DNA of 64,000 nt from Nemertoderma westbladi. Lineage: Eukaryota; Animalia; Xenacoelomorpha. The stretch lies in NCBI GenBank assembly GCA_032718475.1, contig JAUCBJ010004405.1, forward strand, positions 7,828-71,827, in the 5' to 3' direction. Under the pieces are notes generated by a model. That model was not told the DNA's origin and did not search any database. It worked only from the letters and a program-made list of their open reading frames with translations. Positions 1-64,000 of the stretch are shown one piece after another. Made by a program: the position numbers and the translations under genes. The stretch's first letter is position 1, and each line of letters begins with the position of its first letter.

Positions 1-1
1 A

Positions 2-449
2 CTGTTATAGCACGTTCTACTGTGTCACAACTTTGTAATCCATCGTCCACATAAAAGTCTCGTTCTATGATTTGGATTACCTCTGGGTCATATTTATGTT
101 TCTGATCCCTAGCGGTTTGCTTAAGGGCGTACATAGTACAGTTTGGGCTGTCCCTGGCACCGAAAACGCGAACTTGCATTTGGTAAGTCGCCGGTGGTTG
201 ACTTAAGTCTCCATCCGGGTACCAGAGGAACCTCAAACTGTCTCTGTCTCGCTCTAACGCTCGCACTTGGTGAAACATCGCTTCTACGTCACAAGTAAAT
301 GCTACTTGGCGCTGACGGAAGCGCATAATCACCCCCATGAGATAATTATTCATGTTTGGTCCATCCATCAACTCACTATTGAGAGACATTCCCTCAAACA
401 GAGCCGCGCAGTCATTGACTACACGTACTTTGTCTGGTTTGTCGGGGTG
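2..449 (-). pseudogene. pol: Element A reverse transcriptase, in-frame continuation after a TGA stop
   Basis: Manual translation past TGA at 450-452 reads HPDKPDKVRVVNDCAA...DVEAMFHQV...LRFLW...FGARDSP...DFYVDDGL, typical Pao RT motifs. Confidence 0.92.
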
Positions 450-2405
450 TCACACGTAGTGATGTGGCAAGTAGTATATCTGGTCAGTCACAATCTCTGG
501 GTTTGTCATTCTGATAGCATATCCTTTCGTCAAATACGTCTCCATCTGAGTATTGTACTGCAGATGGGCTTTCTCGTCCTTTAATAAACGTTGTTGTATT
601 GAGTGTAGACGTCTTAAAGCTAGCGGATAATTATTTGTAAGTTTAGGACGTTGGTTACGCCATAGCATCCCTACCTCATAAAGTCCGTCTTTCGTCCGGC
701 GGATAGTATCTTCCATGATCTTTAAAGATTGTTTCTCTTGTTCTGACATACATGGTTCGTAACTACCGGGTTCGGCTGTATCTTGTTCTAACCACCTGAT
801 AGTTTTCTCTGTTAATTCCTTGTCCAGTGCAGCTTGTTCCACTTGATGATTTCTTAACGCGTCTTCATCGACGGGCGTTGTTGAGGTTATTGGTTGAGGT
901 AGACTCACAAGCCTTCCGGCGTTATCATCTATCGTTGATGGAACCTCTGCCTGACTCCGCTCCTTCTCAATCTTTACACTAAACTGGTGGATTGGCTGCT
1001 CTTTGTGACTTATTGTACTCGCTACACACGTCGTACTTGTAACGTTGTTGTGTTTTGTCGAACGTAGTGTAGTATGGTCCTTGTTGTGTGAAAAGGAATG
1101 AGTCGAAGTTGTAGTTAATAAACTACATGTACTTTGTACATCGTCTTCCTCATCACTTATATCTAGTGTGCGCACAGGCGCTCGAGTATACCAACCCATC
1201 GGAGTTCGACAGGCGTATGCATTTCCTGCTACGACTACCGATGGTCTGGTTTCCCACACTTGATGTAAATTGAATTGATCTGTCCCGATCAGCATTGCTA
1301 CTGATCTATAGTTGACAGGACATTCAGGTACACCAAGGTGTCTGAAATACTTACGGTCCTCTAAGGATTGTTCCGGCACTGGACCCAGTAGGTTACTAAA
1401 GTCCTTGGTGGCCGCAAAAGTCAAATCCCTAAAGGGTAACAAAGACCTCTCCTTTTCGCTGTGTTGCGATTTCGGAAGAAGAGTGTCTAAGTTTAACTTA
1501 ACTCGTGTCACTGGTATTGCACGTTGTCCATGCATACTACTTACGGTGTAACTGACGTTCTTACCTTGTCGGAGATCCGTCACGACATCAGCTACCTTCT
1601 CATCCACATAGCTGTGAGATGAGGCTGAATCCAGAATAGCGTAGATCCTTTTGCTCCCTTTGGTGCCAGTAATCTTAATAGGAATTACGCTAAAACCTTT
1701 TAGTTGGTCAGTCGTCAGAAGCGCGATCGATGGTTGTTCGTCTCCAACTGAGTATACGTCGTCGTCCTCGGTTTCTTCATCAGAAGACCCGGATTGCTCT
1801 GGGAAACAATCCCGAATATGCGTCACAAAAGTTGGTGTTGTTCTCGATTCTCGATTCTTATATGCCGTGTTACATTTCGCTGCTGCTTCCGGGTGTTCCC
1901 TTGTGAAGCGTTTGGTCGGCGTATGGCTGTCCGTATGGAGCAAACCGTCGTGGTTGCGTCCACAGGATGGACAAGTGTCCATGTTTGGACAATCTTTGCG
2001 GACGTGTCCGTGTTGAGTACACCGCCAACAAGAGTCCAATGGCCGTATCTGCAGCCGTCGTTCTTCCGAGTTTAACTCGCGAAACAACCGACAACCTCTT
2101 AACTTGTGAGTGGTGTGCCGCTTGCCTAGCTGCTCGCAGTATTGGCAACCGCTAAAGTCTGCACTCAGTTGTTGTCTGCTCTGTTTGATCCCAATAGGTG
2201 TGGATACTCTACTACCGTCCGAAAATTGTCGGGTTTCTGTCGATGTGGCGTAAGTGGCCGTCTTGGTGGATGTTGTCTGGGGTTTTTGTCGGTTTGAGGA
2301 TGGTAAGGTGATTCCTTCTGCTACGATGTGTTGGTCAGTGTAGTTGGATCGAGTCTCCACTACCGCTTCCCTGGATATTAATAGGTATACATCCTCTAGT
2401 TTCAA
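450..2405 (-). pseudogene. pol: Element A Gag zinc knuckles, aspartic protease and RT N-terminus
   Basis: CQYC..H..C, CWRC...H...C and CPSCGRNHDGLLH knuckles; LDSAS protease motif; YEVGMLWR...NNYPLALRRL; YYLPHH. Confidence 0.92.
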
Positions 2406-3394
2406 GAATCCACCCCGTTCTTCGCGCTGGTATTCGATCTTCCTCCACTCCCGACGAAGTCGATGGTGGAGTCTTCCTATGATCTTTAATAGGACTGTAG
2501 GGGTGTTCCCGTAATCGAGTTATCCAATAGATCTCAATGTAGTGATAGCGTTTTTTATTTCGTCAGCTAGCTTTAGTAAGTCGACGGGTTTAGTAATAGC
2601 CCCCCCTTACAGAGTTCCTCTATCACTGACTTGGCCATGCTAACTGTACCTCCGTAGATTGAAGTTAAGCGATCGTATGCTAACTCGAAGGCATCTGGTA
2701 CACCAACGAAAGTCTCCGCTAAGCGTTTGGGTTCTCCCGTCAAGGTTTGAAGCAAATAATTGAACTTTTCCCTTGATGTAAAAGCGCACGCCGCAATTTG
2801 AGATTCGATGTAGTCTACGAACGTGTGCCAATGTTTGGAGTTGCCGGAAAACTTAGGTGGTTGTTGCACCGGTAGTCCTTGTCTGGCTGCGAATTTGGCT
2901 ATCTCCTCGGCTACATTCAAAGTTTCGCGTCCTTGGTTGGCAATCGAGTTGATGTTCTCCCGTCTTGGCGCTTTTCTTTGATACGAGGTGGTTCTCGAAG
3001 GTATCACTCTTTGCGGATCCTTCGGGTTTCTATTGTGTTCGAATTCGGTGTTTCTCGAACTATCGGTTTGAACTTCCTCCAAGCGTTCCTCGATCTGAGC
3101 CAACTTGTTAACAACTGGTCGCAGAATGTCGGCGAACTGTTGTGTACTGATCGCGTCCGTTGGTTGTAACGCTTTCTGTGTTGGTGTATTTCGTGGAGGA
3201 TTGTCTATAAAGGAATTGTCTGAACGCTCGCGTTTGTATTCATCGGCCGCTCCTGTTCTAAACACCTCGCGTTCCGGGTAATCCGATTCGCTCGAAGTGC
3301 TGCTATCACCTGGATACGGTGGCCGATGTGCTCGCGTCCGTTGGGTTGTCCGAATTCTAACATTCCGCTTCGGAACATCGTCTACTGGTTTCCG
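2406..3394 (-). pseudogene. gag: Element A Gag capsid-like (DUF1759-type) region
   Basis: ORF 2573-3265 (PPKFSGNSKHW..F, EKFNYLLQTLTGEP) is in frame with ORF 3395-5575 across a TGA. A frameshift in the G run near 2600 and a further TAA separate it from the 450-2405 frame. Confidence 0.88.
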
Positions 3395-5575
3395 TCATTC
3401 GGTAGGCTCGCAGGTCTTCCTCGAAGTCGTAGATTGCGATGTAAACTGGTTAAGCGGTCGTGTATCCACTGGTCTCCGTTGTTCGGTAGGCTCGCAGGTC
3501 TTCCTCGAAGTCGTAGATTGCGATGTAAACTGGTTAAGCGGTCGCGTATCCACTGGTCTCCGTTGCTCGGTAGGCTCGCAGGTCTTCCTCGAAGTCGTAG
3601 ATTGTGATGTAAACTGGTTAAACCGGTTAAGCGGTCGCGTATCCACTGGTCTCCGTTGCTTGGTAGGCTCACAAGTCTTCCTCGAAGTCGTAGATTGCGA
3701 TGTAAACTGAATTCGTGGTCGCGTAATGGCGTTTGAGTCCAAAGTCCTCGTAGGTCTAAACACAGTTGGGTTTACGTTGTGCGTAACCGGTTTTGGTGTC
3801 GATGGTTGACTCACCTGTTTAGTCGTTATTAATGTAGGTCCGACTAATAAACTACTACGATCTGTAATCGGTGGGTTACTTACCTTGACTCTCGGAATAG
3901 GCGATGACGTTGCTCTTGGCAGTACAAACTTGTCTGGAATAACATACCTGTGTTCCGTTGCATCGTGTATAGGAGATATACTACTACTACCAGCAATCGA
4001 AACAGGTCCTTTATTCGTAATTGGTGCGAACATCGGAGTTACTTGCGGAAATCGTTGACATAAGTCTTTAACTAATTCCCGTTCTCGCTCAGGTGCTCCT
4101 ACGCTTCCTTCCTTCATTCGTTCCTGAATTTGACGATGTCTTACCTCTAACCGGTCTAGATCGTGTCCGTCTTGAGATCTCCTCGATCGATCGCGGGCTT
4201 GTAGATCCAGATCTTCCTTAGCGTTGGCTAATTCTCTCGCCTTCTTCTCGAGTTCGAAATGAAGTTTAACTTCCTTCTCGCGTTGTTCCATCTGTTGTTG
4301 TTGCGCCTCGAACTCCGCTAGTCGTATAGCTGATTGAGCCTTTATTTGCCGTTTTCTTAATTCGGCTCGGGCTTCCGAAACTCGCCTTTGTTCGTCCAAT
4401 TCGGCTGTTGCCGCTTGTTGCTCCAACTCAGCCGTTCGTCGCGCTAACTCAGCTGCCGCTTGTCGTTCCAACTCAGCTGCTGTCGCTTGTCGTTCCAACT
4501 CAGCTGCTGTCGCTTGTCGTTCCAACTCAGCTGTTGCTGCTCGTTGCGCTAACTCAGCTGCTGCCGCTCGCTGTGCTATTTCTAACTCCAACCTTTCCAT
4601 CTCAGCCGCTTCCAACTCGGCTTGTTCTTGTAGATGAGAGATTCTCGCAACATTTGCAACGCGTAGCTTCTCTTCATCTACCACCGCTTGTACCGTTAAC
4701 AGTTGAGTTTGTTCCTCAATTTCTCGTTGTTGTCTATAGTACTGTTGTTGCTGTCGAGAAATTTCTGACGTCACTATACTTACCTCGCCAATTTCGCTGC
4801 GAATACTCACTAATGACTGGTCCAGTATTCCCGGTGCCGATTCGATTTGTACGGGTGAAGTTTTCCTTGTATATTCCGGCACGGTTTCCAAATCGCCGAC
4901 GTCTTCGCCGCACATACGTAAGTGATCCGTCAGATGTTTCAATTGTCCATCCAGTCGGTACAGTTCTTGTTCTTCCTCGGGCTGTAACAACTCGTCGGAA
5001 ACCGACTCACCTAATAACTGGTCCGCTTGTTCCTGTTGTATCTGTCTAACGGTCATCTTAAACTGAATCAGTTTCTCCCTAGCAATCATTAATTTCTCGA
5101 GGATTCTAAACTGTGTGTCCATATCCTGTCTCTGTCTAGCTAGATCTTGTAGACCAATTAGATTATCTACAGACTTATGTACTTTACTCTGTACTCTAAC
5201 CTGTAGGGTGTAGAACTCGAACCGAGACATCGGAGCGGTCAACTCGTCTAATATGCGTTGGCCTTCTCCAATACTCCTGGTAATATGCGCCATGTATCCT
5301 CCGACGCTTCTAACCACGCTCTCCTGGCTTCCTACTGAACTTACCATGTCCGTTTCTCTATGTCTAGGTTGCGGGACCGTTAGGAAATCCTCAGTCCTGC
5401 CGTCGCCTTGTACTACGGCATCCGGTACTCCCGTTGGATGTACTGGTGACATGCACGGTGTAGGTTCGGTAGGCTCACGAGTCTTCCCCTGTGGTTCTTC
5501 CGCTTCTGACTTATCCGCATCACATGAGTCATAGTCGGTTTGTGTATTCTTCGTATAGTCTTGTTTGTCACTCAT
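3395..5575 (-). pseudogene. gag: Element A Gag N-terminal coiled-coil region (726 aa to a premature stop)
   Basis: E/Q/R/A-rich coil with ELERQATAA repeats; ATG at 5575; collinear with the gag of elements B and C. Confidence 0.85.
3398..3708 (-). repeat. In-frame 84-bp tandem repeat (~3.6 copies) in gag
   Basis: QFTSQSTTSRKTCEPTEQRRPVDTRPLN repeated; identical DNA motif at 3427 and 3511. Confidence 0.95.
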
Positions 5576-7716
5576 TTCGGTAGTTGTAAGTCAAGTAAAG
5601 TGAGTGTCAAAGTATCAAACTTACCGTATTTTATATCTAAACGGTATTAATTACAGTCATATAAAATTAGCCTACCGGTCGATTTTATAGCAGATGGATA
5701 AAATTAGCCTAGCGGCCAATTTTACAGCAAATAAATGTCACGGAATAAGTATATAATAAAATTAGCCTACCGGCCAATTTTACAACAAATAAATCAGATA
5801 ACGATATACGTTATCAAAGGGTAGATTAAATACAATAATACGGACTAATTCAGCAATAAACAAAGAAATCGTACGGAATGCATAAATACTTGAGACAGTG
5901 GAACCCACAATAATTTTAACTAATACGGTAATGCCTAACTTATTTATGCAACTTTTCGAACTCACCCCCTCCAATGATTCTCCAGAAAAACAGATTCCCA
6001 GATACAAACCGGACGTGAACCTTTCCGTTTCCAGCGTTGCGGACGAAGTGCGATTTTCCCAACCAAAGTTGTTGAGTTATCTATCTCCCAAACTTGCTAA
6101 ACACGGTCTTGCTCTCATTACAGTCTAGAAATGAGCTCTGAATCCTGAAAAACAAAAGAGTTAGGTTTTACTTTTTACGAAAATTTTGTACCGGTACAAT
6201 ATGGTATTTAAACCCCTTTAAACACCGGTATTCAATTCCAAATATTTTACACGAGGTTCAAATCAAAATTTTATTTCAAAAAATTAGCACTTAGCTGATC
6301 AAATATAAACTTTTACCTCAAAATACAAAATTTTCAAATAACTTTAGTCCTACCGAACCGTAGTTCAGTAAAACATATTCCTACTATACGAAGAGACAGT
6401 AACAAAATACCCTGCAATATCTTACTGTAAAGTTTGTGAATCAAATCATAAATCCGACCTTCTCACCAAATCAGTAAACTCTAAGTAAGCGAATATATAT
6501 ATTGCAGTATTTTGTCTCTTATAACCGGTGAGGCAGAAAACAGTCTACGAACGGACAAACTTCGATAAAACAAAATCGCGCGCAGCGAATCCTAAAATCA
6601 GGCTGACTCACTGATGGACTAAGGGGCTCGTATACTTTGCCGCGGTGTGATTTATATGGTTGAGCGAGAGAGACGCTAGCTAGGTGCAGAAAAGTCTAAC
6701 TAGCGGGCAAAGCGCAGTATGGACAAAAATTATTTTATATATTTTGAGGTGTAAATAATTTCTAACGCGCGTGTGTCTTGATTCTAAACAGTCAAAGTCA
6801 GTTTTGCTCCTTCACATATATAATTACTGGGTCCGGTGTGCATTTTACAAATATTCTAATTTTGTAACTTGTAGGTCCAATACTCACGAATGATAAGGCT
6901 CCTTCCCCTTTTGTGTATTTCCAGGACTCAAATTCAGGCATAAGGTTAATACTACGCCCAGAATTCGGCAATTTAATTTACCAGGTCCCTAATACTAAGA
7001 AGAAATGTGTTAGTTTACTACAGTAGGCGTACAGTTACTAATAGCTAGCCTGGTGTTCTTATCTAGAATTTTGGTTGCCTAGATGGGCACGGCAACTTCC
7101 TAACAGAATGTTGGCGGGGACACGATAGATGTTAGTATCCCTAATAGCCTCAATTTATTTTGCGCCTAGTAATAAACTGCCCTACCGCCTGAACGGTACA
7201 ATCCTAATTCAGGTAAAACACAGTAACCCTTCTGGCCTACAAGTTCTAATGCAATGGACACCGTTGTACTACAAATAGTCACAGACGCACCTGTACTTAG
7301 CAAGAGTTAGGCGTACAGTTTGCTGCACCCTACCAATGTGTATGCCTTGTACCGGTGTGCCTGCATCCTATCTGTGTACTAGTATCTCTGTCTGATCTCC
7401 TCCTCTCCCTGTAGGAATATGAAGGTCTACTGTGGGTTTTTCTTTGAATTAAGACAGTACGGTCCCTAGATGTAAATTTTAGCGCACAGTGTGTCACTAC
7501 CTCTACCTTCGATCTTTGGTCTTACACTTAAGTAGCAAGGCATTGAACGCTGTCTAACCTTTCAGGCGATGGGCGAATAACTAAGAATGATATTGCGGGT
7601 TGTCTCCTCCTACATTCCTCAGATGTTCCCGTTCATCGCTGTGGCCCGATGTTTAGCCTGCCATCCTGTCCCTCAGTTAGGTTCACCGTGGTAAAACATG
7701 ATAGAAAAAGGGCAGA

Positions 7717-8240
7717 TGTAACAAGTATTTCTAACTTTTATTACAAAAGATATACGTAAACGTAACAAGAAACTAATAGATAACTAATAAGTGATAATGT
7801 AGTAAAGTTATAGATTAGGATAAGCAAGATTGATGGTTAACTAATGAACAAAATCGCACCTTTTATAGCAAATTTGTGCTGCAATCAATCGAGAAAATTC
7901 TCGATTGTTCTATGAGTTCTAATAGGTTTTTAAAGATAACTATTGGTCCAGCGAATATATAACTTGCATGACATTGGTTACTATCTAATAACTGCAATCC
8001 CATTGGTTAATCTACTTCGAGCAAATGCAATTTAATTTGTAGTGGTTAATTTAAATGAGTTGAAACTTAGCACAAAAATAATTCGCACCTACTAAGATTC
8101 GAACTCGATACCTACTACATATAATTTCCAACGCTTTACCGACTGAGCTACTGAACCACTTGAATAATCATCATACAAATAGATATAGTAAATACAAATG
8201 AGGACTTAATGTAATCTTTATAGCAAAGTTAATTCGAACA
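7717..8240 (-). repeat. Candidate 5' LTR of element A with Pol II promoter
   Basis: Minus strand TGTTCG...GTTACA, three CCAAT boxes (~7942, ~7973, ~8002), TATAAAA (7861-7867), AATAAA (~7737-7742). About 2.1 kb upstream of the gag ATG, as in element C. The partner LTR is not in the window, so the ends are inferred. Confidence 0.55.
8085..8157 (-). ncRNA. Degenerate tRNA-like Pol III cassette
   Basis: GGTTCAG-TAGCTCAGTCGG (A box)...GAGTTCGAATC (B box), tRNA-sized, followed by TTTTT. Acceptor and anticodon stems do not pair, so it is not a functional tRNA. Confidence 0.6.
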
Positions 8241-8955
8241 AAATAAAATTTTGAAAATCCACGGCATTTATGAGAATATAATTCTATATAATAATTAATA
8301 TTTAGGATGGGCACCAGTTTATTCCAGAACTTGTCTGGAGACGTTAACCACTGATTCTAGAAATTTGTATATCGGTGGGTGCCGCGATATCTTAATCGAC
8401 TAGAATTACAGATGGTCAAAGGGTTTAACAGATTTATTTGCGTTGTACGCTACTGTTAAAGGGACATCACGCTACTATATGTATTATTTAATGTACGGTA
8501 TGAGAGCAATATCGCACGAAGCAATGTCAGTGAGAAGAGGCAAGTCGTTTCCAAGGTCTACCCAGAACTTGGTTTAGCCGAGACACGAGGATCTGAATTT
8601 TGCATTCCTAATACTCTACTTTACCAATAATACTTGAATATAGTAGGAGCTTTATTGTACTTTAATAAGTACGGACATTTCATCTTACTGTAGTCACGTA
8701 TTTTTAATGTAATACGGACAGTAAGGAAAGAGAAAATAATTATTTCTCGCCGTCGCACTAAATATATAATATATAAGTAATTAAGTAATAAACACTAATA
8801 TACATTGCACTAATCTACTAAATAATCGCTAAAATAACATTCTACCAAATAAAATTAAAGAAAACGATTATAATAAAATTACATAATAATACATACATAA
8901 ATATAAAATGATAAGAATATAAAATAATATGGTCACACACCCACTCCATACGCTA

Positions 8956-11900
8956 CTAAGCTGGGGAGTCCCTAGATGTTTGTTGGATTAGGGAGGTGGT
9001 CGTGGGAAGAGTATCTTGTCTTCCATAGTTTCCGGAGAGTTCTCTGTCTCTTTCCAGTAAACATAAGCGACCAACTGGGCGATTGAGCTGCTGTGTCTCG
9101 AAGACAATTCCTGGTTTCTTGAAGTTACGTCGCATGATGACGAGTTCTACCGATCGCACCAAACCGTCATCCGAGATGTGAGTCTCAATGATACGACCTG
9201 TCTGCCACCGCTTACGTGGAAGATCTGCATCCACAATAAGGACCATGTCTCCAGCGCTGACGTTTTCTTGCTGCGCAAACCACTTAGTTCGAAGTTGTAG
9301 CGTGGGCAGATAATGTTTTTCGAAATGGTCAGCGAAACGACGGGATAACAACTGCATGAGTTGCCAAGTTTGCCGGCAGTATTCGTCTCCGTCTGTGATT
9401 TCCGATTGTGGGAGCATGGCTACAGGTTTCTTCAGTAGGAAGTGCGCGGGTGTTAGCGCTTCCAGGGAATCGGGACTCGATGAGACTGGCATAAGCAGTC
9501 TCTCGTTGAGATAGGCGGCGATTTCCTCCATTAACGTCCGCAAAAGTTCGTCGGTGAGATACGCGCGGCACGGCACTATAAAGAGAAATGCGGTCTTCAC
9601 ACTTCTAATTAATCTCTCCCAACTTCCTCCCCACCAAGGGGCGTCGGCGGCGTTGAAGGTCCAGCTAGACGCTGTTACCTTTAGCTGATCGTCCACCTGT
9701 CTTTGGTTCCAATCTTTGACGTAATCTTTGATTTCATTGTTGGCACCAATGAAGTTTGTTCCCTTATCAGATCTCATCGTGTTGCTAGTTCCAAAGCGAG
9801 CGATCTGTTGTCGTAAGCTTAATAGGAAGCTGTTGGTAGATAAATCGTTCACCATATCGAGATGGATAGCTCTACAAGTCATACAAACAAAGATGACACA
9901 CCATCTCTTGACTATAGTCCTAGCACGATATACTTCAATAGGGCCAAATAAATCTACACCGGTATTAGTAAAGGGTGGTTCATAGAAGCTTACTCGTTCC
10001 CTAGGTAATTCTGCCTCTCGCTGTGTTAAAGGCCTACTGAATGCTTTCCTACAGGGTATGCAGTTCCTAAGAACTTGGTTCAGAGCTCTACGCGGTTTAT
10101 AAAAATAATAGCGAGTTCGAATTTCGCTAAGAACTCGTTCTCTACCAGCATGATAAAGTTTGCTGTGAACATCTACAATCATCTTGACTTGTATTTCAAG
10201 ATTTCTAATGAGTATGGGAAACTTAGTGTCAAAGGATAATGGAGCATTCGTTAATCTTCCTCCAACACGTATCAACCCATCTATCATTGTGCTAGCGAAA
10301 CGATCTCTTAAGCGCATCTGTGGATTTCTCAACAACAGGAAATACTTATCGGAATCATCATAGCATTGCAGGAGTCTCAGCATCTGCTTGTTGGTTTCTT
10401 CATGCTCCTGATAACCGATCTTCTCCTTCAGAAACCTGTCGGATATCTTATATTTGGGAAGATCTTTAACAACATGGACCTGCACCGATGTCAGGGGAGC
10501 GGTATCACCTTTGGTCTTCGTCCCGGAGTAGTGATGATGAAAACATCTTTTTAAATATGTAACGGCTTTACAGAGCCGATTCCAGGAACTGTAGTGATGT
10601 ATCGCTCTCTGCAGGAGAGGTAAGAGTCCTTGCGAGACGTCTGGTATTCCAGATTTCCAATCCTTCTCACGGATTTCCACAACAGACTTATTTATGGCTG
10701 TGGGTTTCTGATCCAAAGCGTCGTCTCCGGAAGTATGTAGTACAGACAGATCTACCATAGGTTTGAATAACTTCGATTTACTCGCCCGAGTTTTAGGTTT
10801 GACTTTCTCCGCTCCCTTGGCCTGTCTGATCTCTGCCGTAGTAAGATGAGGAGGCCATTCTTCTTCTTCTTTGTAGAGGAAGTCGGGTCCACCTAACCAG
10901 TCTGGAGTATCTACCAGTTCTTGTGGAGTAGCTCCCCTGGAGGCGATGTCTGCTGGATTGATCGTTCCGGGGCAATGTCTCCATTGATCCATTGTCGTGC
11001 GACTGAGTATAATAGCTACTCTGTTGGTAACGAAGACGCTGAACTGACAGACTTCATTGGTTATATACTCCAACACGAGTAAAGCATCGGTCCAATAGAC
11101 AGTTTTCTCCAGTGGATAGTCAATCTGTTCTGTTACATTCCGGCCGATGGCTGTAGCGTATAGAGCCGCTTTTAACTCCGCTCGAGGAACTTTCAACTTG
11201 TTGTTTATCAATGCCTTAGAGGTAACCAAGGCGACCTTGATTCCATCTGGAGTTTCCACTCTTAGGTAGGCTACTATACCTATTCCCATATCGCTGGCGT
11301 CTTCAAACACATGGAGTTGATAGGAATACGTAGGGAGAACATGACCAAAATATGAACGGGAAATTATAAAGTTCTCGATGGCTGGTAGAGAATCTTCCCA
11401 TTTCATCCACTTCTTTAATAATTCTCCCTTAAGTGGATTGTCCCATGAGTGGTTTTCAAGCCACATTTGTTGTACTAAACTCCGAGCAATCAATATAACT
11501 GGGCTAATAAATCCCAATGGATCGAAATAAGTGCTCAGGATACTTAAACAAATCCGTTTAGTCCGAACTGGATTATCTCGCTGTTTTAGCTGGAAAAACA
11601 GGATATCTCTCTCTGTGTCCCATTTCAAACCAAGTGTCTTGGTTTCTGGAAGATCATCTTTGATTAGATCTAGGTCTTTCGCTCCTCGATCTTCTACCGG
11701 GATCGACTCCAGAAACTCACGGGAGTTGCTGGTGAATTTAGTTAATCGAAATCCACCTCTTTTTAAGCACTCTACCGTTCCTTTAGCTACATCAGTGGCT
11801 TCTTCGACTGATGGAAGGGACTTTAGATTGTCGTCCATGTATATATCCCGTTTGATGTTGTCAATCACCTCTTTAGAGAAGGCTTCTCGGTTGTCATCCG

Positions 11901-13827
11901 CAGTGGTGCGCACCACTGAACAGGCGTTTGAAGGGCTTGAGATTATCCCAAAAGCCTGGATGGTCATCCAGTACTCCACCGGTTTCTGGTTGAGGTCTCC
12001 TTCAGGCCACCACAGAAATCGTAGGCTATCTCGATCCCTATCCAGCGCCTTGACTTGTAAGAACATGCCTTCTATATCTGAGGCGAAAGCGATTGAATAT
12101 TGTCTTAATCTTAAGAGTATTCCCAACAAGGATTGGAGTAAGTTGGGTCCGGGTAACAATTCGGAATTAAGGGATTGGCCCATATAAAGGGCGGAGCCGT
12201 CAAACACCACTCGTACCTCATGGGGTTTACCGGGTTTGGGAACGTAATAGTGAGTTAAATAATACTTTCTCTCAGTTATAGGTGTTTCTTCCGGTACTCG
12301 CTCCGCATATCCCTTGCTAATAAATTTCTTCAACTGCGTTTGATACATTTCTTTAGCTGAAGAATTTGCCGTAAGGCGTCGATGTAGTTGAGCAATTCTT
12401 TTCTCTGCCAAGGGTCTGTTGTTTATGAACTTTGGTTCTCGCTTTCGGAAAGGTAGGCCGATTTCATATCTACCTTGATCTTTAAGAAAACGTGTAGTTG
12501 TCTCTTGGATCTGCTTGGCTCTTTCTTCTTCTACCGATAGGGCCTTATCGTAGGAATTGGGCTCTACAGCCTCTTGAGTAAAGAATCGTACGGCGTGTTC
12601 ATCCCGAGTCTTGGCATTATAACGTTCAATGACGTCATTAAGTTCGTCGTTATAGTCGTCTCGTTCTGATGGACGAAGGAGCTGACATAAGTTCACTTGG
12701 TTTTGCCAAGTCTCGTTTTCCTTAAGGAGATCAATGGTATTCTCCTCGTCGAAGAGTTGGTGGACATCGTCGTTATCTGAGGAGTATGGTGTTCCCTCAG
12801 TTGGATCGTCTAACTCACTGCTCTCAACTTCCCATTCTCTTACTTGATATACCTGATCTTTTGGTAATCTTTCCATGAGAGTTCTACGGGAAGGGCCAGT
12901 AAAGTACCAACCCACTCTAGTTCTTCCCGCATAAGCTTGTAGTGGTTGCGGTTGAGCAGGCCGTTTCTCCAATGTCTCGAGCGCTTCATGCGCATTTTGA
13001 CCGATGAGTATTTGCACTCCAGGGTAATCGGTGGCGAATCTAGGTATTTCAAGCTGCTGGGTGAAATCGTCCTCATCCCAGTTATAAGGTTCCACTTGGC
13101 TGGTAGCGAAGTTCTTTATCGCCACCATCTTTACTGACCTTATACTATGTTCTCCTAGTTCATCCTGGGGGGTGGACAACGCACCTACATAATAATCCGC
13201 TATTACTGTAGATTTCCAAACCTGCATAATTCCTGACATGTTTAGCTTAGTTCGGAACTTGGGTTGTCCATCAAAGATGTCTTCGGCTAGTTCTTTGTCG
13301 ATGAATGTTCCTGTACTACCGGAGTCAAGGAGGGCGTTCACTATATAACTCCTTTTAGGTCCGTGGACCCTTAACTGTACTACAGGAAATTCTCGGATTC
13401 CTACATTGGAAGTTGGCGCTTTCCAAGATGGTTGTCGATCAGAAGTAGTTAGGGTGAGGTCGCTGGCTGTGTCTTTTTCATACGTAAGTGCTCGATACAC
13501 TGCGGTATTTATCATGTAACAGGATTCATCTTCGTCGGAGAATTCATCCGTATAGAATCCTTCCATCTCAGAACTTTGGTCAGTGTCGTTCACATCACTG
13601 AATTGGACATGTAATTCGGAATCACTTACCTGACTCTGGCTGTTTCGCTCGAATTCAGTGTGCAACAAGATATGATGTTTCGCACCGCACTTTGCACACC
13701 TTGTGTCGGAGTAACAGGTTCGCCGTTGGTGTCCTTGTCTGAGGCAATTATAACACAACCGCTTATCCCACATGACTTCCCGTCTATCCGTTAATGATTT
13801 CTTTAGGAATTCATCACACACATTCAA
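8956..13827 (-). CDS. pol: BEL/Pao Pol polyprotein (Zn knuckles-PR-RT-RNase H-integrase)
   Basis: LLDSGS; SDIEGMFLQV and YMDD; LHVFEDAS, RAEL, WTD, NPADIASRG; HHCC (HSKLYH..CIPC); GVDLFGP, SDKGTNF, GGSWERL; C-terminal DUF5641-like YLPTLQLRTKW...GDMVLI...DGLVRSV. Confidence 0.97.
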   Translation of the reverse strand: MNVCDEFLKKSLTDRREVMWDKRLCYNCLRQGHQRRTCYSDTRCAKCGAKHHILLHTEFERNSQSQVSDSELHVQFSDVNDTDQSSEMEGFYTDEFSDEDESCYMINTAVYRALTYEKDTASDLTLTTSDRQPSWKAPTSNVGIREFPVVQLRVHGPKRSYIVNALLDSGSTGTFIDKELAEDIFDGQPKFRTKLNMSGIMQVWKSTVIADYYVGALSTPQDELGEHSIRSVKMVAIKNFATSQVEPYNWDEDDFTQQLEIPRFATDYPGVQILIGQNAHEALETLEKRPAQPQPLQAYAGRTRVGWYFTGPSRRTLMERLPKDQVYQVREWEVESSELDDPTEGTPYSSDNDDVHQLFDEENTIDLLKENETWQNQVNLCQLLRPSERDDYNDELNDVIERYNAKTRDEHAVRFFTQEAVEPNSYDKALSVEEERAKQIQETTTRFLKDQGRYEIGLPFRKREPKFINNRPLAEKRIAQLHRRLTANSSAKEMYQTQLKKFISKGYAERVPEETPITERKYYLTHYYVPKPGKPHEVRVVFDGSALYMGQSLNSELLPGPNLLQSLLGILLRLRQYSIAFASDIEGMFLQVKALDRDRDSLRFLWWPEGDLNQKPVEYWMTIQAFGIISSPSNACSVVRTTADDNREAFSKEVIDNIKRDIYMDDNLKSLPSVEEATDVAKGTVECLKRGGFRLTKFTSNSREFLESIPVEDRGAKDLDLIKDDLPETKTLGLKWDTERDILFFQLKQRDNPVRTKRICLSILSTYFDPLGFISPVILIARSLVQQMWLENHSWDNPLKGELLKKWMKWEDSLPAIENFIISRSYFGHVLPTYSYQLHVFEDASDMGIGIVAYLRVETPDGIKVALVTSKALINNKLKVPRAELKAALYATAIGRNVTEQIDYPLEKTVYWTDALLVLEYITNEVCQFSVFVTNRVAIILSRTTMDQWRHCPGTINPADIASRGATPQELVDTPDWLGGPDFLYKEEEEWPPHLTTAEIRQAKGAEKVKPKTRASKSKLFKPMVDLSVLHTSGDDALDQKPTAINKSVVEIREKDWKSGIPDVSQGLLPLLQRAIHHYSSWNRLCKAVTYLKRCFHHHYSGTKTKGDTAPLTSVQVHVVKDLPKYKISDRFLKEKIGYQEHEETNKQMLRLLQCYDDSDKYFLLLRNPQMRLRDRFASTMIDGLIRVGGRLTNAPLSFDTKFPILIRNLEIQVKMIVDVHSKLYHAGRERVLSEIRTRYYFYKPRRALNQVLRNCIPCRKAFSRPLTQREAELPRERVSFYEPPFTNTGVDLFGPIEVYRARTIVKRWCVIFVCMTCRAIHLDMVNDLSTNSFLLSLRQQIARFGTSNTMRSDKGTNFIGANNEIKDYVKDWNQRQVDDQLKVTASSWTFNAADAPWWGGSWERLIRSVKTAFLFIVPCRAYLTDELLRTLMEEIAAYLNERLLMPVSSSPDSLEALTPAHFLLKKPVAMLPQSEITDGDEYCRQTWQLMQLLSRRFADHFEKHYLPTLQLRTKWFAQQENVSAGDMVLIVDADLPRKRWQTGRIIETHISDDGLVRSVELVIMRRNFKKPGIVFETQQLNRPVGRLCLLERDRELSGNYGRQDTLPTTTSLIQQTSRDSPA

Positions 13828-14899
13828 ACGGTGGGGCCCGTCACACAGCGCACATTTTTGGGGTTTTTCTTACCTGTTCTCTCCTGTCATTGGTTCGAGA
13901 CCTGAATTTACTTATGTCTTTGGGCGTTTTGTTGACATAATAAGATCTTTCAGTGTCTTTCCCGCTGTCCTCTCCTTGAGAAGCCTGGCTTTCGCCGTCG
14001 TCGGTATAACACACTGGTGTTACCTTTCTCCTAGAAACGGGTTTCTCACTTACCTTGTTTTCCGGTGTCTTCTATCTGGACTGCTTTAGGAGCTGTAATT
14101 TCACTTCTCCATCTAAGAATGACATGAGATCAGCCATGGTAGGGTCTCGTCGTTGCTGTTCCATCATATATAACACTTTCTTATCCCAGCGTGTACCTAC
14201 TCCACCCTTCGGTAAAGTAGAGGCCACAGCTCCAATAACCATAGAACTCTGATATTCATGAGACTTACCTAGCCAATCTAATTGTCTACAGATCTCCTGA
14301 ATCTCATCGGAAAACTCTATAATCCCGCTGCTAATGAATTTTCGGGACGCTACCAATTTTGCATACAAATACCTAGCTATGTTATTCCTATTACCATACC
14401 TGATGTTTAGGGTATCCCAAACTTGTCTTAATCCATCGGGATGTCCAATAAACTTTAACGCCATTAACTTGGGAGATCCTTCCAAGCACTCGATGAGGAA
14501 TCTAAGTTTCTCTCCGTTTGATAGCACAGAGTTCTGTATGTTATCTTTGTAATATTCATTAAAAGGTAACCATTTCATCTCATCTCCATTGAACTTGACG
14601 ATCTCTCCCACCTTGACCGCTTGACGGGCTTCGGTTCTAGCCATTTGACGCGTAAAACTTTCTTGGGCCATCGTGTTATTTAATATCGAGTTATCGGTAT
14701 ATAAATTTCTCGGATTATTATCAAGTCTATATGGGATATCATTGTCAACGGGTTTATAATTACCCTTAATAGGGTTTACTATAGGAGTTTCCACTTCGCT
14801 AGCAGTATAGATGCGTGTAGGCTCCACAACTTGCGCATGAAATACTTCAGACCTAACAGGTTGACACATTGTTACAGGGGGTGGTGGTATACCCTTTTG
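13828..14899 (-). pseudogene. gag: Element B Gag capsid-like (DUF1759-type) region
   Basis: VKFNGDEMKWLPF...EKLRFLIECLEGSPK. Nonsense TAG at 14072-14074 where element C has GAG; short deletion before the knuckles. Confidence 0.9.
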
Positions 14900-15648
14900 C
14901 ACCAACGAAATTGCAAACCAAAGAAGAAGTTCAACAGGATTTGGTGGTAATAGATCATTGGCCCACTCCCACTTGCAAAGAAATTGACCAACCCCCTGTA
15001 ACTTTACACACAGATAAATCACAATGGAACAGGGTTGTGGAGAAACCTTTCAATCAACCCAGGAATAGAATGAGACACCATACACAACTCCATACCAACC
15101 ACCCTAAGTAACAAATTTGCTCCCTTGAGAGAAAATTGTGGTCCTCTTTATAATACTCATCTCCAACAGCACCCAACCAAGAAGCTTCCATCCAATTATC
15201 AACCCCAAATGCTGCCTTCTCACAACTCCATGAACAGAGTCCAGAAGCAACTAACCCAAAAGCACCAAGTGCATTATGGACCGAATAACCAATCTGTTCC
15301 CCACACACCCTCTTATAAAGACAACAGAGCAAATGATCTGTATCCACCAACTAAAAACTATACAAAGCATAATCTCACCAACCACCATACAAAGGAAGCT
15401 CCCAGAGACAGAAGTTACGTAGAAAGGTTCCAATTGAAGGTCAACTACTTCAATGACCATTCCTTCAAACAAACTTCTAATACACACCCTTCGCCAGTAC
15501 CCTTTAAGCTTAAATATCAAAGCAACAATGAAACCTGTAATTACACCAGAGCCCCCAACCATATTCATACCTCAAACATCAAAACCTGTAACAGTACTTC
15601 CATTTTTCTTACTAACATTGACCCAATTATGTTTGAAGAGGATTAATT
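14900..15648 (+). mobile_element. ~750-bp foreign insert in gag; probable CR1/L2-type LINE ORF1 fragment
   Basis: Absent from the homologous site in element C (~56432-56440). The plus strand encodes QWNRVV and IPTTLSNKFAPL (15092-15127), resembling the WxxV / LSNRFxxL motifs of CR1/L2 ORF1. Confidence 0.55.
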
Positions 15649-17427
15649 CTAATTTATCGCGTTCTAACGCGATACTTTGCTGCACTTCTTGCAACTCTAA
15701 CCTACTCTCTCTAACTGTTCCCTTTAACAGCTGCACAGTCCCCTCCATCTCCTGGACTTGCTGAGAGGAGCGGGAACGGTGTTCCCTCAGCTGCCCGAGC
15801 AGGAGACCCATCTCCCGTCGTCCCTCATCTACCCACTCGACCGCCGAAGCGGGAGGCGCCAACGTTGTAGCGGGCGGACGAGGGACAACGGGCGACAAAT
15901 CATTAATATTTCGCTCGGAGTCCAGGACATGAACATTTTCAAGGGTGGTTCTGTGGGGCACAGGTAGCTTAGTGCTGTGCAGAGGGAATTTAGAGGTAGG
16001 TTCAGGGAGTACAGGTGTCTCTATCACCGAAGGGGTGGCTTCGAGAACAGGCCTAATTATTTCAGGCTCATCTACTATAGTAGGGAGTCTTTCTCTGTTA
16101 ATTATTTGGTCTGTGGGTTCTGTACTACCTAAGTTTGTGTTAGTTAGTTGCCTTCTAACAGCTGGGGGCAAATCAGGCAATTTCTGACGGTGGGATATTC
16201 TTCTACGTCTGCTTAGACGAGATCTATTTCCTCCGCCTTCAGTATCGGTTGTATCGCCTTCCTCAGATGATGTATATCCCTGTCTTTTGGGAGTAGATCG
16301 ACTCATCATCTGCATTTGACTAGCTGTTAACTGTTTATTTATGCAGTCTTGATTCTCTTGAATATTTTCCAAATCTAGTTGGGCGATCTCTTCAGACGCT
16401 TTCCGTTCTGCTTCTGCCGCTGCTACTGCCGCCTTTCTTTCCGCTTCGGCCGCTGTCACTGCCGCCTTTCTTTCCGCTTCGGCTGCTGCCGCTGCCGCCT
16501 TTCTTTCCGCTTCGGCCGCTGCCACTGCCGCTGCCGCTGCCGCTTTTCTTTCCGCTTCTGCCACTGCCACTGCTGCTGCCACTGCCGCTGTCTTTCTGTC
16601 TTCTATACGTTTTTTCTTTACTTGTTCTTCTTGGACTCTAGCGATGCGGAGGCGTTCATCAAATTTAGCTTGGTTCGCAGCTCTCATATCCACATCGATT
16701 GCGTCCAACACAAGCTTGGCTCCTTCACTATTAGGGCTAAGTCCTTCCAGCCTTCTCCTCAACTCTTCATCACCTACAAAGCGTTGATAGTCTGACAAAT
16801 AGATGTCAATAGCATCCCTCTTACGCGGTTTCTCTGCTGTCGCTTCACTTTCCACTTGGGAAAAGGTAGCGTCTGTTGATTCTCCAAGGGTTGAGCGCTC
16901 ATCCAACTGGGATTTCCATGGGGCAGTTCTTTGAACTTGGAGACTCACTCGCTGAAACCAAGTCTTTACGGCAACTTGCAACGACGTGTCTTGTCTTCTT
17001 TTCAAAGCCTCCTCAAAGGCCGATAAGATTAGTCTGATTCTTAGAATTCTTTCTCGAACTTGATAAAGCAGCTCTCCCTGCTCTTGAGGTCCTTGGGGTG
17101 GTCGAAACAGTTGTTCCTCTAATCTCTCCAAAGAGCTGAAGAAGTATCCACACTACTGGAGCTGTCGGGCCGCTGAGAAATAAGTTCTCGGCTCGCGGGT
17201 TGTTGCTGTTCCGCTGCTTCTTGGTCCCGCTTGACCTGAGCTCGAGTGCCTATGATAGACCTACGATGTTGGACTAGCCTAGGGTCTGATACTACTACTG
17301 GAGGGATGATCTTTCTTACAGTAGGAGGTGAGTTGAACTTCGGTCTCACACGTTCCACACTCCTGTCTGGGTCACAGATGGTCGTATCTAGGAGACTGTC
17401 TGACAAGTTTTGCTTTGTGTCAGACAT
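15649..17427 (-). pseudogene. gag: Element B Gag N-terminal coiled-coil region
   Basis: MSDTKQNLSDS start and AEAERKAA repeats, homologous to 56504-58561. A ~350-bp frameshifting deletion near 17143 splits it into two ORFs. Confidence 0.9.
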
Positions 17428-18764
17428 GTTTGTTTGTACAGTTGAATGCCTACTGCTATATTACAGTTTAAGCAAGTCTAGTAATTCAGTATCACCGTTA
17501 GCCTAGTAATTAATTACCGATACTGCTACTCAGTGTAGTGTGATATATATATAATATATTAGAATACCGGTATGCTTATAGTATATATATAAGTATTATT
17601 ACAGACTAGGTTTATCACAGAATACCGGTATATAATTTTAGCACAAATATATATAAATATATAATAGGCCTATCGTGAATACCGGTATACAGCTTACACT
17701 TATAATGTATATATATAAGTATAATTACAGACTAGAATTAATCACAGAATACCGGTATATAATTTAGCCTAAATTTATAGAAATAAATATAATAAGCCTA
17801 TCGCGAATACCGGTATGTCAATTATTTTAAATAATTGAATTTCTGAATTTTTAGGGGTTACTTGGTTACTTTACTTACTTTATTACCGTTATTTGAGCAG
17901 TAGTCCAACTGATATTAAGACCTAATTGTTGTATGACAGGCCTACTATTTATAAATCGTTTGAGTTGATTTATAATATATATACCCGTTAAATGGGTTTT
18001 TGTCAATATTTGAAATAAATGTTATTATTTCTGGGGGGAGTCACTACACAGAAGCTGTGCGCTCTCAGTGAAGCGCTACTTGTTGGACACTAAAACAAAT
18101 AATTCTAATTTACCTAAGTTACTTAATACTACAAATTACATACAATTCAGTGTAAGATTACAATCTCTAAATAAACACAAAAATTACACGTACGAATTTT
18201 TAGGGTAATTTTACAAGAAGTCTACAAACCAGCCTAACAAAGGGTTAGAATATCTGGTTATTACAACGGACAGGGTACTATGGTATTTGAAAATAATAAG
18301 TAGTAGTAAATATACTGCATTGTCCAGATAGGAAAAATACCACCGTCTGACAACTTATAGCCGTATCGCTATAAGTACTACGTTATGTATCACGGAGTGT
18401 TCCTACCTAGAAGTTAATTACCGCAGTCTACCAGAACCAACGTGCCTATTAACCACTTTACAACACAAATATACTGCCTACACACTAATCACCTTCGGAA
18501 AGCACTGTACACAAAACCCTAAATTAGGTACAAGTACTTATACAACAAATAATCAGTAGTTAAAAATACTTGAACAGCTAAAAGAACCACGGTATCTGCT
18601 GGAGTGACCGGGGCACAAAATCACCAGTCTTTACCTACGCCTAGCAGCCCTGATGTAGTACCAGGGTTAATTTAACTATAACGGTATATATAACAAGCAC
18701 AATTACTGTAGGAATAAACTTGGGGATATGAATGTTGTGAATAATCGCATAAACTCTGAATAAT

Positions 18765-19340
18765 AAATATTACGCTACGCGTACAGACTACTCAAACAAA
18801 ATGCAGACCAAATACTGACAGACTACTATCAAGCCCAAACAAACTACGGTATATGCAGACTCCGAAATGGTTAGTTAGTATGCGTTCTAACCGAGTAGTA
18901 CGACTTATTCTTTCGAGGGGGTTTACCTCACAGCACTGGAAGCCCCTACGTTCCCAACTGGCACTTTATCAGACATACACTCTACACACACCGAAATCTC
19001 TTCAGACCCAACAACAGCCAGACAACAATCCAGCCTACAAATTATCTAAATAAGAAATATTACGCTACCCGTACAGACTACACAAACAAAGTACAAACTA
19101 AACGCTGGCAGACTACTATCAAGCCTAAATACACTACAGTATATGCAGACTCCGAAATGGTTAGTTAGTATGCGTTCTAACCGAGTAGTACGACTTATTC
19201 TTTCGAGGGGGTTTACCTCACAGCACTGGAAGCCCCTACTTTCCTAACTAGTACTTTTTCGGACATACGCTCTACACACACTACAGTCCCTTCAGACTTA
19301 ACAACAGTCAGACAACAGTCCAGCCTACAAATTATCTGTA
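18765..19340. repeat. Diverged ~290-bp tandem duplication in element B 5' UTR
   Basis: AAATATTACGCTAC...CAGCCTACAAATTATCT at 18765 and 19055; single copy in element C. Confidence 0.85.
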
Positions 19341-20516
19341 CAATCTGAGCAGGCTTACACGCCTTCTGCTCAATATTGGCCTACAAATAAATAAAACTGA
19401 CAGAAATAAGTAAAATCTCAATAAAAAACCAGGGCTGCAGTCCCTGATTAATTATTAAGGCCTACCGGTATATAATTATCAAAATCGAATAATACTGCTG
19501 TACCTGTACTGCTGTAGGTACCGGTCCGGGTGGTTAGGTAGTCAGGCCTACTAGGTACCGGTTAACCGGTACTTCAGCTTTATTGCCTACTGCAATACAG
19601 AAGCTATATCTGTTATTGTTCACGCTTTCAGACCTTTAGCAGTTTAACCTGCCAAATTGGGATGTCTTCTAGATAATAGATCGTCTTTAGCCTATGACAA
19701 GTATTTGATACACTACATTAGCCGAAGCCAGTCTATGCGCGATCATTCACCTGCTGGATATACCCGGGAGACTGGATTCGGAAGCCTAACCGTATTGCGG
19801 TGTAGGCCTACTGTATTATTCGACTGATCGTAATATATAATCTCTGACAAATATTATTCACTTTCGGGAAATATTAACAGTTCCTTTAGGACATCTACAC
19901 ACACTACAGTCCCTTCAGACTTAACAACAGTCAGACAACAGTCCAGCCTACAAATTATGTGTACAATCTGAGCAGGCTTACACGCCTTCTGCTCAATATT
20001 GGCCTACAAATAAATAAAACTGACAGAAATAAGTAAAATCTCAATAAAAAACCAGGGCTGCAGTCCCTGATTAATTATTAAGGCCTACCGGTATATAATT
20101 ATCAAAATCGAATAATACTGCTGTACCTGTACTGCTGTAGGTACCGGTCCGGGTGGTTAGGTAGTCAGGCCTACTAGGTACCGGTTAACCGGTACTTCAG
20201 CTTTATTGCCTACTGCAATACAGAAGCTATATCTGTTATTGTTCACGCTTTCAGACCTTTAGCAGTTTAACCTGCCAAATTGGGATGTCTTCTAGATAAT
20301 AGATCGTCTTTAGCCTATGACAAGTATTTGATACACTACATTAGCCGAAGCCAGTCTATGCGCGATCATTCACCTGCTGGATATACCCGGGAGACTGGAT
20401 TCGGAAGCCTAACCGTATTGCGGTGTAGGCCTACTGTATTATTCGACTGATCGTAATATATAATCTCTGACAAATATTATTCACTTTCGGGAAATATTAA
20501 CAGTTCCTTTAGGACG
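19271..20516. repeat. 623-bp near-perfect tandem duplication spanning the U5 end and primer site of element B
   Basis: 19271-19893 repeats at 19894-20516; the LTR end TGTTCACG occurs at both 19617 and 20240. Confidence 0.95.
20228..20239 (-). promoter_or_regulatory. Non-tRNA primer-binding position of element B (ATAACAGATATA)
   Basis: Abuts the LTR end, has no TGG, and is the exact complement of LTR site 20963-20974. Confidence 0.75.
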
Positions 20517-21415
20517 TGGCGCTCTAAATATGTAAACAGAGTTATGACTTAAACTAGACACAACGGGATGGCTATAGATTCACGTATATGGCGCATTCTT
20601 TAGGAGATGCTTTGTTATCAGTCACAATCATACACAATACTGCACAATGCTGCACACCGATCTGCCGACCTTCACTAATTTTAGTTACATATAAAGAGAA
20701 CAACAACCAATACATGTAGGGCCTATGAAATAGCATTAGATTTACTTCAAAACCACTTTAATGTAAGTCGCAATCGTTATATGTAACCGGTCTCTCTAAC
20801 CTTCAGTATATCAAGAAGATTGGGGTGTCTGATTATTGATTGATATTCTCCAATATAATAATATTCCATCAACAGATATAATGAATAACCGACAGTAAAT
20901 AGCAGTAAAATGCGGTGTTTGTAGTTGACAATATGATTAGGTGAGTGAGTAAGATTGTTTAGATAACAGATATACGTTCTATAATTAAGCCTACTAATGT
21001 TGGGCTAAAGACTGAAAACACAGAGATTCCGAAGCCGGTCTTCTGGGCTCAGGACAAAATGTAAACATTGACCCATAATGCATTGCGCGATTTCTCGGAG
21101 GTTTCTGTACAAAAAGCAGGAGAATCGCTCTGATTGGTTGACCGAACAAAGAAACACCAGAGAACAAGGAAAAGCTACACGTGTACAGCTCAGCTGTTAG
21201 CTGTCGTCATAGTAACTACACTGTTTCAAGAGGATCTAGCGCATTGCGTCATAGAATTGCTAATTATGTCCGCTAAAGTACACATACAGAAGAAATGGCT
21301 TTTTATGTCCACTAAAACACCAGTACAGTAAGGGTACGGCCTTTTATGCCTGTTAAACCAACTACAGAGTACTTTACGGGGAAAATAACCGGCTAATTCC
21401 GCAAAAGCTTTTACA
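20240..21415 (-). repeat. 5' LTR of element B
   Basis: TGTAAAAGC...GTGAACA on the minus strand, homologous end to end to the element C LTRs; flanked by GAACC of the satellite (probable target duplication). Confidence 0.95.
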
Positions 21416-23280
21416 GAACCCTTCCACACTGTTTCCTAAAGGAATGCCTGTTCACCACCATGGATGATCTTCCACAGTAAACACTTTCACTATGTTTCCT
21501 AAAGGAATGCCTGTTCACCGCACCATGGGTGATCTTCCACAGTAAACCCTTCCACTATGTTTCCTAAAGGAATGCCTGTTCACCGCACCATGGGTGATCT
21601 TCCACAGTAAACCCTTCCACTATGTTTCCTAAAGGAATGCCTGTTCACCACCATGAGTGATCTTATAAAGTGAACCCTTCCACACTGTTTCCTAAAGGAA
21701 TGCCTGTTCACCGCACCATGGGTGATCTTCCACAGTAAAAACCCTTTCACTCTGTTTCGTAAAGGAATGCCTGTTCACCACCATGGGTGATCATCCACAG
21801 TAAACCCTTCCACTCTGTTTCCTAAAGGAATGCCTGTTCACCACCATGGATGATCTTCCACAGTAAACCCTTCCACTCTGTTTCCTAAAGGGATGCCTGT
21901 TCACCGCACCATGGGTGATCTTCCACAGTAAACCCTTCCACTCTGTTTCCTAAAGGAATGCCTGTTCACCACCATGGGTGATCTTCTACAGTAAACCCTT
22001 CCACTCTGTTTCATAAAGGAATGCCTGTTCACCGCACCATGGGTGATCTTCCACAGTAAACCCTTTCACTCTGTTTCGTAAAGGAATGCCTGTTCACCAC
22101 CATGGGTGATCATCCACAGTAAACCCTTCCACTCTGTTTCCTAAAGGAATGCCTGTTCACCACCATGGGTGATCATCCACAGTAAACCCTTCCACTCTGT
22201 TTCCTAAAGGAATGCCTGTTCACCACCATGGGTGATCTTCCACAGTAAAAACCCTTTCACTCTGTTTCGTAAAGGAATGCCTGTTCACCACCATGGGTGA
22301 TCATCCACAGTAAACCCTTCCACTCTGTTTCCTAAAGGAATGCCTGTTCACCACCATGGATGATCTTCCACAGTAAACCCTTCCACTCTGTTTCCTAAAG
22401 GGATGCCTGTTCACCGCACCATGGGTGATCTTCCACAGTAAACCCTTCCACTCTGTTTCCTAAAGGAATGCCTGTTCACCACCATGGGTGATCTTCTACA
22501 GTAAACCCTTCCACTCTGTTTCATAAAGGAATGCCTGTTCACCACCATGAGTGATCTTATAAAGTGAACCCTTCCACACTGTTTCCTAAAGGAATGCCTG
22601 TTCACCGCACCATGGGTGATCTTCCACAGTAAAAACCCTTTCACTCTGTTTCGTAAAGGAATGCCTGTTCACCACCATGGGTGATCATCCACAGTAAACC
22701 CTTCCACTCTGTTTCCTAAAGGAATGCCTGTTCACCACCATGGATGATCTTCCACAGTAAACCCTTCCACTCTGTTTCCTAAAGGGATGCCTGTTCACCG
22801 CACCATGGGTGATCTTCCACAGTAAACCCTTTCACTCTGTTTCGTAAAGGAATGCCTGTTCACCACCATGGGTGATCATCCACAGTAAACCCTTCCACTC
22901 TGTTTCCTAAAGGAATGCCTGTTCACCACCATGGGTGATCTTCCACAGTAAAAACCCTTTCACTCTGTTTCGTAAAGGAATGCCTGTTCACCACCATGGG
23001 TGATCATCCACAGTAAACCCTTCCACTCTGTTTCCTAAAGGAATGCCTGTTCACCACCATGGATGATCTTCCACAGTAAACCCTTCCACTCTGTTTCCTA
23101 AAGGGATGCCTGTTCACCGCACCATGGGTGATCTTCCACAGTAAACCCTTCCACTCTGTTTCCTAAAGGAATGCCTGTTCACCACCATGGGTGATCTTCT
23201 ACAGTAAACCCTTCCACTCTGTTTCATAAAGGAATGCCTGTTCAACACCATGGGGGATCTTTCACAGTAAACCCTTCCAC
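21416..23280. repeat. 63-bp satellite array (~29 units)
   Basis: Unit AAACCCTTCCACTCTGTTTCCTAAAGGAATGCCTGTTCACCACCATGGGTGATCTTCCACAGT, with recurring variants forming higher-order blocks. Confidence 0.97.
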
Positions 23281-23872
23281 CCTTCTATCAATATTATTAA
23301 TAGGTGGGCAAAAATTATCTCGGCTTTACTTTGTATAACAAAAACCGAGACGAATTTAGTTTGTAAAGAAAAAATAAATAAAAGTAAGATAAGTAAGATA
23401 AGTAAATATTTAATGTCTGGGGCTTTCGCCCCCAGCCGCTATGCGACTTATCAGACAAATTGACACAAATCACAATGGATAACTAACAGCAAAACCAACA
23501 AACCGCACCGAAACAAACAGCACCTGAATATACCGCATAAAACTTACAAAGTATAATTTCATATATAAGATTATACGTCTAAGTCTACCTACACTATACA
23601 GTAACCTACTTTTTACTTTAATGTTTTAAATTAAGTTTTACGCCTCAACAAAACCCACTGCCTTGCCGCTTAAACAACAATACCCACTACTGCCCTTCTT
23701 GGCACCCCAATAAAATTGGCGATTAAAATAATCTATAAACTTTGTGTTAAATAAATCCTTATAAGGGATGTGTTTCTGTATAATGATAATATGATACATT
23801 ATTAAATGAATTTAATATTAGCATCGCCGATATTATATTTTAAACAATTTCAATTTTCTACAAACACATAAT

Positions 23873-26350
23873 ACACGTTCGTGGGGCCTTCGCGCAGCAC
23901 GAGGTACAGTTATGAGATACAAATTAAAATTAAGCGACTGTATCACAAAATCAGGTTTTGAGAAATTTACCCACACCACCAATCAATCAAAGAAAGGGGG
24001 ACAGTACGTGTTCACCCCTTTTAATCCCCCCCCCCCCCCCACCCTTCTCAACCACCAATACATAACCGTGACATCTACCACCCACGGAAGGGTAGAACGA
24101 ACTTATTTCCAATCGCACGTTAAATATGCAAAGCCAGGTGGTGTATATGAATATAATCAACGCCGTACTCGTCTTAATTATTATAAGCGTCGTTCAATCG
24201 TTGCGCTCGTCCAGAGTAAGTCCCCCCCCCCCCCCCCCCCCCCCCTATCAGAAAGATTTACTCAACAAAAAATAGTGTAAATAAATAAACAACTACAAGG
24301 ATAAGAGGTCATGTGTAGGAAAGCTAATCAGACGATACCTTTACTAATATATTGAGCTGCATTGATCTATACATAGTAATGTTGGGTGATGGGGGGGGGG
24401 GGGGGGGGGGGGGGGTGAGGGGTAGGGGGTGTCTGGGTGGGTTGTTAGTATTAGGGTGCACAATATCGACGCACGCGCAGGAATGTGTTGATGTTTAATA
24501 GCACCGCATTCCCGCGTTAGAAAGCATCCCCAATTGGAATAAATAAATAAATTAAACGCGTTTCGTTATGTTCCTCGACTTATATTATTCTCTCCACGGA
24601 CGAGTTATTAGCTGCTAGACAGGTAGACCTAGTCCCCCACAACAACGGTCATACCTTCAATCAATCAATCAATTGAGCTCATATGAGCTCGTATATTAGT
24701 TTTATTTATAAATTGAAATCTCACGAATTAATAGGCCTATTAGCTGATTAGTGAACTATCATATGTTAGACCATATATATATATTATATATTGGACCTTA
24801 TCAAAATAGCGGTTGTACTGGGGCGGTATATGTTGTTCTCTAACCCACTGCAAGCGCATTTGAGGGGCCGGTATGTTTTAATAACTTCTGGTACAACGGG
24901 ATGCAGTATTACAGCGCCAAGTAGATTTAATCTGATCAGAATATTCCGGACGCTAAGTTCATGTCATTCCCGATAAGTCGGGACTTTACAAAACTCGTGG
25001 ATAAAACCGCGTGTAGCAGAGAGCAGATAAATTGGGTTGAATTGCAAAACAGAATAATATGGAACTGTAAGTGGAACTGCGGCGATTTGGGTTTTTTTGT
25101 TATGGTGAATAGTCAGCCTGTCCGCGATATGTTCAGCTGCCCTTTTTAATGGGTTGCAGGTACAAATGAAATACACATTGCAGTTACTAAAATAAAAGTG
25201 GCGCATATTATTGTACATTTACAACAACAATTATATAAATGCAATATGCCTGATCCCTATTAATGTACTTTGTACCGCCAATTCTGTAATTCAATAACGC
25301 AAAGCCGCGTTTACTGTACAGCAGCACGTAATATATTTGATACTTATTATACTAACTAAACTAACAAACCGCAAGGCCTACTTACCGAAATAAATTAACT
25401 TTCAGTTAAATACAATATACTTGTTTGCTCTGTAAAAATTTTAATTAAAAACAATCCTGCCATTTAATATACCTAATTAGCATGGTTGCGTAAGCAGTAT
25501 GAATTGGAATGAAATTGTGAAATAATTTATTTAAACTATTATGTACATTTAGATTAAATAATAATACAGTAAGTTGGCCTACAGAAATAAACATTGATAT
25601 TCGGAACAGTAAAACAATTATTTATTTCATTCATTCAACTAACCAGAGAGACTCATAGCTCCAGTGAATATTAACATCCCGACGTTACTTTAGTAATAAT
25701 ATTAATGTCATTGAACCCGATACACACACACCTCCAATCAGCCAGTTCAATGGAGAGTGAGTGAATGGATGGCTACTAGCAGCAGCAGCAGTCTGCCTCT
25801 TACAAGCAAGGCTGACTGAATACCTCAAGTGTTGCTGGGAATCAAGCCAACTTGGATGTTAACCAATAAATGAGCAGTATTTAATGAGAATACATTTTTT
25901 ATGCCGGTTTAATTACTTTAGATCAATTAAAGACACGATTATTAAAGCAAATCACTTGAACTAATTAAAAACTATAATAGAATGGAGTATGCGGATTACA
26001 TCTGTATATTTTTTAAGTATAATTATTGAAGTCTTATACTGTAAAACAATTAATTTCCTTTAAAAGGCAGGTTGAAAATGGTGTTTTTACCGTAATCAAC
26101 TTAATTAACTAATTAACTGCTATTATCTTAGCTTCTCGAAGGCCACACGGAAATTCTACTTGGAAAATTTCTAAACTTTTGCCATACAACATGTGTACCA
26201 AGTTTGGATAGATTTCATCAAAGATTGGCCGAGTTATTAACGTTTAAAATTGAACACGACAGAACGACAGAACGACAGAACGACAGAACGACAGGTTGAT
26301 TAATGGTACCACTACGCTAAGGCTCACTCACTTCGTGGCTCGCCCCACAT
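23873..26350 (+). mobile_element. Non-autonomous Helentron/DINE-like element
   Basis: 5' ACACG..GTGGGGCCTTCGCGCAGCACG and 3' (ACGACAGA)n microsatellite plus CGCTAAGGCTC..CTTCGTGGCTCGCCCCAC. Same termini as 37306-38580; subterminal inverted GTGGGGC/GCCCCAC. Confidence 0.6.
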
Positions 26351-26670
26351 ATTGCTAAAATTTGCGGTTTAACAAGCAAGACAATTATTAAGCGCATTTA
26401 AAGTTAAAGTTAAAGTTAAAGCATTATATCCCGGGCAAGTGATAGTTAACCATACCTACCTGCCATCAATCTCACGTACTGGTACTGCTGTGCCTTTGGG
26501 TTGGGGAGGAACTGCCCCCCACCCCCGTTCGTTGATTAATTGGCAGTTTTCTTAATATTCTCAAAATAACGATTTTGTGATAGAATCACTCAATTTAAAT
26601 TTATGTCTCATAATTGAGTCTCGTGCAGCGTGAAGTCCCCACGAACGTGTATACACGTTCCAAGGTTCTA

Positions 26671-27036
26671 GGACAGGTGGGCCAAACACATTCTGTCCAA
26701 AAATTAACCACAACGATATGGGAATGTCACGATTGGGTACTGTAGTATTTACAGCGTATTTGTGGCGGCCTAAATCCTAATTAAAACTGTCATGTAACCC
26801 TAACCTTAAGTCACAATCTAAGAAATTTAGCGGAATTTCCGTCATTATTGCTTAGATTATGACGTAGGGTTAGGGTTACATGACATTTTTCATTAGGGTT
26901 TAGGCCTGACCAACTAACCCTAACCAAAACAATAAACCAAACATACCCATTATTGGTTCAGATGTGAAACACATTTGGGGCAAATGTGGTTAGTTGTGAT
27001 TAATTTTTGACCCAAATGTGGTTGGCCCAACTGTCC
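26671..27036. mobile_element. Palindromic MITE with inverted telomere-like (TAACCC/GGGTTA) motifs
   Basis: Imperfect TIRs GGACAGGTGGGCCAA.../...TTGGCCCAACTGTCC and an inner palindrome at ~26768-26907. Confidence 0.7.
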
Positions 27037-27797
27037 GATCACGCGATCAAACATTAGACAGATGCAACATGTAGGACAACGCGGATTTGACCTGTAGTTC
27101 TAAGCTGTATGCTAACTATAGTGAAGGAGAATGGAAAACCTTTTAAACGACCAATTATAATATTGAAGATTACTACTAAAGAGAGACATCCAAATAGAAT
27201 GGGAAGCAGAAAGTTAAATGTTGGCATGTGATTGGCTAATATATACCTAGGGCAACCTACGCCTGTGATTGGCTACTAAATATCTATTGCTCAGTAGGAT
27301 GGCCAACAACAGCTCATCATCATCTTTTAAAGAGTTGTTTTTTTATTGTTAACATTTGAACTACATAAAAAGTTTTTAATAGTTGTTATTTAGTTCATTG
27401 AAATAGTTTAATTAGTGGCGAACACAAACCTACTTGTTATTAATTTAATTTGTTGACGATATTTGGTGTTATTGAGGTAAACGAGTTTAAATTATTAATG
27501 ATGACAAAATTTTCCACGAACCGACTTCTGCTGCATGTCTTTTTTGTACTACACGGTAAGTGATTCTACAAGTTTGGGGAATCTAAACTTTCAGATCGAG
27601 ATATCTATTTACTTCATTAAGGGTTTAGCTTGGCGCTTATGGTTAAGTTTATTTAATATTTAACTATATGTGTTCAAGAGTATTATTTCACGACTTAAAA
27701 TGAGGAGCCCCCCCCCCCCCACCCACCAAAAAAAAAATTAAAAACAATTGCATGAATTTCCAAGATACAGTGTAAATTTTCGTGGACCGCGAATCGA

Positions 27798-27923
27798 ATA
27801 CATACATACATACATACATACATACATACATACATACATACATACATACATACATACATACATACATACATACATACATACATACATACATACATACATA
27901 CACACATACATACATACATACAT
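27798..27923. repeat. (TACA)n microsatellite
   Basis: About 31 tetranucleotide units. Confidence 0.99.
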
Positions 27924-28914
27924 GCATAGATATGCGAGTCCTAACATCGAAAATATTAAACTTTCAAGTGCCACTCTCAATTTGATTGGGCTGCAAGAAA
28001 TTATCCACATCAACAATGCAATATTAGGGCATAACATCCTTCAAATACTTCCGTCAAATACAAATTGTATTTTAATGAAGAAATATTTGTGGCACCAATT
28101 GTTCGTATCTGCGAGAAAGGTAACCCTATAAGTTTCAATCTTTCTAATAATTCACAACCGCGTTTAAGCATTAGCAGCAGTTAACTTAATTAACTTGGGG
28201 AGATATATTTCACAAACTGAGCATTGGGTTTCCATTTTTGTTCCATAATCAAAAACATCCTCAGTAATATAAAATCTACAAATCAAATTTGTCCATGGAT
28301 CAAGCTCAGTCACGTGTCTAAAATGACATGCCTACATACATATACTAAACTACATACACCGCATTGTACATTGTACAGTAACATTGTCTTATTGACAGAT
28401 ACAGCTGAATAATCTGACAAAATACATAACTAAAGCGAACTTCTCTTTAATAGTAACTCCATTCAACTGAATGAAAAGTAAAGTTTTATTAAGCCAGTTT
28501 GCCAGCGATTGCTTGAATACTTATTTCCAGAGCGGTCCCCCCAGAACTATATCCCAAGATGAAACTTGTACTCATTTAGCTACCATTTAACGATGCAAGG
28601 AAAAGATGTGCCCTTCCAATTATTATCATCAAAGCATTTTTTCCGTAATGAAAACTTCTGATGATTTACTTTTGTGAATTCAAGGTAGCGGATTAAACAC
28701 CGAGGTGGGACTTTATTTTTCGATCTTTTAATTCGCATTTCCAAGGAATAATGAGCAAAAAAAATGAGTAAAAAATGAGCATTTAAATATCAGATTATAA
28801 AGAGAACAAAATGTACTCAAAGATTATGATTTATTTAAAAGATCCACTTTCGAATTTTTAGTTTAATTCAATGAATTTATGGGAAGTTTTTAGTTTGTGG
28901 AGCAAAATATATAT

Positions 28915-29145
28915 GTTTCAAAGCAAAAGCAAACAGTCGGCCGGAGCCGGGCCGAGGCGACCCAAAGGCTCCTCTTTCGATAGCTGCGGTGGGCGCTACT
29001 CCTATCCCAAGATTTGCTCCCAGTTATTTAACTGGTACTCATTTTATCGACCCCAGTGCATGAAAGGCTGAGTGGACCCTGGCGGGGCTGAACCTACAAC
29101 CATTAGATTGCAGGCCAGGCGCTCAACCAACTGAGCTACCCAGCC
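28915..29145 (-). mobile_element. tRNA-derived SINE with Deu/Nin-type central domain
   Basis: Head GGCTGGGTAGCTCAGTTGGTTGAGCG...GGTTCAGCCC; core CTCAGCCTTTCATGCACTGGGGTCGATAAAATGAGTACC; tail of TTTGC repeats. Confidence 0.8.
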
Positions 29146-31351
29146 TTAATATATGTTTACTGAGTTCTTATGGTTAGTGAGTTCTTATTAATAATTACCA
29201 ACGTAATTACTGATCTAGAATACATTATGCGAATTCAATATAATAAACTTCTGGATCATTGATTGGATAACTATTTTTTATCCGCAAAAAATACTGCCCT
29301 TTGAAATTTGATTAAAAAGCCGCAAAAAATACTGAAATTTAATTCGTTATTGTTCCGCATTTTGCGGACAAAAAAGGGGATAATTAAAATAAGATATATT
29401 TTACCCCACTATCGATACACATGTCTATAATGTATTTTTTCAGTACGTAAATTTTAACCACATTGCCTTGTGGTTGTCCTGAATTATTTACCCATAATGA
29501 GCCGAAATGCTGCATGAGTAAACACGTAACAACCTGAAACAAACCAAAATATAAGCAAATGTTATTCCTCCTTACATATGCGTCCACCGTTGAGAAATGC
29601 TAATTTCTTTATGTAATTTGGATGACAGCGGTATCTGTCAGTCACCCAGAAGTTCTGTGCTGTCCTCATTGTAAATACAAGTTCGCCATGTGTGTCCGAT
29701 GCTATTCATACTGGGTGTTGTGCCTTATATTTCCCTGTTCAAAAAGCCATTTATTAAGTAATAACAATAGGAGCTATATTGCCTTACTTTCCGATGACTT
29801 AGCCAACATGCATCTACCGTGGTGTCTAAACCGACATCTGTAACAAAAGAACCCAATTAACAGGGTAAGAGAGAAACAAAAGTTTCCGTGTAATTAAAGC
29901 TTGCTTTTTTCGTGTTATTATTAAACTGAGTTGGACATTAAAGGTGTCAAAAGTTAATCAATGACAGTGGAACAAAAATGGTTAATTTATGGAACCCTCC
30001 CAAATTGATATTGGAAACCAGTTCTCATAAATATTTCCATTTCTTTTGCTACAAAATAAGCAACTTAACAATTAATTTCATATTATAAATTTTCCAATTC
30101 AAAAGGGCGATTGATTTTTTCAATGTTCAGTTTACTTATGCAGAACTTTCCGACTCACTTGTTGTACCTACCGCTAGTAGTACTGTAGTGTAGTACAGTT
30201 TCAGTATGTCTGATAGCAGACTGGCAGAGTAAAACAGTCTATTGGTGAATGTTAAAATGAAGTTGTATAAAATAGATTTTCCAAAAATTCTTACTTTTCC
30301 GAAAACTATAAAATTTAGCTAGTTCCATCTACCGTAGCTATTCTTCAGCTCAGCTAGCTAGACACCAGTGTCAATGCAGGCGAGTTGTTGGTGATGAGGC
30401 TAATGTATTTGACGGAACCATACTGTGTTCAGCCCGACCTAGCTACTATAGTTACAGTAGCTATGTAGAACAAATCATAATGCGATTGAGCGAGCGTCCC
30501 TTCTAATTACATACTGCCTCTAGGAACGGCAACAACTCGACCGTGTTTTATTAACTCGCTTCATCATGAGTGTTGGCAGAGCCGTGTATCATTATTGGGG
30601 TGATGTACTAACGTCAGGTATTGTTAATAGGCTTGCCCAATATGGTAGAACCCCTGGTGCACGTGATTGCTTGAGATTCTATCTCAAAGTGTCTATTATT
30701 CAATGTTAAGGGAGAGGAAGGCCCTTTACATGTTTAACTCAATTTGAATTTTGGAAAAAAAAAATTGAAGAGGGGCCAATATTAAATTAAATATCTTAGT
30801 ATCTCAACTGAAAACTATACGTTATAAAAACAAGGTGATGAATTTGTTTCGGGAACTTGTTTTTGTTTCTTTATAAAGTTAATTTTTTCAGCGATTTTTG
30901 TATGTCATTATAATTCACCGCTTTAATTTTTATTATAATTTTTTTTGGGCACAGCTTAGCAAATTCGGCAATGACATCCAATCCAATCCAATCATTCGCA
31001 GCTCCAATATGCTCAATTAGCCGTAGTTTAGTTAATTCATGTAAGCTGTACCTGTTACTAATTATATTATTGTTTTGGTTGGTGTTACCCCCTCTGTTAA
31101 AGTGGAAACTTTGGTGTCCCTAACATATTGTCTGATATATATCCATCCATGCCCGCGGGGCTCTGTTGTACACTGGGAACACTGCAAAAAGACTGATGTA
31201 CAGTAGAGCAGCACAAGACTGGTGTTCAGTAGAGCAGCACAAGACCCACTGCTGCACGGGGGATAATTCCCTCTGTTAAGGGGTTCCGGTAAGAAGGTCC
31301 GAATCAAACGAAGGTCTAATAGGTAGTAGATTAAGGATATTAGTAGATTAA

Positions 31352-32233
31352 GCATCAGCTTGGTCTAGTGGTGACATTCCTGTGCTTCCAATTAGCCCTG
31401 GTTCGATCCCTAGAAGGGCAGCACTGTTTGGGCACAGTGCTTAAAATGCTGCAGCCTATAGCCCAACCCTGGCTTACAGGGTTTACTGTGGAAGGTCACC
31501 CATGGTGGTAAACAGGCATTCCTTTAGGAAACAGAGTGGAAGGGTTTACTGTGGAAGATCACCCATGGTGGTGAACAGGCATTCTTTTAGGGAAACAGAA
31601 TGGAGGGGTTTACTGTGGAAGATCACCCATGGTGGTGAACAGGCATTCCTTTATGAAACAGAGTGGAAGGGTTTACTGTGGAAGATCACCCATGGTGGTG
31701 AACAGGCATTCCTTTGGGAAGCAGAGTGGAAGGGTTTACTGTGGAAGATCACCCATGGTGGTGAACAGGCATTCCTTTAGGGAAACAGAATGGATGGGTT
31801 TAGTGTGGAAGATCACCCATGGTGGTGAACAGGCATTCCTTTATGAAACAGAGTGGAAGGGTTTACTGTGGAAGATCACCCATGGTGGTGAACAGGCATT
31901 CCTTTGGGAAGCAGAGTGGAAGGGTTTACTGTGGAAGATCACCCATGGTGGTGAACAGGCATTCCTTTGGGAAGCAGAGTGGAAGGGTTTACTGTGGAAG
32001 ATCACCCATGGTGGTGAACAGGCATTCCTTTAGGGAAACAGAATGGATGGGTTTAGTGTGGAAGATCACCCATGGTGGTAAACTGGCATTCCTTTAGGAA
32101 ACAGAGAGGAAGGGTTTACTGTGAAAGATCACCCATGGTGGTGAACATGCATTCCTTTAGGAAACAGAGTGGAAGGGTTTGCTGTGGAAGATCACCCATG
32201 GTGGAAAACAGGCATTTCTTGGCGTAACGAGCA
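31352..32233 (+). mobile_element. tRNA-derived SINE whose body is expanded into ~12 copies of the 63-bp satellite unit
   Basis: A box TGGTCTAGTGG (31361-31371), B box GGTTCGATCCC (31400-31410), array 31478-32220, tail TTGGCGTAACGAGC. Flanks match the single-unit copy at 63734-63890. Confidence 0.8.
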
Positions 32234-32623
32234 AAAAATTCTCCATTCATTAAGGGTAATTTCATTCAATGAGCATGGTACAGTGGGAAGTTATTATATC
32301 CAGTTTAAATGGATGAAACTGAAGAACACTTTAGGACCTATGCCTCATTCGGCCCTTCAAGTAGGCCTTTAACTGGACAGATGGTTGTGGCTGACAATGA
32401 TTTTCCTTTACATATACTGAAATCATACTGGTATCCATGACAACAGAGTCCCTTACTCAACATTGGCTACCAAAGTTGACTTTAATTTATCTGAATTATA
32501 AACCCATTTTCACAAGTTTGTCAATCCATGAACTTTTATACCCTTCCATAGTCATTGAATGCCTGACCGACACAGTTAAATGTAGCCCATATCTTCCACT
32601 TTCACTGTGTAAGTGTCATACTG

Positions 32624-33961
32624 TCATATTGACCCCCCCCCCCCCCCCCCCCTCTAAAATCCAGAAATTTTTACGAAAACGTCTGATTTTTTGCTTGTAC
32701 GTAGGTATCACTAGTCTGGATCCGACCGAAAAAATGTACAGGGGTGGTTATATTGCAGCACCAAAATTACAAGTAGCGCACAATTTTCACAAAATTTGAA
32801 AGTTACATTTTTCGGCTAATTGTTTTTCAATACAGGTTTTCTGGGGCGCAAAATACATTGGAAAATATTTAAAAAGGATATGATTACTATAAATGGCTGT
32901 TTAGTTCTCTCTGTGTAGGAAAAAAATGAAAAAAACAAGTAACCAGCACTTTTCAGTTAGAACACAAAATTTTTAATTCATTGATACGACGCTATAAATT
33001 CACATTGTCAGGTTTTCTAGGGAGCTGATTCTTATGGAATACATTTATAATATGCCAGATCATTGCTACTTGTATTTTCGGCGTAATTTGGCAAATTTTG
33101 GTGCTAGCACCAAATTTCGTACCCATCACCAAAAAGTACAAGTTTGCGATGTCCAGTGCTGTTTTTATTGATTCCATCGGATTCAAGACCCTCATAAACC
33201 CGTATAACGTAAGAAACAAGATGATACTATCTACTGATCAATTTGCTTTTTTTCAAAAATTTGGTGCTGAGGTACAACAATTTTCACCTACCGGCGAAAA
33301 ATACAAGTTTGAAAACTGTTATGAAATTTTTACTGATTCCATTGATTTCAGAACCCTCACAAAGCCGTATAACACAAGAAACAAGGTGACACAATAAATT
33401 GATATATTTGATGGTTTTCCAAATTTCGTGCTAGCACCAAAATTTGCACACAGCACCGTAAAGTACAAGATTGATACACTTGGTGCAACTCGTATATATT
33501 CCATCGAAAGCAGAAGCCTAAAAAACCCCAATTGCGTAAAATACAAGTTTCAAATAATCAATTGACAAAATTGACATATTTCAAAATTTGGTGCTGGCAC
33601 AAAAATTTGGCACCCGCCGAAAAAGACATGTTTGAAATTTCTAAATTAATTTATATGAATTCCATCCAATTGCTAACACCAAAATCGGTATAAATCAAAA
33701 ATAGAGATGTTACAATTCATATTTAATGAAATGTAATTTTCAAAAAACGTCTCAAAAAAGTGCCAAAAGTAGGGTTAAAAAATGGTGCTATAATTCGAAA
33801 ACTACCCAATATTTTTGAAAACGGGTTTCACTACTAGGAAGACAATAGATTTTTAGGAAAAGTCATAAAATGTCAGATTACCAACTGCGTTTGTTTCAGA
33901 ATTATAACAAAAAAACCACGGGGGGGGGGGGTCATATTGACCCTCCCCGGGTTTAATAGGG
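32624..33961. mobile_element. Non-autonomous piggyBac-like DNA transposon (left end truncated)
   Basis: Right end ...CCCCGGGTTTAATAGGG|TTAA; subterminal GTCATATTGACCC with G/C runs at both ends; internal repeated GGTGCTAGCACC motifs. Confidence 0.55.
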
Positions 33962-36900
33962 TTAAAGGATCAGGTTAGTAAAGGAGCAGGTTACCGAGGC
34001 GTGTTGGGGGAACCAAAACAATAACCGAAAATTAACGCTTGTAACAAGATTATGCAGGTTACTTAATTGGGTCTTTGGTCTTTGTTTTGTACTCTCCCGA
34101 AACTCCACGCCATCTACCAACCCGTATCATACTGATACTTCTGGTGGATTTTATCTATGTTCTACGTCTACCCGCAACCAACGTTGGTTTCTGCGGTTCC
34201 AGATTGTGAGACCATACAAACATACCTTAAAGTATATACTACACATATAGTTATGGAGCATTACATGTAAGACATGTATATGCATAGACATAGACATGCA
34301 TATTAGCAAATTGCTTATACATAATTACACATCAATTTTTAAGCAACATGCCTATTACTCAATCTGATTGTTTGATTTATGCGCCTCATATATAGGGTAT
34401 AACCTGTATGTATAGGGTATAGGGTATATATAGAGATAGGACATGGAACATCAATTACTTTTCAGTAAGCTCAATTATTCGAGGTATTAGGGCATTAAAG
34501 CTGCACACTCCACACAGGATGAACTATTACCCTGATGATAACGCACAGAATCCTAAGTTAGTTCTTCACCACAAACGGGGCCAGTAAACTACCCTGGGGC
34601 TTCCTTCCTGTAGTCAGACATTCTCATAGCTTCAATCTATATAGCTGTTGTAGAGGAGTGCTTTATTACATAGGATAGTCGTGGCTCAACTATTTCTTGA
34701 TTTAATTTTTGAGAAACGCTCACACACAGTATGTGAGGAGAGGAAATCATGAGGTCGTAGGGGGGATGAAGCGTGATTTCCTCGACTAACCGGAAGTGCG
34801 CTAAGCAAATCTCGAGGCCAATTGGCACCAGTTTTAATGATGGTAATTCCTGCCGGGTGCGAGAAATTCTGTTGGTGAATTTAATGAATAAAACCTTGGT
34901 CCATATTAATGTAAGAAAAATGTATCAATTCAGTTAATATTAGCACACTTCTACAAACTTCTACACAGCCTTCTTCTTCGGCAGTACGAAGACTATGATA
35001 TGCATGTAAACACAGTAATACACCTTTCATTAATATGCTTTAGTACATGTAGAAATATCTACCTTCAAAGTTGATACGGAACATTCCAATTTGAAGAGCT
35101 TCCAAGGTCGAATTCACCAGACAGGCCCCAGTTAACATAATAAATGTATTGGTAATAGTTCTATCTAAACTTTAGGTTCAAGGGATGTACCTTTTTCCGG
35201 TTTTAGTTTCAATGTAGAAGTAAATTAAAGTTAAAGGTAAAAAACAATACAGAAAACCTGGAGGCTCCTCTCTCTTTACCGTTGTTATCTATAAGGTAAG
35301 ATAGACTCCTCGCTAACTAAAAAGGCCAAATACTGTTGTTACATTTCAACCCATTTTCTTTCTTTCCATATTTCTTCCAACCATTTGTCGGGTATCCATT
35401 ACAGCTTGGGCTGTAGCCTCTATTCCAATGTACCTACAATTTAGTCTAATAATTTTGCACTATTCTAGATGAGCAACCAACAAGGCAAAAACTATTAATG
35501 TTAAAAATCTACGGAACAGGAGTGGGAAATTCGATTCCACTTTTAGCTAATGAACAGTGACACATACTGAAGCCATAAATCTTACGAATTACAACAAAGT
35601 ACAGTACGATGAAGGCATGCATGTTGCGTAACAAGATACTCACAAAGGAATTCTTGCACAGCTAGTTAATGGATTAAAAATAATCATATTCTAAACAACA
35701 TGCACGTTGCTTATGCAAAATTATAATTTTTCATGAGAAAGAGACAATATCGTTAAGTTAACATGAATATATTATGGATATTATTCTGCTGAAAAATATA
35801 TGAGATTGTTAATGTTATTATTTTAAAATTTAAGATAAAACTCATTACTGTTTCTGGTATGCACTGCACGTGTGTATATGTTGAGTAGTAAATCTATCAA
35901 AGTCTTATCCATCGAAGCAATGTGAGTTATGTAGTGTCATGTTCTTAAAAATTCTGTTGCTGTAGGCGTCATTATTTCATTTAATATCTGAGATAACAGT
36001 GATGTGTACAGATCAGTACATAAACTTCAAAACACTCTCTATGAAGGCAGAGTGGGTGACCAAGGAAAAGCAGTCATCACCAAGTTGCTGACTTCTCAAC
36101 AACAGGCAACTGTGAAGAATACGAAAGTAGGTCAGAATAACGTTAATCACCGTCAGATAACCAGAAGACAGTCTGTTGGGAATTAGGCCTATTTAGTCGA
36201 GCAAGCACTGATGCAGGATTCCATAGCCATGGGTTACCTACTCACTGCAGAAAGTGCAAAGAGCTGGTCCGGTACCCGTGTTACCAATGTACCTCTCTCG
36301 CACGCACCCTGTAGTGCATGCGAGAGAAAGGCTGGGGTATTAAGTAGGACTACTACAGGTAACAAAGCTAGTTAATGAAGCGAACGCCATATATATATTG
36401 GGGGCAGTTTTATTAGGGTAAGTTTACTTTGGATCGGTTCTTTGTTGCGTCGCTCTGCTGTGCCGATATGCTCGGCTTCTTTCCCTATCTAACCCCTTGT
36501 TGACGGGGAAGGGACAGTGCTAATATAAGTTGATAGTGAAGCGTGACGCTATTTTTTCTCAAGAGGGAATGTTTGATATATTAAACAACATTTTGCCATA
36601 TTTTACAAGAATTCTACCAACAGCTCCTAATAACTACTTGACTAAGTAAGGTATTGGAAAATAAAGTCATGCCTTTCTCCCCCTTTAAAATAATTTAGTT
36701 ATGCCTTGAATTATTATTGCATAGATTTCAGTATTTGGTAAATTTCAGTATTCTATGGAATTTTGAATGACATTATTTGAATTTTAAATAGTTTTGCAGT
36801 TAACTGAGCCTCAGACTCAATTTCTTCATTGTTCAGACGAAAGGCGTCGAAACCATAATAAATTATATTTTGTTTCGGTAATAAAATTTATGAATTTCCT

Positions 36901-37305
36901 CTATAGCAATGCATCAAGTAATCATTACTCATTACAAAATTGTTGTAGCTGTAATAGCCATTTGCTAAATATAAAGAGAACATTTTGTCAAATTTGTACA
37001 ACATGTGTGTGTAAGGTTAGAAATTTAATTATACAAACATTTTTACGCTAACATTGATCCAATTCTACTGTGGTTCACCAGAAACAGAGGCTATTGATTA
37101 TACCAGATGGTGGCTGGATCCTTCACCATTATTATCATTGCCGCTAACAAAATGAAAGTCATTGTCTTGTAAAATGGATGTTAAAGTGGACATAAACAAA
37201 GAACATCTTTACAGACCACCTACACCAACATCAAAATTAGAATCGTGTTTAAAATGGAATCTAAGCAATCATTTTTTTTATATACTCACTCACTACTCCG
37301 GTTAA

Positions 37306-38580
37306 ACACGAAGTGGGGCCTTCGCGCAGCACGTGAAATGAGTTAATGCTAAGTATCAACTCGAAAGGATTATAAAAACATAGGAGAAGATTTTCCCGGA
37401 AAACGTTAACCCTCTAGCGGGAGACTGGGTAACTGAAGAAGGAAGGATTAGTTTCCCTACAAAGCCACAGCCTATGGTCTATTACATATCTACCAAGTTT
37501 CCGATTGACGGATCATAAATAACGAAATGTTGGAAGGTTTTCACTTTCATACATTTAGCCCTCTAGCGGCATATTAAAGAACTACGGATCGATCACCTTC
37601 CTCACAAAGACGAGGCATGTGGTCTAGTACATACCGGTACTGTATATTCCAAAATTCAGCTTAAATAGATTAAGATCAAGGAATTCGCGAAGGTTATCAC
37701 TTTCCTACATTTCGCCCTCTAGCGGCAGACTCGAAAACTCCGGACCGATTACTGTCCACACAAAGACTTAGGATGTCTTCTAGTACATATATGACAAGTT
37801 TCAGCGTAATCAGATCATAAACAACTAAATGGAAGAATAATTTCACATTCGGGACATTTCGCCCTCTAGCGGCAGACTGGAGAACTGCAGACAGATTAGC
37901 CTCCTTTGAAATTTACAGCTAATGGTCTAGTACATACTTCCCAAGTTTCAGCTTAAACGGATTAAAAGCAAAGAAATGGGTGGCCATTTAATGTTTAGAC
38001 ATGTGGCCCTCTAGCGGGAGACTGGAAAACTTCGGACCGATTACAATCCACACAAAGACTCAGGATGTTATCTAGTACATATATGACAAGTTTCAGCGTA
38101 ATCAGATCATAAACAACTAAATGGAAGAATAATTTCACATTCGGGACATTTCGCCCTCTAGCGGCAGACTGGAGAACTGCAGATAGATTAGCCTCCTTTG
38201 AAATTTACAGCTAATGGTCTAGTACATACTTCCCAAGTTTCAGCTTAAACGGATTAAAAGCAAAGAAATGGGTGGCCATTTAATGTTTAGACATGTGGCC
38301 CTCTAGCGGGAGACCATTGCACTGATGGTGTCTGAAAGTCTCTCAAAAATCTCAACTTTTGCTCATATTGATACCTACAAATTTTCAACTTGGCAGCTTT
38401 AAATCCGACAAAGTTATTAGCATGTCAAAATCGTAACGACGACGACAACGACGACGACGACAACGACGACGACGACAACGACGACGACGACGACGACGAC
38501 AACTATTTGCATAAATTGACCCACCCCCTAACAGTGTCAATTCGCTAAGGCTCCGCCAACTTCGTGGCTCGCCCCACAAT
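37306..38580 (+). mobile_element. Non-autonomous Helentron/DINE-like element with internal ~147-bp tandem repeats
   Basis: Same termini as 23873-26350; seven CCCTCTAGCGG-cored units (37409-38309) including a 292-bp exact dimer; (CGA/CAA)n microsatellite before the 3' end. Confidence 0.7.
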
Positions 38581-40651
38581 GCTATTCCTATGGTGAAGGA
38601 GACAAATATAAAAAATCATCAGTTATTTCCTCTAAAAAGCACAAAGGAACTCCCTTTCAGCTCTTTAAGGGGAGAGTAATGAAGCTATGAAGTGGTCAGC
38701 TTGCCTGTGGCAGGTTTCTAAGCTAAGGTGGAAAAGCGATATGACAACATCAGCCTAATTAGTGGTGAGGTGAAGATGCCATGCGTAGGGGATCTGACCT
38801 GGTACACTCCAAATACCTCTGATAAGATGGATTCGGGATGGCAGGTCCACTTAGAACGGGGTTGGCCGCAATTTCAATCATTCGATGACTGCCTGACAAG
38901 CTTAACTTACAGTGCCGTATACTGCGGAGGGTCCTATCGCATACATAGGTAATGTTCTCAAATGGATTCATGTTAATAAGTCAAGAATCATAGGAAATGT
39001 AGGGGCCCCTAGGGTATCTCTACCAGTGTGTGTGTACCCAGGTGCTATATTAATATCTAGATGAAATAGCTTTGGAGGTTGGAGCATTGATCAATAATGC
39101 AATTAAATTGCCGCCATGGAGTTAGTCGTCGTTGGTAGTGAGATAGTATACAATTTGTCATGTACAATGTGTTGGGTTTTTTAAGGAAGGAGTTTTTGTA
39201 ACTAACAACATTGCACATTTTATATACACGAACAATAATTATCCTACTGAAATTTTTGAAGGCGAAATCAATGTATCCATTTATTTTCGATAGTCTGGTT
39301 TGAGTCTTTCACTCCACAAACTACAAAAAGAAATAGAATCGGGCATTAAACCCAAAAATAGTACATACTCACTAAGGCCTTCAAAACAAAACATCTCCAT
39401 GAATTCTGGGAAAGGAGCATATTATTCAAACCAAAACAAATAAACGAGAGTCAATAACAGTTTCATTGTATGATCATCAGATTTATTTAGGTAAATTTTT
39501 CCCCGGAGAGGATTCCATCTTGATTGCGTCATTACCCCCCCCCCCCCCCCCCCCCCCCCATCCTCCACCTAGCTACAATGTTTTTATTGTTGTACCAGCT
39601 TTACTCGAATTGAAGAATCTATCCCTCTCAAACACAGGTGAGATTATCAAGAAAATTATCAAATTAAATCGATAATACCAATGAGACTGATGGCATAAAT
39701 AAATATATCATATAATATTAGTTAGTGGTGTGATTGCACATCCTGTCTGTTACACATTGAATGCCTTTAGCTACAGATTTAATGCGATTTACTGCAGTAG
39801 CCCCACTACCGACATAACTAACGATTCGTTAGGCTGAGGCCAATCCGCATGTGGCAGGATGTAGCCGCACTCCTAGCACCAGTAGCAACATACCGGGTCC
39901 GGTGTGTGTCAATCCGACTCTGGCTAGCATAGCTTGGAAACCACGGAGAGGAAATCAGATTACCACAAGAGTTAAGTCAATTTGTAAAATGTATTTAGTG
40001 GCCGGTTCAAGTGAGAAAGTAAATTTAATCACGACCTTCGGGTGGCTGTGTTCGGCCGCCTCTGCTTGTATATATTGAGCTAAAAGCTCTATCTATGTTT
40101 TTCTTGCATTTAAGGTAGGTACAGTAGGAATTCCACTTTTTGTAAATTCCACTTTGGCATTCAGGTGGGATCGAGCTCTTGTACACCATGTCAGAAATCT
40201 AGCATCCCTACTACAACTATCAGCATGCTGCATTGCAGCTGCATTATATATATTACATATACATTTATAACTACTACTAATTCACTCCATGAGGTCGCCA
40301 AAGCACAAGATTATGCACTGATTAGTCCTCACGGCGAAAGCAATGTCCTGCAAAGCGGAGGTAGATCCGTTCAAGTGTCAAGCTAGGGGAGAGTAATGGA
40401 ACACCTCCAAGGTTGTATTGAGTCTGATTGGAGATGTGTTCATTGTACTTGACACAATGAACACGGTGCTCTCTTAGCAAAACATTAATTATCATTGCAT
40501 TATCAGAACTTCTTTATAACTTAATGGCTAGGCCATCCTCTCACAGGCAAGTTTTGGTGGACCGCATGTTCCGTAGCTAAACGAACTTGTATTACAAAAG
40601 TTGCTCGAGTGGTGAGGTGGGCCTTAGTAGAAGAAACATCAGGCAAAACAC

Positions 40652-41502
40652 GGATAGTTATAAAACCCGAAAAAAACGAAAAGGACGAAATTATTAACGA
40701 AAATATCGAAATTATAAAACTTTAAATAAAATCTAACTTTCCAGTGAGATCGGTATTATTAGAAGGCACACTTTACATTTTTTAATTAATAAAATCCGAT
40801 AATTTCGCCCCATTTTCGACCCTAAAAGTAATTTAATACCAAATACTGCCTCTGCTGATTGGTTGTTAGGGGTGATCCAATGATTGCAAAACACCACAAG
40901 ATGGCGCTCAAATTAGGACAGTACAGTCAGAGTGCGAGTACAGTCAGAGTACAGTTATAGCGACTGCTGGACTGCAATTCTGTAGTTACGTTCACCTGTT
41001 CACATCCGCCGCGCCGCGTCACGTGCCTGACAGTCACTGTAGGCCTACAGTGCACACCTAGGCCAGGTAGCGCTAAAGGTACCGTATGCCGTAATGCAAA
41101 CAACATTTCATATGGGAATTACATCGTTGCAGTATTGGGTTAGGGTACCGGACCGCTTCTTTCAACTTTGCCGCTTCAGGCTGTACCGTACCATATGCTT
41201 GTACTGTACAGTAATACACCAGTAGGCCCCTATACTGATCTGTTGATGCTGAGTCATTCATCCAAGCTGCCATTATTGGTCAACACCCAACAACCAACCA
41301 GTAGACAGTATTTGGTATTAAATTACTTTTAAGGTCGAAAATGGGGCGAAATTATCGGATTTTATTAATTAAAAAATGTAAAGTGTGACTTATAATTATA
41401 CTCATCTTATTGGAAAGCGAGATTTTGTAGATTGTTTGATAATTTTGATATTTTCGCTGATAAATTCGTCTTTTTCGTTATTTTCGGGTTTTACAACTAT
41501 CC
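40652..41502. mobile_element. Mutator-like (MULE) non-autonomous element
   Basis: ~200-bp imperfect TIRs (GGATAGTT.../...AACTATCC) and a perfect 9-bp target duplication GCAAAACAC (40643-40651, 41503-41511). Confidence 0.85.
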
Positions 41503-42619
41503 GCAAAACACAGCGCTGTTTTCTTGTATGAAACACTGAATTACTACAGCAACAAACTACAGGTATTACTGACAATTTTCTTATATTGTAAGATACGGTA
41601 CAATATAAAGTTGTGCAAAGTTATGTGCGTGTATGTTATTTTTCTGAGAATTTTTGATAATTATTTACGAGAGAATTTAAACGGCCCAGCCCAACAATTC
41701 AATATCATAAGGGTTGAGGAGAAATGCTATATAAAAATGACATGAATCAATTTCTAAACCAAGTTAATTAACTCAAGCTCCCATAGCTCTCAATGAAACT
41801 CTTTATGGTTATAATTGCATCATAAATCGAAGGCATGTGACTATAATGTAGATACAGTCCCACAGGAGTACCCAAGCCATTCATATATTGAATTATTAAT
41901 ATACTATTACTCAAACTGGAAACCATAAAGTCGGTTTCATTATAAGATTCCCTACTAAGGAAGTTGGCCTGGTTATTGCCTTTATAATTTATTAACTGTA
42001 AATTAATTACATCTTGCTATAAATGCATACTATGAGTAAACGTCAGTATACAATTACGTTAAATCTCTGCCAGTATAATTTCTATTTTGATTGATTTTAA
42101 TATGTTAGTGCGTGAGTGCCTGGTGAGGATGGCTTTACTGCCAATAACAACCCAGATCAGGTGCACAGGAAATTATGACTGTTTGAGATCCCAATAATGT
42201 TATCGGGCCCAGAGTTAGCAATATGGTCGGTTGGTGAGATAAATGTGATTAAAATAATATTCAAATATAATGATTTTTTTTTTACATAAATCCATATTTA
42301 TAAATTTACATTTTTTGACCTGGCCTCAACTTAAATAATCTACCTACTATATTACTGATATACTAATTAATACCAAAATTATTTTGTAGTCTTATTCTAA
42401 AATTTGTATGCATTTTAGAATTTATATTTAGAGATAGCCTGTATATCATTCGTTTAACTACCGAGAGGGAATCATGTTAGACCCCCCCCCCCCTTTTTAT
42501 CTCTCGAAAAAACTTCGTAAGATGATCTTGTTGAAACAAATTTTGAAACAAATGTTGAAACAATTCATATTTCATTTAATTATAAAAAATGTAGGTTATC
42601 CCCCCCCCCCCCCCCCCCC

Positions 42620-43030
42620 GGTAAGCAGCAATCTTTGCCCGCGAGAAAGCTTCGCCCGGAGCAATCTTCGCCCTTAAAATGAGCAACTATCGCCCGGCGG
42701 AAACCTTCGCCCGCAGGCAATCTTCGCCCCTGAGCAACCTTCGCCCAATAAACAATTATTGTTTTGGTTAGAATAACCCATCTCTGTAACCTGCTCCTTT
42801 CCCTCAATAAGTAACACCATCGTTTATTGTTTTGGTTAGAAAAAGCCTTCTCTGTATCCTGCTCCTTTCCCTCAATTTGTTACTCAAATGGTTACTAACA
42901 CAAATCTTATTGGACGAAGGTTGCTCGCGGGCGAAGATTGCCTTGCGGGCGAAGGTTCCACCGGGCGAAGGTTGTATGCGGGCGCAGATTGGACGCGGGC
43001 GAAGGTTGTACGTGGGCGAAGATTGCACCC
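42620..43030. mobile_element. Foldback-type MITE with repetitive inverted arms
   Basis: Left arm of GCAA(T/C)CTTCGCCC repeats and right arm of GGGCGAAG(A/G)TTG repeats; target duplication not resolved. Confidence 0.65.
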
Positions 43031-43776
43031 AACCCCCCCTCCCCTTAATTCTTTTGACTGAATATAATTTAAGATAATTTTTTGTTTTTATTACTTTAGT
43101 AGGAGTATATAATACAATAGTATTCCATATTATATACAGACTAAATATAGAAGTTTTTTTTTTTTTTTTAATATCCACAGAAGAGTAGGGAACAACGTCA
43201 TATTAAATGCGCGGTTCACCACTTTAAACTAATTATTGACTTTATTCCCCGGGGTTCTATATAAAAAATGGATAGCCACATGGCGCCAATATATGAGTAC
43301 CAGCGTGTATGTAGGGAGGTATGTGCAGTCAGCTAGTAGTAGTAAGTAGTATATCCTGTACGGTAATGTATAACACGTTATTGGTGGTGATGGACCAGCA
43401 TGCAGGATGCCTGTACAGTAATTTGCATTGGTAATTTGCTCTCTCGGGCCCTGTAAAGAGAGCTACTTGGTCAAACCTTGCATCTATCTATCTATCACAT
43501 GGTTAAAGAAGCAACCTAGTCCGCAGTCCATTTTCAACGTAATATTTTTGTAATATATGAAGATAAAAATATATAAAAATTATATGGAGATGAAATAAGG
43601 GCCTAAATCTTTCTATCATATTTTTTTATATTTACATTATTCTATAATTTTTCATATTTTCTTCACATGTAAAGGATTCACAAGGAGCATAATAACCCTT
43701 TTCCTATAAATAATAGGAAAATGATTAAAACTTTTTGTGAGAAGGAAATAATTGACATATTTTATATAGCTTCACC

Positions 43777-43966
43777 ATGTTACTATTGGGTATTGTTCTA
43801 TTTGCAGGGTTTTCGGTTGCCCATAGCAACTCTATGCTCAAGTTAGCCCCAGCATTTGCTGTAAAAGATGTTGGTGAGGACATTGTCATGACTTGTACAT
43901 GGTTTGGTTCGGGACGACCAATCAAATTCACTTGGGAATCTCCTAATGGTGATGAAATCGATACAG
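43777..43966 (+). CDS. NCAM/Fasciclin-II-like IgSF gene, exon: signal peptide and first half of Ig1
   Basis: MLLLGIVLFAGFSVAHS (signal-like; ACCATG context), then VGEDIVMTC...FTWESPNG; phase-1 donor AG|GTGGGT. An alternative acceptor TTTGCAG|43808 is possible. Confidence 0.8.
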
Positions 43967-44039
43967 GTGGGTGACATCTATTATCTATTCTGTAACTTTT
44001 GTTGGGCGCAGCTTTGCAAAGTCGACAATGACGTCCATG

Positions 44040-44100
44040 TGGGATCGAACTGGTGACCTCAGTTTGGAAGTCTGACGCTCTAACGTTTGAGCTAGCGGCT
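44040..44100 (-). mobile_element. tRNA-derived SINE head fragment
   Basis: GCCGCTAGCTCAAACGTTAGAGCG...CAGTTCGATCCC. Confidence 0.55.
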
Positions 44101-46051
44101 ATAAGCGGTAAAAGAAAGACTTGGAAATACTACGACCTGATACCTTGTATGTCCGAAATTTACCTCCTCATGGCTTCCCATCTGTCAATACCATATTCCA
44201 CTGCCACTGTGCTCAATCCTACTGTACTTGGCCGTCTTTAACCACTCGCTTGAGAATCGCCTGAGCAATATTATGTTAACAATAAACATAAACAATGATA
44301 CAGTATGTGGCTTCTATCTATAAAAAATAACTTCACCTGGTCTACTACAATATTAAAAAGCTCGTTCCTATTTTCTGCAGCAATAGGCCTTCTTGATAAT
44401 TTGACGTAAAAAAAGTCATCTTCTTAAAGCAACTTTTAGTTCCGCTCTGCCTCCCATAAGGTTTAAGGCGTTACAACCACATTATTTCTCTAGCGTTTTG
44501 TACTTATTACCATTTCATAGATGAGGTACTTACTCTCCCAGGGGTATAGATTAAACCAGTCATCTCCCCCTGTTACAGCTGCTAATTATTCCACACTGTT
44601 GCATAGCATTCACTCTAGTTAGCCATATCTATGCTAATAAGCTTCTCTGTGCTAAATACCCCACCTGGGGGCCTATTATTATAAACTATCTGTCCCAACA
44701 TTTTATATTCTGATCAAGTTGGATATGCCATCCATCACTTTTGCAAGTACATTGTACACTTTAGTATGGTAAAGGAAGAATATGTTGGGTGGTATATCAT
44801 AATATATAATTTATAAGAAAGTTTGTGAGTTTAAATATATCGGTGTTTTGGAAAGAATAGATCATAAGATAAGGTTGACTATCTATCCCTGTATCCATTG
44901 CTGAATATATTCAGAAATAGTTTTATTTTGAATAAATGATTCATCAATTGTTTAATCCCCTCGGGTATTTATCATCAACCTTGACTAACCTATCTGTTAT
45001 TAATATATATGGTTTACTCTCGAGGTTTTATTGACTTGTCAGTTTGTACTCAGTAAGGTGTTATTCATAAACCCACATATTCTAAAGAGTGCCTCCTAAT
45101 CTGAAAGATTAAAGTAGATCTAAATCCGAAATGTTTTGTTGAAAACATTCTGTAAGCCTGTTTATAACTAACTACAGGAATATAAAGTTAGACCACTTTT
45201 AACTATAATTTATGTTGCCCTTTTATCTAAATAAATACACTGTACCTTAAATTTGGTAAATGTAGGCAACAAAATCCAAAAATCACAGTAACCATTGGTG
45301 CGCACTCCAGCTTAGAGCTGTAATATAGTGGTGGACGATTAGGAGTAAAGACATATTATATGCTGTACAACGGTAACGGTACCGGTACCGCGGTAGTAAT
45401 CTGATTCTTTATTAATAATAATGCAGATTCTGCTATCGAATTCAGCATTCCAGCACGCCCGCAACGCCCTCATATACATTCCTTTTTGTCAGTAATCATT
45501 CACCCTACCTCATTAGATATTATATACAATGGAAAACACGTAACCTGCCCTTAACCTATTCTACACAATTGGCCTACAGTTTAGGCTTACAGCAGAATCG
45601 TGATATCTGTATATTTCCTGTAGATCTCGAAATCAATCAAGGCAAGGACATACTTAAATTCATGTATTAAAATTTGTGATTCGATATTTTGGTTTTTCAG
45701 ACTTACTATTTATTTTATATTCGACATTTTGAATTTTGATATCTTTTGGGTTTCGATATTTTGTTAGCTTTTCTTACTTCTGTAGACAAATTTTAATAAT
45801 TAACAATTTTGGGACTGTTTGTTAGTGTTAATGCGCTCCGTTTAGCAGTATTGCTTTCATAAATTATCAATGTACCAATATATCGATATCTATTTCCACA
45901 AATTAGACTTTTCCTATTAGACTTGAAATTATGCATGACTTACTTGAGTATATGAATAACAATTGGTAAGCCGTGTTTTGTCCGTTTGTGACCATAAAAC
46001 ACTAGACATTTATTTATTCAAAACGATGAATCAAAAAAGGTTAAAAAATTT

Positions 46052-46653
46052 AATTCCCTGAAATTATTAGGTCATGTAATTTGTAACTTTTATGGTGGGT
46101 TGAGAGATGGTTATTATATGATTGTTTCATTAATATATTATCATAAATAGTGCTGGGAAAAAATTAATGTAAGTTTGATCTGGGTGCCCCCCCCCCCCCC
46201 CCCGTCTAGATTGTTATTGAAAAGAAGCTAAAATTCCAATAGTTATTTTATCGATATATAAAAACTCTGCCTTAGCCATTCCTTAGTATGTTTGTGAGTT
46301 GCGGAAAATAACTCCTAACGTTTATTATTGTGTTATAAAAACTAAATGAAAATTCCCTGAAATTATTAGGTCATGTAATTTGTAACTTTTATGGTGGGTT
46401 GAGAGATGGTTATTATATGATTGTTTCATTAATATATTATCATAAATAGTGCTGGGAAAAAATTAATGTAAGTTTGATCTGGGTGCCCCCCCCCCCCCCC
46501 CCCCCCGTCTAGATTGTTATTGAAAAGAAGCTAAAATTCCAGTAGTTATTTTATCGATATATAAAAACTCTGCCTTAGCCATTCCTTAGTATGTTTGTGA
46601 GTTGCGGAAAATAACTCCTAACGTTTATTATTGTGTTATAAAAACTAAATGAA
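46052..46653. repeat. ~300-bp near-perfect tandem duplication
   Basis: 46052-46350 repeats from 46351, differing mainly in poly-C length. Confidence 0.95.
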
Positions 46654-47813
46654 GAGTTATTATTATTCATTATGTGTGCTTCCCCTACTGTGCCATGCTG
46701 CATGTTGTGGATACAGCATGCCACCACCAGCTGCTATCGTCAGAAAATACCTCAATAAAACCAACTAATTAGATGATGGTATACTGAACTAGTTTGGCTA
46801 TAAAAACGGATGTGCAAATAGAATCCATTGGGTACTTATTAGGATCCATGGGTGGTGATCCACTGTAATGAATGTTAATACATACACTAGTTAAACAAAC
46901 CTTCCTTTCAAAAACTAATTAAAATTCGAATACACTAAATCGCAAAATGATAATATCATATGATGTTATTATAGAAGAAGCGTAAACACTGGTTATAGTT
47001 TCATTTTTTTAGATTTTGTTTGTTCGATTAACCCCCTCCCCTTAAGTTTTGTGTATATATATCATCCAAAATATTGTTAATGTCAGAGTTTTCTAACCAG
47101 AACAATAAACAAAACTTTATTTAATATGGTAACAATTTACCTGGAGATCGCTTTTTCAATTGCTGTCAATGTGCGATTAATTTGATAGAAATCTTTAGGC
47201 CTATATTAGAAACGAAACCCAAATAGCTGTGGACCGGTTTAACACATCTGACTGCCTAAATTATTCTTGGAACATTTTATTAGAATAATGTGAAATAAAG
47301 TGGAATGATTTTGTCTAATTGGCAATAAAAATCCAATAATTGAGTCCTAAGATAGATGAGAGATAACTGTAAGCTTTTCGGGACACTTTAGTTTTAGGAT
47401 AAATCTTAGTTAGTTAGGTTAATTTGGACAATTTAGTTATTCATATTGATGGCGATTTACAATCTTGTTTACTAAACTATCACTTTTTGTAACCGTGGGA
47501 ATACTCCGTGAACAAAATTCTGCCCAACGTTATCACGTAATATGTAATCCTCCCAAATTTCTATGGTGGGGATTCCGTGACAATAATTTGGTCTACTTGT
47601 ATTTGGAACTTGAATTTATAAACAAGTTTTACAATATTAATTTTCAAAAGATTTAGGACTTATTATGTAGCTGGTGTACATGAATCAAATAATGTGTAAA
47701 TTAGTACAAAACAATGAATGAAATAGAATTTGGATTTTATGTTCAAAATATACAATTTTCAGGGAATTTTGAATTAGCCTATATGAGGAACTTATTTATT
47801 TTCCTTATATTAG

Positions 47814-47960
47814 GTGGCCGGTTTCGAGTTGTTGACTCAGGGTCCAGTATTCAGCTTTATATCAACAATGTGGTACTGGAAGACAACAAGATTTACACTT
47901 GTAGAGTTGTTACTGAAGAAGATGTTCACATCACCAAGGAGTCAACACTGAACGTTAAAG
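47814..47960 (+). CDS. NCAM/Fas2-like gene, exon: second half of Ig1
   Basis: TAG| ... |GTAACC, phase 1-1, 147 nt; GRFRVVDSGSSIQLYINNVVLEDNKIYTCRV (Ig E and F strands, DxxxYxC). Confidence 0.9.
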
Positions 47961-48632
47961 GTAACCAGCTGTAAGATCTATTGTATAGTATTTTTGCGTG
48001 ATATTTTCGGATATTTACATATTTTGAATTTTATTTAGTTAGGCTATAATTTCACAGTTTGATTAATTGTGATTCAATGCAGTGTGAACGATGTATGACA
48101 TGTTAAACTTACCAGTAAATGCAATTTGCTATCTGAGGGGTTTGTCGCATGTAATTTTTTTTACTACAGGTAGGCCTATAATTTCAGATTTTTCTTCCAA
48201 AAAAAACATTTACAAAAGTCTGCTGATGAAAATCGGCTTAATTCATTTTCGTTTTCAAAAAAAAATTGTAATATAATGGTGTAAAATTCTCAAGTTGTAT
48301 ATTAGGAATTGAACATTAAATTAGAAAGCGTGAGTTATTAGTTCTTAGTAAGTATTAGTAAGTAATTAGTAATATAAAGTAAGTAACTAGTAATTAGTAA
48401 GTACTAATAACTGAATCCATCAAGGTTTATAGGACTTAAGTATTCGAATTACCAGTACCGGTTGCAACAAAATAATAACAAAGACTTATTAGAAATACAG
48501 TAAAAGAAAATGGAATCTTGAATGCTATTCTACATTATTAATAAAATAATGTTTTTTCACATTATTTCCAAAATGTATTACTAATACATTATTATTATAT
48601 TATTGCAGTTATTCAACAATATTTATTTATAA

Positions 48633-48862
48633 ATTATTAAGTAATTTAAACAGGTCTTAGAATGATCCAACTCTATAGCAAATGGAGCGGAAAAATGAAT
48701 TCGCCACCAGCCATTGCCTCTATGGTATGGTGTAGTGGTCAGCATGCCTGAACGTTTATATGGAGACGCGGGTTCGATCCCCGCTGGTGGCGAATTCATT
48801 TTTTCCGCTCCATTTGCTACAGAGTTGGATCATCCTAATTTATATTTAAGTTACTTAATAAT
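48633..48862 (+). mobile_element. Small foldback element with a tRNA-like centre
   Basis: ~79-bp inverted arms (48633-48711 / 48783-48862) around TGGTGTAGTGG (A box) and GGTTCGATCCC (B box). Confidence 0.75.
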
Positions 48863-48936
48863 CTATACAATCTATGGATGTTAAACATATAAACAATAAG
48901 ATTTATTTAAACTATATTTAATTTAAACTATTACAG

Positions 48937-49083
48937 TTCCGGTATCAATTTACAACGCCCCTCGAAGACAGGGTATACTGAAGGGATCAGATGACGTCAT
49001 AGAGTGCCAGGCCAAGGGAAGTGATAACGTTGAGGTCAAATGGTTCAAAGGAGCTACAGCTAACGAGTTGGATGTAATACAAA
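48937..49083 (+). CDS. NCAM/Fas2-like gene, exon: first half of Ig2 (absent from the ORF track)
   Basis: TTACAG| ... |GTAAGT, phase 1-1, 147 nt; VPVSIYNAPRRQGILKGSDDVIECQAKGSDNVEVKWFK, matching the NAPxxQ...G...C...W pattern of NCAM/Fas2 Ig2. Confidence 0.9.
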
Positions 49084-49133
49084 GTAAGTTCGATATCACT
49101 GTACATCTACTGAGAGTTACATTCATTCAGTTT

Positions 49134-50319
49134 TGTTCGCGCTTTCAGACCTTTGGCAGTTTAACCCGCCAAATTAGGATGTCTTCTAGATAATAATTCG
49201 CTTTTAGCCTATGACAAGTATTTGATTCACTACACTAGTCGAAACCAATCTGTGCGCGATCATTCACCCGCTGGATATACCCGGGAGATTGGGTTCGACG
49301 GCTTAATCGTATTGCTATGTAGGCCTAATGTATTATTCGACTGACAGTATTATATAATCTCTGACAATATTATTCACCTTCGGGAAATATTAACAGTTCC
49401 TTTAGGACGTGGCGCTCTACCTATATAAACAGAGTCATGACTTAAACTACTCACAACGATATGGCTTAGTTACAATTCACATATATGGCGCATTCTTTAG
49501 GAAATGCTTCGTTATCAGTCTCACTAATACACAATGCTGCACAATACTGCACACTAATCTGCCGATCTTCACTGATTTTAGTCACATATAAAAGGAACAC
49601 GGACCGAATCATGTAGGGTCTATCAAATAACATTAGATTCACTTCAAACCACTTTAACATAAGTCACAATCGTTATATGTAACCTTTCTCTCTTACCTTC
49701 GGTACATCAAGAATATTGGGTTTTCGGGGTTATTTATCGTTATTCCAAATATAATAATTCATCAACCATATTATGAAGAACTGACAGTAAATAGCAGTAT
49801 AACAATATAAAAGTATGCACAGGTTGTTTGATTAGGTATGGTATGTTATGTTTAGTTGAGTTGAGATAACGGATATATGTCCTTATAATTAAGCCTACTA
49901 GTGTAAGACTAAAAACTGAAAACACGGAGGTGCCAAAAGCCGGTTCTTAGGCTCTGGGCAAAAACATACCACTGAACTACTGAGCCTCTGTATACACCTC
50001 CAACACAGAGACAACAAACGCTCTGATTGGTCAACCGAACAACGAGAGAACAAAGAAACAAAGAAACGTCGACGTGGCAATATCAGCTGTTAGCCATCGT
50101 CATGGTAGCGACACTGTTTTCAAGAGTATCTAGCTTATCGCGTCACGAGATTGTGGATTATGTCCTCTAAAGTACAAATACAGTACAAATACATAAGAAA
50201 TGACTTTTATGTCCTCTAAAACACCAGTACAGCAAGGACACGGCCTTTTTATGCCTGGCAAACCAACTACAGAGTACTTTAAGGGAAAATAACCGGTTAA
50301 TGACGCAAAAGCTTTTACA
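49134..50319 (-). repeat. 3' LTR of element C
   Basis: Direct repeat of 60650-61835; two mismatches noticed (49296/60812, 49969/61485). Confidence 0.98.
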
Positions 50320-50327
50320 CCGCTCCC
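50320..50327 (-). promoter_or_regulatory. Short polypurine-tract candidate
   Basis: GGGAGCGG immediately before TGTAAAAGC of the 3' LTR on the minus strand. Confidence 0.65.
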
Positions 50328-50790
50328 AGAAAATGGGATTTAAGTCTATAAAATATAACAAATCACAGTTTCTAAAATATAAAAATACTCTAAACAGTTA
50401 GTCTTTCTTACGCAGACGGCGTTTACGCAGTTTTTTGAGGCTAGCAAGAGTCCTTTTCTCTTTGGGGGGAGCCACTTTACTAGGAGGGCCATAACTCCTG
50501 GGTGAAGGGTGCAATATGATTGCATCAGAAGGTGTAGGATTATGGTCGAGGTATCTGCCGTTTCGATATGCTTCTCCTCGAGCTGATTTTCCTCCGCTCG
50601 TAGCTGGATACGTTCATCCAAAAACTCTCGCAGAGAATGGGGTTGTCTAAGTGCGATATCTTCTTAGAGATTCTGGATTTCACAATCGAACTGAGATAAA
50701 GACAATTCGTTTATCGCTTGGACTTGCTGTTACAACTTACGTTTATCTGAACAAACGTAGGTTTCCTTTCTGATCTTTGTAGAATAGCGT

Positions 50791-51921
50791 TTAACTGGTT
50801 TGGTACAACGTTCTCCGCCACTCTGGTGACAGGTTATATCGTGTCAAGCCGGGACGATGGTAAGGGTTAAACGGCGATATTAAATGTCCGCGTCCCAATC
50901 CGGCTAGGTAGGATGGGCTAATATCTAAGAAACCCACAACTGGGGTGCCACCGACTAATCGTTCAGGTAACACTAGATCTTTGAGCAGTGAGTACAGCTC
51001 GGGAGGATCCGTCATACTAATAGGATCAAGAGTCTGAGGCCTCACTAGGGAATGAGGAGCTCTGATCGAGTATTCCGAAACTCTGATCATTGGTTTATTT
51101 AAGGATCGTCTGAGTCGAACGAGCGTAGGTGATACATTGAACAAGTTTCGCTCGAAACTCCCGTAAGTATAGCGAGTAAAACCGTGTTTAAAGCAACGTC
51201 TCCGCGGATGTTTATGTCTTTCCGTTTGTTGGTTGGGTCTTGGGCATTCATCGCAATAATACCCAAAAACGTACGTCTTGTAGGGGAAACGCGAGTGATC
51301 TTTCTCCAGCTTACAATATTCCTCCATCCGTTCGAAGCTATTCGGTACAACAGGTAGCGGTCGATCGGCGGTAAGATACATCATAGGGGAATCGAGCCGT
51401 TTGAGTTCTACCATGCGGTCATGATGTATACCTTGAGGATATCGAGTTTCTAGATTTTGTTGACTGGCAATATTGAGATATGTTTCTATCAGGAATTCCA
51501 GATAATCGTTGAAGTCGCTGCGTTTATCCGGCTCCTCAACGTCTTCTCTTTCGAGTCTGTTTCGAATAGAATTCTCGTGTTCCATTCTCGGTTTATCGTT
51601 CCGCCTCCGCTGGGTAGGATATTTCAATCGTACCATTTCCCTTTTGGTGTCGACATTGTCCGTATCGTGTAAATCGATAGGATGACCAGTAGTTAAGAAG
51701 TCCACATACGTACCATTACGATGCGTATAGCGAGCGGTGAATTTCTTATAGTCCAACTCACGCGTGAGCTGCTCTTGGGACATTGGCGGTTCGATATAAC
51801 GATCATCGTCCTCCGCAGCAGTTGGACCAGCGTCGCCGTGTATCAAGCTATCAACAAACGCTTGTAAAGGTAGAGTATATCGCTCCCTGATACCAAGATC
51901 ATCTTCTATCAACTCAATCAT
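50791..51921 (-). CDS. Extra 376-aa ORF of unknown function between pol and the 3' LTR
   Basis: Uninterrupted ORF in element sense, GC-richer than its flanks; CDEC-x9-HxH-x4-CxxH cluster; no signal peptide or transmembrane segment. Confidence 0.75.
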   Translation of the reverse strand: MIELIEDDLGIRERYTLPLQAFVDSLIHGDAGPTAAEDDDRYIEPPMSQEQLTRELDYKKFTARYTHRNGTYVDFLTTGHPIDLHDTDNVDTKREMVRLKYPTQRRRNDKPRMEHENSIRNRLEREDVEEPDKRSDFNDYLEFLIETYLNIASQQNLETRYPQGIHHDRMVELKRLDSPMMYLTADRPLPVVPNSFERMEEYCKLEKDHSRFPYKTYVFGYYCDECPRPNQQTERHKHPRRRCFKHGFTRYTYGSFERNLFNVSPTLVRLRRSLNKPMIRVSEYSIRAPHSLVRPQTLDPISMTDPPELYSLLKDLVLPERLVGGTPVVGFLDISPSYLAGLGRGHLISPFNPYHRPGLTRYNLSPEWRRTLYQTS

Positions 51922-52393
51922 ATCTGCTATATAAATTTATCCATATTATAATGAGTTTATATTTAGGCGAGCGGGCGTCGCTGCCTACCCCAATCAGCCC
52001 CCGGACAGTGCGAGATCCTCAGCGCCGATGTACTTTTGCCAACGACGTAGCCGCACAACGACAACGACAACCGGCACAAGTCACTCCACTGTCCGTCCCA
52101 AAGGCTTAGATGTACTTCAGGTTTTCCTTGGAGAGTTAGGTTACTTTCACGATTGCGACTAGCTACTGTAAACACACTTTAGCAGTAACATTCACCTATA
52201 AACTCACAAATACCACACAACTGGTCACAACTACGCACATTCGGGCCATTTGTCCGTTAGTCAATGCCTTCCAGAATGTCACTGTATTATTATGTATCCT
52301 TGGATACTAGCAGTGCGCTATTTATTCCCTATGCTATTCAATGGGACAAGCTTTCTATTGTTCTTTTAACTCAATTCTAATTCTAGCGTGGTT

Positions 52394-52417
52394 GTTGCCA
52401 TGGTGACATTATGCAAA
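52394..52417. promoter_or_regulatory. RFX X-box with adjacent octamer-like site upstream of the extra ORF
   Basis: GTTGCCATGGTGAC (fits GTNRCC-AT-RGYAAC on the minus strand) directly followed by ATTATGCAAA. Confidence 0.5.
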
Positions 52418-53553
52418 GCTAGCGGTAGAATTAGCGTAATTCCCATGCATACAGATCTGGGATGTTATTTAATAGTAATTCTTTAATAGTCAATGTCCTG
52501 TTTTATACATGACTTTATGAATTTTATCGGCTATTGACTATGTTTGGGAGACTTTCGCACACTCATACGCATGATAAGATAAATCTCCGCTCCCTTGATC
52601 TATTAATTAATGGAATTTTGGGAATGTTATAAATTGCGTAAAAATGGCAATTTATTAAATTCATTAAAAGGCATGAATTTAAATTTATTCCCTGAAATTT
52701 TATTATTTGATAATTAAATTGACATATTTTGATTCTAGAACATGTCTGGGGACACAAGATCCTTAATTCTATGACAATTGTCTTTTTAAGAATATCGGTA
52801 AATGCTACGATATCTTAATTGACTAGAATTGTTGAAGGATCTGAATTTTACAGATTTTGATTTATTAGATTTGCAAATATTAAATAATTAATATTTGAGA
52901 TGGGCACCGATTTATTCCAGAACTTGTCTGGGGACGTTAACCACTGATTCTAAAATTTGTCTTTCAAGTATATCGGTGGGTGCCGCGATATCTTAATCGA
53001 CTAGAATTGCAGATGGTCAAAGGGTTTAACAGATTAATTTGCGTTGTACGCTACTGTTAAAGGGACATCACGCTACTATATGTATTATTTAATATACGGT
53101 ATGAGAGCAATATCGCACGAAGCAATGTCAGTGTGAAGAGGCAAGTCGTTTCCAAGGTCTACCCAGAGCTTGGTTTAGCCGAGACACGAGGATCTGAACT
53201 TTGCATTCCTAATACTCTGCCTACCAATAATACTTAAATATAGTAGTGGCTTTATTGTACTTTAATAAGTACGGACATTTCATCTTATTGTAGTCACGTA
53301 TTTATAATATGATACGGGCAGTAAGGAAAGAGAAAAATAATTATTTCTCGCCGTCGCACTAAATATATAATATACGTAATTACGTACGCAATAAACACGA
53401 ATATATTGCACTATTCTACTAAATAATCGCTAAATAAGATTCTACTAAATTAAATAAAACGATTATAATAAAATTACGTAGTAATACATACATAAATATA
53501 AAAATAGTAAAATAATATAAAATAATAGAGTCACACACCCACTCCATATGTTG

Positions 53554-55365
53554 TTACGTTATGGAGTCCCTAGATGTTTGAAGGATTAGGGAGGTGGTCG
53601 TGGGAAGAGAATCTTGCCTTCCACAGTTTCCGGAGAGTCCTCCATTCCCTTCCGGTAAACACAAACGACCGACTGGGTGATTGAGTCGCTGCATCCCGAA
53701 TACAATTCCAGGTTTCCTCTTCGTCCTGGAATAGTGACGATAGAAACATCGCTCTAGGTACACGACGGCCTTACAAAGCCGATTCCAGGAGCTATAGTGG
53801 TCCGTCGCTCCCTGCAGGAGAGGTGAGAGTCCCTGCGAGACATCTGATGTTCCAGAGCTCCAATCGCTCTCTCTGATCTTCATGAAGGATCCACTCGCGG
53901 TGGGGAGGTCCAGATCCACGGCGTCGTCCCTGGCAATATGTAATACCGACAGATCTATCCCGGGTTCAAATAACTCCGATCCACCCGTCCGGGTTTTAGG
54001 TTTGACTTTCTCCGCTCCCTTGGCTGGTCTAATCTCAGTCGGAGTAAGATGGGGAGGCCATTCATCCTCCTTACTCAGGAAGTCGGGTTCACCTAACCGG
54101 TCTGTAGTATCTGTCAGTTCTTGAGGAGTTGCTCCTCTGGAAGCGATGTCAGTTGGATTAAACTTCTTGGGGCAATATCTCCATTGATCTACATTGGAGC
54201 TAATATCGTCATTATCTGAGGAGTATGGTGTTCCCTCAGTTGGGTCGTCTCCCTCACTAGTATCATCTTCCCATTCACTCACCTGGCAGACGCGATCTTG
54301 AAGCAGTCTTTCTCTGAGCGTTCTTCGGGAAGGTCCAGTAAGGTACCAACCTACTCTAGTTCTTACCGCATAGGTCTGAAGTGGTTGCGGTTGAGTAGGT
54401 CGTTTCTCTAATGTCTCCAGCGCCTCATGCGCGTTTTGACCGATTAATATTTGTACTCCAGGATAATCGGTGTCGAATCTAGGAATGTTAAGTTGTTGGG
54501 CATGATCATCTTCGTCCCAATTATAAGGTTCCACTTGGGTGGTAGCGAAGTTCTTTATTGCCACCATTTTGACTGACCTTATACTGTGTTCTCCTAGTTT
54601 ATCCTGTGGAGTGGACAACTCACCTATATAATAGTCGGCAGCCACAGCAGATTTCCAAACCTGCATGATCCCTGACATGTTTAGCTTGGTTCGGAACTTG
54701 GGTTGTCCAGCAAAGATGTCTTCGGCTAGTTCTTTATCGATGAATGTTCCTGTGCTGCCGGAGTCCAGGAGGGCGTTCACTATATAGCTCTTCTGAGGTC
54801 CGTGGACCCGTAACTGGACTACAGGAAATTCTCGGATTCCTACATTTGAAGTTGGCGCTTTCCAAGATTGTTGTTGATCGGAAGTAGTTAGGGTGAGGTC
54901 GCTGTCTGTGTCTTTCTCATACATGAGTGCTCGATACACTGCGGTGGTGTTTATTAAGTAACAGGATTCGTTTTGGTCGGAGAATTCGTCCGTATAGAAT
55001 CCTTCCATCTCAGATTGATCAGTGTCGTTCACATCACTGAATTGGACATGTAGTTCGGAATCACTCACCTGACTCGGACTATTTCGCTCGAATTCAGTGT
55101 GCAACAAGATATGATGTTTCGCACCGCACTTTGCACACCTTGCGTCGGAGTAACAGGTTCGCCGTTGGGGTCCTCGTCTGAGGCAATTATAACACAACCG
55201 CTTATCCCACATGACTTCACGTCTATCCTTTAGTGATTTCCTCAGGAATTTATCACACGCATTTAAACGGTGGGGCCCGTCGCACAGCACACATTTCGGC
55301 TTGATGTTACTTACTTTAACCTGTGCTATGTGGTGCACACTTGTTCTTTCCTCGGGCTTTCTCAC
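53554..55365 (-). CDS. pol: Element C internally deleted Pol (knuckles and protease kept; RT, most RNase H and integrase missing)
   Basis: Collinear with element B pol but jumps from SSDNDD to DQWRYCP (~54195) and from HYSRTK to KPGIVF (~53719); the frame stays open; LLDSGS is intact. Confidence 0.92.
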   Translation of the reverse strand: MRKPEERTSVHHIAQVKVSNIKPKCVLCDGPHRLNACDKFLRKSLKDRREVMWDKRLCYNCLRRGPQRRTCYSDARCAKCGAKHHILLHTEFERNSPSQVSDSELHVQFSDVNDTDQSEMEGFYTDEFSDQNESCYLINTTAVYRALMYEKDTDSDLTLTTSDQQQSWKAPTSNVGIREFPVVQLRVHGPQKSYIVNALLDSGSTGTFIDKELAEDIFAGQPKFRTKLNMSGIMQVWKSAVAADYYIGELSTPQDKLGEHSIRSVKMVAIKNFATTQVEPYNWDEDDHAQQLNIPRFDTDYPGVQILIGQNAHEALETLEKRPTQPQPLQTYAVRTRVGWYLTGPSRRTLRERLLQDRVCQVSEWEDDTSEGDDPTEGTPYSSDNDDISSNVDQWRYCPKKFNPTDIASRGATPQELTDTTDRLGEPDFLSKEDEWPPHLTPTEIRPAKGAEKVKPKTRTGGSELFEPGIDLSVLHIARDDAVDLDLPTASGSFMKIRESDWSSGTSDVSQGLSPLLQGATDHYSSWNRLCKAVVYLERCFYRHYSRTKRKPGIVFGMQRLNHPVGRLCLPEGNGGLSGNCGRQDSLPTTTSLILQTSRDSIT

Positions 55366-56585
55366 CTGAATTCTTTAGGAGACGTAGGAGGGGTTTTTTG
55401 TACCGGTTCCCTTCTGTCATTGGGTCGAGACTTGGATTTACTTACCTGATCTTTAGGCATTTTATTGACATAATAAGACCTGTCAGTGTCTTTCCCGCTG
55501 TCCTCTCCTTGAGAGGTTTGGCTTTCACCGTCGTCGGTATAACATACTGGTGTTACCCTTCTCCTAGAAACGGGTTTCTCACTTACCTTACTTTCCGCTG
55601 TCTTCTCTCTGGACTGCTTTATGAGCTGTAATTTCACCTCGCTATCCAAGAATGACATGAGATCAGCCATGGTAGGGTCTCGTTGTTGTTGTTCCATCAT
55701 GTATAACACTTTCTTGTCCCAGCGTGTACCTACTCCACCCTTCGGTAAAGTAGAAGCCACTGCTCTAATAACCATAGCACTCTGATACTCATGAGACTTA
55801 CCTAGCCAATCTAATTGTCTGCAGATCTCCTGAATTTCATCGGAAAACTCTATAATCCCGCTGCTAATAAACTTTCGGGGCGCTACCAACTTTGCATACA
55901 AATACCCAGCTATGTTATTCCTATTACCATACCTGATGTTTAGTGTATCCCAAACTTGTCTTAATCCGTCTGGATGTCCAATAAACCTTAACGCCATTAA
56001 CTTGGGAGATCCTTCCAAGCACTCGATGAGGAATCTAAGTTTCTCTCCATTAGATAGTACAGAGTTCTGTATGTTATCTTTGTAATATTCATTAAAAGGT
56101 AACCATCCCATCTCATCTCCACTGAACTTGACGATCTCTCCCACCTTCACCGCTTGCCGGGCTTCGGTTCTAGCCATTTGTCGTGTAAAACTTTCTTGGG
56201 CCATCGTGTTATTTAATATCGAGTTATCGGTATATAAATTTCTCGGATTATGATCAGGTCTATAGGGAATGTCATTATCAACAGGTCTATAATTACCCTT
56301 AATAGGGTTCACTATAGGAGTTTCTACTTCGCTAGCAATATATATGCGTGTAGGCTCCACACCTTGCGCATGAGATACTTCAGACCTAACAGGTTGACAC
56401 ATTGTTACTGAGGGTGGTGGTATACCCCTTTGTGTATTTACTAATTTATCGCGTTCTAGCGCGATACTTTGCTGCACTTCTTGTAACTCTAGTCTACTTT
56501 CCCTTACTGTGCCCTTGAATTGCTGAACAGTCTCCTGCATCTGCCCGAGCAGGAGATCCATCCCCCGCGTCTCTCGTCCACCCAT
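55362..56585 (-). CDS. gag: Element C Gag capsid-like (DUF1759-type) region
   Basis: VKFSGDEMGWLPF...EKLRFLIECLEGSPK; out of frame with the upstream gag near 56570, whereas element B reads through there. Confidence 0.9.
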   Translation of the reverse strand: MGGRETRGMDLLLGQMQETVQQFKGTVRESRLELQEVQQSIALERDKLVNTQRGIPPPSVTMCQPVRSEVSHAQGVEPTRIYIASEVETPIVNPIKGNYRPVDNDIPYRPDHNPRNLYTDNSILNNTMAQESFTRQMARTEARQAVKVGEIVKFSGDEMGWLPFNEYYKDNIQNSVLSNGEKLRFLIECLEGSPKLMALRFIGHPDGLRQVWDTLNIRYGNRNNIAGYLYAKLVAPRKFISSGIIEFSDEIQEICRQLDWLGKSHEYQSAMVIRAVASTLPKGGVGTRWDKKVLYMMEQQQRDPTMADLMSFLDSEVKLQLIKQSREKTAESKVSEKPVSRRRVTPVCYTDDGESQTSQGEDSGKDTDRSYYVNKMPKDQVSKSKSRPNDRREPVQKTPPTSPKEFR

Positions 56586-58561
56586 TCGACCGCAGAAGCG
56601 GGAGTCGCCAACGTTGTAGCGGGCGGACGAGGGACAACGGGCGACAAATCATGAATATTTCGCTCGGGGTCCAGGACTTGAACTGTCTCATGGGCTGTTC
56701 TATTGGGCACAGATAGCTTAGTACTGTGTAGAGGGAATTTAGAGGTAACTTCAGGGAGCACAGGTGTGTCTATCACCGAAGGGGTGATTTCAAGAACAGG
56801 CCTAATTATTTCAGGCTCATCTACTATAGTAGGGAGTCTTTCTATTTTAATTGTTTGGTCTGTGGGTTCTGTACTACCTAAGTTGGTGTTATTTAGTTGC
56901 CTTCTAACAGCTGGAGGCAAATCAGGCAATTTCTGACGGTGGAATGTTCTTTTACGTCTGCTTAGACGAGATCTATTTCCTTTGCCTTCAGTATCGGTGG
57001 TATCACCTTCCTCAGATGATGTATATCCCTGTCGTTTGGGAGTAGATCGACTCATCATCTGCATATTACTAGCTGTTAACTGTTTATTTATGCAGTCTTG
57101 ATTCTCCTGAATGTTTTCCAATTCTAATTGGGTGGTTTCTTCGGAAGCTCTCCGTTCTGCTTCTGCTACTGCCTCGGCCGCTGTTACAGCCGCCTTTCTT
57201 TCTGCTTCGGCCGCTGCCGCTGCCACTTTTCTTTCGGCTTCTGCCTCTGCCTCTGCCGCCTTTCTTTCGGCTTCTGCCTCTGCCTCTGCCGCCTTTCTTT
57301 CGGCTTCTGCCTCTGCCTCTGCCGCTGCCACTGCCGCTTTTCTTTCTGCTTCTGCCGCTGCCACTGCTGCTGCCACTGCCGCTGTCTTTCTGTCTTCTAT
57401 ACGTTTTTTCTTGACTTGCTCCTCCTGGACTCGTGTGATGCGGAGTTGTTCATCAAATTTAGCCTGGTTCGCAGCCCTCATTTCCACATCGATGGCATCC
57501 AACACAAGCTTGGTTCCTTCACTATTAGGGCTAAGTCCCTCTAACCTTCTCCTCAACTCGTCATCACCTAAAAAACGTTGATAGTCTGACAGATAGATGT
57601 CAATGGCATCCCTCTTATGCGGTTTCTCTGCCGTCGCTTCACTTTCCACTTGGGAAAAAGTAGCGTCTGTTGATTCTCCATGGGTTGAGCGCTCCTCCAG
57701 CTGAGCTTTCCACTGAGCTGTTCCTTGAACCTGGCGACTCACCCGTTGAAACCAAGTCTTTACGGCAACTTGCAACGACGTGTCTTGTCTTCTTTTAGAA
57801 GCCTCTTCAAAGGCTGATAATATTAGCCTGATTCGCAGAATTCTTTCTCTAACTTGATAAAGCAGTTGTCCCTGCTCTTGAGGTCCTTGAGGTTGTTGTA
57901 ACAGTTGTTTTTCTACTCGCTCCATAGAGCTGAAGAATCCCTGTGCGTATCCGGCTGCGGACCTCTTCCACACAGCTGGATCGATGGTTTCCTTGGCTAC
58001 TCCCATCTGGTGTATGTCTTCCCAGGCAGCTTCTGATAAATCAAACGGGAGTCCGGGTCCGGGGAAGTTCCATTGCGACTCGACAATAGACTTCAGTTCT
58101 TCCCTCGTGTATCCCGCATAACTATCTCTAGTTGATCGCTGACTTCTCGCCCAATCGATCTGGTGTTCTTCCACCGCAATCAATAACCTAGTGAGTACGG
58201 CTGCAGGAAGGATGAGAAGGGGATCCGAATAAACCGCATCCATCATCCTTGCTCCGCGCTCGGGTGTCAGTTCTACAGTATCTTCACTACTGGAGCTGTC
58301 GGGCCGCTGAGAAATAAGTTCTTGGCTCGCGGGTTGTTGCTGTTCCGCTGCTTCTTGGTCCCGCTTGACCTGAGCTCGAGTGCCTATGATAGACCTACGA
58401 TGTTGGACCAGCCTAGGTTCTTTTATTACTACTGGAGGGATGACCTTCCTCACAGTGGGGGGTGAACTGAACTTAGGTGTAGACAGTTCTACGCCTTTAT
58501 CTGAGTCGCAGATAGTTACATCTAATAAACTGTCTGACAGGTTCTGCTTAGTATCAGACAT
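56504..58561 (-). CDS. gag: Element C Gag N-terminal coiled-coil region
   Basis: 685-aa ORF from ATG 58561 with AEAERKAA repeats; homologous to element B. Confidence 0.9.
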   Translation of the reverse strand: MSDTKQNLSDSLLDVTICDSDKGVELSTPKFSSPPTVRKVIPPVVIKEPRLVQHRRSIIGTRAQVKRDQEAAEQQQPASQELISQRPDSSSSEDTVELTPERGARMMDAVYSDPLLILPAAVLTRLLIAVEEHQIDWARSQRSTRDSYAGYTREELKSIVESQWNFPGPGLPFDLSEAAWEDIHQMGVAKETIDPAVWKRSAAGYAQGFFSSMERVEKQLLQQPQGPQEQGQLLYQVRERILRIRLILSAFEEASKRRQDTSLQVAVKTWFQRVSRQVQGTAQWKAQLEERSTHGESTDATFSQVESEATAEKPHKRDAIDIYLSDYQRFLGDDELRRRLEGLSPNSEGTKLVLDAIDVEMRAANQAKFDEQLRITRVQEEQVKKKRIEDRKTAAVAAAVAAAEAERKAAVAAAEAEAEAERKAAEAEAEAERKAAEAEAEAERKVAAAAAEAERKAAVTAAEAVAEAERRASEETTQLELENIQENQDCINKQLTASNMQMMSRSTPKRQGYTSSEEGDTTDTEGKGNRSRLSRRKRTFHRQKLPDLPPAVRRQLNNTNLGSTEPTDQTIKIERLPTIVDEPEIIRPVLEITPSVIDTPVLPEVTSKFPLHSTKLSVPNRTAHETVQVLDPERNIHDLSPVVPRPPATTLATPASAVEWVDERRGGWISCSGRCRRLFSNSRAQ

Positions 58562-60638
58562 GTTTGTTTAAACAGTTGAATGTCTACCGCTATATTACAG
58601 TCTAAGCAAGTCTAGTAATTCAGTGTTAACTGCTAGCCTAGTAATTAATTACCGATACTGCTACTCAATGTAGCGTGATATATATAATATATTAGAATAC
58701 CGGTATGCTTATAGTATATATAACTATATAAGTATTATTACAGACTAGGTTTATCACAGAATACCGGTATAATTTTAGCACAAAGATATATAAATATATA
58801 ATAGGCCTATCGGGAATACCGGTATACAGTTTACAGTTTGTAGTATATATAATTCTGGACTAGAATTAATTACAAGTACCGGTATAATTTCAGCCTAAAT
58901 TTATAGAAATAAAGATAATAGGCCTATCGTAAATACCGGTATGCAGTTTACAATTATAGTGTATATATATAAGTATAATTACAAACTATAATTAATTACA
59001 GAATACCGGTATGATTTCAACCTAAAATTTATAGAAATAAATATAATAAGCCTATTGTAAATACCGGTATATCAATTATTTTAAATAACTGAATTTCTGA
59101 ATTTTAAGGGTTACTTGGTTACTTTAACTTACTTTATTGCCGTTATTTAAGCAGTAGTCCAACTGATATTGAGACCTAATTGTTGTGTGGCAGGCCTACT
59201 ATTTATAAATCGTTTGAGTTGATTTATAATATATATATATATACCCGTTTAATGGGTTTTGTCAATGTTTGAAATAAATGTTATTATTTCTGGGGAGTAA
59301 TCACTACACAAAGCGGTGCGCTTTCAGTGAAGTGTTACTTATAGGACACTAAAACAAATAATGCTAATTTACCTAAGTTACTTAATACTACAAATTACGT
59401 ACAATTCGGGTGAGATTACAATCTCTAAATAAACACAAAAATTTACAAAAACACAAAATACGAATTTTCAGGGTAATTTTACAAGAAGTCTACAAACCAG
59501 CCTAACAAAGGGTTAGAAATCTGGTTATTACAACGGACAGGGTACTACGGTATTTGAAAATAATAAGTAGTAGTAAATACACTGCGTTGTCCAGATAGGA
59601 AAATACCACCGCCTGACGACCTATAGCCGTATCGCTATAGGTACTACGTTATGTATCACCTAGAGTGTTCCTACCTAGAAGTTAATAGAGCTAATCGAAC
59701 GTGCCTATCAACCACTTTACAACACAAATATAATGCCTACACTAATTACTTTCGGAAAGCACTGTACACTAAACCCTAAATTAGGTACGAGTACTTGTAC
59801 AACAGATAATCAGTAGTTAAATATACTTGAACAGTTAAAAGAACCACGGCATCTGCTGGAGTGACCGGTGCACAAAATCACCAGTCTTTACCTACGCCAA
59901 GCAGCCCGTGTAGTACCGGGGTTAATTTAACTATAGCGGTATGTATAACAAACACAATTATTGTAGGAACAAACTTGGGGAATGAATGTTGCGAATAATC
60001 GCATAAACTCTGAATAATAAATATTACGCTACGCGTACAAACTACTCAAACAAAATGCAGACCAAATACTGACAGACTACTATCAAGCCTAAATAAACTA
60101 CAGGACATGCAGACTCCGAAATGATTAGGTAGTATGCGTTCTAACCCAGTAGTACGACTTATTCTTTAGATGGGGGTTTACCTTACAGCTTTGGCTGCCC
60201 CTACTTCCTAACCGTTCTTTATCGGACAGAGGCTCTACACACACTGCAATCCTTTCAGACTTAACAACAATCAGACAACAGCTCAGCCTACAAATTGTCT
60301 GTACAATCTGATCAGGCTTACACGCCTTCTGTTCAATACTGGCCTACAAACAAATAAAACTCGACAGAAATAAGTAAAAATCTCAATAAAAAACCAGGGC
60401 TGCAGTCCCTGATTAATTATTAAGGCCTACCGGTATATAATTATCAAAATCGAATAATACTGCTGTACCTGTACTGCTGTATGTACCGGTCCGGGTGGTT
60501 AGGTAGTCAGGCCTACTTGGTACCGGTTGCCGGTACTTCAGCTTTATTGCCTACTGCAATACAGAAGCAATATCCGTTATTGTTCTTACCAGAACAATAT
60601 TAAACTGTATTTAATGCCTACACTGCAATACAGACTAA

Positions 60639-60649
60639 ATATCCGTTAT
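60639..60649 (-). promoter_or_regulatory. Non-tRNA primer-binding position of element C (ATAACGGATAT)
   Basis: Abuts the 5' LTR end and is the exact complement of LTR sites 61382-61392 and 49866-49876; a second copy lies at 60570-60580. Confidence 0.75.
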
Positions 60650-61835
60650 TGTTCGCGCTTTCAGACCTTTGGCAGTTTAACCCGCCAAATTAGGATGTCT
60701 TCTAGATAATAATTCGCTTTTAGCCTATGACAAGTATTTGATTCACTACACTAGTCGAAACCAATCTGTGCGCGATCATTCACCCGCTGGATATACCCGG
60801 GAGATTGGGTTTGACGGCTTAATCGTATTGCTATGTAGGCCTAATGTATTATTCGACTGACAGTATTATATAATCTCTGACAATATTATTCACCTTCGGG
60901 AAATATTAACAGTTCCTTTAGGACGTGGCGCTCTACCTATATAAACAGAGTCATGACTTAAACTACTCACAACGATATGGCTTAGTTACAATTCACATAT
61001 ATGGCGCATTCTTTAGGAAATGCTTCGTTATCAGTCTCACTAATACACAATGCTGCACAATACTGCACACTAATCTGCCGATCTTCACTGATTTTAGTCA
61101 CATATAAAAGGAACACGGACCGAATCATGTAGGGTCTATCAAATAACATTAGATTCACTTCAAACCACTTTAACATAAGTCACAATCGTTATATGTAACC
61201 TTTCTCTCTTACCTTCGGTACATCAAGAATATTGGGTTTTCGGGGTTATTTATCGTTATTCCAAATATAATAATTCATCAACCATATTATGAAGAACTGA
61301 CAGTAAATAGCAGTATAACAATATAAAAGTATGCACAGGTTGTTTGATTAGGTATGGTATGTTATGTTTAGTTGAGTTGAGATAACGGATATATGTCCTT
61401 ATAATTAAGCCTACTAGTGTAAGACTAAAAACTGAAAACACGGAGGTGCCAAAAGCCGGTTCTTAGGCTCTGGGCAAAAACATAACACTGAACTACTGAG
61501 CCTCTGTATACACCTCCAACACAGAGACAACAAACGCTCTGATTGGTCAACCGAACAACGAGAGAACAAAGAAACAAAGAAACGTCGACGTGGCAATATC
61601 AGCTGTTAGCCATCGTCATGGTAGCGACACTGTTTTCAAGAGTATCTAGCTTATCGCGTCACGAGATTGTGGATTATGTCCTCTAAAGTACAAATACAGT
61701 ACAAATACATAAGAAATGACTTTTATGTCCTCTAAAACACCAGTACAGCAAGGACACGGCCTTTTTATGCCTGGCAAACCAACTACAGAGTACTTTAAGG
61801 GAAAATAACCGGTTAATGACGCAAAAGCTTTTACA
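60650..61835 (-). repeat. 5' LTR of element C
   Basis: TGTAAAAGC...GCGAACA; CCAAT near 61542-61546 and a TTCAGT initiator-like motif near 61433, both shared with element B. Confidence 0.98.
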
Positions 61836-62617
61836 AGTTTTCCAATAGACGACAACATTATGGTAAATTAACTGAAATATATTGAATCTCTTACATTAAC
61901 TATCAATATTTCCTCGACAAACTGCAGTATTCGCTTAAGCAGCCACTATAATGCTTCAAATTGTAGATTAAAATAGATATTGAAGAACATTAACTAACTA
62001 TGATTTATCTTTTTCATTAGGAAATATCGAATTCCAATTTGATATTGTAAGCTTTCCGCGTGTGAATTTCAACTCAAAATGCACGTTTGATTTCATACAT
62101 ATAGGAATACACTGCAACTACACAGTATTGTATATACCGGTGCCACAAAACACGTAAGAAAAAATATATCAATCAGTATCTGAAAATAACATCATTATGG
62201 AACTTCATGACTTAAAGTTATCGGCAGAAAACATTATTTTTCTATAGAGTTTTAGGTAATATATTTATCGGTTGCATGTAGACTAAACTAATTATCTATT
62301 GCTGTGTGATTGTGAACTTATAAATATTATTTAAAATAAAAAAATAATATTGTTTAAATTAAACCAACTCATTCATTAACCTATGATTTATTGTCTAATG
62401 TATACAGATAATATATACATAGATATATACATACATATTCATATTTTTTATATATTTTAAAATCTCTTTCAACACCAACAATGCGTGTGTCAGGTGGCTT
62501 ACAAATAAATATTTCTCGATATTATATTTTTCAATTAATAAATATACACCGCTCATCAGAAATACACATATTCATATATACACATGTACATCGATATATG
62601 TTTACATTTTGTTTCAG

Positions 62618-62761
62618 TATCACAGGGTAGATACGCGAACACTGCCGAGGGTTTGCTAATCATTAACGTTGGTAGAAACGATGGAGGTGTTTACAGATGC
62701 AACGCCATAGACAGTGAATATGGAGACACGGATGACGTCATAATTGACGTATACGTTATTG
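62618..62761 (+). CDS. NCAM/Fas2-like gene, exon: second half of Ig2
   Basis: TTTCAG| ... |GTGAGT, phase 1-1, 144 nt; GRYANTAEGLLIINVGRNDGGVYRCNAIDSEYGDTDDVIIDVYV. Confidence 0.92.
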
Positions 62762-62767
62762 GTGAGT

Positions 62768-63678
62768 CGAAGTTATGGTGATCCCAGGAGGATATCTTAA
62801 TTTGAGACAAAATAAGATAAGTAGTGCGATTTGAAAGAACATAATTATTGTTTAAATCCGGAACGTTTCGTATATTACGTTATACATCATCAGCCATAAT
62901 ACTGTAGGTACAAAATAACTATAATTATATGAAAAAACCTACAATTAATGTAAAAGATAAGAGTAAACAAAATTCAAAATGTGATAGGATGGGTAATTAC
63001 GATAAATGTAAATTAGAATATTTTTACTAAGTATAATGAAGTAAATGCAGAATTACAGAGAAATTATAGAAAAAATTACAGTACCGGTAGCAATCAAAGA
63101 CTAAAGGCAGTAAACTAACTAGGTAGTGTGTTCATTACAGTAGATACATTAGAATTGTAAGGTATGTAATAGTTATCATAATTAAAATAGATATAGCGGG
63201 AATGAAGTGCCTTGTATGTTAAGTGATGGTCTTCGTTTCTGTATAATTAGACTTTCTTTAATTAGTAGATCGTAGTTGTTAGTGGCTGTACCTATAATAT
63301 TAAAGTCTTGGTATTCGAATTACATACCTTACAATTCTAATGTATCTACTGTAATGAACACACTACCTAGTTAGTTTACTGCCTTTAGTCTTTGATTGCT
63401 ACCGGTACTGTAATTTTTTCTATAATTTCTCTGTAATTCTGCATTTACTTCATTATACTTAGTAAAAATATTCTAATTTACATTTATCGTAATTACCCAT
63501 CCTATCACATTTTGAATTTTGTTTACTCTTATCTTTTACATTAATTGTAGGTTTTTTCATATAATTATAGTTATTTTGTACCTACAGTATTATGGCTGAT
63601 GATGTATAACGTAATATACGAAACGTTCCGGGTTTAAACAATAATTATGTTCTTTCAAATCGCACTACTTATCTTATT
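62768..63678 (-). mobile_element. 5'-truncated Penelope-like element with inverted pseudo-LTRs
   Basis: 360-bp inverted arms 62811-63170 / 63319-63678. The minus-strand spacer encodes the GIY-YIG C-terminus FNIIGTATNNYDLLIKESLIIQKRRPSLNIQGTSFPLYLF*. Flanked by duplicated TTATTGGTGAGT. Confidence 0.9.
63593..63630 (+). ncRNA. Minimal hammerhead ribozyme motif in the Penelope arm (mirror copy on the minus strand near 62859-62896)
   Basis: TGG-CTGATGA-T-GTATA/TATAC stem II-GAAACGTT-CCG; palindromic stem III as in Penelope minimal hammerheads; stem I is only ~3 bp. Confidence 0.65.
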
Positions 63679-63733
63679 GGTGAGTAAGTATATAATTGTT
63701 TTGAAATTGTTAATTGAATGGGAGAATCTTTTA

Positions 63734-63890
63734 GGCTCGTTAAGCCAAGGAATGCCTGTTCACCACCATGGGTGATCTTCCACAGTAAACCCTTCCACTC
63801 TGTTTCCCAAGTTGCCTTGGTTCCCATTTATCGACCACTGAAGGATGAAAGCCGGGGTTTGACTAGGCTGCAGCATTTAAAGCACTGTGT
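63734..63890 (-). mobile_element. SINE fragment with a single copy of the 63-bp satellite unit
   Basis: Deu/Nin-like GCTTTCATCCTTCAGTGGTCGATAAATG followed by one unit GGAAACAGAGTGGAAGGG...CAGGCATTCCTT and tail GGCTTAACGAGCC. Confidence 0.8.
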
Positions 63891-64000
63891 TAATTAAATT
63901 AAATAATAACTTAATTAAAATTGTTATAAATAAATAATTATATCGCTTCAGAGTATTTCCTTTTATCATTCTGTAGTTATATGACAAATAACGTCGGCTG

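Follow-up and report, generated by a model that had tools for sequence, protein, structure and literature searches.

A BEL/Pao retrotransposon family in Nemertoderma westbladi with a candidate self-primer in its LTR, and predicted spliced primers in its relatives

The window analysed here, a stretch of 64,000 nucleotides of Nemertoderma westbladi DNA, contains three BEL/Pao elements (A, B and C), all of them on the minus strand. Element A (450-5590) runs off the left end of the window, element B (about 8290-21415) has a single LTR, and element C (49134-61835) has two. The 5' LTR of C (60650..61835, 1186 bp) and its 3' LTR (49134..50319) have TG...CA ends and differ from each other at 2 of 1186 bases. 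A 5-bp target-site duplication, AGTTT, flanks the element (49129..49133 and 61836..61840, plus strand), and a polypurine tract (GGGAGCGG, 50320..50327, minus strand) precedes the 3' LTR. C carries a gag frame with the Pfam domain DUF1759 (55362..56648, minus strand) and a remnant of pol from the protease region (53554..55374, minus strand), while no counterpart of the RT core and integrase stretches of B was found in it. To judge from its near-identical LTRs, its intact target duplication and the absence of RT and integrase matches, C is a recently moved non-autonomous copy. The 5' LTR of B (20240..21415, minus strand, 1176 bp) is 80.9% identical to that of C, and its pol frame (8956..13869, minus strand) is free of stops over 1637 aa, with Cys-His boxes, a protease (LLDSG), an RT (YMDD), Peptidase_A17, an integrase zinc finger and DUF5641. 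The three Cys-His boxes at the start of this frame form a triple box like that described in the available text of PMC554778. The order of the pol domains (protease, RT, RNase H, integrase) and the BEL/Pao-specific Pfam matches (Peptidase_A17 at 1.6e-35, DUF5641 at 5.5e-20, Integrase_H2C2 and DUF1759 of gag) are those of BEL/Pao, as are the LTR ends, the target-site duplication and the polypurine tract. The RT of A is 49% identical to that of B over 183 columns, and no LTR or primer site of A could be identified in 5590-8300.

Several other features of the window were recorded. Upstream of A, a TATA-like motif, an AATAAA and a ...GTTACA end stand in LTR-like order at 7718-7870 (minus strand) and are not tied to A. 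Long, charged, Ala/Glu-rich frames bearing repeats occur in all three elements (3395-5590 in A, 15572-17152 in B and 56504-58567 in C, all minus strand), upstream of the DUF1759 gag domain, in a separate frame and with no Pfam match. C also has a 381-aa frame between the pol remnant and the 3' LTR (50791-51936, minus strand) with no Pfam or usable Atlas match. A palindromic 240-bp element at 48628-48867 contains a tRNA-like stretch (48726-48786; Rfam tRNA score 24.8 bits, under the cut-off of 29) flanked by long terminal inverted repeats, and looks like a small tRNA-bearing MITE or a SINE-like repeat. A satellite of units of approximately 63-65 bp is present in both orientations (21408-23286, 31478-32228 and 63747-63810) and abuts the start of the B LTR at 21415. 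At 62811-63678 lies a 360-bp inverted repeat pair that is 99.7% identical, suggesting a young foldback element.

The predicted primer-binding site of C (ATAACGGATAT, 60639..60649, minus strand) follows the 5' LTR directly, with no gap and no TGG. Its 11 bases are the exact complement of nt 444-454 of the 5' LTR, the predicted self-primer (ATATCCGTTAT, 61382..61392, minus strand), which lies 732 nt from the LTR end; the same 11-mer is present in the 3' LTR (49866..49876, minus strand). In B, the primer-binding site (ATAACAGATATA, 20228..20239, minus strand) faces a predicted self-primer at LTR nt 442-453 (TATATCTGTTAT, 20963..20974, minus strand), and 12 pairs are kept through one matched change, C>T together with G>A. 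Expressed as an LTR complement of at least 10 nt that starts 0-5 nt past the LTR, the match is 11 nt in C and 12 nt in B, both at offset 0. A preliminary description of this DNA had reported these sites and their complements, the lack of a TGG in C and a duplex ending exactly at the LTR boundary, and all of its coordinates hold, as does its statement that the diverged LTR of B keeps the pairing by a matched change. The first TGG of the C leader is at nt 59, inside an insert that is absent from B, and there is none in the first 40 nt of the B leader. With no TGG at the boundary, a whole tRNA, with its 3' CCA, would be unable to pair there. In this the family departs from the definition of BEL/Pao, in which the primer site pairs with a host tRNA at its 3' end. 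ARAGORN found no tRNA within the window.

The primer site recurs within both elements, which the preliminary description had missed. A second copy, together with the last LTR bases (60570..60585, minus strand, primer site at 60570-60580), lies 69 nt deeper in the C leader, in the 69-bp insert; B is without that insert and has one copy per junction. B has its own 622-bp tandem duplication (19271..19892, minus strand), which repeats the LTR end and the primer site (19605-19616). The stretch 60581-60638 of the C insert contains a 7-bp hairpin and is thinly covered in host contigs; joints listed for X1 and X4 run back over it, a hint of other copies with repeated primer sites.

How far the two elements can carry the argument was judged by dinucleotide shuffling of the LTR. 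At offset 0, an exact 11-mer arose in 21 of 20,000 shuffles for C and 31 of 20,000 for B, rising to 61 and 103 of 20,000, respectively, when offsets 0-5 were allowed. A chance match in the window alone is therefore unlikely, at approximately 1e-3 to 5e-3, although this is higher than the 3e-4 calculated in the preliminary description, and a single covarying pair is thin evidence. Both bases that differ between B and C are CpG-type transitions. Among 310 aligned CpGs of C, 18 read TG and 30 read CA in B, compared with 7.0% transitions per column; this small excess weakens the single covarying pair only a little, and CpG decay was set aside as the source of the matched change. Identity between C and B is 85% over LTR nt 395-456 and 50% right after. 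In host contigs from two runs the C primer site is deeply covered, with no variant at 18% or more among the differences listed; the LTR segment is at the edge of the compared stretch, where cover is low, and in one comparison the differences listed are 40 of 194. The self-priming proposed in the preliminary description is supported, mainly by the relatives described below, while the evidence that it offered itself, one 11-mer and one changed pair, is weaker than was stated.

Relatives were collected by a protein search, in which the closest were 35-42% identical (best 120 of 796 matches), and by an alignment query built from B and 34 relatives. The named relatives among the matches listed are from echinoderms, corals, a tunicate, molluscs, fish and a barnacle. 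The genome contigs yielded 45 loci and the metagenome contigs 79, the latter from 14 of the collection's 64 parts, with the best 80 of 559 confirmed. Neither a single-protein scan nor the alignment query returned relatives in viral contigs, and the single-protein scan of genome contigs returned none either. Loci L080-L124 are animal BEL/Pao elements in contigs that are filed as bacterial or archaeal and come from sponge-type samples; they are likely host DNA. In 20 families, 7 with a TGG site and 13 without, the LTR end was fixed independently by direct repeats. Duplicates (e.g. L030, L036, L084) were removed from the family set, as were loci with an unclear LTR pair or a repeat ending at the contig end (e.g. 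L034, L086, L095, L114, L116).

When the LTRs of the families without TGG were searched for exact, unsplit complements, most gave matches of 7-9 nt that start right after a pyrimidine run followed by AG, and when the LTRs were read by eye the remainder of the complement was found upstream, just before a donor of the type GT(A/G)AG. Under a strict splice rule, 7 of 12 loci without TGG had 11-15 nt across the junction, and L049, C and B had 11-12 nt unsplit; no swapped pair reached 10 nt (0 of 404). A relaxed rule, set after the LTRs had been read by eye, was then applied to one locus per family, with the swap control under the same rule. Counting C, there are 14 families without TGG, and in 12 of these the primer site has a perfect complement of 10-15 nt within the LTR of the same family, at offsets 0-4: nine only across a predicted GT-AG junction (10-15 nt), and three, L025, L049 and C, as unsplit 11-mers. 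The pairing letters differ in each of the 12. No element with TGG exceeded 6 nt (0 of 7), and no swapped pair reached 10 nt (0 of 182). The two families that do not match are L080, with 10 of 11 across a junction, and L102, with 12 nt further from an uncertain LTR end. No spliced complement was found in C or B.

Further comparisons point the same way. Between L083 and L084, which are 91% identical, two bases of exon 1 have changed together with the two primer-site bases that face them, and the pairing is kept. A wide scan, in which the match itself picks the LTR end, gave at least 10 nt in 31 of 97 regions compared with 91 of 1492 swaps, and at least 11 nt in 24 of 97 compared with 27 of 1492. 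Among the 97 regions are duplicates and all three window elements, as well as many contigs that may stop short of an LTR; 30 of the 124 loci, with too little upstream sequence, lie outside the scan. The top matches of L036, L053, L080, L085, L103 and L114 were judged to be chance, being off the repeat-fixed LTR end or in simple repeats.

Two loci with 95.5% RT identity, L073 and L075, differ by a whole predicted intron of 168 nt and are joined at the predicted base, so that L075 would be either an intron-less copy or assembled from spliced RNA. Eight of nine spliced families have an A(A/T)TAAA signal beyond the acceptor, at a distance of 8-99 nt, and this position would place the primer inside R. 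TATA-like motifs stand 93-171 nt before the donor in five of the nine spliced relatives and 34-36 nt before it in one, with none in three. The primer of the relatives is thus probably inside R and not at the very 5' end of the RNA. The acceptor is 52-223 nt from the LTR end in the relatives (14-family set), compared with 732 nt for the segment of the window family, which is likely a form without the intron. We consider it probable that, in a large clade of aquatic-animal BEL/Pao elements, tRNA priming has been replaced by a primer that an intron in the LTR splits and the host spliceosome assembles. Only the spliced 5' RNA would pair, the 3' LTR copy would keep the intron, and occasional splicing of that copy would give rise to intron-less lines, the window family among them.

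When 113 RT-RNase H segments were placed in a quick tree, B came out as sister (SH-aLRT 98) to a clade of 93 rows that contains all spliced-type loci. A more careful tree of 34 typed rows, which leaves out the short RT segments of L080, L085 and L102, puts B in a 27-row clade (100/100) made up of all 24 self-pairing rows and three TGG rows. The branch of B is long (2.15) and its exact placement unsure, and the window family is 38-47% identical to its relatives in RT. The fewest changes of primer type that the careful tree allows is three. The TGG rows L015, L047 and L053 are nested in the self-pairing clade with the spliced L045 among them, suggesting that the mode of priming switched at least once more within the clade. 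The unsplit L049 lies inside a 100/100 group of spliced families, which fits intron loss. The nearest named hosts, at 35-42% identity, only suggest which named clade (Suzu, Sinbad, Sparrow, Surcouf) the window family may belong to.

The LTRs of C and B share candidate signals. A motif at 61431..61445 (minus strand), kept in both elements, reads as an initiator (TCAGT, LTR nt 401-405) or as a splice acceptor (a pyrimidine run and CAG), and is a candidate for the 5' boundary of the RNA, approximately 40 nt upstream of the primer. A putative CCAAT box (61542..61546, minus strand; LTR nt 279-290, nt 290 in C) is also kept in both. C alone has a TATAA at LTR nt 433 (61399..61403, minus strand), 11 nt before the segment, where B reads TATAG; read as a TATA box, it would put the RNA start downstream of the primer. 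AATAAA is absent from both LTRs. Priming from a poly(A) site was considered and rejected, since in the relatives the signals lie downstream of the segment, and C and B have no evident signal. The primer of the window family is probably inside R as well, and probably not the first 11 nt of the RNA.

In folds predicted for 950-1090 nt of 5' RNA, the primer duplex has a probability of 0.0 in the ensemble of both C and B. Most of the primer segment pairs with nearby sequence (unpaired 0.11), and the energy penalty for imposing the duplex is 26 kcal/mol in C and 10 in B. Extra pairing beside the core of 11-12 bp is not significant (among 1000 shuffles it was reached 48 times for C outer, 619 for C inner and 134 for B). 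B and C share an identical inverted repeat of 11 bp, with one arm in U5 (60846..60856, minus strand) and the other in the leader (60450..60460, minus strand); its helix would enclose the primer site. The mean pair probability of this helix is 0.98-0.99 in C and 0.84 and 0.22 in B, with no covariation. It would cross the primer duplex, and the folding program does not model the two together.

Self-priming of the Tf1 type is said to have been described by Levin in 1995 and 1996, and the RNase H cut and the rewriting of the primer site in Tf1 were reportedly the work of Levin in 1996 and Atwood-Moore in 2006. Cer7, a BEL/Pao element of C. elegans, has been proposed to encode its own primer, as a tRNA-like insert and not as an LTR segment. 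In Tf1-type elements priming is by a short piece of the 5' LTR, which pairs with a site adjoining the LTR and is cut off, according to the available portions of PMC4600332, PMC5341516 and PMC6317226. These same portions describe Tf1 and Tf2 of S. pombe, Tj1 of S. japonicus, Tf1/sushi elements and Tcn1 chromoviruses as likewise without a tRNA site. Tf1-type systems are Ty3/gypsy, whereas the window family is BEL/Pao by its pol; it works like Tf1 and is not a member of that group. As in Tf1, the pairing is kept while the letters change (one pair between B and C, two between L083 and L084, and across 12 families). As far as the available text goes, the mRNA of Tf1 and Tj1 begins with the segment. 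In the window family the segment probably lies within R, at 732 nt from the LTR end, and in 9 of the 12 matching BEL/Pao families, in contrast to Tf1, a predicted intron splits it. Of the likeness to Tf1 drawn in the preliminary description, the proposed LTR-derived primer is retained; its position, probably inside R, and its formation in most relatives only by predicted splicing depart from that model.

The available text of PMC6317226 reports self-priming for Tf1/sushi and Tcn1 and predicts it for the TAR lineage of plant Ty1/copia elements (Houba, Osr-1) from an LTR complement of at least 10 nt to the bases 0-5 nt after the LTR; C and B likewise have such a complement. TAR belongs to another superfamily and kingdom, and that text describes no primer split by an intron. 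With the Belpaoviridae of the ICTV (PMC8742986) the window elements share the set and order of domains, LTRs of 1.2 kb, TG...CA ends, a 5-bp target duplication and a polypurine tract. They are without the 18-nt site for host tRNA-Arg or tRNA-Gly that is given there, where replication is primed by host tRNA only, and at about 12.7 kb or more they are larger than the 4-10 kb stated (PMC8742986). The preliminary description knew of no self-priming in BEL/Pao, and a literature search that covered few subscription papers, with Repbase Reports, GyDB and supplements outside it, likewise found no report of it or of a spliced primer in the text available. Searched by term in such text, the BEL/Pao survey PMC3118150 has no discussion of PBS, tRNA or priming, in PMC554778 "primer" stands only for PCR primers, and PMC6238403 has 0 matches for PBS and primer; the accessible parts of PMC3601003 and PMC13524379 have nothing further on BEL/Pao priming.

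We propose that the window family primes its minus-strand DNA in cis with a segment of its own LTR, and put the probability of this at roughly three in four; that the primer is encoded by the element, by whatever route, is very probable. The RNA would start upstream of the segment, near LTR nt 340-405, and the primer would be an RNA of roughly 50-110 nt with the primer segment in its last 11 nt. This segment would pair with the primer site, and a cut after LTR nt 454 would free a 3'-OH; the element's own RNase H may make this cut, by analogy with Tf1 as described in the available text of PMC5341516 and PMC4600332. The RT would copy 732 nt up to the cut and then jump to the 3' LTR. By the same analogy (PMC5341516, PMC4600332, in part), the primer site would be rewritten in each cycle as the primer is copied during plus-strand synthesis, which would explain why both sites changed together. 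In most relatives the predicted intron splits the segment, so that only spliced 5' RNA would pair, and under the usual scheme of strand transfer the 3' LTR copy would retain the intron. Counting against the proposal are the zero predicted probability of the duplex, a span far longer than in the relatives, the TATAA close before the segment in C, the absence of AATAAA from both LTRs, the long branch and low RT identity of the window family, the three TGG elements inside its clade, and a splice rule that was relaxed after the LTRs had been read. This would likely be a BEL/Pao element working like Tf1 at the priming step, a variant of a known mechanism.

It is also possible, if unlikely, that the primer is element-encoded and acts in trans, supplied by short transcripts from the LTRs of other copies or from solo LTRs, or that it comes from the 3' LTR segment of the same RNA. 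The loop of 732 nt and the predicted probability of zero for the duplex in cis would be accounted for in this way, the unsplit segment of C and B is present in the 3' LTR too, and the family is very deeply covered in host contigs. However, in B, C, L083 and L084 the primer site matches the segment of that same copy, as expected for an RNA that primes itself, and in the relatives the poly(A)-type signal downstream of the segment places the natural 3' end of the RNA elsewhere than the primer end. That the pairing is instead a structural or regulatory helix, serving packaging, dimerisation, splicing or control of translation while something else primes, seems to us quite improbable. Inverted repeats of 10-11 bp are common in these AT-rich regions, and the well-folding U5-leader repeat indicates that long-range helices other than a primer exist. 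Against this, the pairing arm always begins within 0-4 nt of the LTR end, the usual place of a primer site, and it replaces the TGG site, while elements that have TGG are without the pairing (0 of 7).

Priming by a host RNA, a half-tRNA or other small RNA of which the LTR segment would be a captured copy, is more doubtful still. The segment of B resembles what we take to be the pattern of an Asn anticodon loop, which we count in favour of this explanation, but the C variant, the main form in two runs, breaks that pattern. Priming by half-tRNAs is known in Ty1/copia lineages, according to the available text of PMC6317226. Yet the letters are specific to each family and match its own LTR, often across a junction, making one host RNA per family implausible, and a comparison of the LTR and leader with Rfam at E up to 1 was negative. 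A chance match followed by two independent CpG transitions, which the 61-103 of 20,000 shuffles at offsets 0-5 and the CpG type of both changes might suggest, is scarcely credible for a match that persists through 19% LTR divergence and recurs in 11 other families compared with 0 of 182 swaps.

If self-priming from the LTR is correct, it would extend self-primed reverse transcription to a third LTR superfamily, one that the ICTV defines as tRNA-primed, and would explain the many marine BEL/Pao elements that have no recognisable primer site. It would also provide a simple rule for the annotation of such elements. If splicing builds the primer, the onset of reverse transcription would be coupled to the RNA processing of the host. 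The nested tRNA-type elements in the same clade suggest that the mode of priming can switch. For the elements themselves, dependence on tRNA would be removed, and with it their exposure to interference by tRNA fragments at the primer site.
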